Source: Sphaerodactylus townsendi | Taxonomy: Eukaryota | Direction: 5' to 3' | Assembly: GCF_021028975.2 (NCBI RefSeq) | Contig: NC_059425.1 | Location: 84,878,001-84,942,000, forward strand | Length of the DNA: 64,000 nucleotides | Shown: in pieces, positions 1 to 64,000 of the stretch | How positions within the stretch are numbered: position 1 is the stretch's first letter | Layout of the letters: each line of letters begins with the position of its first letter | Position numbers and translations under genes: made by a program | The notes under the pieces: model-generated | Seen by the model: only the letters and a program-made list of their open reading frames with translations | Database searches by the model: none | Told to the model about the DNA's origin: nothing

Positions 1-310
1 ACCATCTTGCTGGTGTTCCCAGGGCTAAACCCTAGCGGAGGGAGGGGGAGGGAGGGGGCCTGGCATCTGGACCTGCCCCACCCACCCTAGTGGAGGGAGG
101 GGGAGGGGTGGCATGCAAGGGAAGAGGAAGAAGGGAGAGATGGCATGCAAGAGGGGAGGAAAGGGGAGGGGCCAGGCATCTGGACATGGCCCACCCACCC
201 TAGTGGAGGAAGGGGAGAGGGAGGGGTGGCATGCAAGGGAGGGGAAGGGAGGGGCTCGGCATCTTGGCCTGCCCCACCCACCCTAGCAGAAGGAGGGGGA
301 GGGGAGAACA
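1..310. repeat. G-rich minisatellite-like repeat
   Basis: Recurring units of the form ggcatctggacc..cccacccaccctag.ggagggaggggg, about 4 degenerate copies. Confidence 0.6.
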
Positions 311-1017
311 TTACTTGGCTACTTGAAAAATTCTAGTGTTCAACTCATTACAAAGGTTAAAAAAATCCTTTCCTAGCCAATTTCATTGCAGTTTCATTAC
401 AAGTTTGCTTCAGAACCTAATTCCTACTTTCCTGTCCATGCATATGAAATTAGGAACTGAGGAAGAAGACATTTCATGGTGAAGGATACAGACAGCAAAT
501 GAGAGGTAGATCCAAACCGAAATGTACCCCTAAATACATTGTGATTAGAAAAGATGATACTTCTACTGTAGGAGTGGGGCATCTTGTGTGGGTGTGATCT
601 CGACCAATTGCAGAGAGGCAGGAAATGATGAAATTCTTCCATGTACTTCCTGTGAGGTCTTGGGGTCACCTTCAGTATTTTCCTGCCTCTGCAGAGAGCA
701 GACGCGTTTTTTGGCTCTGGCAAAAAACCCTATTCGTAGTCTGTTTGTGTCAGTCTGTGTTTGTCTGAAGTCCTTAGAGGGGTGAGTAAGCGCGATCCGG
801 CTTGGGGAAGAGTAGTCTAGCCGCAGTTAAAAGCAACCGCCTTCTCCTCTCTGATGGGGGAGCCCCCCCCGTTGGCAAAGAGGAACTTTTCAAGTTTAAT
901 TATGGACGCAAGGTCCTTTTCGCCTGAACGCGAAACCTTCGCTGGCTCTGCGGCGGAGCGCACACGCTCCGCAAAGACAGGCGGCCATAAGGAAGGGGGG
1001 GGGGAAACGCCACTCAA

Positions 1018-2601
1018 ATGGACGCCGCAACGCAGCGCGCGGGAAAATCTGGCGCCTCCGAGCATGCGCAGTCATCCCAACCCGCCAAGAAAAAGAAAAA
1101 GACAAAAACGGCCGGGAGTCTAGCGCCTTCCCAGGGCGCGTCCTTAACCGGAGACTCCATAGCCGACTCCTCCGGCCTTCCCAGGGCCTCGGAGCAGTCG
1201 AGCTACACCTCAAGCGGGCCCCCCGACCAGCTGGCTCTTCCCTGTGTCACCAACAGGCAAGACCCACAGGATCCTGAACGGGGAGATTCAAACGCTGGGC
1301 AGTTAACTCCAGCTTCCTCCTGGATGAACGCGCCCCCTGCAGTTTTTGCTGAGTTTCTTAGAAGGGAGATAGACAAAGCTCTTGATGCAAGAGATCAAAG
1401 GACAGCTAATGCCCGCTCCGCTGCCTGGTCCCATAGATCCCGCAGTCCCCACCGAGAGGACTCCGGCTCCTACAGAAGGGATCCTTTAGCCCTACCTAAT
1501 GAGGAGGAAGAAGAATTCTCCAGTTTAGACGGCTCTGATGGGGGAGAAAAATTCTCTGACACAGAGGAAACCCCTGAGCCAGCTGCAGAACAATCCATAC
1601 AGTTCTTTAAACTGGAAGAAATCCAATCTTTAATTTCTAAAACTATCTCCGCTCTGGATTTACGCGACCCTGAGGACGCGGAAGAGCAAATCCCCCAGCC
1701 TTCCATTAATGCTTCCAACAAGCCAATCAAGGGCTATCCAAAAGGAACATCATCCTATTTCCCCGCTGATAGGGAGGGCGACAAATATTTCCCTGTTCCT
1801 GAATGCTTTGTTAAAAGGATTCATAGGGAATGGCTCAATCCCACTGCCCACAAGGGCTTGCCCCCCAATTTTAAGAAAAAATATCTGATGCCTCAGCAGT
1901 TTCACGTCCTCCTCCAGAATCCTCCAGTCGATGCCCCTGTGTCCATACTACATTCCGGAGCACTGGTAGCCAAGGAGGGGGAGGGCAATATCAAAGACCC
2001 TCTTGATAGGAGATCTGAAGCAGCGCTTCGTAGATCTCACGAGTGGTTGGCGGCAGCCATCAAAACTCTTACGCCCTCCTCCACAGTGGCCAGAGCCTCC
2101 ATGGTGTGGCTCAAACGTCTCCTAGAGATGATTCCAGTTGAAGCAAAAGGCATCAGAGAAGGCATCGAAAGGGTTCTTTCGGCCAATTCCTTCATAGCAG
2201 ATGCCACCTTTGACGCTATGTCACTGGTAGCGAGGTCCTTAGCCTCTAACATGATAGCAAGACGCAACGCCTGGATTCACCCATGGCAAGCTGACATACA
2301 ATCAAAACATGTAGTGGCTGGTTATTCATACTTTGGAGGGGCTCTATTTGGAAAAGAATTGGACGAAGTCCTTGTCCAAACCAAGGACAACAAAAAGACG
2401 ATGCCAAAATCGGTCCGGGCACCCGACAGGTCTTCTACCAGCAGCAAGTTCACCTTCCGGTCCCACAAATCCTTACCCCGCACGCAACGAGACGGGCAAA
2501 GACCACACTGGCAGAATCAACATTCCTTTCGGAACTACAAACAGTCCTTCAAACAATACAACAAGGGCAAGCCCTTCAACGCCAACAAGAACAAGCAATG
2601 A
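1018..2601 (+). CDS. DIRS gag-like ORF1 (probable true start ATG 902, separated by a frameshift in a G10 run)
   Basis: 527 aa open frame upstream of pol. C-terminal GGALFGKELDEVLVQTKD matches the decayed copies (GGKLFVKDLDQLLVETKD at 55.6 kb). Confidence 0.85.
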   Translation: MDAATQRAGKSGASEHAQSSQPAKKKKKTKTAGSLAPSQGASLTGDSIADSSGLPRASEQSSYTSSGPPDQLALPCVTNRQDPQDPERGDSNAGQLTPASSWMNAPPAVFAEFLRREIDKALDARDQRTANARSAAWSHRSRSPHREDSGSYRRDPLALPNEEEEEFSSLDGSDGGEKFSDTEETPEPAAEQSIQFFKLEEIQSLISKTISALDLRDPEDAEEQIPQPSINASNKPIKGYPKGTSSYFPADREGDKYFPVPECFVKRIHREWLNPTAHKGLPPNFKKKYLMPQQFHVLLQNPPVDAPVSILHSGALVAKEGEGNIKDPLDRRSEAALRRSHEWLAAAIKTLTPSSTVARASMVWLKRLLEMIPVEAKGIREGIERVLSANSFIADATFDAMSLVARSLASNMIARRNAWIHPWQADIQSKHVVAGYSYFGGALFGKELDEVLVQTKDNKKTMPKSVRAPDRSSTSSKFTFRSHKSLPRTQRDGQRPHWQNQHSFRNYKQSFKQYNKGKPFNANKNKQ

Positions 2602-4531
2602 CGATCAAAGCATCCCGGTGGGAGGCCGTCTCCAACACTTTCAGCACTGTTGGCAGGGAAACCATGTGGACAGGTGGACAAAGGAAGTCATATCCACAGG
2701 TTATGTGATAGAATTCAACGTTATTCCTCATCACCACCTGTTTATTTCGCCGCTCTCAAAGGATCCGGCCAAAGCCAACAGAACCCTGGAGGCGGTTTCC
2801 CACCTCACCAAGATCCAAGCCATCGAACCTGTACCGACAGCGGAACGTTTCTCAGGGACATATTCACATTTCTTTACAGTCCCCAAAAGAAATGGGGACT
2901 GGAGAGCAATACTCAACCTAAAACGTATCAACAAATTCATTCGGGTCCCCAAATTCAGGATGGAAACCCTTCGGTCTATTATGGCAACGCTTCGCCATCA
3001 AGATCTGCTGACTTCGTTAGATCTGACCGAAGCCTATTTACACATCCCCATTCACAACTCTCACAGGAAGTACCTGAGATTCGCCATACAGGATCGTCAT
3101 TATCAGTTCAAGACGTTGCCATTCGGACTAGCCACGGCCCCAAGAACCTTCTCCAAGGTACTATTGGCTCCAGTCATCATGCTGAGGGAACAGGGGATAC
3201 ACGTCTACCCCTACCTCGACAATCTGCTGATTCGCTCACGCTCCATCCCCAAGGCCATCATCGACGTCGAGGTAGTTCAAGAAACCCTAGCACAGCATGG
3301 CTTTATCGTAAACAAAGAAAAAAGTTCTTTCATTCCCTCCACACGGCTAGAACACCTAGGTGCAGTGCTGGACACGGTACAAGACTCCCTTTTCATCCCA
3401 GAAGAGAAGGTAGAAAAAATCAGAAAAACGACATTACTAGTCATGTCCAACAGAAGTACGTCCTTGCTAAAACTGGCAAGTTTGCTGGGGATCTTCATCT
3501 CAGTAATCGACCTGACCCAGTGGGCACGTTTCCACGCGAGACCGCTCCAACAATTTCTCCGTGCATACCAGCTGGACATTATTGCCAAAAAAGACAGAAG
3601 ATTAACCATACCCCCAAGAGTTCGTCTCAGCCTTCTCTGGTGGACGAACCGCTCCAACCTCAGACGGGGAAAACGTTATCTACATGCTCATCGAGCTCAA
3701 ATCTTCACAGACGCCAGCCTTCTGGGCTGGGGGGCCACACTCAATCAACTGTATGTCCAGGGAACTTGGTCTCCGGAAGAATCCCGGCTCCATATCAATG
3801 TGCTGGAAACTCGAGCGATCTTCCTTGCCCTTCAACATTTCCGGCCACAAATTCGTCACCAACATGTCATCATAAGAACGGACAATGTTGCCGCGAAGAT
3901 GTACATCAACAACCAGGGAGGCTCCAGATCGGCAAGGCTCCACTCGGAAGCAACAAAAATCCTCCGATGGGCCGAGGAGAACTTGGTATCACTCGAAGCC
4001 CTACACATCAGGGGAGTCCAAAATCTAGAGGCAGACTGGCTCAGCAGGCAGAACCTGTGCGAAACAGAATGGCGACTCGATCCACGGGTCTTCTTCAAGA
4101 TATGCAACACCTTCGGCACTCCGGAGGTAGACCTGTTCGCCTCCCAGAAGAACCATCAACTTCCAAAGTTCATGACCCGACACTACCATCCACAGGCAGT
4201 AGCAACGGACGCCCTGAACGCGATTTGGCCTCCAAATCTCCTCTATGCTTTCCCTCCCTTTCCCCTGATCCCTCGGCTCCTGCGCAGGATCATATCCGAA
4301 GGCGCCTTGGTGATCCTTGTAGCCCCCAGATGGCCCAGGAGACCCTGGTTCACCACCATCCTGGAACTGTCCATCGCAGAACCACTGACTCTGCCAATCA
4401 CTTCCGACTTCCTGACACAGGGCCCCATCGTGCATCCCGATCCCGCTTGGTTCAAGCTGACCGCATGGCTCTTGAGCGGGCAAACCTCAGGAAAAAGGGG
4501 TACTCGGAAGAAGTCACATCTACTATCTTAA
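2333..4531 (+). CDS. DIRS pol: reverse transcriptase, RNase H and N6-adenine methyltransferase-like domain
   Basis: RT motifs LDLTEAYLHI, LPFGLATAP and YPYLDN. RNase H motifs FTDAS..GWGA, HINVLE and RTDN. MT-like motifs VDLFAS and YAFPPF. Confidence 0.93.
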   Translation: MEGLYLEKNWTKSLSKPRTTKRRCQNRSGHPTGLLPAASSPSGPTNPYPARNETGKDHTGRINIPFGTTNSPSNNTTRASPSTPTRTSNDDQSIPVGGRLQHFQHCWQGNHVDRWTKEVISTGYVIEFNVIPHHHLFISPLSKDPAKANRTLEAVSHLTKIQAIEPVPTAERFSGTYSHFFTVPKRNGDWRAILNLKRINKFIRVPKFRMETLRSIMATLRHQDLLTSLDLTEAYLHIPIHNSHRKYLRFAIQDRHYQFKTLPFGLATAPRTFSKVLLAPVIMLREQGIHVYPYLDNLLIRSRSIPKAIIDVEVVQETLAQHGFIVNKEKSSFIPSTRLEHLGAVLDTVQDSLFIPEEKVEKIRKTTLLVMSNRSTSLLKLASLLGIFISVIDLTQWARFHARPLQQFLRAYQLDIIAKKDRRLTIPPRVRLSLLWWTNRSNLRRGKRYLHAHRAQIFTDASLLGWGATLNQLYVQGTWSPEESRLHINVLETRAIFLALQHFRPQIRHQHVIIRTDNVAAKMYINNQGGSRSARLHSEATKILRWAEENLVSLEALHIRGVQNLEADWLSRQNLCETEWRLDPRVFFKICNTFGTPEVDLFASQKNHQLPKFMTRHYHPQAVATDALNAIWPPNLLYAFPPFPLIPRLLRRIISEGALVILVAPRWPRRPWFTTILELSIAEPLTLPITSDFLTQGPIVHPDPAWFKLTAWLLSGQTSGKRGTRKKSHLLS

Positions 4532-5207
4532 CAGCCAAAAGCAGGTCGACGGTCAACATCTACAACTGCTCATGGAAGGTCTACGTCAGGTGGTGCCATC
4601 GCAAACGGCTTGACCCCACGGAACCATCCATCACCGTTATCTTGGAATTCCTGCAACAGGGCTACTCAATGGGACTCAAGTGTTCCACCTTGCGCAGACA
4701 ATTGGCAGCTCTTGCTACCGTTATCCCTTGTGTGGGCGACATCCACATCACCAGACATCCGGACGTTCTGAACTTCCTAAGAGGGGTAAAATTGTCCCAA
4801 CCTGCGGTGGTCCACAGGTTTCCCTCTTGGCGCCTGAACGCTGTCCTATCAGCACTCACTAGGCCCCCGTTCGAACCCATACAAACGGTACACATCAAAT
4901 GGGTAAGAATGAAAACGCTATTCTTAATTGCAATAACGTCGGCCAGAAGAGTGGCTGAACTTCGCGCCCTTTCAATAAACTCAAAATTCTGCGTGTTCCA
5001 TAAGGATAGGGTATGTCTTCGTACAGATCCAACTTTCATTCCGAAGGTTAACTCCCCTTTCCACGTGCGCCAGGAGATCGTTGTTCCCAACTTCATGCCG
5101 AACCCTTCTCATCCCAAAGAGAAATCGTGGCACACATTGGACGCGCGACGTGCCTTAAAAGCATACATAATAAGAACGGAGGAGTTCCGAAAATCAGAAA
5201 TTATGTT
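2650..5207 (+). CDS. DIRS tyrosine recombinase ORF (recognisable domain from about 4465; truncated by the gap)
   Basis: LFLIAITSARRVAEL (catalytic Arg box) and FIPKV. The N-terminal ~600 codons overlap pol in another frame. Confidence 0.88.
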
Positions 5208-5296
5208 NNNNNNNNNNNNNNNNNNNNNNNNNNNNNNNNNNNNNNNNNNNNNNNNNNNNNNNNNNNNNNNNNNNNNNNNNNNNNNNNNNNNNNNNN
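5208..5296. other. Assembly gap
   Basis: N run. Confidence 1.
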
Positions 5297-5353
5297 AATT
5301 TGAAATTCTAGAAGTACATTAAGTGTTGATGTTGTAATTGTTTTTGATTACAG

Positions 5354-5424
5354 GTAAACAAGTCAGAACCAAACTCTCTCAAGCCTTTAATCACTGGCTG
5401 AATGTTCCTGAAGATAAACTTCAG
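5354..5424 (+). CDS. GGPS1: GGPS1 duplicate copy, exon 3 (71 nt)
   Basis: ttacag|GTAAACAAGTCAGAACC...CTTCAG|gtaatt, encoding (G)KQVRTKLSQAFNHWLNVPEDKLQ. Identical to the minus-strand exon 3. Confidence 0.92.
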
Positions 5425-5544
5425 GTAATTCATGATCTTCACTTTGTGTCTTTTTAATAGAATTTATATTCCTTTATAAATGTTTACATGAATATTGACG
5501 TGATGTTTACGTGAATATTGACTCTAACATTTTCTATATTAGTA

Positions 5545-6031
5545 CTGCTCAATAATTGGTGTTAACCTTTAAGGCTGTGAGCGGTCTTGGGCCTGCATAC
5601 CTACAGGACCGCCTCTCCCCGTAGTGCCCCATTAGATCTCTCCGGTCATTTGGAGGGAAACTTCCTGGAGATCCCTGGCCCGAAAGATGTCTGGCTACAA
5701 GGGCCAGGGCCTTCTCAGCCCTAGCCCCTACCTGGTGGAACAAGCTCCCCGGTGAATTCAGGGCCCTGCAGGACTTGAACAGAGCTTTTCCACCAGGCAT
5801 TTCCATCTAGCCAGCCAGCTGGCCTGACCAGTACTATCATTGGCCTCCCATGGGTGCAGTAAGTGGGGGTTGGGGGAGGGATTTTTCACCATCTATTATT
5901 GGTGTTTTAAGTACTGTACTGTTGGTTATTTTATTATTGTATTTGGATTCTGTATTGTTGCCGCCCTGGGCCCTGTTGGGGAGGGCGGCATATAATTAAA
6001 AATATAAATAAATAAATATAAATAAATAAAT
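5545..6031 (+). mobile_element. L2-type LINE 3' fragment with (TAAA)n tail
   Basis: Remnant peptide LVLTFKAVSGLGPAYLQDRLSP, followed by a 3' UTR and aataaataaa repeats. Confidence 0.7.
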
Positions 6032-6531
6032 ACAGAACCTTTATTCAGTATTTGATGCATATGCTAAGCAGTCTAAAGTACTACATAGCCAGTTGACACA
6101 GATCTGCACGTCAGAAGGTACACTAAAAGGATCACAAACTTAAACAGAATAAGGATAAAATTATTCATAGTAATTTACAAGCAATCTATGGTTGCTCATA
6201 GCAACTAGGAAATACCCAGCAACTTGATAAGAATTCTAGTCAGATAAAACTTGTAATACCAATACATCTGAATGACCCTGGTATTTATGAAGTAGGAGAC
6301 TAATTATGGAGTTCATTAACTAAGTATAAAAGCTGCATTATAGCAAGAAGGCAGATAGAAACCCAAATATTTCTTGTGATAGGATAGTTTTCAGATCTGG
6401 CATAAAGGATTGCTGAAGGCCGGAGGTTGAACCTGGAGAGCATAAAAGCTCCTCACGACTTGTGGAGAGCAAAGATGAGATAGGTAAGGAGCCACACGTG
6501 TAAATGCAGGCATTTGTAACAACTGTGCAAA

Positions 6532-6900
6532 TCAGGGGTGTAGCTAGGGAAAATGGAGCCCGGGGCAAAATCTGAGTTTTGCGCCCCCCCCATGGGCAGC
6601 CACCCTCCCCCCCATGACCAAAGGCCACCCTCCCGCACTACAACCAAAGAACGATTTTATGCACCAGCTCATCTCAAAGCCACCATCACATAGAACATGT
6701 CTTCACTCACAAATCTGAACACAGCAATGTATCATAGCACACAGCAGAGATTAAAATTTTGGACAACATTCTCAAAATGCTCTCAAAATATTTAATAACT
6801 GTTATAACACTTAAAAGTATTTCAAGTGTCATATGACTTAAAATGCTTTCAAAATGTTTTATTACTGCTGTTAATAACGTTTTATTACCCTCCACGTTCC
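6532..6900. mobile_element. Non-autonomous DNA-transposon-like repeat fragment
   Basis: Starts CAGGGGTGTAGCT with a tttgcgcccccc motif that recurs in related termini at about 12050, 26400 and 60530. Confidence 0.4.
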
Positions 6901-6907
6901 TTTGCAT

Positions 6908-9900
6908 TTAGAATAGAATCTTTATTGGCCAAGTGTGATTGGACACACAAGGAATTTGTCTCCGGTGCATATGCTCTCAGTGTACATAAAAGAAAATACA
7001 TTTGTCAAGAATCATAAGGTACAGCACTTAATGATTGTCATATAGGTCTAGTAAGCAATCAGGAAACAATCAATAGTAATAAAAACATAAAATGTAAAAT
7101 CATAAAATAAAATGAAATGTCAGCACAGGCTATAGTCATACAGTCATAATTGGGAGGAGATGGGTAATAGGAATGATGAAAAAAGTAGTGCAGTAATTAT
7201 ATAATAAATATATAATAAATAGTTTGACATTATCGAGGGAATTATTTGTTTAACAGAGTGATGGCATTTGGGAAAAAACTGTTCTTATGTCTAGTTGTCT
7301 TGGTGTGCAGTGCTCTGTAGCGACGTTTAGAGGGTAAGAGTTGAAACAGTTTATGTCCAGGATGCGAGGGGTCAGTAAATATTTTCACAGCCCTTTTTTT
7401 GACCCGTGCAGTATACAGGTCCTCAATGGAAGGCAGGTTAGCAGCAATTGTTTTTTCTGCAGTTCTGATTATTCTCTGAAGTCTGTGTCGATCTTGTTGG
7501 GTTGCAGAACCAAACCACACAGTTATAGAGGTGCAGATGACAGACTCAATGATTCCTCTGTAGAACTGTATCAGCAGCTCCTTGGGCAGTTTGAGCTTCC
7601 TGAGTTGGCGCAGAAAGAACATTCTTTGTTGTGCTTTTTTAATGACATTTTTGATATTAGGTGACCATTTTAGGTCATGAGATATGATGGAGCCTAGAAA
7701 TTTAAAGGTCTCTACTGTTGATACTGTGTTGTCTAGTATTGTGAGAGGAGGTAGGATGGGAGGGTTTCTCCTGAAATCTACCACCATTTCTACGGTTTTA
7801 AGTGTGTTCAGTTCTAGATTGTTCCAGTGGCACCACGAGGCTAGTTGTTCAACCTCCCGTCTGTATGCGGTTTCATCGTTGTCTCGAATGAGACCAATCA
7901 CTGTTGTATCATCTGCAAATTTCAGTATTTTAACAGATGGATCATTTGAGATGCAGTCATTGGTATACAGAGAGAAGAGAAGTGGTGAAAGTACACAGCC
8001 TTGGGGGGCCCCTGTGCTGTTTACCGGAGTGTCACGTTAAATTTTCCTAACTTCATCTGCTGAACCTATCTCATTGGGAAGCTTGTGATCCACGTACAAA
8101 TATGCTCAGGTACTGCTTCGAGATTTAGGAGTTTGGTTAGAAGAATATCCGGTCTGGAAATGAAATTGTTAGATACTGAACTGAAGTCAACAAAGAAGAG
8201 GACCCTTGCAAATTCTTTGGCGATTCAAGATACCGCCAGGATATAGTGCAAAGTTACCGAAATATGTAACAACATGCTCCAATACCGATCTATTTGCCTG
8301 GAGCCATGCAAATTGCACCGAAAGTTAACAATTGGATCCGTGATGGTTTTCAAAATGAGACATTTGTCGCCTAATACCTTCAAAAGTTTTCGCAACCTAC
8401 AGATGAAAGAACAACTGGTGTGATAGATTCGGTTCCACCCGGTGGGAAGGCTGGGCGCAAAGACGATATTGGAGTGTTTGAAGCAGGAAGGGCATAGCAC
8501 ATCTCTAGTGATTTGTTCAAGATTTGGGTGAGGATAGAGTAGTGGACGCGCACAGACACTATGAGGCAAGAAAGGGTGTCCATCATGTCAGTTTCTGGTG
8601 CTTTTCCAGGCTTCACCAATGTGAAATAAGATCTTGCACTTACGCTGCTCTAGGGTCGCCAGAGTTCGTAAACCCATTGATAGAAGTGGTTCAGTTATAG
8701 GAGAGTTTAGCTATTGTTGGTGCATCCTGAGATGGAGGTTGTGGAGAAAGTGGGCTATAGATTGTTTTCAAACCCTACAGTAGAACACGTTACTGGTTAT
8801 CTGCGCCGAATTGCTTTGATTTCACTTCAGCTTGGGAAGGTGGTTTACTGTAACGGTGTTGATATTTTTTGAGAGTTTTCCACATGTGTTACTGTTTTAC
8901 GTTTAAGGTAGAAAACTAGATTTTTTAAGCTTTTCAGAGAGTAGTTTCTTTTTTGCTTTCCTCCTGAGTCCTCCTACCTGTTAATACATTTCTGGCCTGA
9001 TTGTACAGCGATTCTATCACACCCCTTTCTGTATGGGCACTGCTTCTTTGCGAGCGACGTAACTGCCAAGTTTAGAAAACTGTGAACCAAGGTTTGTTGT
9101 TACTATATACCGCATAGAAGTTCACTGGTTGAGTATACAAAGATGCTTCACCAGAAGCTGACATATGATGTTACAGTATCTGTGAGTTCATCCAAATCTG
9201 CAGAGGTGTAAATTTGCAGAAAATAATTCCAGTCTGTACAGTCAAAGGCAAGAGCCTGCAGCTTTAACTGCTTGCCTCTTCAGTCAAGTTCTCACTGATT
9301 TAGTTATTGGTTTTGTGGCTTTAAATCTTTTGTTTTGTAAAGCAGGTACAAAGGTGAATCATGCAATGATCAGAATGGCCTACAAAGCTGCTTTCAAATT
9401 GGTAAAGACCCGGGATATATGCATCGCTTCCAGTTAATTTGTATAGCAGTGGTACCGAATAAGATCATTCTTGCACTCTGGTGGGACAAGATTGACATGC
9501 TGAGAAGTATTTTGGTAGAGAATCTTCCCTTAAGTTTTGCTTTGTTTTAAATCTTTCTCCCCAAAATAATAACCAAGTGAATCAGAGGGTATGTTGGCTT
9601 CAGCCTCCATAATCTGAGTCGGTTAGAGGTTCTTAATGCCTTTTTTACAGATGCTTGTGGATGAATATAAACCAAAAAAAACCAGAACTGAATTTATCTC
9701 TCGAGGGGAATAAAAGAGGGTTTGCAATTAATAAGTAAGGACTCCAAATTTTCATCACATGGAATTTTTGAATTATTGTTATGTCTTGACACCAGCTTTT
9801 TTGTTGATGTATATACATAATCCTCCTCCTTTTTCTGTCCCTGATAATTCTGCAATCCTGTCTGAGCAGAAATATCTGAAACCCGGGTAATTGCACGCAT

Positions 9901-10470
9901 GCTATTTATCATCAATGCTCCTCCATTTAAGCCAGGTTTACAAAGATAAAAAGCATAGGGCAGATGCGTTGTAAAATCAGAATTGCATCTGTTTAAAAGA
10001 AGTATTTCATCTATCCTTACGTTGGCCAGAAGTGAGGCATAAAGTTGGTAAAGAAAAGATTGCTTGGAAGGGAGGCGGGGTTTTAAATTCCCCTTATTCC
10101 TTAGTCTATTTAAAATTCCCGCCCTTTTACCTCTTAGGTCTCTGCCATACCATGCTTGTTTTTGCCTTTGATCTCTGGCCCGTTGCCGGGAAATGGCTGC
10201 CTTCTGTGCTGAAATTTCCTCCATGGTTGTAAAGATCTGTTGTTGCCGGGAAATGGCTGCCTCCTGTGCTGAAATTTCCTCCGTGGTTGTAAAGACAGAT
10301 AGGGGTAAAGTTGCAGAGAGCCACTCCTTAAGGAAACGTTCCCTAATTCTTAGCAGATGGTCTCTGGAGTATGAAATTCGTTGTAAATTGCAGGAAATAG
10401 TAGAAAATGTAGAAGCCATTTGAGAGCATTCCACCGAGGCAGCCCTCGTCGGCGCCATCTTGGGTTGGAT
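6908..10470 (-). mobile_element. Rex1/Babar-like LINE, near full length (APE + RT), frameshifted in the middle
   Basis: RT C-terminus KFADDTTVIGLI...FFPNAITLLNK (7242-8020). 3' end is aataaagattctattcta. 5' end is near ccaagatggcgcc. Endonuclease remnants at about 9300-10050. Confidence 0.85.
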
Positions 10471-12329
10471 GAGAGACTGCTGCTGCTGCTGCTGCTGGCA
10501 GCTCAGCGGTCCCATTTCTCCCAAGCACTGCCAGAAATAATAGCCAATTTGGATTAATATCAAACCTGCCCAAATAAGCCACAGTACAAGCCAGCCTGGA
10601 TTTCTCTCTCTTCCTCTGAATGCCTATTTCACACTTGGACAGGAGGATGCTCTAGAAAGAGTAATTTCTGTATGCTCTATCAAACTTATTAGGATAAAGA
10701 TATATAGGCAAGATAAAGAATGATGCTAGGCACAGAGTTGGGTCCCACAGAACCCATATTTCACTTGGTAGAAAAATGTTCCAAAAATTTAAAAAATGGA
10801 TAAAATCCTAAAAATGCAATTTAGAACCCTTATTAACTAATTAAAAGTAACAGTTTTGATAGTTGTATGCTATCAAAATATGCCAAGACACTCCAGAATA
10901 CAACTCCACAGGTAGACCAGACTACATAGTACCATTCTAATCACAGCAACCCAAACATACATGCAGACAACAGAATTAATTCCAAGCACTTCAAAGATGT
11001 AATGGTTACTCTGATGGTTACAAGAAAACAATATATATTGTGTAGAGGACAGTACCAGTATTTGGCACACATGAATTGTTCACATTTTTGTAATACACAT
11101 AAAATATTATTTCAGTGCTGTATTGTTTATTATAGCAACCACCTTTTATATAAATTCAGAGAGGGTTGGATCCAAGCTTTCTGCAAACTATCTCAGTTCA
11201 CTTTTGTACAAAAGGTCTTTGCTATTTATTTCTCTTTGCAGTTTGGCCTCTGCTCCCCCCCTCCCCCCAGCCACTCCAGAATGTCAGAGGAATGCCAGGA
11301 ATAGAATGAGATGTGGCATGGGGGATTGCTTCCACAAGGAAAAATCAGCAGTAATCTCCTCTTACATGAGCTTTCCCTTTGCTCATATAATGGGTGCTCA
11401 AAGTGGGGGAGGATTTCTGCCATCTCCCCCTCTTCAAACAGGAAGTCGCCACAAGAGTGCTTCTGGGACTGAAGCATCCCACAAAGCACACAAAAGATTT
11501 TAGTTTTTACTTTCATGGAGGGAAGAAGGTCATCTTTTAAAACTTACCAGGGCAGTTTTGAGAAGGGCATGCTGCCTGCAAGATCTGTTCTCCCAGCTAG
11601 CTCCATCCCAGCCCTTTCGTCAGTATTCTAGCCCATCCCCTTCATGAGGCAAAACTGAAACTAAAAGGAGCCAATGAGAAGAAGGCTCATTTGCATACAG
11701 GCTCTGATGTCACTGGGGGACAGTTTGGAGGAAAAATCCTTTTGGGGGGCAGAAAGGGATGAGGGCAAATGATAAAAGAGAGATTTTCAGATGCCCTGAA
11801 GATACTGGGAAACTATAAAATGAAATTAGAACTCACCATAACTGGGAAGGTTCACTGCTAGTGGAGACTTAAATACCCAGCTGATCAAATTTTTAAAAAT
11901 ACGTAGAGAAAAGGACAGCCTGCCAGAGCAGGCAAGGAGGACAACGAAGGAGGACGGGGATGACGATGACGAGCAGGCAAGGATGATGACAATGGGAGAG
12001 GGAGGGCGCAATTGGAGGGGGCGGGGAGGAGGGAGGTGATCTACTGATTTTGCGCCCCCCACGTGACTCCCACGGAGTGCGCCCGGGTCATTTGTCCCCG
12101 GATGTCCCCATGGGAGCTTCGCCACTGGTGCAAATGCACAGCAGAGTACAAAATACATCTGTGTCAAACTGTTTTCCAAAAACAATTGAATATTTCAAGT
12201 TTTCAAATAGTGCTGTATAACTTTTGAAATTATTTGGAGATCAATGTGAAGGCTTCTACCTGCTGCTATCTGAGCAAGAAAACTTTTATTGCAGTTGAAC
12301 ATAAATCCATTTATGAGGTACAAGTGCCA

Positions 12330-13315
12330 CAACCCTTAGGTCAAGAACAGGCTAGCCACACATACTGTCAAGAGTGCTTTGTGCAAGAACGCTCCTGGTA
12401 TGGGTAGTTAACAGAACAAATTACAAAACACTGAGGTATAAATATTCAAGCCTCAGCTAGGTAGCTGCCACCAGTTCCTTTGGTCTACCTCACAGCCAGA
12501 AACCAAGGGACAATCTTCTGGCCCTCCTGCAACTAAAATCAAGAAAGTTACCCTTGCAAGGTAGCATACTTACAAGGCGAGTTTCAGAAAACAGTTATTT
12601 TGGTAGCTTTAGCCAATCCAGACCAAAGGATTGGGTTCAGATTGAAGCCTCTTGAATTCAAAAACACCACAAAATATAATTAGAGATTTATTAAAATTGT
12701 GCAAGGAATTTGAACAAAACAACAGTGAGGACTGAAAATAAAAACTCTAATTGAAAAGACTAACTACACAATTATAGGCATTGATTCTAATACAAGATGT
12801 TACCACAAAGTCTTTCTTACAATCCAGGTTTTTCTCAATCCAGTCCAGGATAAGTTCAGGTTTCCAGTCATTAGGACTCACCCACAAGACAGGCTCAAAA
12901 CAAGTACCCAGAATAAGGAACTTGGAACAAAATTATGATGAAGAATCTGAGCTATATTCCCAGAGACGTGAATTGGCGTGATCTTGGTTAGCCAATCAGG
13001 TGTATCGTTGATGATGTCAATTAACCATGGTGGCCTTTTGTTGGCCATGTGGCCAAGGGGTCAGAGGAATTTGATGTAACTGGACCCTCTGCAGCTAAGT
13101 CCAGCTCCCATCTACAAAGGCTGTTATCCCACTATGATCTCAGTCTGTTAGTTAGATAATGCATTTTCTCAGACCTGGTGTCCTTTGGATTAGATTACGG
13201 ATGAAGATGTACTCTTTGCACCTACCTCTCTTAACTAAGTTTCCACAAGTAAGTAACCTGCTGAGTTTCAACCAGGAAATTTTCCATGTTAGCTAAGCCA
13301 CAGCCTGGACCAGTG
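12330..13315 (-). mobile_element. Possible solo LTR
   Basis: Composition shift with CCAAT boxes and a minus-strand AATAAA at about 12686. Termini and TSD not established. Confidence 0.25.
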
Positions 13316-14621
13316 TTTGAAAGAAACAAGTACTGCATTAAGGACATCAGTTTCTTTGTACAGACACCTAAGAGATGTAACATTTTCAAAAATATTGAGG
13401 CCACAGAAGAAAATTGTGGGAAAGGACTGGAAAATTAAGATGTCTGCTGTACTTATCAAGCTTCAACTTGTTTGCTGCTTTAATAAAATGCATCTAACTT
13501 AGCATTTAAAAATACACTTTGCATATTTATGAGACTCATATAAGAATAAATGACTGATTTTTCTACAGCCAAATTGTAAATACAGCAACATTTTATAATA
13601 CCTGTTTTAGTTTTTGCTATGCGATAGGTCATAAAACATAAAAACCAAAAATAGAAAACATTAATTTGATAATGAGCAAAAGCGTCATTTCAACAAAGGC
13701 TGATTTAATCACAATAAGAGTAGCAACAATATGAATGTCAAGTAAATTTAATTGAAAACATTTGTTCCTTCAGTAATGTTATATATCATAGATGGTTAAG
13801 TAAATGAATGCCAGCAAACACATCAAGAGGTGCCAAGGGACACCACATGGGGCTTTGTGCTATAGCACAATAGTCCCCAACTTTTTTGAGCTTGCAGGCT
13901 CTTTTGCAATTCTAAGACAGGGTGGTGGGCGCAACTATGAAATGCCTGCCGCAGGAGGCACAGCTAACTGCAAATTGTTGGAGAGTGAGGTTATGTATAA
14001 CAGCAAGTCTTCCACATTTTGAGTAGAAGTTTGGCTTAACAAAATGCTTTTTAAATTAACATTTTTTAAGAAATATTTTTCTGCATATACACAGTTTACC
14101 TTCATTCATACAGTGAAGATCCTTGTTCTGTGGTGCCGGCTGATATCAACACTTGTTTTTTGAATTTGTATAACATATGGGAAGCCCTGCTAGGAAAGAT
14201 CAAATCTGGTCCCATCCACTTTCTAAAAACACTTGGTGGGCGCTAGGAAAGGTATTGGTTGGTACCACATTAGGACACCTGTGGCAGCACATATGATAAA
14301 TCTTTGTATTTAGAGCAGGTTGGTAGCAAGTACAGGTAAAGGCTAGCCACAAGGCCCTGACAATATGTATAGACCCAAAGTCTAATATGTACATGCCTCA
14401 ATGAAAGGAACTGTGAGAAGGATGAAGTGGCAAGCAGCCTGGGTCTGACACAGGTTGAAGCAGGTAAGAGACATCCAAAAAATAGCTCAGCTCTAACTAA
14501 AGGGCTTACTCTCACTTAACATTTTTTATTTGGAGAGCAAAATAAATAATCCCTGTCAAGTGTGAAATGTCTGTGTATAAAATTGAAATACTGAACTTAC
14601 TCTTGTTTTTTCTTCCTTTAG

Positions 14622-15383
14622 GTTATAATTGAAGTGACAGAAATGTTGCACAATGCTAGCTTACTTATAGATGACATAGAAGATAATTCAAAGCTTCGAC
14701 GAGGTTTTCCAGTGGCTCACAGTATCTATGGAATACCATCTGTAATAAATTGTGCAAATTTTGTGTATTTTCTTGGCTTGGAGAAGGTTTTAACACTTGA
14801 TCATACAGATGCTGTAGCTGTATTTACTCGCCAGCTGTTGGAGCTCCATAAAGGCCAAGGCCTGGATGTTTACTGGAGAGATACTTACACCTGTCCCACA
14901 GAAGCAGAATATAAAACCATGGTTCTGCAAAAGACAGGTGGCCTTTTTGGACTAGCTGTGGGCCTCATGCAGTTGTTCTCTAACTACAAAAAAGATTTAA
15001 AACCACTTCTTAACACCCTTGGGCTCCTCTTTCAAATTAGAGATGACTATGCAAACTTGTACTCCAAAGAATATAGTGAGAACAAAAGTTTTTGTGAAGA
15101 CTTAACCGAAGGGAAATTCTCATTCCCGACTATCCATGCCACACGGTCCAGGCCAGAAAGCACACAGGTGCAGAATATCCTGCGACAGAGGACTGAAAAT
15201 GTAGATATAAAAAAATACTGTGTACATTACCTTGAGAGTGTGGGTTCCTTTGAATATACACGAAAAACCTTAAAACAACTTGAGTCTGAAGCTTATAGAC
15301 AGATTGAATCTCTTGGGGGAAACCCGGAGCTTGTAGCATTAGTTGAACATTTAAGCAAAATGTTCAAGGAGAATGAAAACTGA
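14622..15383 (+). CDS. GGPS1: GGPS1 duplicate copy, exon 4 (codons 48-300), open frame
   Basis: Polypyrimidine tract and ttag acceptor. FARM DDIED..RRG, KT motif (QKTGG) and SARM QIRDDYAN are present; stop TGA. Confidence 0.93.
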   Translation, partial: VIIEVTEMLHNASLLIDDIEDNSKLRRGFPVAHSIYGIPSVINCANFVYFLGLEKVLTLDHTDAVAVFTRQLLELHKGQGLDVYWRDTYTCPTEAEYKTMVLQKTGGLFGLAVGLMQLFSNYKKDLKPLLNTLGLLFQIRDDYANLYSKEYSENKSFCEDLTEGKFSFPTIHATRSRPESTQVQNILRQRTENVDIKKYCVHYLESVGSFEYTRKTLKQLESEAYRQIESLGGNPELVALVEHLSKMFKENEN

Positions 15384-16213
15384 AACCAGTTGTCAGGCAC
15401 ATGACTGGAATCATTTTATAATTCCTTCCATTGATGGATAGGAACAGATCTCAAACATTTTAAGGGATAATGGTGTTTGGCTTCATCCTGGATTATCTTT
15501 GGCTTAATTTCAACTGCTCATTTAATACTGCATAAAGCTACAAATTTAAATATAGCTATCAAGTTTTACTGTAAAACTTCATTCTTAGTCCATTTCTTTT
15601 TATTGTGGATTTATTTTCATTCTGACCAAGACATGTAATCAACTTCTGAATACAAGACAGCATGGATGTTTCACCTTCAATGTTTTATTAAATTTGCATT
15701 TATCTAGTTCTGCTGTGTCCAAATACATAGTCCAGAATGTTCTCATTTCCTTTTCCATTCGCTTTGAGCCTTGGATTCATGTATGCAGTAAAACTAAAAT
15801 GATTATCAAGGTTGGGTGGGAAGAAGGTGAATTGATCCAGGGCACAAGCCCTAATGGTAGCAGACACCACCACCCCCCCACATAAAAATCTGATACGTGG
15901 TCTTGAATGCCTTAGCTTTGATGCAGGGGTTCCATGGAGCGGGGGAGAGTTTGCTGTTTTTCTCCCTATCTATAGCTTGCTGAAAAGAACTCTGGAACTT
16001 TAACTGGCCCCTCCACAATGATTTTAGGGAGCATGGGGGGATTGACGGAAAGCTGGTAATTTGGAGCCTTTCTTACACAGTATGATCTCTGCACACACGC
16101 CCAGGATAAAAGACAGGCTAGAAAGATGTGGAAATCGATTGGGGGGGGGGGGGTGTTTCAAATATGTTTCAAGCTAATGGTTATCTCATTGCAGTGAAAC
16201 TATACTGCAGTAA

Positions 16214-16416
16214 CTGGTTCTGGTGGGTTTACTGGCTGTGGTCTGGTGAATTTTGTTCCTAACGTTTCGCCTGCATCTGTGGCTGGCATCTTCAGAGGTG
16301 TATCACAGAGAAAAGTCTGTTTCACACTGTGTCTAAGTGAGAAGGGAAAGTTTAATGTGGTATATTGTCCATGTCTCAGGGTGGGGAACCAATCATTAAG
16401 TGTTTGGGTGGAACTT
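16214..16416 (-). mobile_element. Penelope-like element remnant
   Basis: The same motif family occurs at 21283, 52962 and 61349, and it carries a hammerhead-type core. Confidence 0.7.
16256..16300 (-). ncRNA. Minimal type I hammerhead ribozyme motif
   Basis: Minus strand reads cct-CTGAAGA-tgcc-agccacagatgca-ggc-GAAA-CG-TT-agg. This gives the CUGANGA and GAAA core, stem II gcc/ggc, a palindromic stem III (AACGTT) and stem I cct/agg. Confidence 0.72.
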
Positions 16417-17504
16417 GCAGTAAAATTATGCTGCAGTAAAATTATCCTGAAACTTATTGGAGGTAAAGAATTTAGGACTTAAACATATTTCAGGATGGTT
16501 GATTTCCAGAATGTTTCCTTGAGTATTTGTAAGGCTGTCCCTCTTGGCTGAAGATAGCATGATTTTAGGGAGCATGGGGGGATTGACGGAAAGCCGGTAA
16601 TTTGGACCCCTTCTTACACAGTATGATCTCTGCACACATGCCCAGGATAAAAGGCAGGCTAGAAAGGTGTGGAAATCGATTGTGGGTTATTCAAATACTT
16701 TTCAAGCTAATGGTTATCTCATTGCAGTGAAACTATACTGCAGTAAAATTATCCTGAATCTTATTGGAGGTAAAGAATTCAGAACGTAGGCATCTTTCAG
16801 GCTGGATGAGTTCCAGAATGTTTCCTTGAGTATTTGTAAGGCTGTCCCTCTTGGCTGAAGATGGGAATTATAGGGCACAAAAATATTGGGGATGAGTAAG
16901 GTAAATACAGGCTGAGTTACACGGGATTTTCTGTGTAGCTGAAGTGTGGCTTTAAGCTTGGGTATAAAATGCCTTCTTGCTTTAGCTCAGTTTGGATTTT
17001 TTTATAATTTTTACAATTACTTTCAGGCATATAGAATAGTAGGTAAAGATCAGAAGCAACTTCACCCATCCCCTTCACCTGCTTGCCATTATCTAACAGA
17101 ACCTCTGGAACAGACTTGCCACCAGAAATTACTGCCAGTCCCACAAAATCCCTTGCCTGTCTTGTGCTTTAGTCTGTGAGCCTGAAGATATGGACCTGTT
17201 TGTCTTATTTGTGTGCATCACCCAGTATGTTTTTTTAAAAAGATAGGTCATGCAGGCAGTGGTGGGATTCAAATAATTTAACGACCGGTTTCCAGCCCTA
17301 ATGATCGTTTTAAGTATAAAAAAGATATACAGAAAGGTAGTTGATTACTTAAATAATACTTAATGCACATGTATCCTCCTGATTTTTGCACTGTCATACC
17401 AAAATCACCAGCACAGCACAATTCCAGCCATTAGCCACATGTCTGAACATAACAATCACACATCCCATGCTTCGTGGTGCCATAGTGGCACAAAAACCTG
17501 CTTG

Positions 17505-17670
17505 ACATAAGAAGAACATAAAAACAAGCCTGCTGGATCAGACCAGAGTCCATCTAGTCCAGCACTCTGCTACTCGCAGTGGCCCACCAGGTGCCTTTGG
17601 GAACTCACACGCAGGATGTGAAAGCAATGGCCTGCAGCAGCTGCTGCTGCTGAGCACCTGGTCTGCTAAG
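17505..17670 (-). mobile_element. CR1-type LINE 3' end
   Basis: acataagaagaacata...ctgctggatcagaccagagtccatctagtccagca, similar in reverse to 62550-62590. Confidence 0.55.
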
Positions 17671-18699
17671 GCCAGACAAACATGGATCCTTGTGGATCCT
17701 CATGATTTTTTCACTTGGGCACCCCCAAATCACCTGCACATCACACCTCATACCTCTAGACACATGTCTGAACACAATCCTGCATCCCATGCTCCGTGGG
17801 ACAAAAATGTGGTTAAAACACATGGATCTTCCTGATTTTTCCACTTGGTCACCCCAAAATCACCAGCACAACACAGCACAACACATATTTTAAAACTCTC
17901 TTATAACATAATCTAGTTTTATTGTTCTTATTTACGTATTATTTAAGTAATAAACTACCTTTCTGTATATCTTTTTTATACTTAAAACACTCATTAGAGC
18001 TGCAAACAGGTCATTAAATTATTTGAATCCCACCACTGGAAGTTTGGAACCGGTTGTTAAATTATTTGGATCCCACCACTGATCCTAATCCATCACTACA
18101 ATGGATTAAGATTTGTCTAATCTGGGTAAAATGTGAGCACACACATTACTGCTTACTAAGAATGCTTTATTACACAGTGGGAAGAGGCATTGCATTGAAT
18201 AGCAGAACTGCCATAACATAACTGAATAGCAGAACTGCCATAACATGGCAACCTGCAAATTACTGCAAAAATCCATTCTGCAGATTTGTACACAACAGTC
18301 AAGTGAGAATATTCCACAACAGATAAAAATTAATGGTTGAAAAAGCAGTCACCACTTTCTTGTTGCAATAAGTGGCTCCAGAAAAAAATATCTCCTTGCT
18401 ATAGTTCAGGATACTTGGGTCCTCTCCAACAAAAGATGATACTTGGACATCAATTTTTGACCACTGTGGAGTACCCATGCTGCTTTCATGATGGAAGGAT
18501 ACTTGGCTCCAAGCCTCCTAACATTTTGTGGAACCTCTCAACGTTTTGTGACCAAACAAGGCCCCATGTCAGCCATTCTGTGACTGGTCTTGCATCTCCC
18601 AGGGCAGCCATTTGCTGCAGCAACCTCTACCTGTCCTGTTCTCAAAGTGCCCACAGGTTCAAAAAGGTTGAGGAACTGCCCCTTGGATCCCCTTATGTG

Positions 18700-20030
18700 G
18701 CTGCATTTTTATTCAGACGCAACAGCTAAAGCTGAGCAGCACCTGCGTTGTGCTGTGTCTTCGTAACGAAGCATTATATGGAAATAGAAATTCGACACAG
18801 ACGTCACCTGGGGAACTTCTGCCTAGAAAAGCCGTTAGCCAGTCAAAGAGTAGCAATTTCAAAGGGAGACAGCTGGCTACGTACCCAGCGCCAGAAGAGC
18901 AAAAAATCCGAGTGGTATATGACAATACTGGGCTCTAAAAGGCATGTGCAAAAACAGTAGGAAGGAAACGGATCCCAGAGGGTGTTGCTGTGCGTCGCCG
19001 CTGTCACGACTGAAATGGACAGCGGGACACAAGACGCTCCAAAGTGACGGCAGGCTTCACAAAACCGGCCAGTCCGAGAGGCAAGGAAGCAACGAGTCGG
19101 TTTATTTTAAACACGGCGGAGAAATACGTTCAGGGAGCTAGCTGCTGCTGTATAAAAATAAACCTTTAAATATTATTTTAAAAAGATCACCCGTCATCTT
19201 ACGTTTAGTCAAGATTTTTGCACGCACGCCCGACAAAAACAAACCACTCACTCCTTTCTTCCCTGAAACTCTCCAGTCGAAATCCTCGAAAACGTTTTTG
19301 CCAAGGATGCCAAAGTCCGGAAAATTATAACCCATCACGCCGCACAAAGTGTTGCAAGACTGCAGGGAAGCGGAGGCATGGCCGTAGAGGCCAGCATAAG
19401 AAACCGACAACAACGTGGCTAAAGACGTGGGAAGCGACGGCGTAATACCCGCTCTCGATTAGCGGGAGGTGCTAAAACGACCTGCCCGGTTGCAGGGCGG
19501 GGCTCTACGATTATTATTCCCTTCTGCCAGTCCTTGGTCCCTCCCCTTATCCATCTCTCCGCATAGCCAAAGAAAGCGCGAGCTGTACGGGTACTCTCTC
19601 TCCCTAGCCGCAATTACCTCTGTTCCTGGGGCTGTGTCGCTCCCGTAGTCTTAATAATGACGTCACCTTCTATTGTTCTTGGGACTTCCACGCATGCGTT
19701 AGTTTGAGCACACCTACCTTCCTTCCTTTCCCAAGTGGGCGGGCTTTTAGAGCCACGTCACCTTTTCCGTGGACTATTTTCAATTGGCCTCGTCCAAACG
19801 TTCTGCCTTCCTCTTGGTGCACTTATTGTCACAATAGCTCTCTAGAAAGGAGATACTGCGGGCCGCAGAGGCTTACGGGTAGCAGGTTACAAAGGCGGAG
19901 GAAAAAATCCCAAACATTTTGGTGCAAACGGCCGGAGTTAAAGAGACTGGAGGGGAGACAGTAGAGTAGCTCACGCCCCCAAATTTCCGATTTTGTTTAG
20001 GTCAGATCGCGTTCTTTTGGCGTGTCATGA
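18700..20030. promoter_or_regulatory. CpG-rich promoter-like region in the palindrome spacer (candidate TBCE promoter/first exon)
   Basis: High CpG. GC box gggcgggg at about 19495, CRE TGACGTCA at 19658, NRF1-like CGCATGCG at 19691, CCAAT. Minus-strand donor GAG|GTAATT at about 19617. TBCE is suggested only from amniote synteny. Confidence 0.6.
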
Positions 20031-21282
20031 AGGCAGCTGTGATACTTTAGATAAAGCAAAACAGCTGACAACATTGGACAGCTTTTTCATGTATTTTTGG
20101 AAACTCAACACACTACAGGCTACTTCGAATTTTGACAGTAGCAAACAAATGGTTGGCCAATGCGTTGTGTAACATGTCTCAGTTTATTCCATTTAATGTC
20201 CCAGTTTATTCCATTATTTGATACTTAGATTATAGACTTATAACAGTAAGACACAACGGCAAACTAACTCTGAATATCTCGTACCCTAAATCCGCTACAA
20301 TTTCACAACCAAATAATAATTCAAAAAACTCTTGCCCACATAAGCTTTTGGACTACTTGTAGATCCTTTCTCAAAAAATGTTTAGTAGGTGGGTATGATA
20401 GTCTATGGAGTAGCATGCTCATCCCCAGAATCCGGATCATTTTCATAATCAATATAGGTAGGACTATTTTATTACATTTCATTTTGTCCTTCCATTTCTG
20501 CAGAGACTGCTTATGACAGGTGTAATATTTATCTCCCCCCACCCCCATAATCTAGTTTTGTGTACCTCTTTTTATTGTCTTATTTAAGTATTAAGTATTA
20601 TTTAAGTAATCAACTACCTTTCTGTATGTCTTTTTTTATACTTAAAACGATTATTAGGGCTGCAAACTGGTCATTAAATTATTTGAATCCCACCACTGGA
20701 AGTTCCAAACTGGTTGTTAAATTATTTGAATTCCACCATTGCCTGCATGTTCTTTCTTTTTTTAAAATCTACCTAATACATACTGGGTGATGCACACAAA
20801 TAAGACAAACAGGTCCATATCTTCAGGCTCACAGACTAAAGCACAAGACAGGCAAGGGATTTTGTGGGACAGGCAGTAATTTCTGGTGGCAAGTCTGTTC
20901 CAGAGGTTCTGGTAGATCATGGCAAACAGGTGGAGGGGATGAGTGAAGTTGCTTCTGATTTTTACCTACTATTCTAGATGCCTGAAAGTATTTGTCAAAA
21001 TTATAAAAAATGCAAACTGAGCTAAGGCAAAAAGGCATTTTATACCCAAGTTTAAAGCCACACTTCAGCTACACAGAAAATCCCGTGTAACTCAGCCTGT
21101 GTTTACCTTACTCAACCCCAGTATTTTTGTGCCCTATAATTCTTATCTTCAGCCAAGAGGGACAGCCTTACAAATACTCAAGGAAACATTCTGGAACTCA
21201 TCCAGCCTGAAAGATGCCTATGTTCTGAATGCTTTACCTCCAATAAGTTTCAGGATAATTTCACTGCAGCATAATTTTACTT

Positions 21283-21495
21283 TAAGTTCCACCCAAACAC
21301 TTAATGATTGGTTCCCCACCCTGAGACATGGACAATATACCACATTAAACTTTCCCTTCTCACTTAGACACAGTGTGAAACAGACTTTTCTCTGTGATAC
21401 ACCTCTGAAGATGCCAGCCACAGATGCAGGCGAAACATTACGAACAAAATTCACCAGACCACGGCCACACAGCCCGGTAAACCCACCAGAACTAG
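21283..21495 (+). mobile_element. Penelope-like remnant with a mutated hammerhead motif
   Basis: cctCTGAAGAtgcc...ggcGAAAcattacg at 21402-21442. Stems III and I are mutated relative to the left-arm copy. Confidence 0.7.
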
Positions 21496-22333
21496 TTACT
21501 GCAGTATAGTTTCACTGCAATGAGATAACCATTAGCTTGAAACATATTTGAAACACTAATCGATTTCCACATCTTTCTAGCCTGTCTTTTATCCTGGGCA
21601 TGTGTGCAGAGATCATACTGTGTAAGAAAGGCTCCAAATTACTGGCTTTCCATCAATCCCCTCATGCTCCCTAAAATCATTGTGGAGGGGCCAGTTAAAA
21701 TTCCAAAGTTCTTTTCAGCAAGCTATAGATAGGGAGAAAAACAGCAAACTCTCCCCCGCTCCATGGAACCCCTGCATCAAAGCTAAGGCATTCAAGACCA
21801 CGTATCAGATTTTTATGTGGGGTGGTGGTGGTGGTGGTTCTGGTTCTTGGTGTCTGCTACCATTAGGGCTTGTGCCCTGGATCAATTCACCTTCTTCCCA
21901 CCCAACCTTGATAATCATTTTGGTTTTACAGCATACATGAATCCAAGGCTCAAAGCGAATGGAAAAGGAAATGAGAACATTTTGGACTATGTATTTGGAC
22001 ACAGCAGAACTAGATAAATGCAAATTTAATAAAACATTGAAGGTGAAACTTCCATGCCGTCTTGTATTCAGAAATTGATTACATGTCTTGGTCAGAATGA
22101 AAATAAATCCACAATAAAAAGAAATGGACTAAGAATGAAGTTTTACAGTAAAACTTGATAGCTATATTTAAATTTGTAGCTTTATGCAGTATTAAATGAG
22201 CAGTTGAAATTAAGCCAAAGATAATCCAGGATGAAGCCAAACACCATTATCCCTTAAAATGTTTGAGATCTGTTCCTATCCATCAATGGAAGGAATTATA
22301 AAATGATTCCAGTCATGTGCCTGACAACTGGTT

Positions 22334-23095
22334 TCAGTTTTCATTCTCCTTGAACATTTTGCTTAAATGTTCAACTAATGCTACAAGCTCCGGGTTTCCC
22401 CCAAGAGATTCAATCTGTCTATAAGCTTCAGACTCAAGTTGTTTTAAGGTTTTTCGTGTATATTCAAAGGAACCCACACTCTCAAGGTAATGTACACAGT
22501 ATTTTTTTATATCTACATTTTCAGTCCTCTGTCGCAGGATATTCTGAACTTGTGTGCTTTCTGGCCTGGACCATATGGCATGGATAGTCGGGAATGAGAA
22601 TTTCCCTTCGGTTAAGTCTTCACAAAAACTTTTGTTCTCACTATATTCTTTGGAGTGCAAGTTTGCATAGTCATCTCTAATTTGAAAGAGGAGCCCAAGG
22701 GTGTTAAGAAGTGGTTTTAAATCTTTTTTGAAGTTAGAGAACAACTGCATGAGGCCCACAGCTAGTCCAAAAAGGCCACCTGTCTTTTGCAGAACCATGG
22801 TTTTATATTCTGCTTCTGTGGGGCAGGTGTAAGTATCTCTCCAGTAAATATCCAGGCCTTGGCCTTTATGGAGCTCCAACAGCTGGCGAGTAAATACAGC
22901 TACAGCATCTGTATGATCAAGTGTTAAAACCTTCTCCAAGCCAAGAAAATACACAAAATTTGCACAATTTATTACAGATGGTATTCCATAGATACTGTGA
23001 GCCACTGGAAAACCTCGTCGAAGCTTTGAATTATCTTCTATGTCATCTATAAGTAAGCTAGCATTGTGCAACATTTCTGTCACTTCAATTATAAC
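22334..23095 (-). CDS. GGPS1: GGPS1 exon 4 (codons 48-300)
   Basis: DDIED and DDYAN motifs, canonical acceptor. Exon lengths 70+71+762 = 903 nt = 300 aa plus stop. Confidence 0.97.
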   Translation of the reverse strand, partial: VIIEVTEMLHNASLLIDDIEDNSKLRRGFPVAHSIYGIPSVINCANFVYFLGLEKVLTLDHTDAVAVFTRQLLELHKGQGLDIYWRDTYTCPTEAEYKTMVLQKTGGLFGLAVGLMQLFSNFKKDLKPLLNTLGLLFQIRDDYANLHSKEYSENKSFCEDLTEGKFSFPTIHAIWSRPESTQVQNILRQRTENVDIKKYCVHYLESVGSFEYTRKTLKQLESEAYRQIESLGGNPELVALVEHLSKMFKENEN

Positions 23096-23474
23096 CTAAA
23101 GGAAGAAAAAACAAGAGTAAGTTCAGTATTTCAATTTTATACACAGACATTTCACACTTGACAGAGGGATTATTTATTTTGCTCTCCAAATAAAAAATGT
23201 TAAGTGAGAGTAAAACCTTTAATTAGAGCTGAGCTATTTTGGGGATGTCTCTTACCTGCTTCAACCTGTATCAGACCCAGGCTGCTTGCCACTTAATACT
23301 TCAGACAGTTCCTTTCACTGAGGCATGTACATTTTAGACTTTGGGTCTATACATATTGTCAGGGCCTTGTGGCTAGCCTTTACTTTTACTTGAGGCGCTT
23401 TTATGCTCTCCAGGTTTAACCTTCTGCCTTCAGCAATACTTTATGCCAGATTTGAATACCTATCACAAGAAATA

Positions 23475-24264
23475 ACGTATACTCACATATAAGTCGAATT
23501 TTTCAGCACATTTTTTATGCTGAAAAAGCCCCCCTCGACTTATACGCGAGCAAGGTGTATTGTAAAAAACATTTTAGGGTTTTTACTTTGTCGGCCGCCA
23601 TGGGGCACAGTTTTTAGGCTAGCGGCACCAAAATTTCAGGGATTTTTCAAGAGACTCTCCTGATGATACCACCCAAGTTTGGTAAAGTTTGGTTCAGGGG
23701 TCCAAAGTTATGGACCCCCAAAGGAGGTGCCCCATCCCCCATTGTTTCCAATGGGAGCTAATAGTAGATGGGGCTACATTTTGAGGGTCCATAACTTTGG
23801 ACCCCTTGAACCAAACTTCACCAAACCTGGGTGGTATCATCAGGAGGGTCTCCTAAAGATACTTGGAAATGTTGGTACTGTTAACATAAACATTCCTCCC
23901 CTGATCAAAAATCCAGTTTTGAAGGATTTTAACTCTTGTGTTTTAGCTTGGTTGCTGATTGAGCCAAGGTTTTTGTACTTTTAAAGTTATTGTTGAGACC
24001 CTATTGTTTTTGTTGACCCTCTTTTCCACTTACAGAGCTAGTTTACTGTTTTTCTTTGAAATAAATATTCAAAAACATTTAACCTACTGATGCCTCAATT
24101 AATGTAATTTTATTGGTATCTATTTTTATTTTTGAAATTTACCAGTTGCTGCTGCATTTCCCACCCTCGATTTATATGCGAGTCAATACGTTTTCCCAGT
24201 TTTCTGTGGTAAAATTAAGTGCCTCTACTTATATGTGGGTCGACTTATACACAAGTATATACAG
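23475..24264. mobile_element. Tc1/mariner-type MITE present only in the right arm
   Basis: TIRs cgtatactcacatataagtcga / tcgacttatacacaagtatatac. The left arm shows the empty site at about 6367. There is an internal palindromic segment at about 23640-23850. Confidence 0.75.
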
Positions 24265-24599
24265 GTTTTTTGGGTTTCTATCTCCCTTGTTATAATGCAG
24301 CTTTTATACTTAGTTAATGAACTCCATAATTATTCTCTTACTTCATAAATATCAGGGTCATTCAGATGTATTGGTATTACAAGTTTTATCTGACTAGAAT
24401 TCTTATCAATTTGCTGGGTATTTCCTAGTTGGTCTGAGCAACCATAGATTGCTTGTAAATTACTATGAATAATTTTATCCTTATTCTGTTTAAGTTTGTG
24501 ATCCTTTTAGTGTACCTTCTGACATGCAGATCTGTGTCAACTGGCTATGTAGTACTTTAGACTGCTTAGCATATGCATCAAATACTTAATAAAGGTTCT

Positions 24600-25085
24600 G
24601 TATTTATTTATTTATATTTATTTATTTATATTTTTAATTATATGCCGCCCTCCCCAACAGGGCCCAGGGCGGCAACAATACAGAATCCAAATATAATAAT
24701 AAAATAACCAACAGTACAGTACTTAAAACACCAATAATAGATGGTGAAAAATCCCTCCCCCAACCCCCACTTACTGCACCCATGGGAGGCCAATGATAGT
24801 ACTGGTCAGGCCAGCTGGCTGGCTAGATGGAAATGCCTGGTGGAAAAGCTCTGTTCAAGTCCTGCAGGGCCCTGATTTCACCGGGGAGCTTGTTCCACCA
24901 GGTAGGGGCTAGGGCTGAGAAGGCCCTGGCCCTTGTAGCCAGACATCTTTCGGGCCAGGGATCTCCAGGAAGTTTCCCTCCAAATGACCGGAGAGATCTA
25001 ATGGGGCACTACGGGGAGAGGCGGTCCTGTAGGTATGCAGGCCCAAGACCGCTCACAGCCTTAAAGGTTAACACCAATTATTGAG
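24600..25085 (-). mobile_element. L2-type LINE 3' fragment (mirror of 5545-6031)
   Basis: Near-identical reverse complement of the left-arm copy. Confidence 0.7.
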
Positions 25086-25208
25086 CAGTACTAATACAGA
25101 AAATGTTAGAGTCAATATTCACGTAAACATCACGTCAATATTCATGTAAACATTTATAAAGGAATATAAATTCTATTAAAAAGACACAAAGTGAAGATCA
25201 TGAATTAC

Positions 25209-25279
25209 CTGAAGTTTATCTTCAGGAACATTCAGCCAGTGATTAAAGGCTTGAGAGAGTTTGGTTCTGACTTGTTTAC
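25209..25279 (-). CDS. GGPS1: GGPS1 exon 3 (71 nt)
   Basis: cag|GTAAACAAG...CTTCAG|gtaatt on the minus strand; phase fits exons 2 and 4. Confidence 0.96.
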
Positions 25280-25343
25280 CTGTAATTAAAAACAATTACA
25301 ACATCAACACTTAATGTACTTCTAGAATTTCAAATTTAACTGC

Positions 25344-25434
25344 NNNNNNNNNNNNNNNNNNNNNNNNNNNNNNNNNNNNNNNNNNNNNNNNNNNNNNNNN
25401 NNNNNNNNNNNNNNNNNNNNNNNNNNNNNNNNNN
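25344..25434. other. Assembly gap
   Basis: N run. Confidence 1.
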
Positions 25435-26480
25435 GGGGGGAGGGAGGAGAGCCAGGGCAGGGGTTTCCTTTCCTTCCACGTAAGCCTTTCGATTTCTTCT
25501 TGGCAACTGGGGAAAGTAAGTGGACTGGGGTGCCCCAGTTTGGGAGTTTTAAGATGCTGGTGATTGCAGGGGGAGTGTTTATCTCTGCATCTGCTTGCTG
25601 CCCCTCCATGAGTGCGCCCATGGCGGCTTGGCACCGGCGGCGGGCACAGGAGGGAACCGAAGCCGCCGGTGGGGGGGAGCGATGGGCCTGTGGGGGGAGG
25701 GGGAGCAATGGGAAGAAAACAAACCTTCCCGTGCCCGCCGCTGGTGCCAGGCCGCCGTGGTCGCCCTCGAGAAGAAGCAACCAGCGCCCCTGGAAGTCCT
25801 GGGCTCTCTGCCTCACAGGCTGGCAGGAGCGCTTGTTGCTTCTCCTCGAGGGCGCCCACGGCGGCCTGGCACCGGCGGCGGGCACAGGAAGGAACCGAAA
25901 CCGCCAGTGGTCTGCCTGTTGGGGCGGGTGGGAGGGGGGAGCAATGGGCATCGGGAGGAAAAAACAAGTTAAACAAACCTATGGCACGAGGTGGCTGCGA
26001 GGGAGGACACAGGCTGCTGAAGTCGGCACTGGCAGGCAGGACTCGGAGGCAAAAGCCCGAGCCCGCTCCATGTGCCACATGCCTGTGCCTGCTGCTGCTG
26101 TTGTGTTTCTTCCTGGGCCTCCTCACTTTCCCTTCCCGGCTTTGCTGCTACTGGCCAATCAGCAGGGAAGGATCTTTGTGTGCGCACAGCCCGGAAAAGT
26201 CAAGGCACACTGGGTCGAAGGGAGGCGGAGCTCCCCCGCCCGCCCACTCTGGTGGCTTGTTTGATTGGTGGGACTGGCCCAGTGGGCTACTGGCGTCCAG
26301 AGTGGGCGGGGCTAGGGCAGCCTGAGCCGATTTCTAAAGCAATGCAGCTTGCCAGCTCGGCGCTGCTTGCTTTGCTTCACATGATGGTGCAGTCTGTGGG
26401 GGCGGCCCCCACGTGACCAAAATTGTTGCGCCTGGGGACAAGGGGTACCCCTCGTCCCTAGGCAAATACGCTTCTGCTGC
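25435..26480. mobile_element. GC-rich non-autonomous element in GGPS1 intron 2
   Basis: Internal direct and inverted repeats (ggcaccggcggcgggcacagga). Terminus cccccacgtgacc...tacgcttctg resembles the ends at about 12128 and 60590. Confidence 0.5.
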
Positions 26481-27225
26481 CAGTACACTCTAGTAGTGCT
26501 TATGGCAATTGCCCAGTTGTCACCCAAAAGCATACATCACGGGAGAGTTATGGGCAGTGGTTGGATCTGAGACAACTGTCTTCTAGCGAGTGCTAAATTA
26601 CAAGAGTTTTTATTAAACCGGAAAGTAGTTTGTGAGAATAATGTTTTCAGACATGTGTGGAAGCTGAAACTCCTAAATATTTTGATGACTATGGCAATTA
26701 AATAAAGGACTGTGGGACATCACAGGTCTTCATGTTCAGCAGCTTCATAGTATGAATGAACTTTACTACTACTTCTCTGCTTGAAGCCACTGTTTCACTC
26801 AGCTAGAAGAAGAAGAGCTTCTGTTTATTGTGTAAATTGGCTATTCTAGTAATTCCACGTACTTTCATGACAATCCAAGTCAAGGCAACACCGTGCTTTT
26901 ACTCACATGGTTGATAAAGGCACACATCAGTGCTCAACAAGATCTTAAGTGGTCTTGACATGCCCACAGAAAAACTGCAGGGTAGGAGCATGAAATGCAA
27001 ATCCAGACCAAAGTTTGTCAAACAAACTAACTGAAATAGACAGAAAGTGAGCAAAAACATGCAATAGCAAGGTAGCAATGGGAACAAGTAAGCAATAGCT
27101 GCTGCTTTTGAGGACAGATGAAACCAAGCCTTCGACTTAAAACAAATCAAGTTAAATTGCAATCAGGATCACAAGAACTGCTATGGCAATCAGATGCTGA
27201 CTAAATTCAACAAATTGAGTATTAC

Positions 27226-27295
27226 CTGGTAGCTGAAGTAGGTAATGATATGGCTCCATCAGAATTCTGTTGCATGTTCCTTCTACTTGTTCCAT
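27226..27295 (-). CDS. GGPS1: GGPS1 exon 2 coding part (whole exon 27226-27328)
   Basis: MEQVEGTCNRILMEPYHYLLQLP(G), 70 nt, donor G|gtaat, acceptor ttttcctgaacag. Resembles the human N-terminus ...RILLEPYKYLLQLPG. Confidence 0.95.
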
Positions 27296-28589
27296 TTTTA
27301 AGGTTTTTATTTCCAAGGGTGGGTCAGTCTGTTCAGGAAAAAAAATTACCGGTACTAATACTGTAGTTTATATGTTTCTTATCATGCATACAGATCTCAC
27401 AATGGAATATGTAGGGTAGGGTGAAGGAAAACAAAGCAGGGAAACTATCACAGCGTACAGGCCAATATGAAGAAGATATTCTTGGAAAGTGCTAACAGTG
27501 CAAAACCTGAGTTGCATCTTTGCAAGAACAAAATAAAAGGATTCTACACCAGTGGGGCTTAAGTCTTCCAAGCTAGTTAGGTCACACCTCCAATAGGCTC
27601 AGGCAGGGCTATGAAAATGTTTGTAAGCTCTCCTGGGCGATGAGGAATGCATCCTCCAGACTGGGTAGCCCTGCTGGCATAGACAGTTGCTAGTTCCTAG
27701 CTTCACCAAATTTAACTGCAAAAACTCTTCAAAGACCATGTCCAGGAGAAAAATGTGAAGACCCCTTTACGAGCAGTTCTGAAAAGAAAAAGAATGCCGT
27801 TAAGGAGAGCTCTCTTCACCGGAGGCTTCAGGGATGGGAGACCAGCAATCCCCTGGTCAGGTGGAGTTGCCCTGGGCAGGGATTCCAGAAGCTCTGGAAC
27901 CGTCCCTGGCTTCAACGAGACTACCACATGGAGCGCTAATGGTCCTCCAGGTCCTGGGGATAGAAGCCTGCCTTCAGTGCCCCAGATGAAGCTGGAGACA
28001 AGCAGTTCCGAGGCAAGATTATTTTATTCATTTGATTTCGTAAACCGCCCTACCCCCGAAGGGCTCAGGCAGTGAGCTCTCTCTCCCCCTCTCCCATCAG
28101 CACCCCTAACTGCAGCAGGTTAATCACATTGGGCTCTTTCCTCCCAAGGCAGTCTCTTGCAATTCAGCCTCCCTTTTGGGAGGGAAGGCAGCAAAACAGC
28201 TTACTCAACAAGGTGGCTATGCCGTTTTTTCCTGCACAGAATGAGCAATGGCCTGGTCCTGAGTAGGAGTTTCCCTGGCCACCAACCTTTGCAGGCAGAC
28301 AACAAGCCATGCCAGGAGGCTGGATAGCTGAATGTGGGATGCAGATTGAGTTGCGGGCAGTGAGCCAGGCACCAGGAAAAGGAGCAGGGAAAGACCCTCC
28401 TCCCCCACATAGCTGCAAGGGTGCGTTTTTAGCAGAGGAGGCTTTCCCTGGCCAAGTGCTTGCCCCTAAGCGGCCCAGGCTTGATGAGATCTCAGAGGAG
28501 GACAGCAAAGGAACAGGAGTGGATTCTATCTACTCGATCTCCTGCAAAATGTTCCAGAACGGTAAGAAAACACTCCCTTGCCCATTTAG

Positions 28590-28980
28590 ACCCAGCATGG
28601 TGTCGTGGTTAAGAGCAGGTGACTCTAATCTGGAGAACCGGGTTTGATTCCCCGTTCCTCCACATCAGGGGTCTTCAAACTATGGCCCTCCAGATGTTCA
28701 TAGACTACAATTCCCATCAGCCCCTGCCAGCATGGCCAAGTGGTAGGGCTCATGGGAATTGTAGCCTATGAACATCTGGAGGGCCATAGTTTAAAGACCC
28801 CTGCTCCACATGAATGGCAAAGTCTTATCTGGTGTACCAGATTTGTTTTCCCATTCCTACACGTTCCTGCTGAGTGGTTCTGGGCTAGTCACAATTCTTT
28901 GGAACTCGCTCAGCCCATCTCAAAAGTATCTATTGGGCGGAGAGGAAAAGAGGGGTGTAAATCCAAAACTCTTCTCTTCC
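28590..28980 (+). mobile_element. tRNA-derived SINE
   Basis: A-box-like tggtgtcgtggttaa and B-box-like ggtttgattccc; ctt-rich tail. Confidence 0.7.
28666..28803. mobile_element. hAT-type MITE nested in the SINE
   Basis: Fold-back CAGGGGTCTTCAAACTATGGCCC...GGGCCATAGTTTAAAGACCCCTG with a perfect 8-bp TSD ctccacat. Confidence 0.9.
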
Positions 28981-30497
28981 TCATAGAGCCATTTGGGAGA
29001 CAGTGCAACACCTGCTGGACTCTGAGTCAGTGAGATCATCAGCAGTCCTATAAACTGATAAGGAAGAAGTTGAATGGTCTGATACGGAGGATACGGAGGA
29101 TGAAACCCACAACAACTCAGCCAAACTATTTCAGGCGGAGCATTTTCAAAGGCTACTGAAGAACGTCATCACCACATCAAAATATCAGATTGAGGATTCT
29201 TTCTCTTCCTGTGTACATTTAGACACAAGAGGCTTCAAGCAGGCATCAGAGTCACCCTCATGGTGTCCCCTCCCAGAGTCTTTTGACAAGATATTCAAAG
29301 GGGCAAATCTGGGCAACTCCTCAGCACAGGGGATGATTGCCAGGAAATTCTATGTGCTGACACAGAATTCAATGGATGACCTAAAGGTGCCCCTAGTCAA
29401 TGCTCCAATAATGGCCCTGCATTCCAGAGTGATCCTATCCAAAGATGGTGGCAATGTCCTCAAGGATTCAGTTGACAGTAAAAATGTAGCAGAGCTGAAG
29501 AAATCTCAAGAGGTTGTATCCTGACCATTGGAGATTCAGCAGTTCTGACCAATTTCACCCGTGACAAAGTAAAGTGGGCTGATGACTTACTTGAGGACCC
29601 AGATGCATTCCTTGCCACTGTGAGATCGTTACGAAAAATACAGAGAGTGGCGGATGTGTCTCAGGATACAATTAAGTTTTGCATCAGGACACAAATAATT
29701 AATATGCTGGTTCACCACAATTCATGGATACAGAACAGGAAAGTGGACCCATCGACCAAATCAGGAACGCCATGCTGGATAAGGCACTAGTGGAGATGAA
29801 GGATAAAAAGAAGGCTGTGCCCTCTTCATCTTCCTATCCTTCTGGGGACAACAATGCTAGGACCGAGTCTGACAGGTCCGTTCATCCCTGCATCAAAGGA
29901 AGAGACCACAGGGACCAGCTCCTACTGCTCTAGGAACCTGAGAGCTAATCTCTGTATAAATTGGTATTAAAGATTCCTTATCCAAGCCTCTTTCAAATAA
30001 GCAGTCTGCTTTAAGCTAATTTCCACACATTATTGAGAGACTGTGTCCCCACCTTGGGCAACAGGGGAGTGTACTCACCTGACTTTGTTGTTCTGAAGAA
30101 GTTCGGACAGTGGACAGTTATCTTCAATCTTAAGTGTCTCAACCTGTAGGTTCAAAAAAGGAAGTTTTGAATGGAATCTTTGTGCCATCCTATGATGATC
30201 CAGTACCATGACTTCCTGATGTCTACAGACCTGAGGGAGGAATAATTATATATCTCTATTCACCGCTATTCATGGCACTACCTATGCCTTTGTCTGGGAG
30301 TCCTCTATTTCCAATACAAGACCTTGCCCTTTGGCCTGTCTCCTTCCCCCTGGGTGCTCTCCAAGTTCTGGTGGTGGTGGCCTACCTGCGGACAAAGGGA
30401 ATCCATTGCTACCCTTACCTGGACATTATCCTCCTCAGGTCAGAGCCAAGGAGTGCCCAACTAAAGGACAAGATAAGTACAATTCAGTTGATAAAGG

Positions 30498-30905
30498 CAG
30501 AAGTGGGATTCAGCCGGTTCGCCCTAGTTCGCCAAAACCGGTAGCTAAAGTTCAGCTTAGTTTGCCGAACCGGCTGCATTGCACCACCCCAGGGAAGGGA
30601 AAAGTGAGGGGGCTGTTAGAGCCCCGGAGGCACCAGGCTTCCCCCGGGAGTTTGAACAGCCCCCTTGCTTTCTGCCGTGGCAGCGGGAGCGAGGGGGCTG
30701 CTACAGCCCAGGAGAAGCCTGGTGCTGGCATCAGGTTTCCCCAGGACTTTGAACGGCCCCCTCGCTTTCAGACCCCAGTAGAAGCCTTGCAGTGATAGAA
30801 GCCAATCCCCTTCCACAGCAGCCAGCGAAGTGTGAGGCGGGGGAAGGGGGGGCGATGGGGGGGATCTACTGAACTGGTAGTTAGATTAATAGAATCCCAC
30901 CACTG
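30498..30905. mobile_element. hAT-type MITE interrupting the DIRS RT
   Basis: TIRs cagaagtgggattc / gaatcccaccactg with an 8-bp TSD gataaagg. Confidence 0.85.
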
Positions 30906-32494
30906 GATAAAGGAGCATGGGTTCCTAATCAACAGGAGAAAGCGTCCGCTAGATCTGATCTGAAACAGTGCTCATTTGGGGGCAAAAACTGACTCAGCAG
31001 TGGGCAAAGTTTTCTGATCAGAAGAAAAGCAGTCGAAGATCAGACAGGCCATCTGGGTACTGTGCACTCAATAGGAAGATGTGATGGACCAAGGCCTTCT
31101 ACCACAGACATCATCCCTTGAGCCTGTCTGCATGTGAAGCCATTATAACAGACCCTTCTCCCCTACCAGAAGGACCGCTGCCCCAAACCGCTCAGAATGA
31201 TCCAACTGCCAGCAATGTTATGGAGAAAGATTCGGCTGATAGATGCTTCAGGCTTGAAGGAAAGTGTTCTTATGCCCCTGCCACAGATAGTAGTGACACT
31301 GGACATCAGCAAGTCAGAATGGGGTGCCCACTGCCAAGACCTGGTGGCCCAGGGTACATGTTGAACCAAGGAACAGGAAAACAGGACAAACTGGCTGGAG
31401 CTGAGGGTGATCCACAAGGGTCTGTTGACCTTTCAGAATCACATCCAGAGCTGTCATGTGTTGATACAAATGGACAACACAATAGCAGAAGATCGTGTGG
31501 ATCGCCAATGGGACATCCAAGCATACTATCTTCATAAGGAAGCCCTCATTCTTCTGAGCTGGCCAGAGTGCAATGTGCTGTCCATCAGGGGCGTGGGAAA
31601 TATATAGGCCAACTGGCCAAGCAGAAAATTGCTGGATCAGGGAGAAAGGTTACTGGACAAGTCAGCCTTCCAGGACCTAGAAAGATGGTTTTGAAAGACT
31701 CATATAGATTCTACTCATCATTCTGACAGGCACAAGTGGAAGGGGAGGATGCCCTCCTTCAGAAGTGGCCTTCAGGGACACACTGTGCCTTCCTTCCCTC
31801 ACCTCTGATTGGGAGAGTGATCAACCAGACAATGGTGCTGCTGATCGTCTCTCACTGGCAGAGGAGGGTGTGGGTTTTGGATCTGGTCCGCCTGACTAAG
31901 GCACTCCCACTGAGACGAGCAGCACACAACAATCATATGTCATGGGGCCAATCCTTCATCCAGATGTTACATGCTTCCACCTCACAACATGCCTATTGAG
32001 AGGTTATGGCTTCCTGGAAGAGCTGGTGGACATAATGTTACAAGCTTTCAGGGGAGACTGCCACCCAAGAGACTTTACAGTTCTACCCGGCTTATCCTTT
32101 AGTTGCTGGGTAAAAGGGGCAGTTAACCCTTTGAGTCCATCTTACAGGGACATTGTGCTGTTTCTGTTCAATGGCTGGAAACTGGACCTAAGGCCACATG
32201 TTCTGAGACATTAGGCGGCAGCTTTGGTGGGGATTTTGGATGGCAGGAGATTTCTGTCAGCCAATAATTTTGTGAGGAGGTTCCTTAAAGGAGCAACACA
32301 ACTATCAAAACCAGCAGCACACCCCACATGGAGCTTGGGTAGAGTTCTGAGAGCCCTGACGATGGATCCATCTGTCTTGGAAGGTGGCATTTTTAGTTGC
32401 CATCACATCTGCCAGAAGGGTGTTAGAGTTGGCAGTGCTTTCAGTACAAAAAGAACTGTGTGTTTCCAAAGACTCCAGTGTAGGGCAAGGAAAC

Positions 32495-32780
32495 ATTACG
32501 TGTTTCCCAGAGCTTCCTAATATATAAGACAGTGTCTTTATATTGAATTTTTTGCCTCCCCAAAGATGCTGTTATGTATCTTGCTTATTTTCTTGTGGGA
32601 TGTCTTATTTTTCTCGGGTAAGTTCTGTTCAAATCCTGGCATGTATGCTCTCCAAACAAAAAACTTTGCTATATGTCTTTACTTCTCGGGGATGCCTTAT
32701 ATTTCTCAGACTTCAGCAAAACCTCTACTATGTCTTATTTTTGAGAGGGATGCTCTTATATTCGGGGAAACAGAGGGTAG
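32495..32780. mobile_element. Tc1/mariner-type MITE in the DIRS YR
   Basis: Ends gtgtttccc / ggggaaacag, with repeated gtcttatttt sub-terminal motifs. Confidence 0.55.
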
Positions 32781-34149
32781 GAGCAAAAAAAATTGCCAGG
32801 AGCCATGAGTCATATTAAGCTCCAGAAACCCAGCCAACAGCTGTAGACTCCAGGGGACAATCCCTTCTTTGGTGCCTAAAGTGCAGTCTAATTTTCATAT
32901 CAATCAGCAGGTGATCCAGCCTTCCTTCTGCCTGAACCTTGCACATCCCAAGAAAAAAGAACGGCACACTTTGGACACGGGTGGAGCATCGATAATCTAT
33001 ATTAAACAGATGAAGGACACATTTCATTCAGACACCATGTTTGTGCTGTATGGACCCACCAACACTGGCAAGAAGGCATCAAAAGCTTCAATAGCTTGCT
33101 GGGTCAAGCTCTGCATCCAGCGGGCATATGAATCCCAAGAACTTACTGGAAAAAACTGTGCTGCACTCCACGAGGGTCACAGCAACATTCTCCACAAAGG
33201 CACCAGTGGAGGAAATCTGTAGAGTGGTGACTTGGTCCTCTTTTTTCACATTGATATAGCCCTACAGATGGAATCCACAGAATGCTATGGAGACAGCTTT
33301 CAGGAGAAGGGTATTGCAATAAATGGTGGCACGGAGCCTCTTTTTAAAGTGGCATTTAAAAATCTGAGCAGCGGACACTGCATTGGTGGGATAACGCTAG
33401 GAAGAAGAAGTTTTCCAGCATGATCTGGCCTTTTCCGTCTACCCACTTTCACCTTCAATGTTTTTGCTGCACTGCAGACAAAGTTGCTTCATACTGAAAC
33501 AATTATTCTCATCCATGATAAATACAGAACCTGCAACAGTAATATGGTCCCACACCAACTCAGCAACCCCTGGGCGTGCCAGGATACCATTTGCCAGTCA
33601 ACAGAATATCTAACTGCATCTCAATAGTTTCATAGACAATATCTGCACACTGAAGTGGTGAGTACAAGAAAGTGTAAAAGCTCCGTTGCAGTGAAGTGGA
33701 ACAAAGCCTTATTTAGAACTGAGCTGCTCAGCACTAACTATCCAGTATTAAGTCTCCAAGTCCTTGGAGACGCTGCACTTAAATTGGTTTAGGCTCATGA
33801 AAATCCACTTTAAACAGTGAATAGTTTGTATTCACACATCACACTTCTCCAAAACTGAAGTTACAGGTTTATATTCTGTGCCTAAGAATCCACCAGAATC
33901 AAAAAAGGAAATAAATGCCTGACAAATAGATACAAGAAAAACACATTCTGTGTTGGCTGAAAACAAATCACCCCAGATATTCTGTTATACAGATAATAAA
34001 TGTGAATGAATCAAGAGTCTCCATCTCAAATACAATACAGCATGCTGATATCTGTACTACAATACGCAAACAGTATGCATGTATTAAAAAGAAAAGCTAG
34101 AAAAGTAATGAACAATGCAGACAGTGAAGTCACATCTAACGTATGGCAC

Positions 34150-34980
34150 TCCCTCAGGATTTTCAACGAAAGATGTTCAGAGGTGACTTACCATTGCTTG
34201 CCTCTGCATCAGGACCCTGGTATCCCCTGGCTCCAAACTTGCTTCTCAGGCAGACCACAATTACTGTTTTCTACCCCAGATTTTTAAGTTAATTCAGACC
34301 GATGCATACATTAGGTTGTAAGCCCTTCTGAGGTAACTCCAAATAAAATATTAAACTTCCATTCATTTTTGCAGCAATCCATTCACAGTAATAAAGGGAA
34401 ACTGGCTCTCTCCACTGCATAGCTGGATGCACTATTACAAGTGGGGAAATAAAGACCTTGCAATATCGCAGGACTTCCCAAGGCTTCCTTCAACACAAAT
34501 AGCCTCCTCTCACCCATAGCCAGTTAGCTCTATTAGAAAAAGGGCTGGCTTTCAATGCAAGACCAGAAACTCAATGACAACATAACTCCCACAAGTACAC
34601 CGACTGTATCAAAACTCTATCCTAAGCAATCACCAGAAATTTTTCATCACACATTTTTAGATGTTCAGGACACCTATGCACACAAGCCCATAAATCGTAC
34701 CACCAGGAAAACCGCCGCCGCAACAACGGCCTTCCTCCTCTCCCTCACTATGGCGGACGGTTCCGCTAGGCACTAGTTAAGAAAGTAGACCGCCTTATGA
34801 CAGCCGCCTCTGCTCCAGAAACACGCGAGAAGGAACCACTGTTCGCCCTCAAACGAAGCAGCAGTTCTTTTTTTATTCCTTGAAGGTTTCCCATCCAAAT
34901 ACTAGCTCTCCCATCCAAATCCTCCTTTTCTTCTGAGATCTGATGAGATCAGGCCAGCCTGGGCCTATCCAGGTCAGGGA
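34150..34980 (-). mobile_element. 5S rRNA-derived SINE split by a 640 bp duplicated segment
   Basis: Minus strand ggcctgatctcatcagatctcagaa...agtatttggatgggaaacc (5S-like head) at 34880-34980. The SINE body is at 34150-34230. Confidence 0.6.
34231..34875 (+). repeat. Direct duplicate of 35675-36331
   Basis: Collinear similarity over about 640 bp with many small indels. Confidence 0.9.
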
Positions 34981-36527
34981 TGCATAACGTACCACAAATT
35001 CTCTGCTCAATTTTGAGAACAACATATGCCACTTTAACTACTAAGCCCGTGAGTTTTAACTGTGACCTGAATTTTTAAGGGAAATTGTAACTGTCACAAG
35101 TAAACATTTTGCTAGCTTCAACCCACATTCAATAGCCAACTATAATCCAAGCCGTGTGGCAGTCTATCACCTTGATTTCTCACTATCACATCGTTCAGAT
35201 AGAAGCACTGCACAGCTGTTGATTCACTTAATCAGCACAGGGTATATAAAAGAAAATCTGTGTCCACAAGTACACATTTTTGGTGATTACTCATTACTTC
35301 ACATTTATGTCGAATGTACAGCTAGACTGATCCAAAAGTAATTGCTAATGTCTATGGAGATACAATCTGCAGCACCACGTCATCCTAATAAATTGGCAGT
35401 TACAGCCGTTTAGGAGATCAAGCTATAAACTGCTGAAAGAAGCTAGACCACTTCTAGAACTTGAGACTTCACTTTTTCTTCTTCTACAATGGAACTACTA
35501 GTTTGGAATACAAGAAGAAGAATACCCTGTAATGGTTTAGTCATGTGTTTTCACACTGCGGTTACACAGATTTGTGTGTCGCAAAGCATACTAAGGCCTG
35601 GCAAATACTTGGAAGTACAATTTATGTTGGACAACACAGCACCAGAGCGTGGCTGAGTGGTTCTCATCCCATTGCTCAAAACTTGCTTCTCAGGCAGACC
35701 ACAATTACTGGTTTTTACACCAGATTTTTAAGTTAATTCAGACCGATGCATATATTAGGTTGTAAGCCTCTTTCTGAGGCACTCAACAAATATTAAACTC
35801 ATTCATTTTTTTGCAGCAATCCATTCATATAATAAAGGGAAACTCTGGGCTCCCCACTGCATAGCTGGATGCACTATTACAAGTGGGGGAAATAAAGACC
35901 TTGCAATACGTACCCTCCTGCGCTTCCTTCTCGAACACAACAGCCTTCCTCGAAATCTGACAGCTTCAGAAGTTGCCTCTATTGGAAAAAGGGCTGGCTT
36001 TCAACGCAACATCAGAAACTCAATGACAACGTAACTCCCACAAGTACACCGACTGTATCAAAACTCTATCCTAAGCAATCAGCAGACACATTTCATCACG
36101 CATTTTTAGATGTTCAGGACGGATCTGCACACAAGCCCATAAATCGTACCACCGGGAAAGCCGCCGCCACAACAACGGCCTTCCTCCTCTCCCTCACTAT
36201 GGCGGACGGTTCCGCTAGCACTAGGTTAAGAAAAGCAGCCCGTCTTGCGCACAGCAGCCGCCTCTGCTCCAGAAACAGGCGAGGAGCAGCAACCACTGTT
36301 CGCCCTCAAACGAAGCATCAGTTCCTTTTTTATAATGGCCTGTATGGGGGCGGGGGGGGGAGGGTGGAGCCTCGTGAACGCGTGCACTTGGGCGGCAACT
36401 GCGTGGGGGGGGGAGGTGAAATGAAACACAACCCCCCTTTTCTGACCCGGTTGGACAGACGCACGGAACAGGCGGTGCAAAAGGGACCCCTTTTATAAGG
36501 GACGGCTCAGCAGCGGCAACTACATAC

Positions 36528-36600
36528 CTGCTGCCACTTCCACCGGTCCTTGCAATTGGCCCTGACCAAGCCGGCTCCACCAGTCTTCTGGGTCTGTGTC
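36528..36600 (-). other. GGPS1: Probable GGPS1 non-coding exon 1
   Basis: Minus-strand donor CAG|GTATGT just downstream of GC boxes; the start is approximate. Confidence 0.55.
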
Positions 36601-37059
36601 AGACCAACCCTTAACAGGCATAAAGCCCCGCCCCCTTCCGCCTCAATCGCCACCTTCGCCTGGTGGGGAAAAATACGCCACCGGGGCTTTTTGGCGCAGG
36701 CGCGAGCTCCTCCTATGCCTCCTATAAGCTCTACTTGGCTCGCTTTCCCTCTCCCCCTCACTCTATTCCCCCGCCCCTACATTTCTAGTTCTCCTCCTGT
36801 CTTCTCTGTGCATTCCGGTGCTTGTAGTTCCAATTTAAAGCGTCCCTTTGCAGCCGGCGGCAAAAAGGCGAATGAAAACCTTTGTTACCCAGAAGGCACC
36901 ACGCCGCCATGTCTCTGTTTCCATAGAATTGGTGTGAGAATTACATCAGTGTTTCTGATAGAGAGGCTAATAGCGTTAGAAAGCAGGCGGGCCCTTGTGC
37001 GTTAGGGACCAATGAAGGGCAAGTAAGGCAGATGGGAGGCGGGGCATGAGCTGTCAGTC

Positions 37060-37345
37060 ACCGTTCGGATCTTGGGGGAGGGGGAGTGAACAGCTCGGAG
37101 CAGAGCGGTCGCCGTCGCCACCGGGGTTCGGGCGGGCGGGCGGGCGGGCGGGAGGGACTGGCCCCTGCCATTGTAGGGCGGGAGCCGCCGCCGCTGCCTG
37201 TCTTCTCCGCTTGGCCAGGGATTGTCGGGGCTCTTCGGGATTTCGGAGAGGGGATCATCGAGTGCTGTGTTGGGAGGAGGCTCCATCCTCCCCCCCCCCC
37301 GCAGTTAGGGGGGACCCGCGGGCGGGCAACAGCCGCGGAACAAAG
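37060..37345 (+). other. ARID4B: Probable ARID4B non-coding exon 1
   Basis: Follows CCAAT and GC boxes and ends at a strong donor AAG|GTAAGG. Confidence 0.65.
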
Positions 37346-38486
37346 GTAAGGTAGCCCCGAGGAAGAGCTTCTCCGCCTCCGTGGCCGGCGGGCTTCTCGG
37401 CGGAGGCCGGGGCTGTTTTGCAGGGGCGATGCGAGGGAGGCGGCAGGAGAAGCGCTCCGGGTTTGTTGTTTTTCTCCTGGTTGAGGCTGCGGCGGGACTC
37501 GCGGGTCTCCCCCTCCCCTCCGGATCCGAAGCCCTCGGCTCTCCAGAGGGAGAGGAGGAGGAGGAAAGGCGGGGATGAGGCCCCGGAGCCGCCTGCGAGG
37601 GCCGAAGGGAGGGAAGGAAAAGGCTCCCCCCGTCGTCGTCCCCCCCCCACCCCGCCCCCGATCCCTTGCCTTTTCGGCCGCTGACCAGCCCTGGGAGAGG
37701 AACTGCGGCTGTTGCTGAAACTCCTGCCGCGGAGTCAGCTCTCGATGGGGGCAGGGGGGCAGGTTGCAGAAAAGATCTCCTGGATGCAGCGTGGCCTTGG
37801 GGTGCTGGTGGGGGGACAGGGGAGACGATGGCGAGGAAGAGGAGAAAAAGCAGTGGCTCGCGGAGCCGCCCCCATCTCCGCTCCTTGCCCGAGCACAATG
37901 GAGAAGCCTCCCCTCCCGCAGGGAAGTGTGTGCCTGTGCAGACGAGAAAGCGCCTCAGTCCCGGCTGTGCACCCCCCTCTCCCCCCGCTTCTCTTTCTTC
38001 CTCCACTGACTTCAGGGATCGGCCCCTCCCTTCCCGGGAACCGAAGGAGAAGGGCTCGTCGCTTCCAGGCGGTGCCCGGAGAGGGGCTTTGCAGGCGGGG
38101 TGGCGGTAAGAAGCGGTTGTTGTTGTGGCAAGTTTCTCCTCTGACAGAAATGGCGTCAAAGGCGGCAGCGGCGAAGCGGGGAAGCCGAGCCGAGGTGTGC
38201 GAGGCTCGGGGAGGAAGCGGCTGCTGCAGCCGGAGGGGAGAGGAGGAAAAGGGGGCATATGTGGGGAGGAGATCGGGGGGGGGGACCTTTGGCGGAATCT
38301 CTCTGTTCCCCCCACCCCCCATGCACACGCACTCTCTCTCTCTCTCTCACACACACACAGAGGCATGCAGAGCGCGCCCCGGTGCAAAGGGGGTGGTGCG
38401 TTGGCTCAGTGCTTTGTTTTAAATTTCAGGTCCAGTCTCGGCAGCTCAGCCTCGTCCGGGTTTTTCTCCTGCAGCCCGACTTCATC

Positions 38487-38492
38487 ATGAAG
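38487..38492 (+). CDS. ARID4B: ARID4B first coding codons (Met-Lys) in exon 2 (38430-38492)
   Basis: tttcag acceptor, then catcATGAAG|gtaaaa. ARID4B starts MK|ALDEPPY and lies head-to-head with GGPS1 in amniotes; a long intron follows. Confidence 0.78.
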
Positions 38493-41400
38493 GTAAAACC
38501 GCTGGTCGGTGGAGGAGGGGAGGAGGGGCGGCGTGGGGACCCGCGGAGAGTTGGGTCTGCCCCAGCTCCGCTCCCCGGTGTGAGGCTTGCAGCTTTACCA
38601 GATTTAGACTGCCGGCTGTCGTGCTGAAGGCTCGGCTTTTGTAAACTCGCCTATGGGAAACTCGTTGTTCTGGACTTCTCCTTTCGAAAGAGAAGGACAT
38701 GGCTGCCTGGCCCAGCCTTACTAGTTTGGCAGGGGAATAGCGGGCGTTTGCTCTCCGCTATTGGAAAGTGTGAAGTTGGACTGGAAAAGCTCCTTTAAAG
38801 CCATTGAGCTTTTCCCAGTTGAGGTTAGATTAGGTTTAATTCGCTTTCCTTTAATCTGAATCCTGTTGAATTAATAACCCTGAGTTTCAAGAAGTATACC
38901 TAATATAGAGAAATAATTTCTGCTGTAAAATACTGCTGCAAGATGCAGGAAGAAATTCTTTCACATACTTTTCGCTGTTGCATGGAATTCATATGGCACG
39001 TTCCCCTTATTGGAAAAGCTATGACAGCTGGTAGTTTGTGTAATGTGCAAATGTTATCAAAAACATTTATTTTTTCACTCATGCCTGTGTTGAACTGGCC
39101 ATTAGGAATAGTCTGTTCTTTATAGTAAAGCATGTGCTGTCTATAAACACACGACATAATACAGAATGTTATTTTCAAAATGTCCGGACTGATTCCTTAA
39201 CAAGATTCTTGCACAGTTATAAATCTGATTCCTTGGCTTGAAAAAATCTGTTAAAGGCACTACTTGAATAACTGCAAAAGGAATATTGTTGAATAGTCAA
39301 ATGGCATGAGCTATCTACCATCTTTGTTATTAAATATTGTAAGCAACTTCATCTGTCGAGTGAGGTCTTTCTTGAAGGATGTAGATATCAGCAGTTATGC
39401 ATCAGCTGTACCGGAAACACTAGGAATAACATCAGATCAAATATTTCATACCATTTAATTGGTAGTTGTCAGTAAATACACTTTGTCATGAGTTTTTTCT
39501 CTTTTGCTGAAATAATCACTCGTCCTGAAAGAATAACTAGTGAGTTCTTAAATAATCTGTACCTCATATTAAGATTGTGTTGGGAGGACCAGTGAAAACA
39601 GTATTCTTAAAGAGTTTTCATATAAAAATAATAATTTAAAATATAGGTTGTTCTTGTATATAGGCAAATATGAGATAGTTGTGATCAGGTACTGTGATTA
39701 CAGCAGGAATCTGATATCATAATTCAGAGGAAACACTGTGGTACAGCCTCGCTGTGTAACAATTGTAAACCCATGTTTGCATGTTGTATAGAAGAGTCTT
39801 TGAATGAAACTGTCATTTTAAATAGATTTTTAGTATGTGTATTTTAAGTTAAGTTATGATATATTCTGTTCTTTAGAAGTGAGTGTACCAAGTTTAGCAT
39901 TTGACTACCCTAGCAAGGTAGTTTTCATTCAGGTTCGTCTGAAATGACTTTTCAATTGAAAAATGCAAGATCAGTCACTGAATACAGAATTTTAGAGAAC
40001 TCTGACTATGAGAACCCAATACTTGGAAAGTGTTTACTTTTCTTGATTGTAAGAGTGGTGACACATTTAGAGCTGGCACTGACTTTTGCTCTCTGTTGAA
40101 TGCACAACAGCCTTGGGCAAGAGGGCACAAGACTTTTGCCATTTTAAAGAAAGGAGGATCTGACAAAGTATTATATCCTCATTGCTGTAAGGCTTATGAG
40201 TACAGGAGGAAGAAATAAGTAGTTTGGCTAGTCAGGAGCCCATCTCATAGTGTTATTCTATATCTTATCAAGATGTTTCTTTTTGTTCTATACTGTAAAA
40301 GAAATTACTGTGTGCCCTCTTGCCATTTTTATTTAACTCTGACATTATTTAACTGGGTTCCTTTTATTTGCAAGCAATTTATACATTGTTTAAAACTTGG
40401 CTTTTAAACTTCCAAAAAATAACACAGCTATTTGCTATATATCTTTTCCTTAAAGAGTGTGATACAGTATTTTCATACTGACATTGTAAGCATAAGACTG
40501 TCCTGCCAAAATAATAAGATAGATATTTTACCTTGTTAATTTAATGTATTACTAGGGTGAACCTGATATATAAAGTGATGTAGAAGCCGGTGTTTAAATA
40601 GGATAGCATAAGCGATACAATTTTAATAGGGTGAATGGATTCTATGGAGTCATATAAGTTTGGATGAAATTAATCATAGAACACTACACTGAGCTCTGAC
40701 TGTTTCCTCAAGCAAAAGGAAGCAGTGTTGATCAAGGTTATGTCTAGAAACTCCATTTTTGTTCCCAACTTTCCTTTTGTCTTTTTCCTTCACCTTTTGT
40801 AGTGCAGCTTATTTGTCCTCCCACGAATAGTATTGCAAAAGCAAAGTTTTGGTTTGCTGTTTATGGCTTAGTGTTTCACTTTTATTAATAAGATAAATTG
40901 ATATCCCACAGGAACTCCTATCAGAATTCAATACAGTTAATTCTTTTGGATGAGTGAATGTATGATATAGATTCTAATAAACTATAGTTCTGTGTTGAAT
41001 CCTGAAACAATGGATATTTAAATAGGTGTTAAATGTATCTTCTCTCTTTCTTCATTACTCACATCTCAAAACCAAAGATCAATTAGCACAGTTTGCCAAG
41101 AGCCAGCAGGTACTACTTCAATAATTTATGTATGGAGATTTTTAAATGGTTCTTTTGGCTTTTACAGATTGTTAGTTTGCAAGGTTTTAGGAACATTTCA
41201 AAAGAATTCAGTTTCTTGCTGTGGAACAAGTATAATGCATTTCTCTGTTATTAAGACACTGATTCACATTTATCTTCTCGTATAGGAGGCATTTACCTTG
41301 TCATTGCCCTTTTAATCAAATTATTATTAGTTTGGTGTATGTAGCTCTATTGCATAATACCAACATAGTATAAATGGATTAATGTGTACCTATTTCCTTC

Positions 41401-43049
41401 ATAATTTTCTGCTACAGTCATACGCACAATGATTAGAAAAACATAGGAAACAAGGTCTCCAATGACATGCGCTTTGCTGCTGACTTGTAATACAGTCTAC
41501 TCAAAATATGCACAAAAAAGGTTAACAAGAAGTATTGACTCCTTGATTGTTTCTTAAATTATACTGAGAAATACTTGTTTTTAAACCTTCTGAGTATGAA
41601 GTTTTAAATTTTTTATTTTATGGGTGAAGCTTTCTTGTCAGTCTGAGTAGATTGATTATTCTTTTGCTTGGATTGTGTTACAAAGACAGAATTTAAAACG
41701 TCTCTTCTCTTGCTTTTCTGTTGTTTTCAGACTTTAATATAAATCAATCAGCCTTGTGGATTTTAACCACACATCTGGTGAAGTGAGGTCTGATTTCTGA
41801 AAGTGTATGCTGGAATAAATTTTGCTATTTTCTAAATAGCACTGAATTCTTGCTTTATTTTACTTCTGCAGACTGTCATGGTTACTCATCTTGAATTAAC
41901 TTTTTTTTAAAAAGAATTTCTTTAGCATATGTTAAGGTGGTTACTCAGGGCAAATATGCATTCTCTCACACATAATGAGTTTGTTATATGAGTTTCGAGT
42001 GCATGTTCACTGTGAAGTGATGAATACAAAAGTGTCTGTTCAGCCATAGTAAGACTCTGAAGAAAGCCCCAAATAGCAGAGGATTCGAATAGTGCTTCCA
42101 TTTGGAAAAAGAAACATGTGTCATACAGAAGTGAGAGCAGTACTGGAGATCTGTTGTGTGCAATAGTTTTAAGCCTCCTTTTGAAGAGGGTATATGATAA
42201 CAGTGATTTTGAAAGCACCCTTACTTTGACATGTCTGCCCATTTTCTTAATGATGTCCCCCATTACTGATGCACTCATATGACTTGGTCTTGCCGTGAGT
42301 CAGTATAATTTTTTGTCAACCTGTGTTTAGAAATATAACACTTTAAAGGTTTATCAGTTGTTCTTGATGGTATTTCTATACAAATGCCCTAAATTGAGCA
42401 GTATTTAGTGGCTTTAGCTTTCTGACTGCAGCACACATTAGCTGAAAGCTGAATTGTTCTTGCAGATAGTGTGTCACAAACTAGTTAATTTTTTTGCAAC
42501 ATTGCAATTTTTTAATCCTGTATTTCTTCTGAACAGCTGGCTAGAGGGAGAATGTGCTCAGGAGCGTGGAAGCAACTTGAAACAAATTCAAGAGGGGGAG
42601 AAAATAAATACTTATAGGATGCTTGATTGTTAGATTATGAAAGTGTTTTTTAAAAAATAAATAACCCTTTTCAACCTGCCATTGGCTTTTTCCCCAGCTT
42701 CCATATACCCCTTGCATTTGGGGAATGGGATAATCCTTAATATCCTCATCAGTGTGTTCTCACACAAAACTCTCATCTTTCTCTGAGTTGGGAGTCTTGA
42801 TGACCACAAAATTGTAGGTGGCTACTAAAGGGCAGCCAGAATTTGTAGAGTGTTTCTTTCATCTCTTTAACAGCCTGCAGTTTTTCATGACTGCTCCACT
42901 ACCAGCCTTCATATTTTGTCCTCTCTCTCCCCACTCCTGGTTTAGCAAATTTTTCATTATACTGCATAGTAGGGGAAGAAGGTGGATGTTGGGACTCATT
43001 GACAAATGTGGCAAAGAAAGAAGGGTGAGGATTTGTTACAGTCAGTAGG

Positions 43050-46000
43050 GTTCTTTGAGTTCATCATCACAGGCATTCAGTGCAGGCCCATGTTGGGACT
43101 GTGCTTGTGCAGGCCAGCCATGGTCTGATTATAAATCTTTTCTTCAATCTTCTGTTACTGTTGCTAGACAGGAAAAAGACATTCCCCTCTCCCACACTGT
43201 GTAAGGAGTTTCCTGCACAAACAGTCATGTGGTGGGAGGGGGAGGAGTGCCATCCCCTCAGTTCTTCTTCTACCTCAAGGTGTGAGGAAGTTCTTCTGCT
43301 GTTCCTGTGCTCTTCTCTGGACTTTTCTGCCTGATTGGTTTGTCATCTTCTCGATAGAACCCAAAAAAGAAGCTGTGTTTAAAAACTGTGTCTCCTGTGG
43401 GGCCAAAATGGACAAGAAGGAAACCCAAAAAGAATGCGTTCTTTGCCTTGGCGAGGTACATGTTCCCTTGACATGCAAGGCCTGTGCAGCCTTGATGCCC
43501 AAGGCCTACCAAGTCCAGGCTTTGCACCTAAAAGGTGGCCTTTTACGAAGCTTCCTTGGCCCCCAACCTTTGGATCTCCTTGTGGAGTATATCTACCGGT
43601 TCCCCTTCTGCTTCTTTATTACTGTGGCCCTCCCAGCATGACACCTCCTTTCCTTCTTTGAGCAAAGCGACCACGGAGCCTCCTGCAAAGAAATCCAAGA
43701 AAGGGGGTAAGGAACATTCTAAACGCAACAGCACTTCTCCCAACGCGGTTGCCTAACTGCTAGCACCTGCTGTAGATCCCCATCTCCATGGCTCAGTTCT
43801 TGGTGGGGATGGGGATCACAGTCTCTTTTGGGGCAACTTCTCCGGCCTGGCGAGGCTGTTTTGCTGGGCAGACTGTTTCGCTGAGTCGCTGGATTCTGTC
43901 TCCGCCTTGGGACCGATCTTCCTCCAGACGCCTGCATGAGTTAAACCCCTGTTCATTTGGTGTCAGGCTATGACGCTGCCACATCCTTCACATCCCTGGT
44001 TGTGAAGTGGTCTCCAACAATGACACACCTTCGGGGGAGGGCGGTTTATAAACCCAAATAATAATAATAATAATCATCATCATCATCATCATCTTGGTGT
44101 TGGGAGGTCTTGTCATCGAGCTGGCGCAGAAACCTCTCGCCTTGCTGCTGGAGCGCTTCTCCAGTATGGAGCCATTCTCATGAGTGGCAGACTACCTTTC
44201 ATGGCTGCCGGAGTGCCTCATGGCCCTGATCCTGCTCATGTTCTTGTGGGGATTAGGATGTGCAGGTGGTCTCTCCCCGAATCTGACTGCACCCCTCTTT
44301 GCGGTAACATCTCAGGCACCCTCCAATGCTGGCACTGGGGTAGAGATCCCAGCCTGTGCGGCTGCACAAGGCAGCTCCTGAGCAATATCCTCTAACCCTG
44401 ACCAGCATTCCCTCCCTATTTACAGCTCCCCCTGCCGAGTCACTGGCATGGGGATCGCCACTGTAGATGCCTTTTCTCTTTTGCCTCCTCATCATTGGAG
44501 GACAGACATTGGCACCATCACCCTCCTCTTCTCATTGGTGGGTTCGGTCACCATTGACTTGGCACTGATGGTTCATGAGCCGGCCCAGATCCTTATCTTG
44601 ACACTACAATTCATCTTGGAGTGGGGGGGGGGGGGGGCTCTCTAACTTGGCACCAGGAACCTATGCTTCTGGAGAAAGTGCTGCACCAATCCTCCACTTC
44701 AGCCCCAAGGGACATGAAGTCCAGGCATCCTGATTCGGTACTTGGCCAAGGACTAGGCCACCATGGATAAGTGTCTGCCACCACTCACTATTCAACTGAC
44801 CAACCTAAGAGGTCTTCATCCATCCCTTTTTCAGTGGCTCTTTATCGGGGCATGGGGGTGGGGGGGAATCTTGGAACTCAGATCCTTCCCCTGGTGACAT
44901 TATTGGAGTTCCACTGCCTATTTTCCTGTAAGATGACTTGAAACTCTTTTCTGAGCAACTGATTCGAATGGCAAAGGCTCTCAATTGATTCTACCAGGCA
45001 CCATCACCTGAGGAGGTAGAGGAATATCAGGGTGTCCCCTGACAATATGCTCATTACCTTGCTGATGGCTAAAAGTTTTCTTGAGCTTGCCAAATCTCAC
45101 TAAGCCAATCCAGTCACAATGATTGTCACCAATAAAAAGGTTGAGAACATCTACACGATTCAACCTGCTGGTTGTGAGTTCCTGTTTCTTCACCCTCAGG
45201 CAAACTTAGTGAATACCTCCATAGTTCCTGCTCCAACTTCCAAATATTTGAGGATTACACCACACCAACTCTTCTACAAGCTTCGTTACTTCCCAAGAAG
45301 GCTATACTATCCCTGAGAGTATCGGCCTAATTTTTTTGTCAGATTCTGATAGATTACAAGGCTACCAATCCTTTTTTCCCCTATGGCCAGCAGAAACATT
45401 TCCAGTTTCCTCAGGAAGGGAGGAAGTCCCCCTGCTTCCCTTCTAAAGGACAAAGCAAGATTAAACCTAATAGTGCCTGACTATATGAAGATTCCTTCGT
45501 GAATTTTTTTTTAATTTCTGGGCTTCAGTTACTACTGATTCCTGGGTGTTGAATTGTCCTCTGCGTTTACTTTCTCAAAGTCTCAATTTTCCTTCTCTTC
45601 TCCTCCCTCAGAAATGTAGGAGGAGGTTTGGTCCTTTTTGTCTGAAGTAGCTATCAGAGAGATTCCTAGGCCCCTCCAATCCCATGGTCTTTTTTCCCCA
45701 TCATTTCCTTATCCATAAAAAATCAGCGGGAAAATATCTTATTTTAGATCTAAGGCTATTGAATAAGTATCTTTGGGTCCACTGGTTCCAACTGCTGTCC
45801 CTAGCTGATATCCGGCCCCTTCTCCTGGGGCTTCGTTTGTTGTGATTGACCTCAACAACGTATATTGCCACGTTTCCATCCATGAACAGGACTGTCAGTT
45901 CCTTAGGTTTATGTGTGTGGACTGGGTATTCAAGTACACAGTGATCCCTTTCAGTCTGGCCACCACCTTCTGTACATTCATCAAGTGCACGTCAGTAGTG

Positions 46001-48612
46001 GTGGTTTACCTTGGCAGAGATGTGGTGTACAGTTTTCCTGTACCTTGTTGACTGGCTTGTGGTGGCCTTTTGGAATCTCAGCTGTTGGACTACCTCACCA
46101 TGATCCTAGACCAGGGGTAGGGAACCTGCGGCTCGAGAGCCGCATGCGGCTCTTCTGCCCTTGCACTGCGGCTCCATGAGCCAAGCCGCCGGCCCCATCC
46201 TTGCCCACCCTGCAGGCAGCAGGGCAGGCGCACCAACTGCCTGCAGCCGGCTGGGCCACGCCACGGGCTTCCCCTCTCGCCTGCCCCATTGGAGCGGGGC
46301 GGGCGCTTTCCCGGCGGCCGGCGAGGCCAAGCCGCTGGCCCCATCATTGCTGCATCCATGCGCTTCTCAGAATGAGCGGAGTAAAAGGTAAAAAAACACC
46401 CAATATATACAGTGTTATCTTTATTTTAAATGTCAAAAATTATTTGCGGCTCTAAGTGTTTTCTTTTCCCAAGGAAAACGGGTCCAAATGGCTCTTTGAG
46501 TGTTAAAGGTTCCCTACCCCTGTCGTAGACCCACTAGCCTCCTGTGATCTGTTGGTCAACCTGGATAAATCTGTTCTGATTCATGCTCAGACTTAGATTT
46601 TATTGGGGTATGTCTGGACTCAATCCAGTGCAAAGCCTTTTTGCCCTTGACTAGAGCCCTGGCTATCAAGTCCATGATGGGGAGATTCTCCACACAGAGA
46701 TTCCAATCTGTGCATTCCTTCCAAAGTTACTGGGTCTTATGGCCTCCACTATGGCAGTGGTAGCTCATGCCATGCTCTTCTTGTGGCCACTCCAAAACTA
46801 ATTTGTGCAGAAACACTCTCAGCCACGATCTGGACCTCCAACTGGAATGGTCCCTAAACCCATTCTACCTGGACAGGTGTTCCGAAAATGGAGTCATCTA
46901 GCAATCGATGTGTTTGCTTCGCTGGAGAACATCCAATGCCACTTGTACTGTTCCAGAGCAGATCTAGGTCAGGAATCTCTGGGAGATGCCTTCCTGTTTG
47001 TGTGGATAGGCACATTCCTGTACCTCTTCCCCCCATACAGTCTACTGGGGAAAGTAGTAGTGAAGGTCCAGGCTGATCAGTCCTCAGCCATACTCATAGC
47101 CCTGGTGTGGCCAAAGAGATCTTGGTTCCCTGTGCTGCAAGCCCTATCTTGAGGGGTGTGCCATGTGTTCTCTCGATCGTCTCTTTTTGGGCCATCTGCA
47201 TTACCCAATGTGGTCTTCCTTAAACTAACAGCATGGCTGATTCAGCCTTGGAGGGCTGGCCAGAAAGGGTCAGGAATGTATTGCTGGCATCCTGGATGCC
47301 ATTCACAAGACTTCTTATTTTAGAAAGTGGGAGAGGTTTTGTGTCTGAACTGCTCATCATTCTGTAGTTTCCGAAACCTGTTCTCTGCTTTTTGTTTTTG
47401 GATATTTTCTATGTTTATCGGACAGGGGTCTATGTTTGTTCTCCATCAAGGTTCATTTGTCTGCCATTTTGGCTTTCCATGTAGATTTCAAATTCTTTTT
47501 CTCACCCAACTGTGAAACATTTTCTAAAAGAGCCAGGCAATTTGCATCCTCCCTGTCGCAAGACAGTCCCTCGGTGGAGCCTGATTCTGGTTCTCACTGC
47601 TATGATGGAACACCCTTTGAGTTATGTGATTTGGCCAGCCTATCCTATAAAATGACATTTTTGGTTGTGATCACTTCTTCAAGGCTGGTTGGAAGCCTTC
47701 AAGCCCTGTGGTCTGATCCTCTGTTCCACAAGTTCCATCCTGTGTTGCATCCTAATCTTATTCATTTACCCAAAGTTGCTTCTCAGTTCCATGTTTTGCA
47801 AGATGTTCTTCCACCGGTGTTTTTTCCTGACCCAACCTCCTTGCCTGAGGAGGCTCTCTATATTTTGGATATCCACACAAGGCTTTGTTATACTATTTAC
47901 ACAGTCCATGTAGTCTTCATGAAGCTGATGGTTTGTTTGTCTGCTTTAAAGGATCTTATAGAGGTGCTCCAGTTTTGCATGGTGTGTGATGCTGTTGGGA
48001 TGATCTGCCCCTTGTTCCTCAGGGCCCATTCCACTAGGGCAATGATTGCCTCTGCTTTCTGGTTGTCTAACAATAGACCTTATTGATATTTGCAGGCCAC
48101 TTGGTCCACTGAGTCTACTTTTATTAAGCATCATGCAATTGATGTAGATTCTCGCAGGGAGACTGCTGTGGGAAAGGCTTACCCCACCTGCCGTTTTGTG
48201 ACTTGCTTGCTAGTCTCCCAATATGTGACTGCACAGAATGCCTACGATGATGAAGAACAACATTGCGCTGACCTGTAACTCTAGTTCCTCAAGTGGACTT
48301 CTGTACAGGCACATATTCCCCCGCCCCCAGCACTATGGCTGTTTATTTGTTGTTTGGTTCCATAGTTCGTTTTAGCTGTGGCGGCATCGAGAGGACTGAG
48401 GGGATGGCACCCTCCCCCTCCCCAACGTAACTGTTTGGGTGGGAAGTTCCTTACACAGTTGTGGGAGAGAGGATTGAGTGCCTTTTTCCTGTCTAGCAAC
48501 AACAGAAAGTTGAAGAAAAGCTTTATAATCAGACCGTGGCTGGCCAGTCCCAGTGTGTGCTTGCACAGAAGCCCACTCAATGAACCACAGTTACAGGTAA
48601 GCGCAACACTGT
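43050..48612 (+). mobile_element. Full-span decayed DIRS1-like element with inverted terminal repeats and internal complementary region
   Basis: ITRs at about 43110-43265 and 48393-48550, ICR at 48231-48313. Cys-rich gag start CVSC...CVLC...H...CKAC, RT remnants, MT-like IDVFAS/YLFPPY, YR VVITSSR and RAHSTR. Confidence 0.92.
46112..46522. mobile_element. hAT-type MITE in the DIRS element
   Basis: TIR CAGGGGTAGGGAACCT / AGGTTCCCTACCCCTG with an 8-bp TSD tcctagac/tcgtagac. Confidence 0.9.
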
Positions 48613-49129
48613 ATTTGCATCTGACTGTCTTTTGGCTCAGTATCAGTCAACATTTAAGCAGTGAGTTGCAATCCATGCCTCCTGCCTGTTCACATATAGA
48701 TTGTCTCCCTCCTCCTTGCATGCAGATTTCCCCCCTCTTCTTCTTCCTGATTCAGCATTAAATGTCACAGATATTAATCCTGGCAGAAAATGAATACATT
48801 CACCTTGAGAATCCAGTTTTAACCAAAGTTATCTAAGGGATTTAAAAACATACCTGGAGTCATCTCAACTAGATTTAATGGTCATATTTATTACTATTGA
48901 GCAGCTGGTGTCAGGGGGAAGAATACACACAATCTTATGACCCATTCCTGTTCTTAATCTCCTGCTCCATTGTGTCAACTGGGGCTATCAGTGTGAGTTC
49001 ATAAAATAAATACAATTTGGAAACCTGAACTTAAATGGCTAAAGTGCTTTAATAAAATGAGACAGGAATAACTCACTTTCATGTCAGCACTCAGGGTTGT
49101 TGTTGCATTAGAGCACTACACAAGGAACA

Positions 49130-50130
49130 GTTTTATTTATTAAAACACTTATACCCAACCTTTTTCTTGGTTCAAGGTGACTTGCAATAATAGTTAAAGC
49201 ATCCCCGTAAAGATAAAATAGCAAGCCCCAAATTCCTACCTCTTAAAAGATGCCTGCCATTTAAATACCCCCAAAACAAGTAGATAAGCATTGCTGTGCT
49301 TTTTGAAGATCTCTAGGGAGGGGCCCCCCTCACCTATTCAGGGAGTCCATGCTCTGGTTGATGCCAGAAGGGCCACCCTAAGTGGTGGGATGGCCAACAA
49401 ATGACTGTCTGATGGCTGTAACTGATGCACAGGGGCATATGGAAGGAGACCGTCCAGATATGTCGATCCAGAGTTGTGAAAGGCTTCAAAGGTCATAACC
49501 AGTGTTTTGAATTGAACTCAAAAACAGACTGGCAGCAAATGTAGCTGTTTCAAAATGGGTAACATAAGTTTCTGGTGGCTAGACCCTGACAGCAGTTACG
49601 CGGCTGCACTAAGGATCAGTTGTAGTTTCTGGTTTGTTTTCAGGGGAAGCCCCCCACAGAGCCTGTTGCAATCATTCAGCCATGATATTACAGAAGCAGG
49701 GATCAGCATGGGCAGATCAGCTGAGTCACGGTAACTAGAAAGTTGGTGAATCAGATTCAACTGAAAAATGTTCCTGGCCACCATGCCAGTCTGTTTTTCA
49801 AAGTGCAAGGTAGGGTTCATGAGTACCTCCAAGCTCTTACCATGCTGTGAAAAAACCAACATCATTCCTTCTAGAACAAATGGATTCCAACTCTCTAGAA
49901 TATCAGCTTTCCAAACTGACATTATCTCTATCTTGTTTGGATTCATCTTCAGTTAGTTCTGCCTTATCCACTTGATCACAGTCTCAGAGCCTCAGCAAGA
50001 CAGATGCATCTGGAGACTTGAACAGTGAAATATAGAGCTGGGTGTCATCTGTGTATTGATGGTACTCACATCTAAAACTCCAGGCAATCTCATTCCAGGG
50101 TCTCTTAGATATATTAAAGGGCTGATATGG
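49130..50130 (-). mobile_element. L2-type LINE 3' part
   Basis: Minus-strand QYTDDTQLY (RT motif), LKMNPNKIE and KLQLILSAAA; aataaa-type tail. Confidence 0.8.
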
Positions 50131-51371
50131 TACAATGAGCTAGTGTGGTGTAGTGGTTAGAGTGTTGAATAGGAACTGAGATGAGTGGATTTGAATTCCT
50201 TACTGAACCTCTCAGTGCCTGATGAAGTTTTCTAACATAAAATCAGAATCACTGTTCCTATAGTTAGTGCTGTGTAACACTGATTAAACAGAATAAAAAA
50301 TGCCTTGGAAATTATGTCAATATCCTAACTGTTTTTGTGAATGGCCCGTAGCTGAAACAGAGATAGTAGAATTGATCTGTTCATATCCCATTTCTGTTAG
50401 TGGGTGTCTTCAGTTAATGAAGAGATAAGAGGATGACAGAAAGATCTGTTTAGAAATGGGTTCTTAACATGTTCATAATTAATAAAAACGTGGCAATACA
50501 GTTTAGCTATAAGCTATATTATTAGGTTATTATATATAAGTTTAGACTTCTAGCTTGTTACTAGGAATGTTTACAAAGGCTTTCCATACTACTTTGTTGG
50601 TATAACTCGCTCGGGGTATTAAAAAAATGGAATGAGAGACTGTGACTGCTTTAAATCCACTTTTCCAAGAAGAGGGTAACATAGACAGGGGCCATGTAGT
50701 CGCCAGAGAACATACTAGGAGAACATTAGTACCTGGGTAGTCTCAAAAAAACTGGAAAAATTGTTTCAGACTGCTAAGAAAAGTCCAGTTTCTGTGCTGG
50801 TATGTTTGAATATCTACCTAAGTGAAGAAGAAAGATATAATGACATAAGTGTTTACTCATTGTCTCATACTTGTGCTTTTCTGTATTGCAAGACTCGGAC
50901 TCAAACCCATCATGGTAAATTGTCATGTAATATCTAGATAATTGATAGGAAGAGATGCATTTCTTAGGCAGAGCGAGAAACATGTATAAGAAATAAGGGG
51001 TTTTGATCCCTCACTTTTATTCTTCTGACACTGTGTTGCTTCACCATGAAGTATTTTCAAATAGTTTAAAATGGCCTTATGTCATCAACACCAGTGGACC
51101 GCTGACATAGGATCCAGCCTATTATCATCAGGGCTTAATGAAAGATTTTATATCAAAAGATATTTGGCATTGATGTCTTCTCCCACTTAAGTTACTTCCT
51201 TTCTTTATGTCTAAGAATTATACTTAGAGTTTACATTTCTGTACAAATATATAAATTAAGTGCAGAAATAAATAATTGGAAATGCTTTTCAGGAAAATAA
51301 ATAATAGCTTACTCATACAAATGTATTGAAAGCATGCAGTTCTCAGAAAGTTGTAGACCACTGATATTTGA

Positions 51372-52640
51372 CAGCAGAGGCGGAGCTTCCACGGGGACAT
51401 CTGGGGACAAATGCCCCAGGTGGCTGCTGTTCAGTCACATGGGGGAGCAGAAAACTGCCCCCGCACCCCTCCTCCTCCTGGCGGCCCTCTTCGGCTTGGC
51501 GTGCTTGACACAGCCCGGCTTGGCATTAGGTGGCAAGCCAGCAGGGAAAGAGGTATAGCTCAGCTCACCCCACCCCAGCCAGGCCCTGCTCTCTGCCCGC
51601 CACCCCTGCCGCCACCTAGAAAGCCCCGTGCTGTGTCCTGCCAGATAAGCCCTCCCCACCTTCCTCCCCACCTTCCCAGGCCCCCCCCCACTCCCAGCAA
51701 GCCCGCGGGCCCTTCCCTGCCTCCCACCAACCCCCACGAGGCAGCCTAACCTACAGCTTCCCACCTCCCCCCACCCAAGCCTTTTTCTAACCTTCCCCCA
51801 CCCCTACCCTCACTTTGCCTCCCTTCCCCACTCCAATACTAACTCCCAACCCTCCCAACCCTCATACTCACCTACCAACCTCCAGCCATTTTCCACCCTC
51901 CCTACCCCAATCCTAATCTTTCTCCCCTCCCCCCACTACTAGTCACACCTTCCAATCCTCCCCACCCTAAGCCTTGCCTTCTAATGCTCCCCGCCCCAAG
52001 CCTCAACTTGCCAACCCTCCCACCCCCAGCCCTCACCTTGCCATTCTTTCCCACGCCAATACTAACCTGCCAACACTCCCCACTTTCATACTCACCTAAC
52101 AACCCTCCCTTAGCTATACCTTCTAACCCTCCCACCACCCAAAGCCTTACCTTTTAACCCACCCCAACCCTCACCTTGTCACCCTGCCCCCCCAACACTA
52201 ACCTGCTTACCCTACCCACCCTCATGCTCTCCTACAACCATCCCCACACCTTCCACCCCACCACCCTAAGTCTTACTTTTCAACCCTCCCCATGCCTCAC
52301 CTTGCCCCACCAGAACTCTCACCTTTCTGACATCCACCACCTGAACTCTCCAATTTCACCCTTTCCCAATCTGCCACCTCAAGCCTGCCCGTTCAACCTT
52401 CCCACCACCCCAAGCCACTCTGTTCTGTACTCCCCCACTCCAGCCCTCACTTTGCCATCCTCTCCCCACCCCACTCCTCTCCATCCTGCACCTATCCTCA
52501 CCTTCCTACATCAAGCCGCACTCTTCTACCTGTCCCACCCCTGAGCCACAGATGCACATCCAGGTAAGTGTCCCACCTTGAGCAAGGACGGCGTGGGGGC
52601 TGCTCCAGCCCCACTAAAGCCCATTGCTGGGAAAGTCCTT
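51372..52640. mobile_element. Non-autonomous element with a ~1 kb C-rich low-complexity interior
   Basis: Its start is the reverse complement of the terminus at 12040-12128. The interior has degenerate ccctcacc/ctaacc repeats. Confidence 0.5.
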
Positions 52641-52961
52641 CCTCTTCTACCCTTTTCTAGGGCCCATTGCATCTCCCCAGCAATGGGCTTTGCTGTTAGT
52701 AGATTGGTTGGTTGTCCATTAACAGCAGTGAAGAACAAACTGTGGAAGAGCTGACGTAAAACTGAACACAAAGTCTTTTTCAAATTTAATATTGGAGTAG
52801 ATTTTATGTATACAGTAATCTCTTACTATTACCTAGCATTTGCAGTATGTATCTACCTAATACTGTGAGCGTCTCTTAAAAGAAGATTGTGTTTACAATT
52901 AATTGAACAGGAGTATTGAAGTAGTTTTAGTCCAATTAGTGCTTTTGAAAACAAGATTATT

Positions 52962-53090
52962 TTCGAAGTCTTTCATGGCTGGATTCAACTGGTTCTGGTG
53001 GGTTTTCCGGGCTGTGTGGCCTTGGTCTGGTGGATTTTCACCAGAAATCCACCAGACCACGGCCACACAGCCCGGAAAACCCACCAGAAC
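52962..53090. repeat. Penelope-derived fold-back insertion
   Basis: A ~46 bp stem with 1 mismatch and a 7 nt loop, flanked by the direct repeat aacaagattattt. Confidence 0.85.
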
Positions 53091-54234
53091 AAGATTATTT
53101 AGATTCAGGAGATCAGTGGTCAGTCATCTTTTGAGATTATATAAATGAATTATTCAAATAGTAGCCAGTTTTGCTTGTCAGTGCTTTGATGCAAGAAATA
53201 CATTGCATGCTCTTATTGGCTTAGTATGTTTAAACACATCGTAATGATGTTGCATGCAGTAATGTGACAGTAACTAGAGTATGCTGCTTACTGTATGCGA
53301 GTTTCCCTATTCAAGTCTGCCTGAGATTAGTGCTGGGACTGGCACCTCTGAAACTGCATGAAGGGTGTGGTAGGTGGGAGAGGACATCGTTTGCATACAG
53401 AAGAGCCCAAATCAATGTTTGGCATCTCCAGTTAAAGGGTTTCAGAAAGCCATTATAAGAAACATCTCTGCTGGTAACTTTGGCAGGCTGCTGCCAGTTA
53501 GAACATACAGTACAGGGCTTAATAGGCCAGTGGTCTGCCGCCACATAAACTTTACATATTCATGCTCCTGGGGGGAATTTATGTCCATAGACAATAAGGT
53601 AGAGTACATAGTGTGCAGATGCTATATGGAGCATTGACTCCAGGCTTTGCTGAGGGATTGTTTGTTTTTTGTCATCATTTGTTGCTAATTGTGAAGGTTT
53701 CTTCTTGTCCTGTTATATAAGTCTTGGAGAAGAAGATGGGGTATCTTGATGGCACATGGGCTGTTCTCCTTTTGCAGCCTCTCTGTGTGTGGCTCATAAT
53801 TAGTCCTGGGTTGAGTGTAATCCTATCTTATATAACCTGTTCATTTGGGGGAAGGCACTTTTTATTGAACTGTGCATTGGGCATAAGATGTGTGTTTAAT
53901 CATTACTTATTTTTGGAGTGCAGCACTGCATCAACACAGTGAGTCTGAAAAATAATCAGTCCCTTGCACCTTCTCAACCTCTTTGAGTTGTCTTCAAGTT
54001 CTTTCATTGTACAGTTCAGCTTGCCTTGCACATTGTATTTCTGTGTAGAAATAATCTCTGTGTCTTTTTTGTATTTTGCCAACATGGTAGTTACAGGTGT
54101 AAAGCTGGTGCAAGATGCTTGCTCAAGTGAAATAAATAAATAAATATAGCCCCAGCTTCTGTCAAGTTAGGGGAATGTCCAAGAGAATCCATTCTCTGGC
54201 CTATTGATGTTTTAGTGCGTATGTGTCAGATAGG

Positions 54235-56750
54235 TCATTCCATCCTTCTCCTGGATGTGGAGGACATCTTTCTGGGTGTTTCTTGCCTATGCTCAGGGAA
54301 GCAGGGAAAAGAATTCACCACTTCCTGTAGATGCTCTAGACTCCATTTTGCCAGCATTTTTCCTGCCTCTACAGGGAGTGCACAGATTCTTTGACTCCTT
54401 CAGCAGCTTTGCCTAGCCTTTTACCTTTTTCTACTTCTCTTTTCCCCTTCTGAACCCCTTTATCTCTCCTGTCCTTCCAAATTTCTGGGGAGAACAGAGT
54501 AGGTTAGGATTGAGCTTAGAGGGGATTTAAACAATGATTCTTTGTTTTCCTGCCTAAACGGGAGACAAAATGGCTGCTAGACAATTCTCTCCAGTGAGAG
54601 AAATCTTCACAATTTCGGCCGCAAAGGCTACACGAACCGCGAGGAGCAAGAGCCCCTCTGCCCCAGTGGTCACTGCAGATCCGGAGCAGGGAAGCTCCTC
54701 AATGCTGCTGGCCAAGCCCTCATCACAGGAGGCGACGGGGTAGGCGACAGCCCACGGAGCGCTTCCCAGGAAGTGTAAAAACAAGCACAATCACTAAGAA
54801 CCGCCGTGGCAGGCGGCAAGAAGAAGAAAAAGCGCCCACCCCCCCTGCCGCGACCAGCATTCCAAAACAAGCAGCGCAGCCTGAGGCAGCAAGGAACCTC
54901 TTCTCAACAGGGACCCTGGAGACGGGCAAGAGCATTCCAGGAGTGCAGTGGAGAGGAAAAACGCGGGGCTGGGGGGGCTCATCAAATGTCCTCAGCCCCT
55001 TTGACTGGAGCTCCCTCCCACCTGCAGACTTTGTGGAATTTCTTAACAGGTCCATTTCCAGTCAAATGAGGAAATTTCAACAGGGCAGGGAGGCCAGGGC
55101 TACTGGCTATTCTCCTCCCTTGCAAAATCAATGCTCCAGTGATTGCTGCATGAGGGAAGCCAAGGCTATTGGCAATTCTCCTCCCTTTGATAATCAATCC
55201 TTAGGATACCATCTGGGTAGGAAGGCCAGGGCTAATGGCCATTCTCCTCCCCCAACAAGACATATTGAAAGGTCACAACAAAGTAGGGGAGCCATATGTT
55301 TCATCCGAGAGGGAGGCCAGGGCTACTGGCCATCCTCCTCTCAGGTCTTCTCGGCACCAGGCCATTCAGGAGCTTGCCACAACATTTCCAACGGTGGAGG
55401 GAAATAGCGGAGAGGAGGATGAGGACTTGCCAGATGAAGATCATTTTTCTGGCAATGAAGAACCTCTGCTAAGCCCCTCAGACCACTCTTACAGATGTTT
55501 CAGTCAGGAAGATCTCCCCTTTCTCATTAGTAAAATGGTCTTTGCTCTAGAATTACAGGGTCTGACCTGCCAATTCTCACTCAAAATCACTGGTGGCTGG
55601 CTACTCCTTCCAAGGGGGTAAGCTGTTTGTCAAGGACCTTGATCAACTTTTAGTGGAAACTAAAGATAAAAGGAAGGCACTCCCATGCGTGATCAGGGAA
55701 CCAAATAGACAATGGTCCTGGAACTCCTTTCGTTCCCAGAGGTACTTCTCCAGACAACCCAGAGAATCCTTTTGGAGGAGAGGTGGCTTCAGATGAGGCT
55801 TTCGCTCCCAGACCAGATTCAACAAGGCCCCAAGACAGGACACTACTTCCCGATCTTGAAACCCCCTGTCATACCAGTTGATGGCTGCTGCCTCCATTAT
55901 CAAGAACACTTGGAGGGCGAACATGTCGACCTTTGGTTCAAGGAGGTAGTAACTCAAGGATATGCTCTCGAGTTCCTGCGACTACCTCCCCCATGTTTCG
56001 TACCGTCTCCAATCACCCCCAGGGACCCATTCAAAGCTTCCAGGACAGTGGCAGCAATTCAATACCTGCTGTCCATCAAAGCCATAGAGACAGTTCCACC
56101 ATCAGAAACATTATCTGGCCACTATCACCATTTTCTTCATAGTCCCCAAGAAGAACGGGGACTGGAGGGCCATTCTGAACCTGCGGACTGTGAACAAATA
56201 TCTGAAGCTCTGCAGATTCAAGATGGAATCCCTGCGTACTATCACAGTCACTTCAACTGGTGTCCCTGCATCTCCAAGAGGCATATCTACGTGTCCCTAT
56301 TTTACCCAAACACAGACAATTCCTCTGGTTCTCAACCGGGAAAGAACACTTCCAGTTTCAGGCTCTACCATTTGGCCTGATGACTGCACCCGGGTTTTTT
56401 TTGGCATTCATCTGTCAACAAGGGATACATATTTATCCTACATAGACGATATTCTTATCCAGTCCCATTCCAGGTCATCAACAGCCCAGGATCTAGCAAC
56501 CTTCATGCAGGTGCTTCAGAATCACGGGTTTTTGGTCAACAAAACCAAGAGTACCCTGGTTCCTTCACAAATTATGCAACACCTGGGGGCCATTCTGGAC
56601 ACAATGCGGAACACCTTGTTCCGCATACATGACAGGATACAGAAGATACAGAGCATGGCACTAGTAGTCATCTGGGCCAGAAGTTCTTCCCTGATGCTCC
56701 TCAGCAGGCTAATGGTGTTGCACCAATGAAAATTGTGTTGCACCAATGAA
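54235..56750 (+). mobile_element. 5' half of a decayed DIRS element related to the one at 555
   Basis: gag start MAARQFSPVREIF. pol remnants DPFKASRTVAAIQYLLSIKAIETVP (compare DPAKANRTLEAVSHLTKIQAIEPVP), YIDDILI and HLGAILDT. Confidence 0.88.
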
Positions 56751-56989
56751 TTGCCCCATATGAAGTTTATTTTATTTATAGTTTACCTTTCTTACTGAGG
56801 CATAAGCGGATCACAAAATAGAAGAACAATGCAAACAGCATGAGAGATCCAATAAACAGAGCAGTAGGACTAGGACTAAAAAATTAGAAAACAATGCAAA
56901 CAAACAACAGTCTGAGGCATGACATGCATATCAAACAAATGCTGAACAACCATTTCAGAGGTAAAAGACAATGCAGTAGGGATCCAAGA

Positions 56990-58060
56990 AGTCAATGTGG
57001 GTGAACAGAGAACTCTGTGATGAGCTAAGGAAGAGAAATAAAAAGTTCAAGAAGTGGAGGAAAAGATATACCCTCTCATACCCTTAGCTCATCACAAAGA
57101 AGAGTATCTGGAGAAAGACTTTTTCAATATATGAGGAGCAAATGTGGGGTAAAAAGAATTAATAGGCACATTATTACGTGAAAATGGAGAAACTCTGACC
57201 TAGGTCAGAGAGAAAGAAGAAAGGCTCAGTGCCTATTTTGCCTCGCTTTTTTCCCCTGAAGAAGAGAACAGGTTCATCTAGAGATGGTAGTATGCAATGC
57301 ACAATCTCTGGACTGCAGGTTGACATGGATGGAGAGGTTGTTGAGAGCACCTGGCTGCCCTGGGTGAATACAGATCCCTGGGCCAGATGATGTGCATCAG
57401 AAAGGGCTCAGAGAACTTTCCAGAAATCTTGCAGATCCTTTGTCCATCACTGGGGACAAATCTGAGCTGATTTCCCTGGATCACCAAGTTGTCCTTCAGA
57501 TGCTTGTGGAGTGACCCCCGTTAAATCTGTTCCATTATTTCCGGGGACATTGACCAGAACACACCTGGAGTACTATGTGCTGTTCTAGAGGCCTCACTTC
57601 AGAAAGGATGCAGACAGAATGGAGCAGATGGAGGAGAGAGCAATAGGGACCTGAAGACAAACCCCATGGGGAAAGGCTGAGGGGAATGTTTAGTCTTGAA
57701 AAGAGGAGGTAAGGGGGGGAGCATGATTGCTCTCTTGATGTGTTTGAAAGGCTGTCACTTAGAGAATGTCATCTGTTCCTGTTGGCAGCTGAGAATAGGA
57801 TTCACAATACTGGGTATAAATTATGAGAAGAGTTTCTGGCTGATGTTAGGAATTTTTTTACAATGTGGGTGAACAGAGTTGTTCAGCAGTGGAATTGGCT
57901 TCTTAGGGAGGTGGTGACACACACATACCCCACCCCCACACTCTGGTAGTCTTCCATCAGAGGTTAGACAAATGCTTGCCTGGGATGCTTTAGGCTGATT
58001 TTTTGTTGAACCGGGAGTTCTGGATGTCTTGTATGCCTCCATCCACCTTTATGATTCTAC
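56990..58060 (+). mobile_element. Decayed CR1 LINE fragments
   Basis: Remnants such as RPHFRKDADRMEQ and MFSLEKRR; ends in tatgattct. Confidence 0.65.
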
Positions 58061-59817
58061 AACTCTAAGCAAGATGATAATATGTTAAACAGTACTACTG
58101 TTCACTTATAAAAATGCCTTCCTAAACCATTCTATTATATTACAGCCCTATTTCCTTTTTCAAAATGCCTTCTTGGTCACTCCTCTGTTGCACATTCTGC
58201 AGAATGATACAAGTGTGGAAGCTCTTCAGGCAGTCTACCATCAAGTGGGAGCCACAACAGAGAATGCATGTATCTGGGCACCTACCAGTGAGAACCCATT
58301 TGCAGGGATCTTCGGAAGCTTTAGTCATATGAGTGAAAATATCACACAGATAGGTGGTCCTGCAGATATGTAGAGTATTGCCAGATAGGTGGTCCTGCAG
58401 ATATGGATCCAAGGACCTGAAAGGTTCTGTAGGTGATAGTCAATGCCTTGAATGGAATCTATTAACTGATTAGTAACAAGTGGAATGACTGCAGAATAGA
58501 TTTGATATGCATGTTGTGCCTTACTCCTGATAGTGAATGCGCTTCAGCATTGTATATCAATTGGAGTTTCCAAGTGGACTGCAAGAGTGGACCTATGTAC
58601 TATACATTACAATAGTCTAGCCTTGCGAGTTTTGTGTTAATTTTATTTGAAACATTTCTATAGGGTCCTCAAGAAGATTCATGTCAAAACATTTAAATAG
58701 TAAAACCATGGTTAAATCAAGTATATATTAAAGTATGCGTAAAATAAACAATACAATAAAAACACAAAAACACATAACGTAATAAGGGAGCAAGTCCAAC
58801 AATATTTACCTAAAGGTATGCCAAATAAAATAAAAAAGTTTTCATCCACTGATGTAAGAGAGTGATGGGGAGAACAGACGAATTTCCCTGGGGAATGGTG
58901 TTCCAAAGTTTCAGCACAATAAGTAAGGCAGCACTTTCTTGAGTTGCCACCCATCCAGCCTCAGTGATGGGGGGCCCTGTAGCCGCAAAAGGTCAGCTGC
59001 TGTCAGTCATGTAACCAAGCACTTCTGGGTTTGGTCAGTAAACTTACACTTAAAAAAAATGCAAAATAGAGCTGTGAGCACATCTTCTGCTGGCCACCCC
59101 TGCAGGGTAGGCCACCGTTGCCTCTTAGGAGCTCAGCTACCCTTTTGGAACAAGCAAGATGCAACTCTGGCTTCCATTAATAAGTTCTTTACTTTTGTCA
59201 GGTAGTTAACAGCACTCCTGTAAGCTTGAGCCCTTGTATCACACCAGCCAACCTCCTACTTCCTCTGACTCCCTTTTATCCCTTTCAGCATGTTTCCTCC
59301 CTCCTGGGAGCTCCCTTCTCCAACCTCCTAGTGGCTGGCGAACTGTCTGTCATGCTCTGCTGGCCTGGGACTGGCTTTTCAGCTTTCCTGGCCCTTTTCA
59401 GTGATTCCAGCCTGGTTGGGTCTGTGCCACCCCTGCCCCATTCTCCAAGGCTGCAGTGGGCTGCTGAGTACCACTTGGCTAGGGCTGTTCTAATCCCACC
59501 CACCTTTCCTTGGAACTGCTGAGGCTTGCTGTTGCTGCTCAGGCCCTCCTGTCATTTCCCTTCTGTTTCTCCTAGCTACTGGCTTTCTGGAGGTCCCTGC
59601 TTCTGCTGGTAAGTCCAAGGGCAGGGCTGCCAGTTGTGGGGTGCTTCAGAGTCCCTTAGTGGGTGTCTGTGCAAGGAAAGAGGTAAGACAGACTGCCTGG
59701 TGCTGGGAGGCAGTCCCATCCCTGGACAAGAACTTCATTGAGAAAATGAGAGTGATGTTTAAAATCAAACAATTACAGCTTGACAATAACAGGTGCACAG
59801 AAAATAACACAAGTAAC

Positions 59818-59918
59818 AACTACATACTCAGTGACGTCCTATATAGCACAGTTGTTCCTGAAGCTGAAAAACTACATACTCAGTGACGTCCTATATAGCA
59901 CAGTTGTTCCTGAAGCTG
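59818..59918. repeat. Perfect 49-bp tandem duplication
   Basis: aactacatactcagtgacgtcctatatagcacagttgttcctgaagctg occurs twice. Confidence 0.9.
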
Positions 59919-61348
59919 CAGGTTGCAAAGGCTTCCTTACCCAACAGTTCTCTCTTTTTTAATTTTAATTTTAATTAAATTAAGCAAAGTTCTCTCTGGC
60001 AGCAACAAGGGGGGGGGGGTCAAAAGGGAATGGTTTAGCTGTTACATGATGACTCTTTATAAAAAATGCTGGTCATAATTTGGGACCCATTTCAACCAAT
60101 CCTGGTACTGCCCTCACCAAATTTTCCAGGACTGGAGCAAATTGCCCCCTCCCAAATGGAATGAGCAGTTCACCCCCAACTGGAAATTTCTCAGTTGCAG
60201 CAAATGTTCTAACTAGGATCAGCCTGGTACTTGTCTTTGAAAATAAGCAGTAACCACCCCCCCCCCCAAAAAAAAAAAACAAAACACTGCACCTGGCTGG
60301 GCTTGCTGTTAGCTGAAACTGGAAAATTCTCTTGAGTTGAATGTTTTTTGACTGGCCTCCAAAGATGATGGAAATGGATGGGTAGATACATATGGGAGAA
60401 GATGGTCCTTCCTACTGCCTTATGGTCCTCAAGCACCCAGACCCCGCCCATGTCGGTGACACATGGATGGGGTCGAGGCACGTGAAAACGACGAGGCAGC
60501 AGGACTTCCTGGTCACATGGGGGTCGATTTTGTGCCCCCCACGTGACCAGAAGAGTGGCACCCGGGGGTCCCTAGGTAGATACGCCACTGCTGCTTAGTT
60601 ACATCTAAACTGCACAGATGCAGTGGGATTTTCTGGTACCACAAGATAAGGTACTCATAACAGTTTGGGGTTGTTTTTTTTCTCCTTTTTGGCCATTTCA
60701 GCTTCTTGGTTTTTCAACAGAGAAACTGTTCTACCTAGTGCATTATAACAATTATTTTTCTATTCTTCCATTGTGATGTCATCCATTTGTATTCTACAAA
60801 CTCACATTCTAGCTGAATGTACTATAACGTGAAGTCATTTTGAAAGAAAAGTACAGCTATTAACATACCCTTAAATATATCAAAAACGTATGAAAGTACC
60901 ATACCCCACATCTGATATCCCCCTCAGCTATCTGTATGAGTAAAAATGTTACATTTATTTTTTAAAAATTAACATTATTGGAAGTTTAAATTGAATTTCA
61001 TCTCCAATTAGTATAATGAATAGAACTGATAAATAAATGATAGCTATTAAAAATCAAAGTAGGCAAATAAGTGCATATTTTCTTGCTCATATAACTCTTA
61101 TAACCTGCACATTTTGCTCATATAACCTACACGTTTTGGGCTGCTCTGTCATGAATTTCCTCAATTGACCCTTTTGTTTACTGCTGTGTATAGTAGAGTT
61201 AGTTTTGACTTCCTTGTGTGAAGTGTTTAATAGCAATTATGGTTACTTAAATCTTCTGTTTTGTGTTTGGTTAACTGTCTTGCATGATTTTTAGTATCTC
61301 TCTGATCTGCGGGCATTCAAAATAAACAGGAATAACAACCATAATATA

Positions 61349-61570
61349 TTGTCGAAGGCTTTCATGGCCAGACTCAACTGGTCATTGTGGGCTTTCTGGG
61401 CTATATGGCCGTGGTCTGGTAGATCTTGTTCCTAATGTTTTGCCTGCATTTGTGGCTGGCATCTTCAGAGGTGTATCACAGAGAGAAGTGTGTTCACAGA
61501 TGCAGGCAAAACATTAGGAACAAGATCTACCAGACCACGACCACACAGCCCAGAAATCCCACAACAACCA
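61349..61570. mobile_element. Penelope-like remnant in inverted arrangement with degenerate hammerhead halves
   Basis: gtggctggcatcttcagagg, followed by an inverted partial copy cacagatgcaggcaaaacattaggaac. Confidence 0.7.
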
Positions 61571-62299
61571 ACTATAATATAATGTACAAGTTACCTTTCT
61601 GATTGAGCCAGATGAAGGTTTGTTAGTTAAGAATGATGGTTAATTGGCCTTGCTGTACAACTCCCTTGGGCATAATGGTTAACTGTAGTTGTAGGCTGTG
61701 GTCTCTGTCATGGCTCTATGATTGGTGCGATGGGTCTTGTTTAAAGGAGGTGGCCGGATTCATGATTTTTGTTTGTCAGTGTTTTAGATTAGAGATCTCT
61801 GCCTCTTGGCTCTGGTTTTTAATGCTATTTGTTGTTTTTAATGTTGTACATGCGAACATATTTCCTACGTTAAATTTTTCCTAATAACGTTGCAGGCAAC
61901 CTCACAGACAAGGAGGAGCTTGTTAAGATTGTATTTGTTTGCCTATTACAATCGAAGTTACTAGATCACCTTATATAGCTGGCCCATTAGATTACAAGAA
62001 GACCCTTATGAAGAATGTTGAGTACAGTTTGAGTTGTCTGCTGTGGATTTTTTTGTTTGCAGTTTCCTATTTTTCCCAGTGGAAATAAAGTTTGAATCCA
62101 ACCCAGAATTACTAAGCATCTAAAGAACAATTTCTGCTTAGAAGAATGAGTATGGTTACTGTAAAGAGAAGTCTCGCCTCTCCAATCTGTGTAAATTATT
62201 TGAGTGTTCAAAGTAATCTGGCAGGTACTATATAGGCTGTCAATCAATGAAGCAGATGGCTATTAGATTACTTCTTCATACAACCAATGATTAACATGT

Positions 62300-62590
62300 A
62301 AAAGTCATTACTATAGGCTGTAGCGATAGCCATTAAGTTAGATGACTTTGAGAGGGGATTAGACTAAGTCTTGATGGATAAGTACATCAATGGCTATTAT
62401 TCATGAGTTCTAAGTAGAACCTCTAAGTTCAGAGGCAGTATACCTTAAAATACCAGATGCAAGGAGGCAGCAACAGGTGAAGCTTTGGTCTCTGTGCTTT
62501 TTTAAGGATTTCTGAAGAATCTTGTTTGCTGCAAATGGGTTACAGGATGCTAGACAGGATGGGCTTTAGGTCTGATCCAGCAAGGATCCT
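62300..62590 (+). mobile_element. CR1-type 3' end
   Basis: gaggggattagac...atcaatggctatt...gggctttaggtctgatccagcaagg. Confidence 0.55.
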
Positions 62591-63011
62591 GCAAAGATCT
62601 ACTCATGCCCCACATTTTGTGAGCCACATTTTTTGAGCCTGGAGGCACCTTTGGAATTCTGACATTGATTGCTGGGCACAACAACAAAATGGCTGCCATA
62701 GAAGGTGGAGCCAACCAACTGTAACATGGCTGCTGCATGAGACAGAGCCAACAATATTACTGCCTACTGTGTATTGCCGCCTACTGTGCTTTTCCTGGAT
62801 GCAAACATGGAAGGCAAATTGGTGGAGAGAAAATGACAACATCACCCCTTCTTTGTTTTGTAAGCTGGTTCCCTGGGAAAGCTGGTTCTGACTAAATATC
62901 TAAACCAGTGATCTCCAACATTTTTGAGCCTATGGAAGCCTTTGAAATTCTGTTGGGTAAGGAAGCCTTTGCAACAGAATGGTTGTTGCAAAAGGTGCAG
63001 CCAAGCACTAT

Positions 63012-63273
63012 NNNNNNNNNNNNNNNNNNNNNNNNNNNNNNNNNNNNNNNNNNNNNNNNNNNNNNNNNNNNNNNNNNNNNNNNNNNNNNNNNNNNNNNNN
63101 NNNNNNNNNNNNNNNNNNNNNNNNNNNNNNNNNNNNNNNNNNNNNNNNNNNNNNNNNNNNNNNNNNNNNNNNNNNNNNNNNNNNNNNNNNNNNNNNNNNN
63201 NNNNNNNNNNNNNNNNNNNNNNNNNNNNNNNNNNNNNNNNNNNNNNNNNNNNNNNNNNNNNNNNNNNNNNNNN
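63012..63273. other. Assembly gap
   Basis: N run. Confidence 1.
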
Positions 63274-63289
63274 ACAGTTAACAACCAAT

Positions 63290-63900
63290 AATACAATAAT
63301 TCATAAAAGGCCAGATTCTGAATTTTTACAAAGAAGTAAAAAGTTAAAATATAAAATAAAACTTATTTTAACCTTCCTCTAAAAGAACATAAAACTTATT
63401 TTAACCTTCCAGAACTGATGGTCTCCTATCCACCTTCTTTCCTGTATTTATTTACTAAAACACAAAACCAAGCTATATTACTGGAAATTCTTTGGTCCTT
63501 ATCCAATAGCAAATAGTTTAATTTCCATTTATTATATTTTCCAGCCCATTCAGTCAAGTTGGGCCCCAGGATTTCTTTCTCTGAGCTTATCATATAGGAG
63601 GCACTTAAGCAATTTGTGTTCAATCGAATCCACTTCTTTTAGCGAGCAACCACAGAGCCTCTGTTCATAGGGAATTTTCTTGAATCTGCCCTCCAAGACA
63701 GCAGATGGCAGGGTATTACTACAAGCCAATGAAAACATCCTCCGATGATTTTTATTCTCTAGGAAAAAATAGATAAGGGGCTGGTTTCACCTGGAATTTG
63801 AGGGATTCAGGAGCCAGATATTCCAGAGTAAGCCTTAAATCAGATTGTTTGTATCATAAACTCTTTGACAATCTCCCTAGCTTTCTCTAGCCCCTGAAGA
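63290..63900 (-). mobile_element. Non-LTR retrotransposon 3' end with C-terminal zinc knuckle (RTE-X-like)
   Basis: LEGRFKKIPYEQRLCGC..VDSIEH.LLKC (CxC..H..C pattern). Confidence 0.55.
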
Positions 63901-64000
63901 ACTTTTTAAGTGTGTTTGTATCTTTCTATATGTTTTAGTTCTGCTCTTGATTTTTTAATGATTTGTGTGTGTGTATAGGGGTTTGTTTAAATGGTTTTAA

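What the first reader, a model, noticed from the sequence alone, without database searches (positions are those of the whole stretch)
5297..17360. Patchwork arm identity suggests arm-to-arm gene conversion protecting the exons
Seen, by manual comparison: 5297-6300 differs at about a dozen sites per kb, exon 3 is identical and exon 4 differs at about 8 of 762 nt. In contrast, 6340-6455, 14327-14520 and 16.9-17.3 kb are visibly more diverged with indels. Divergence is high next to the structural differences. Inference: an older duplication is being homogenised in tracts, as in sex-chromosome palindromes. The near-identical intronic L2 copy cannot be explained by coding selection.
Basis: partly seen in the sequence, partly recalled or inferred. 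Interest (0 to 1): 0.7.

Follow-up and report, generated by a model that had tools for sequence, protein, structure and literature searches.

The report
Inverted partial GGPS1 copy, patchily homogenised
In a gecko genome the back half of the GGPS1 gene sits beside an inverted copy of itself that matches it perfectly in some stretches and only about 93% in others, likely because the two copies have overwritten each other in patches, an ordinary process in duplicated DNA that here shows no sign of singling out the exons.

Summary
The patchwork is real. The arms (5297-17364 +, 25343-20590 -) differ at 96 of 3871 aligned sites, from 0% to 6.8% by tract (chi2 73, df 18; non-coding only p 7e-6). The right arm is the native GGPS1 (gecko; ARID4B-GGPS1-TBCE order). 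The left arm repeats exons 3-4 and the 3' UTR; exon 2 occurs once in the assembly. Both versions of the most diverged tract exist as contigs in three samples from two studies. A transposon in the right arm only (empty site in the left) has aged 2.3-3.1%, so the arms have likely been apart long enough to differ by 5-6%; the 0.7% intron tract beside it is far too similar. Divergence falls with distance from large indels. The best reading is non-allelic gene conversion blocked near large indels (0.6). 'Protecting the exons' is not supported: two thirds of the identical bases are non-coding, tract edges fall inside exon 4, and the left copy carries four derived amino-acid changes, including W222R. 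Sex linkage was untestable, and identity is below that of sex-chromosome palindromes. Contig depth (0.77 of spacer per copy) does not fully exclude two haplotypes assembled side by side. This is a known process.

The parts
5297..17364 (+). Left arm: inverted partial copy of GGPS1 (end of intron 2, exon 3, intron 3, exon 4, 3' UTR and downstream). Its outer end runs into N, so the true outer breakpoint is unknown. It likely lies in TBCE intron 1.
20590..25343 (-). Right arm: native GGPS1 3' half, collinear with the single exon 2; its outer end also runs into N, within 7 bases of the same intron-2 position
17365..20589 (.). Spacer, 3.2 kb; its core is single copy and holds a CpG island at about 19-20 kb (inferred TBCE promoter); repeats at 17365-18080
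5354..5424 (+). Exon 3 of the copy, identical to the native exon 3 (25279-25209), splice sites intact
14622..15383 (+). Exon 4 coding part of the copy, open frame; 8 differences, all within 14868-15170 (5 change an amino acid, 3 silent)
22334..23095 (-). Native exon 4 coding part
27226..27295 (-). GGPS1 exon 2 (start codon), present once in the assembly; the 3' edge is inferred from the reading frame
5297..6198 (+). Near-identical tract (6 of 902, 0.67%), mostly intron, including an old L2 fragment at 5571-5990 (nearest full-length other copies 79%)
6199..14505 (+). Most diverged tract (29 of 429 aligned sites, 6.8%) around the transposon site and the 7.9-kb left-only segment
14506..14867 (+). 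Run of 362 columns without a substitution (one 2-bp indel), starting in the intron and ending inside exon 4
15171..15642 (+). Identical run of 472 bases, starting inside exon 4 and ending in the 3' UTR
   Evidence: single contig over 15447-15642 in run X5
15992..17364 (+). Diverged inner tract (46 of 1054, 4.4%) with a left-only 307-bp tandem duplication at 16453-16759; both arm versions seen as contigs
6456..14326 (+). Left-only 7.9 kb: old sequence with no close copy found (6456-6532, 12128-14326) plus an element with an 8-bp target duplication (6533-12127) carrying a young LINE (about 6895-10620, 96-100% to other copies)
23475..24268 (-). Right-only 0.8-kb non-autonomous DNA transposon; empty TA site at 6368-6369 in the left arm; 3.1% (2.3% without CpG sites) from the majority of four other copies

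Best explanation
The window holds the native GGPS1 gene and an inverted copy of its exons 3-4 and 3' UTR 3.2 kb away, whose identity to the gene varies in blocks, likely because non-allelic gene conversion has overwritten tracts of a few hundred bases between two arms that are likely several percent old. Shown: the anatomy, the uneven divergence, and both versions of the inner tract as DNA in three samples. Inferred: the duplication predates the right-arm transposon (2.3-3.1% old), so unconverted sites should differ by about 5-6%, as the tracts beside the large indels do. Large indels likely block pairing, so conversion fades near them. Selection likely acts on the native copy only, rejecting damaging alleles from the copy, while conversion in the other direction is free; this refreshes parts of the copy without regard to exon borders.
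For: Heterogeneity p 1e-8 overall and 7e-6 in non-coding sites. Within one intron: 5 of 760 against 29 of 442, Fisher p 5e-9. The L2 there is old (79% to the best full-length hits among 40 scored candidates), so it is neutral sequence. Transposon in the right arm with an empty TA site in the left: 24 private differences in 782 sites; at 2% per branch 30 differences are expected in the 760-base tract and 5 are seen, p 2e-8. One-sided selection cannot give only 8 differences in exon 4 (21-28 expected at 4.5-6%, p at most 0.0013). Contigs of 16926-17126 with 0 differences and with exactly the 13 substitutions and 1 gap of the right arm stand side by side in X2 and X3; X5 (another study) has a contig with 16 differences where the arms differ at 17, beside a left-like one. 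Organism C (X6) has one contig over 16739-17230 at 1.57 times spacer depth, ending where the arms differ by a 10-bp indel, followed by a contig at 0.88 times; this hints at two near-identical copies in C exactly where this genome's arms differ at 21 sites. Excess of left G/C against right A/T, 52 against 23, p 0.001, fits GC-biased one-way conversion (inference). Blocking of conversion by large indels and transposons is stated in PMC3924837 (passages).
Against: Per-copy contig depth is 0.61-0.88 of the spacer (mean 0.77 in both X2 and X3), between the haplotype value 0.5 and the paralog value 1.0. No listed contig bridges the left arm to the spacer, which are joined through high-copy repeats (table cut). 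No outgroup sequence was obtained for the L2 tract or exon 4, so shared derived sites, the direct test of conversion, were not seen. The hint from C rests on one contig in one run; a single copy with uneven depth also fits. The transposon clock assumes insertion after duplication, not clean excision, and the 5' target copy is degenerate. Contigs drop isolated variants.
Confidence: 0.6

Rival explanations
1. False (heterotype) duplication: two diverged haplotypes of one locus, or X/Y-like alleles, were assembled side by side, and ordinary allelic recombination made the patchwork.
For: Both outer ends stop at N within 7 bases of the same position. Per-copy depth is under 1 and the two versions sum to 1.33-1.43 times the spacer, close to the 1.57 of C's single contig. 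X5's two versions sum to about its higher spacer depths (13.8 against 12.8-14.0, in a fragmented run).
Against: There is no N between the arms. All 10 per-copy estimates exceed 0.5. All three A/B samples laid carry both versions. The adjoining spacer shows 0 differences in 2537 and 2 in 2435 bases against 4-7% between arms. X2 shows a further variant at 17180 that is in neither arm. The spacer has no second version in the assembly.
Confidence: 0.15
2. The duplication is real, but the near-identical tracts, above all the outer one next to the N, were made identical by the assembler or by polishing with reads from the other arm.
For: The outer tract ends at the same place in both arms, as a collapsed graph node would. 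Nearby N runs of 88+1 and 100 look like gaps with polished edges (inference). The outer tract and exon 4 were not covered by any read test.
Against: Left-arm contigs match the assembly with 0 differences wherever shown (records 1, 2, 5, 9, 10, 12). X5, from another study, has a single contig over the identical 15447-15642 that ends one base before the first arm difference. Six differences in 888 bases exceed the allelic level seen in the spacer (p 1e-4 at 0.08%, 0.01 at 0.2%, 0.15 at 0.4%).
Confidence: 0.11
3. A young duplication (about 0.7% old) in which indel-linked mutagenesis raised divergence locally and selection kept the exons low.
For: Divergence rises near indels. Higher substitution rates near indels are reported (PMC3673634, passages).
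Against: The right-only transposon is 2.3-3.1% old. In 16739-17230 the arms differ as much from each other (21) as the left does from organism C (20), with derived states on both arms. The excess spreads over 200-400 bases or more; in the passages read the strongest effect was in the first 10-base window.
Confidence: 0.07
4. Both copies are working genes (the 5' part of the left copy being hidden or collapsed at the N), and conversion plus selection protects their exons.
For: The left copy keeps its splice sites and open frame. Its outer breakpoint is hidden. Exon 3 and 459 of 762 exon-4 coding bases lie in identical runs.
Against: Exon 2 and its surroundings are found once. I130V, I221T and W222R are derived in the left copy at sites invariant in the other 12 aligned proteins. 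dN/dS is about 0.45 (5 of 597 against 3 of 162), as expected if one copy is neutral. Two thirds of the identical bases are non-coding.
Confidence: 0.07

Closest known systems
Non-allelic (interlocus) gene conversion between neighbouring paralogs or gene-pseudogene pairs (review PMC3924837; e.g. primate red/green opsins)
   Same: Identical tracts of a few hundred bases, introns homogenised, divergence kept where large indels and transposons disrupt pairing, a short distance between copies
   Different: Here the second copy is inverted and apparently partial, and the direct cross-species test for the identical tracts is missing
Mammalian sex-chromosome palindromes with arm-to-arm conversion (PMC8981503)
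   Same: Inverted arms around a single-copy spacer, likely conversion, a possible GC bias
   Different: Shared arm about 4 kb at 97.5% with large indels, against more than 99% (median 37 kb and 99.95% for conserved primate X palindromes in the passages read); one arm lacks the start of the gene; no evidence of sex linkage
Heterotype false duplications in genome assemblies (PMC9516828)
   Same: An adjacent partial gene copy, runs of N nearby, depth per copy below the spacer's
   Different: No gap between the copies, depth above one half, both versions in three samples, divergence far above local diversity

Membership tests
Non-allelic gene conversion / concerted evolution | Identity between copies is significantly patchy, with long identical runs | tested here: met
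Non-allelic gene conversion / concerted evolution | Low divergence in neutral sequence, younger than the duplication | tested here: met
   conditional on the transposon having inserted after the duplication
Non-allelic gene conversion / concerted evolution | Paralogs within a species closer than orthologs between species in some tracts | tested here: inconclusive
   one high-depth contig in organism C; no outgroup for the identical tracts
Non-allelic gene conversion / concerted evolution | The two sequences are paralogs on one haplotype | tested here: inconclusive
   depth 0.77 per copy, both versions in three samples, junction not bridged
Sex-chromosome palindromes | Arm-to-arm identity above 99% | tested here: not met
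   97.5% over 3871 columns plus large indels; criterion
Sex-chromosome palindromes | Inverted arms around a unique spacer | tested here: met
   (as assembled)
Sex-chromosome palindromes | Located on a sex chromosome | not testable with these tools
   the sex of the samples is not given
Sex-chromosome palindromes | A whole gene copy in each arm (recalled as typical) | tested here: not met
   exon 2 found once in the assembly; the outer breakpoint is hidden by N
Heterotype false duplication | Half read depth on each copy | tested here: inconclusive
   0.61-0.88 of spacer depth from contig means
Heterotype false duplication | Gap between the two copies | tested here: not met
   no N between 5297 and 25343; a depth gap could not be tested
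Heterotype false duplication | Discordant linked or paired reads | not testable with these tools
   only contigs were available
GGPS1 (vertebrate geranylgeranyl diphosphate synthase) | Sequence identity and ARID4B-GGPS1-TBCE order | tested here: met
   96% to Paroedura picta GGPS1; RBB1NT exon to the right; TBCE exons to the left

The most novel reading that the evidence does not exclude
The left arm is a second, expressed GGPS1 kept across several gecko species. Its 303-bp island of 8 differences (I130V, Y169F, H194Y, I221T, W222R plus 3 silent) between two perfectly matching tracts is held against conversion by selection, as in opsin exon 5, while different lineages homogenise different tracts of a small palindrome wrapped around the TBCE promoter.
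Probability: 0.07. Interest if true: 0.6.

Novelty: new member of a known kind. Interest (0 to 1): 0.27.

Why it matters
If right, it is a compact example in a reptile of conversion fading near large indels, with a built-in transposon clock and close relatives for comparison. It also sets a likely damaged copy beside a housekeeping gene: a conversion or crossover in the wrong direction would move W222R into GGPS1 or flip the inferred TBCE promoter (inference). It does not show a new mechanism or exon-targeted repair. For annotation, the left copy should not be counted as a GGPS1 gene gain until long reads confirm it.

Tried and rejected
No RNA holder was listed for the stretch; this says nothing on expression. 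Of 11 listed runs 4 were laid (X2, X3, X5, X6), over 15400-20590 only. Exon 4, the 7.9-kb junction and the outer L2 tract have no read evidence. X2 may be the assembly's own sample. Low cover at 15400-16067 in X2, X3 and X6 is a hole in filtered contigs and was not used. A third GGPS1 copy was not found (2 matches among 5 candidates), nor a second exon-2 region or spacer. A young L2 copied between the arms was rejected: the nearest full-length copies are 79%. CpG decay was rejected as the cause of the patchwork: 0 of 29 differences in the most diverged tract are CpG-type. The CpG island 39-40 kb left of the window looks like a retrotransposon on reading (not tested by a family search), so it was set aside as the TBCE promoter. 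The young LINE cannot date the duplication, because it lies in sequence the right arm lacks. GENECONV was not run; a permutation of identical runs replaced it. Earlier scan notes: none. Paper searches: GGPS1+lizard+paralog gave 0 papers; GGPS1+duplication+gecko listed 15 of 861, none with GGPS1; gene conversion+inverted duplicat+squamate gave 1 unrelated paper. Supplements were not read; subscription journals are not covered.
Full report
What it is. Self-alignment shows an inverted duplication: left arm 5297-17364 (+) and right arm 25343-20590 (-), around a 3.2-kb spacer. Both arms hold exon 3 and exon 4 of GGPS1. The nearest named protein is Paroedura picta GGPS1 at 96%, so the organism is a gecko or close to one. 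The genome has two exon-4 matches and one exon 2, at 27295 on the minus strand, so the right arm is the native gene. An RBB1NT exon (ARID4B by position) lies to the right. The first two coding exons of TBCE lie 46-49 kb left of the window on the minus strand. The only CpG island between them that does not look like a repeat is in the spacer, so the left arm likely sits in TBCE intron 1 (inference). Both arms run into N at their outer ends, within 7 bases of the same intron-2 position; the outer breakpoint is unknown.

Observation. Overall 96 of 3871. The unevenness is significant (chi2 73, df 18; non-coding only p 7e-6; longest identical run 472, p 0.0004). A rough change-point fit gives seven blocks: 0.67%, 6.76%, 0%, 2.64%, 0%, 2.01%, 4.36%. 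Divergence falls with distance from the four large structural differences: 5.1, 4.5, 2.3, 1.3 and 0.8% (circular-shift p 0.013; post hoc, two clusters). CpG decay does not explain it.

Is the low or the high value the true age? The right arm has a 0.8-kb DNA transposon at a site where the left arm has a single TA. It differs from the majority of four other copies at 24 of 782 sites (3.1%; 2.3% without CpG). The four were the three best genome hits plus one neighbour, so the figure is if anything low. If it inserted after the duplication, neutral sites should differ by about 5-6%, which is what the tracts beside the indels show. The intron tract 5426-6185 has 5 differences where 30 or more are expected (p 2e-8). 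Its L2 fragment is old (79%), so it is not a fresh insertion and is unlikely to be constrained. Selection on the native copy alone predicts 21-28 differences in exon 4, and 8 are seen; selection on both copies predicts 7-10 silent changes, and 3 are seen (p 0.07-0.01). So the low tracts are likely younger than the duplication.

Is the copy real? Four of 11 listed runs, all contigs, were laid on 15400-20590 (its tables show 40 of 176 letter rows and 32 records of about 189,000). Over 16926-17126, X2 and X3 (two samples, organism A, one study) each have one contig identical to the left arm and one with the right arm's 13 substitutions and 1 gap. X5 (organism B, another study) has a right-like contig with 16 differences where the arms differ at 17, beside a left-like one, and a single contig over the identical 15447-15642. 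The left arm is therefore not read noise, and its left-only segment holds old sequence with no close copy elsewhere (67-79%). Against: per-copy depth is 0.61-0.88 of the spacer, mean 0.77 in both runs, neither 0.5 nor 1. The arm tract is more AT-rich (38% G+C) than the spacer (45%), which may lower depth (inference). No listed contig bridges the left arm to the spacer. The spacer differs from the assembly at only 0 and 2 sites in about 2.5 kb in X2 and X3, which makes 4-7% between two alleles unlikely, though contigs hide isolated variants. I put a real duplication at about 0.8.

The relative. Organism C (X6) has one contig over 16739-17230 with 20 differences and 1 gap from the left arm; the arms differ at 21 sites there. 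At the 11 arm-difference sites whose state is shown, C has the right allele at 5, the left at 5 and a third letter at 1. By arithmetic C is 22-30 differences from the right arm. The arms are thus about as far apart as either is from C. The contig's depth is 1.57 times C's spacer, while three other long C contigs are at 0.85-1.06. It ends at 17230, where the arms differ by a 10-bp indel, and the next contig is at 0.88. The simplest paralog reading is two near-identical copies in C, homogenised where this genome's are not. One contig in one run is a hint only; a single copy with uneven depth, or the haplotype reading, also fits.

Are exons protected? No sign of it. Of 1577 bases in identical runs of 150 or more, 1047 are non-coding, although coding bases are over-represented (530 of 833 coding against 1047 of 3038 non-coding columns), as one-sided selection and easier pairing would give. 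Both long runs end inside exon 4, and all 8 coding differences lie between them. Against 11 other vertebrate proteins the left copy is derived at I130V, H194Y, I221T and W222R, and the right copy at Y169F (numbering from the 300-residue protein P0010). I130, I221 and W222 are invariant in the other 12 rows. dN/dS is about 0.45. Left G/C against right A/T outnumbers the reverse 52 to 23 (p 0.001), which fits GC-biased conversion from gene to copy but has other explanations.

Mechanism. Shown: anatomy, patchwork, both versions in DNA. Inferred: age from the transposon; conversion; its blocking near large indels; selection on the native copy only. PMC3924837 (passages) states that conversion goes on until pairing is disrupted by substitutions, transposon insertions or large indels, and describes homogenised introns and a selected peak of divergence in opsin exon 5. 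PMC8981503 (passages) gives more than 99% identity for sex-chromosome palindromes, which this does not meet. PMC9516828 (passages) lists half depth, a gap between copies and discordant pairs for false duplications: inconclusive, not met and untestable here. PMC3673634 (passages) covers indel-linked mutation. Other papers were seen as search listings only. The labels L2, hAT-like, DIRS-like and Rex1-like are recalled; Pfam shows only reverse transcriptase, RNase H-like, ALKBH8_N and LAP2alpha matches. No paper on a lizard GGPS1 duplication turned up.

Verdict. A new member of a known kind; interest 0.27.

Noticed in passing
window 991-5207 (+): Retrotransposon with long open frames (536 aa LAP2alpha-like, 738 aa RT/RNase H, and a third frame running into the N); DIRS-like by recall. 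It abuts the left arm's outer end and may be tied to the breakpoint.
   Followed up: partly
window 17257-17364, 17932-18078, 20591-20738: Three copies of the same short element at the inner junction. The two that flank the spacer core are direct repeats at 90%, and the left-arm copy is inverted 570 bases from the spacer copy; they could have seeded the inverted duplication.
   Followed up: partly
window 34222-34876 and 35666-36333: Local direct duplication at 86% in the GGPS1 5' region; P0001's N-terminal extension matches 33597-33452 weakly.
   Followed up: no
window 36000-38630: CpG island likely shared by GGPS1 and ARID4B; an ATG-AAG-GT at about 38530 resembles the two-codon first coding exon of ARID4B (recalled).
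   Followed up: no
window 16453-16759: 307-bp tandem duplication in the left arm only, at about 90% identity to its neighbour; seen in X2 and X3 contigs, while C's contig does not continue into it.
   Followed up: partly
L009 100-6500: A 6.4-kb GC-rich element that reads like a reverse-transcriptase and recombinase retrotransposon, in the inferred TBCE intron 1.
   Followed up: no
window 17180: X2 has a contig with T here, as organism C does, while both assembled arms have G: a third version in that sample.
   Followed up: partly
window 25435-26330: GC-rich element with internal direct and inverted repeats (83-86%) right after the right arm's outer end.
   Followed up: no

What the first reader, a model, noticed from the sequence alone, without database searches (positions are those of the whole stretch)
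5297..25343. GGPS1 palindrome: two convergent, open-frame copies of the catalytic exons
Seen: exons 3-4, the 3' UTR and about 2 kb of downstream DNA occur twice, tail-to-tail around a ~3.2 kb spacer. Both copies have intact splice sites and reading frames. Known: GGPS1 is normally single copy between ARID4B and TBCE in amniotes. Inference: this is a lineage-specific inverted duplication of a core isoprenoid enzyme. Arm-specific insertions, deletions and diverged tracts make simple haplotype double-counting less likely, but do not exclude it.
Basis: partly seen in the sequence, partly recalled or inferred. Interest (0 to 1): 0.85.

Follow-up and report, generated by a model that had tools for sequence, protein, structure and literature searches.

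The report
Inverted partial GGPS1 duplicate in gecko
A gecko genome assembly carries a second, inverted copy of the last two exons of the essential enzyme gene GGPS1 next to the real gene; the copy looks like a genuine but decaying gene fragment, not a second working gene, and its placement still needs long-read proof.

Summary
The palindrome is in the sequence as described. The left arm is 5297-17364 and the right arm 20590-25343, around a 3,225-nt spacer. Each arm carries GGPS1 exons 3 and 4 with intact splice sites and frames. The window is Sphaerodactylus townsendi (GCA_021028975.2), a 10x Supernova, ONT gap-fill and 3D-DNA assembly.

The right arm plus spacer are collinear with Paroedura, so they are the native gene. 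The left arm is the derived copy. It lacks exons 1-2 and the start codon. It carries four derived amino-acid changes, three at residues invariant in 119-120 of 120 vertebrate GGPS1 proteins, and no synonymous change. The native copy has one mild replacement and three synonymous changes.

The arms differ by 2.4% overall (0.75-5.2% by segment), with mismatch-free runs of 472 and 362 nt (P=0.0004). Each arm also has its own indel block.

Arm-specific contigs of both arms occur in two samples of the species and in a run from a separate study. No contig bridges arm to spacer, and both outer arm ends abut N gaps.

Verdict: probably a real lineage-specific partial inverted duplication, an unprocessed pseudogene, with gene conversion between arms. 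An assembly artefact is not excluded. Interest is low to moderate.

The parts
1018..5207 (+). DIRS-like retroelement abutting the left gap. It has a gag-like ORF, an RT/RNase H ORF and a third long ORF cut by the N run.
   Evidence: ORFs. Pfam hits LAP2alpha, RVT_1 and RT_RNaseH. No similarity to the far side of the palindrome.
5208..5296 (.). N run (89) at the outer end of the left arm. Left untouched.
5297..6455 (+). Left arm, outer segment: 57 nt of intron 2, the exon 3 copy (5354-5424) and the start of intron 3. Its first 1 kb is 97-99.5% identical to the right arm.
6456..14326 (+). Left-arm-only block inside intron 3. It holds LINE fragments (RT tail ORF 7242-7901, minus strand). It also holds 12128-12259, which matches Paroedura intron 3, so part of the block is ancestral DNA that the right arm has lost.
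14327..17364 (+). Left arm, inner segment: the end of intron 3, the exon 4 copy (14622-15383, annotated in the public record as a 246-aa protein starting at 14643), a 3' UTR-like block and about 2 kb of downstream DNA. It ends inside a repeat copy.
17365..20589 (-). Spacer: native DNA downstream of GGPS1, collinear with Paroedura in the right arm's orientation. High-copy repeats occupy 17365-18269 and unique DNA 18270-20589. A CpG island lies at about 18750-20000, with a conserved promoter-like block and a conserved GT donor at 19617 on the minus strand.
20590..25343 (-). Right arm, the 3' part of the native GGPS1 gene: downstream DNA, exon 4 (22334-23095), intron 3 with a right-only 794-nt block (23475-24268), exon 3 (25209-25279) and 64 nt of intron 2.
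25344..25434 (.). N run (91) at the outer end of the right arm, inside GGPS1 intron 2. Left untouched.
27226..27295 (-). The single-copy GGPS1 exon that holds the start codon (70 coding nt, GT donor). It serves only the right-arm copy.

Best explanation
This is a real inverted partial duplication of the 3' half of GGPS1, specific to Sphaerodactylus. The duplicated stretch runs from intron 2 to about 1.7 kb past the stop codon. The native gene is the right arm on the minus strand, completed by exon 2 at 27.2 kb. It continues into the spacer, which carries the CpG-island promoter and first exon of the next gene downstream, probably TBCE. The left arm is the copy, placed tail to tail 3.2 kb beyond the native arm end, apparently inside intron 1 of that downstream gene. 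The copy has no start codon, no exons 1-2 and no promoter of its own. It has begun to decay at the protein level, so it is an unprocessed pseudogene fragment whose frame is still open only because it is young. The patchy identity between arms is best explained by gene conversion between palindrome arms. Shown: the anatomy, which arm is native, the relaxed constraint on the copy, and the presence of both arm types in several read sets. Inferred: that the arms are adjacent on one molecule, the gene conversion, and the identity of the downstream gene.
For: The right arm plus spacer are collinear with Paroedura DNA downstream of GGPS1: positions 1513-1563 and 3285-3480 past the stop map to 20522-20467 and 19794-19602. 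Paroedura and Zootoca loci have one GGPS1 and no inverted repeat. Exon 4 was polarised with Paroedura. The left copy has I83V, H147Y, I174T and W175R and no synonymous change. The right copy has Y122F at a variable site and three synonymous changes. The left copy departs from three of the 136 near-invariant exon-4 residues and the right copy from none. Left-only 12128-12259 matches Paroedura intron 3, so both arms changed independently. Contigs specific to the left arm (16559-16840, 16926-17126) and to the right arm (20715-21081) have 0-3 differences (0 in X3) in runs X1 and X3, two samples. Both types also occur in X5, from another study. Their depths are roughly those of the 2.4-kb spacer contig: in X1, left 67-103, spacer 73, right 108-154; in X3, left 24-36, spacer 41, right 30-48. 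Identity between arms is heterogeneous, with mismatch-free runs of 472 and 362 nt at a mean divergence of 2.38% (permutation P=0.0004). The inner breakpoint is sharp and lies inside a repeat copy that continues further in the native arm.
Against: No read or contig links either arm's unique DNA to the unique spacer. High-copy repeats at 17088-18269 and 20591-20830 break every contig. Both outer arm ends stop at N gaps at homologous positions. The assembly was built from Supernova pseudohaplotypes, gap-filled with about 6.5 Gb of ONT reads, and had no haplotig purge within scaffolds. Other first-stage notes report large palindromes elsewhere in this assembly, one centred on a gap. Contig depth is a poor measure of copy number, as the tool itself warns. 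In X3 the left arm is at 0.6-0.9 of the spacer's depth. Organism C (X6) shows only one sequence type over the inner arm, a mosaic of left and right states, so the duplication cannot be shown to be shared between species. Polishing with multi-mapping short reads could also create identical tracts.
Confidence: 0.55

Rival explanations
1. False heterotype duplication. The two arms are the two haplotypes of one locus in the sequenced male, and the assembler laid the second haplotype down in reverse beyond the spacer.
For: Gaps flank both arms at the same homologous point. The assembly pipeline had no within-scaffold purge. The left junction runs through about 0.9 kb of high-copy repeats, where a wrong path is easy. 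Mean arm divergence is only 2.4%. Other palindromes have been reported in this assembly. Gaps and such divergence fit the published hallmarks of false duplications (PMC9516828).
Against: Both arm types are present in a second sample and in a run from another study. Arm contigs are not at half the spacer's depth (weak evidence). There is no gap between the duplicates. One 'allele' of an essential single-copy enzyme would carry I174T and W175R at residues invariant across 120 vertebrates. Local divergence reaches 5% and there are kb-scale structural differences. An inverted placement inside one contig is not the usual form of this error.
Confidence: 0.2
2. The second partial copy is real but lies elsewhere or in another orientation. 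The join to the spacer at 17364|17365 is a misassembly through repeats.
For: The junction lies inside a high-copy repeat family and is followed by more high-copy repeats up to 18269. The outer end of the copy is a gap followed by a mobile element.
Against: Linked-read barcodes and Hi-C placed it here. The sequence from 5297 to 25343 has no N. ONT gap filling needs reads that anchor on both sides. Nothing positive points to another location.
Confidence: 0.12
3. The left copy is a working gene. It would give an N-terminally truncated 246-aa GGPS1 as annotated, or a chimeric transcript using foreign 5' exons, under new or relaxed selection.
For: The frame is open, the splice sites are intact, and both Asp-rich motifs (DDIED and DDYAN) are kept. 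A public annotation calls a 246-aa protein there.
Against: There is no start codon before residue 55, no exons 1-2 and no promoter. There are four replacements and no silent change, three of them at invariant residues, two adjacent. At about 1% divergence an open frame is expected by chance. No RNA run holds the stretch. The annotated model is a bare single-exon coding range.
Confidence: 0.05

Closest known systems
Unprocessed (duplicated) partial pseudogenes arising from segmental duplication
   Same: It is a genomic copy with introns that holds only part of the parent gene. It lacks the promoter and first exons, lies next to the parent, and shows relaxed protein constraint.
   Different: It has no disabling stop or frameshift yet. 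It is inverted and forms a palindrome with the parent, rather than a tandem or dispersed copy.
Large palindromes with arm-to-arm gene conversion, as on primate sex chromosomes (from my own knowledge, not tested here)
   Same: It has inverted arms around a unique spacer. Long identical tracts are interspersed with diverged ones, which suggests conversion.
   Different: The arms are short (about 4-12 kb) and much less alike (95-100%, with kb-scale indels). It is probably autosomal, though the chromosome's identity was not tested. It holds one truncated gene copy, not an amplified gene family.
False heterotype duplications in vertebrate assemblies (Ko et al. 2022, PMC9516828)
   Same: A gene-bearing duplicate lies beside its source in a linked-read assembly, gaps are nearby, and a spurious '-like' gene model results.
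   Different: The gaps are outside the duplicates, not between them. Contig depth is not halved. Both types recur in other samples. The orientation is inverted.
Inverted-repeat pseudogene loci that give hairpin or antisense RNA against the parent gene, such as mouse oocyte endo-siRNA loci and fly hpRNA genes (from my own knowledge)
   Same: An inverted copy of parent exons lies where a neighbouring promoter, or read-through from the parent, would transcribe it as antisense.
   Different: No RNA evidence of any kind was available here. This is a geometric possibility only.

Membership tests
Functional GGPS1 paralogue (polyprenyl synthetase, PF00348) | Complete coding sequence with a start codon and the N-terminal helices (exons 1-2) | tested here: not met
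   The exon holding the ATG occurs once, at 27226-27295, and serves the right arm. The left arm begins 57 nt before exon 3, and its first in-frame Met lies in exon 4.
Functional GGPS1 paralogue (polyprenyl synthetase, PF00348) | Both Asp-rich catalytic motifs present | tested here: met
   DDIED and DDYAN are intact in both copies. The Pfam hit has E=9e-63, and the alignment to 2Q80 has E=9e-152.
Functional GGPS1 paralogue (polyprenyl synthetase, PF00348) | Purifying selection on the copy | tested here: not met
   The left lineage has 4 replacements and 0 silent changes, three at residues invariant in 119-120 of 120 vertebrates. The right lineage has 1 replacement and 3 silent changes. The counts are small (Fisher one-sided P=0.07).
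Functional GGPS1 paralogue (polyprenyl synthetase, PF00348) | Expression | not testable with these tools
   No RNA run holds the stretch.
False heterotype (haplotype) duplication | Half read depth on each copy | tested here: inconclusive
   Only contig word depths were available. Arm-to-spacer ratios are about 0.9-2.1 in X1 and 0.6-1.2 in X3. They are mostly not one half, but adjacent contigs differ by a factor of about 1.5.
False heterotype (haplotype) duplication | An assembly gap between the two copies | tested here: not met
   There is no N between 5297 and 25343. The gaps lie at the outer ends of the arms.
False heterotype (haplotype) duplication | The second type is absent or segregating in other individuals | tested here: not met
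   Left-specific and right-specific contigs are both present in X1, X3 and X5, which come from three samples and two studies. The sample is small.
Genomic palindrome maintained by gene conversion | Inverted arms around a unique spacer on one DNA molecule | tested here: inconclusive
   The structure is present in the assembled sequence. No contig bridges an arm and the unique spacer.
Genomic palindrome maintained by gene conversion | Identity tracts longer than uniform divergence allows | tested here: met
   Mismatch-free runs of 472 and 362 nt occur against a permutation mean of 209 (P=0.0004). Constraint on the exon and UTR, or polishing, could contribute.

The most novel reading that the evidence does not exclude
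The palindrome is real and acts as a regulator. The CpG-island promoter in the spacer, probably TBCE's, transcribes leftwards through the left arm. Its pre-mRNA would then carry about 1.3 kb of 99% antisense to GGPS1 exon 4 and its 3' UTR. Read-through from GGPS1 would likewise fold into a long hairpin. Either could yield double-stranded RNA, editing or small RNAs that couple GGPS1 output to the neighbouring gene. Gene conversion would keep the arms complementary.
Probability: 0.04. Interest if true: 0.6.

Novelty: new member of a known kind. Interest (0 to 1): 0.22.

Why it matters
If real, this is one more young segmental duplication. It gives a datable example of an autosomal palindrome with conversion tracts in a squamate, and it shows that the annotated 246-aa 'GGPS1' protein of this species is best treated as a pseudogene fragment in gene-family counts. 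If it is an artefact, it is a worked example of a false gene gain in a linked-read assembly. Either way the practical message is caution: GGPS1 should not be counted as duplicated in Sphaerodactylus on this evidence.

Tried and rejected
- **Read evidence.** All ten listed runs were kept as contigs only, and I laid four of them. None of the listed contigs bridges 17364|17365 or reaches more than 18 nt past 20589|20590, because high-copy repeats sit there. The joints listed by the tool are other genomic copies of those repeats, not evidence about this locus. Depth figures are per contig and noisy, so I use them only as weak evidence.
- **Cross-species dating with organism C (X6).** Its contigs over the inner arm look like one sequence type. 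It carries the right arm's indel states and is somewhat closer to the left arm in substitutions. This fits either a single copy or two homogenised copies, so I rejected it as evidence either way.
- **Extending the view to the left of the window.** The aim was to see whether TBCE or a second copy of GGPS1 exons 1-2 and ARID4B follows. The DIRS gag ORF is not on record as a gene. The findings index takes no coordinates outside the window and holds no note on TBCE or ARID4B.
- **RNA evidence.** No RNA holder was listed.
- **Exact look-up of the exon-4 products.** Only the left copy's 246-aa form is on record. It led to the genome's identity but to no independent contigs.
- **Literature.** No paper links GGPS1 and geckos. 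I found no description of inverted-duplication artefacts specific to Supernova.
- **Spliced model.** Exons were searched apart by reference, and only their summed length (903 nt, 300 codons plus stop) was computed.
- **N runs.** They were not filled.
Full report
**Observation**

The window holds a clear inverted repeat.
- The left arm runs 5297-6455 and 14327-17364 on the plus strand.
- The right arm runs 25336-24269 and 23474-20590.
- The spacer is 17365-20589, 3,225 nt.
- The left arm has 7.87 kb that the right arm lacks (6456-14326). The right arm has 794 nt that the left arm lacks (23475-24268).
- Three N runs exist. Two of them, 5208-5296 and 25344-25434, sit exactly at the two outer arm ends. 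The DNA beyond them is unrelated: a DIRS-like retroelement on the left and GGPS1 intron 2 on the right.

I left the N runs as they are.

**Gene content**

I placed the exons one by one with GGPS1 proteins returned.
- The exon with the start codon occurs once, at 27226-27295 on the minus strand.
- Exon 3 (71 nt) occurs at 25209-25279 (-) and 5354-5424 (+).
- Exon 4 (762 nt with the stop) occurs at 22334-23095 (-) and 14622-15383 (+).
- All acceptors and donors are AG and GT, and both frames are open.
- The three exon lengths sum to 300 codons plus stop.

The native gene is therefore the right-arm copy on the minus strand. The left arm holds only exons 3 and 4. Its first in-frame methionine is in exon 4.

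**Source and assembly**

The left copy's 246-aa product from that methionine is on record. It lies on CM037614.2 of GCA_021028975.2, where it is annotated as a bare single-exon gene beside a 300-aa GGPS1. My reading, from the preprint 10.1101/2021.08.13.456260 and from memory of the accession, is that this is the Sphaerodactylus townsendi reference.

That assembly was built as follows:
- a Supernova assembly of 10x linked reads;
- Tigmint and ARCS;
- TGS-GapCloser with about 6.5 Gb of ONT reads;
- NextPolish and 3D-DNA;
- duplicate removal only for small unplaced scaffolds.

Such a pipeline can leave false haplotype duplications. Their published hallmarks are half depth, gaps between the copies, discordant linked reads and one-copy k-mers (PMC9516828). 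Other first-stage notes on this genome report further large palindromes, one centred on a gap. I did not test those notes, but they raise the prior for an artefact.

**Which arm is native**

Paroedura picta (L001) and Zootoca vivipara (L003) have ARID4B next to GGPS1, with TBCE following in Zootoca. Each has a single GGPS1 and no inverted repeat within 10 kb.

Both window arms align to Paroedura exon 3, to exon 4 with its 3' flank, and to about 1.2 kb of downstream DNA. Two further Paroedura segments, 1.5 and 3.3 kb past the stop, align inside the spacer in the right arm's orientation, at 20522-20467 and 19794-19602. So the right arm plus spacer is the ancestral arrangement, and the left arm is the added copy.

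Left-only 12128-12259 matches Paroedura intron 3. The right arm has therefore lost ancestral intron DNA since the two sequences separated. Each arm has its own history.

**State of the copy**

Exon 3 coding sequence is identical in the two arms.

Exon 4 differs at eight codons (nine nucleotide positions). Polarised with Paroedura:
- The left copy has four derived replacements (I83V, H147Y, I174T, W175R in exon-4 numbering) and no silent change.
- The right copy has one replacement at a variable site (Y122F) and three silent changes.

Among 120 vertebrate GGPS1 proteins, 136 of the 253 exon-4 residues are invariant in at least 119. The right copy departs from none of these. The left copy departs from three, two of them adjacent.

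Both Asp-rich motifs are intact.

The counts are small (Fisher one-sided P=0.07). The pattern is still that of a constrained parent and an unconstrained fragment. At about 1% divergence an open frame is expected by chance and is not evidence of function.

**Arm divergence**

Over 3,787 aligned columns there are 90 mismatches, or 2.38%. By segment:

| Segment | Divergence |
|---|---|
| Exon 3 region | 0.75% |
| First kb of intron 3 | 1.5% |
| Last 300 nt of intron 3 | 4.75% |
| Exon 4 | 1.05% |
| Next 600 nt | 1.5% |
| Inner downstream part | 3-5.2% |

Mismatch-free runs of 472 and 362 nt exceed what a uniform spread gives (P=0.0004). Part of the high identity lies in intron DNA, so constraint alone does not explain it. 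Gene conversion between arms is the simplest reading. Homogenisation by short-read polishing is an alternative I cannot exclude.

The inner breakpoint is sharp. Both arms end with the same 39 nt (38 of 39 identical), inside a copy of a repeat family. In the native arm the repeat continues beyond that point. In the left arm it is cut off and followed by other repeats.

**Independent reads**

Only Logan contigs were available. I laid 5,901 letters (16300-22200) on two samples of the species (X1, X3), on a run from a separate 2025 study labelled as another organism (X5), and on a related organism about 2-4% diverged (X6).
- Left-specific contigs (16559-16840, 16926-17126) have 0-3 differences in X1 and X3 (0 in X3).
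- Right-specific contigs (20715-21081) and the 2.4-kb unique spacer contig also have 0-2 differences in X1 and X3.
- X5 also has both arm types.

| Run | Left arm depth | Spacer depth | Right arm depth |
|---|---|---|---|
| X1 | 67-103 | 73 | 108-154 |
| X3 | 24-36 | 41 | 30-48 |

This is not the half-depth pattern. However, such depths are noisy and the tool warns against using them.

No contig bridges arm and spacer. Repeats with word depths of 10^5 to 10^7 lie at 17088-18269, and repeats of 10^3 to 10^5 at 20437-20830.

In X6 the inner arm is represented by one sequence type. It has the right arm's indel states and a mix of left and right substitutions. That fits either a single copy or two homogenised copies, so the age of the event relative to that species split stays open.

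**Spacer**

The spacer has a CpG island at about 18750-20000, with CpG observed/expected of 0.76-1.17. Inside it, 19602-19794 is conserved with Paroedura. The conserved block contains GC-box-like, NRF1-like and CRE-like motifs, followed by a conserved GT donor at 19617 on the minus strand. Zootoca has a CpG island at the equivalent place, between GGPS1 and the TBCE coding start.

I infer that this is the promoter and first exon of the downstream gene, probably TBCE. If so, the left arm and the DIRS element lie in its first intron, antisense to it. This agrees with another first-stage note on the same window, which I checked only in part.

**Verdict**

- The most likely explanation (about 0.55) is a real, lineage-specific, inverted partial duplication. 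The copy is an unprocessed pseudogene fragment, and the arms have exchanged sequence by conversion.
- A haplotype fold-back (about 0.2) or a misplaced real copy (about 0.12) remain possible. Physical linkage was not shown, and the assembly method and the flanking gaps invite such errors.
- A second working GGPS1 gene is unlikely (about 0.05).
- The thing is a new member of a known kind, and interest is low to moderate.

Noticed in passing
window 1018-5207: A DIRS-like retroelement with long open ORFs: a 527-aa gag-like ORF with a LAP2alpha domain, an RT/RNase H ORF, and a third ORF that runs into the N gap. It looks young, and it is the only thing seen beyond the left arm.
   Followed up: partly
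window 18750-20000 (core 19602-19794, donor at 19617, minus strand): A CpG island in the spacer with a promoter-like block conserved in Paroedura (GC box, NRF1-like and CRE-like motifs) and a conserved splice donor. It is probably the first exon of the downstream gene (TBCE?), pointing into the left arm.
   Followed up: partly
window 25435-26500: A GC-rich block (0.55-0.65) in GGPS1 intron 2 directly after the right N gap. It has long ORFs on both strands and internal direct repeats (25593-25672 and 25831-25910).
   Followed up: no
window 16453-16759: A left-arm-only 307-nt stretch that repeats neighbouring DNA (16018-16213 resembles 16559-16746, and 16415-16555 resembles 16722-16862, at about 90%). 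It is absent from the right arm and from organism C contigs.
   Followed up: partly
window 17482-17678 and 21225-21618: Extremely abundant repeats, with contig word depths of 10^6-10^7 in all four runs. A related copy of the second lies at 61387-61494.
   Followed up: no
window 34222-34876 and 35666-36333: A direct repeat of about 0.66 kb at 85.6% identity between the GGPS1 5' region and the ARID4B promoter region.
   Followed up: no
window 7242-7901 (minus) and 10182-10295: Within the left-only intron block there is a LINE reverse-transcriptase tail ORF (Pfam PF09004 match) and a 60-nt unit repeated 1.9 times.
   Followed up: no
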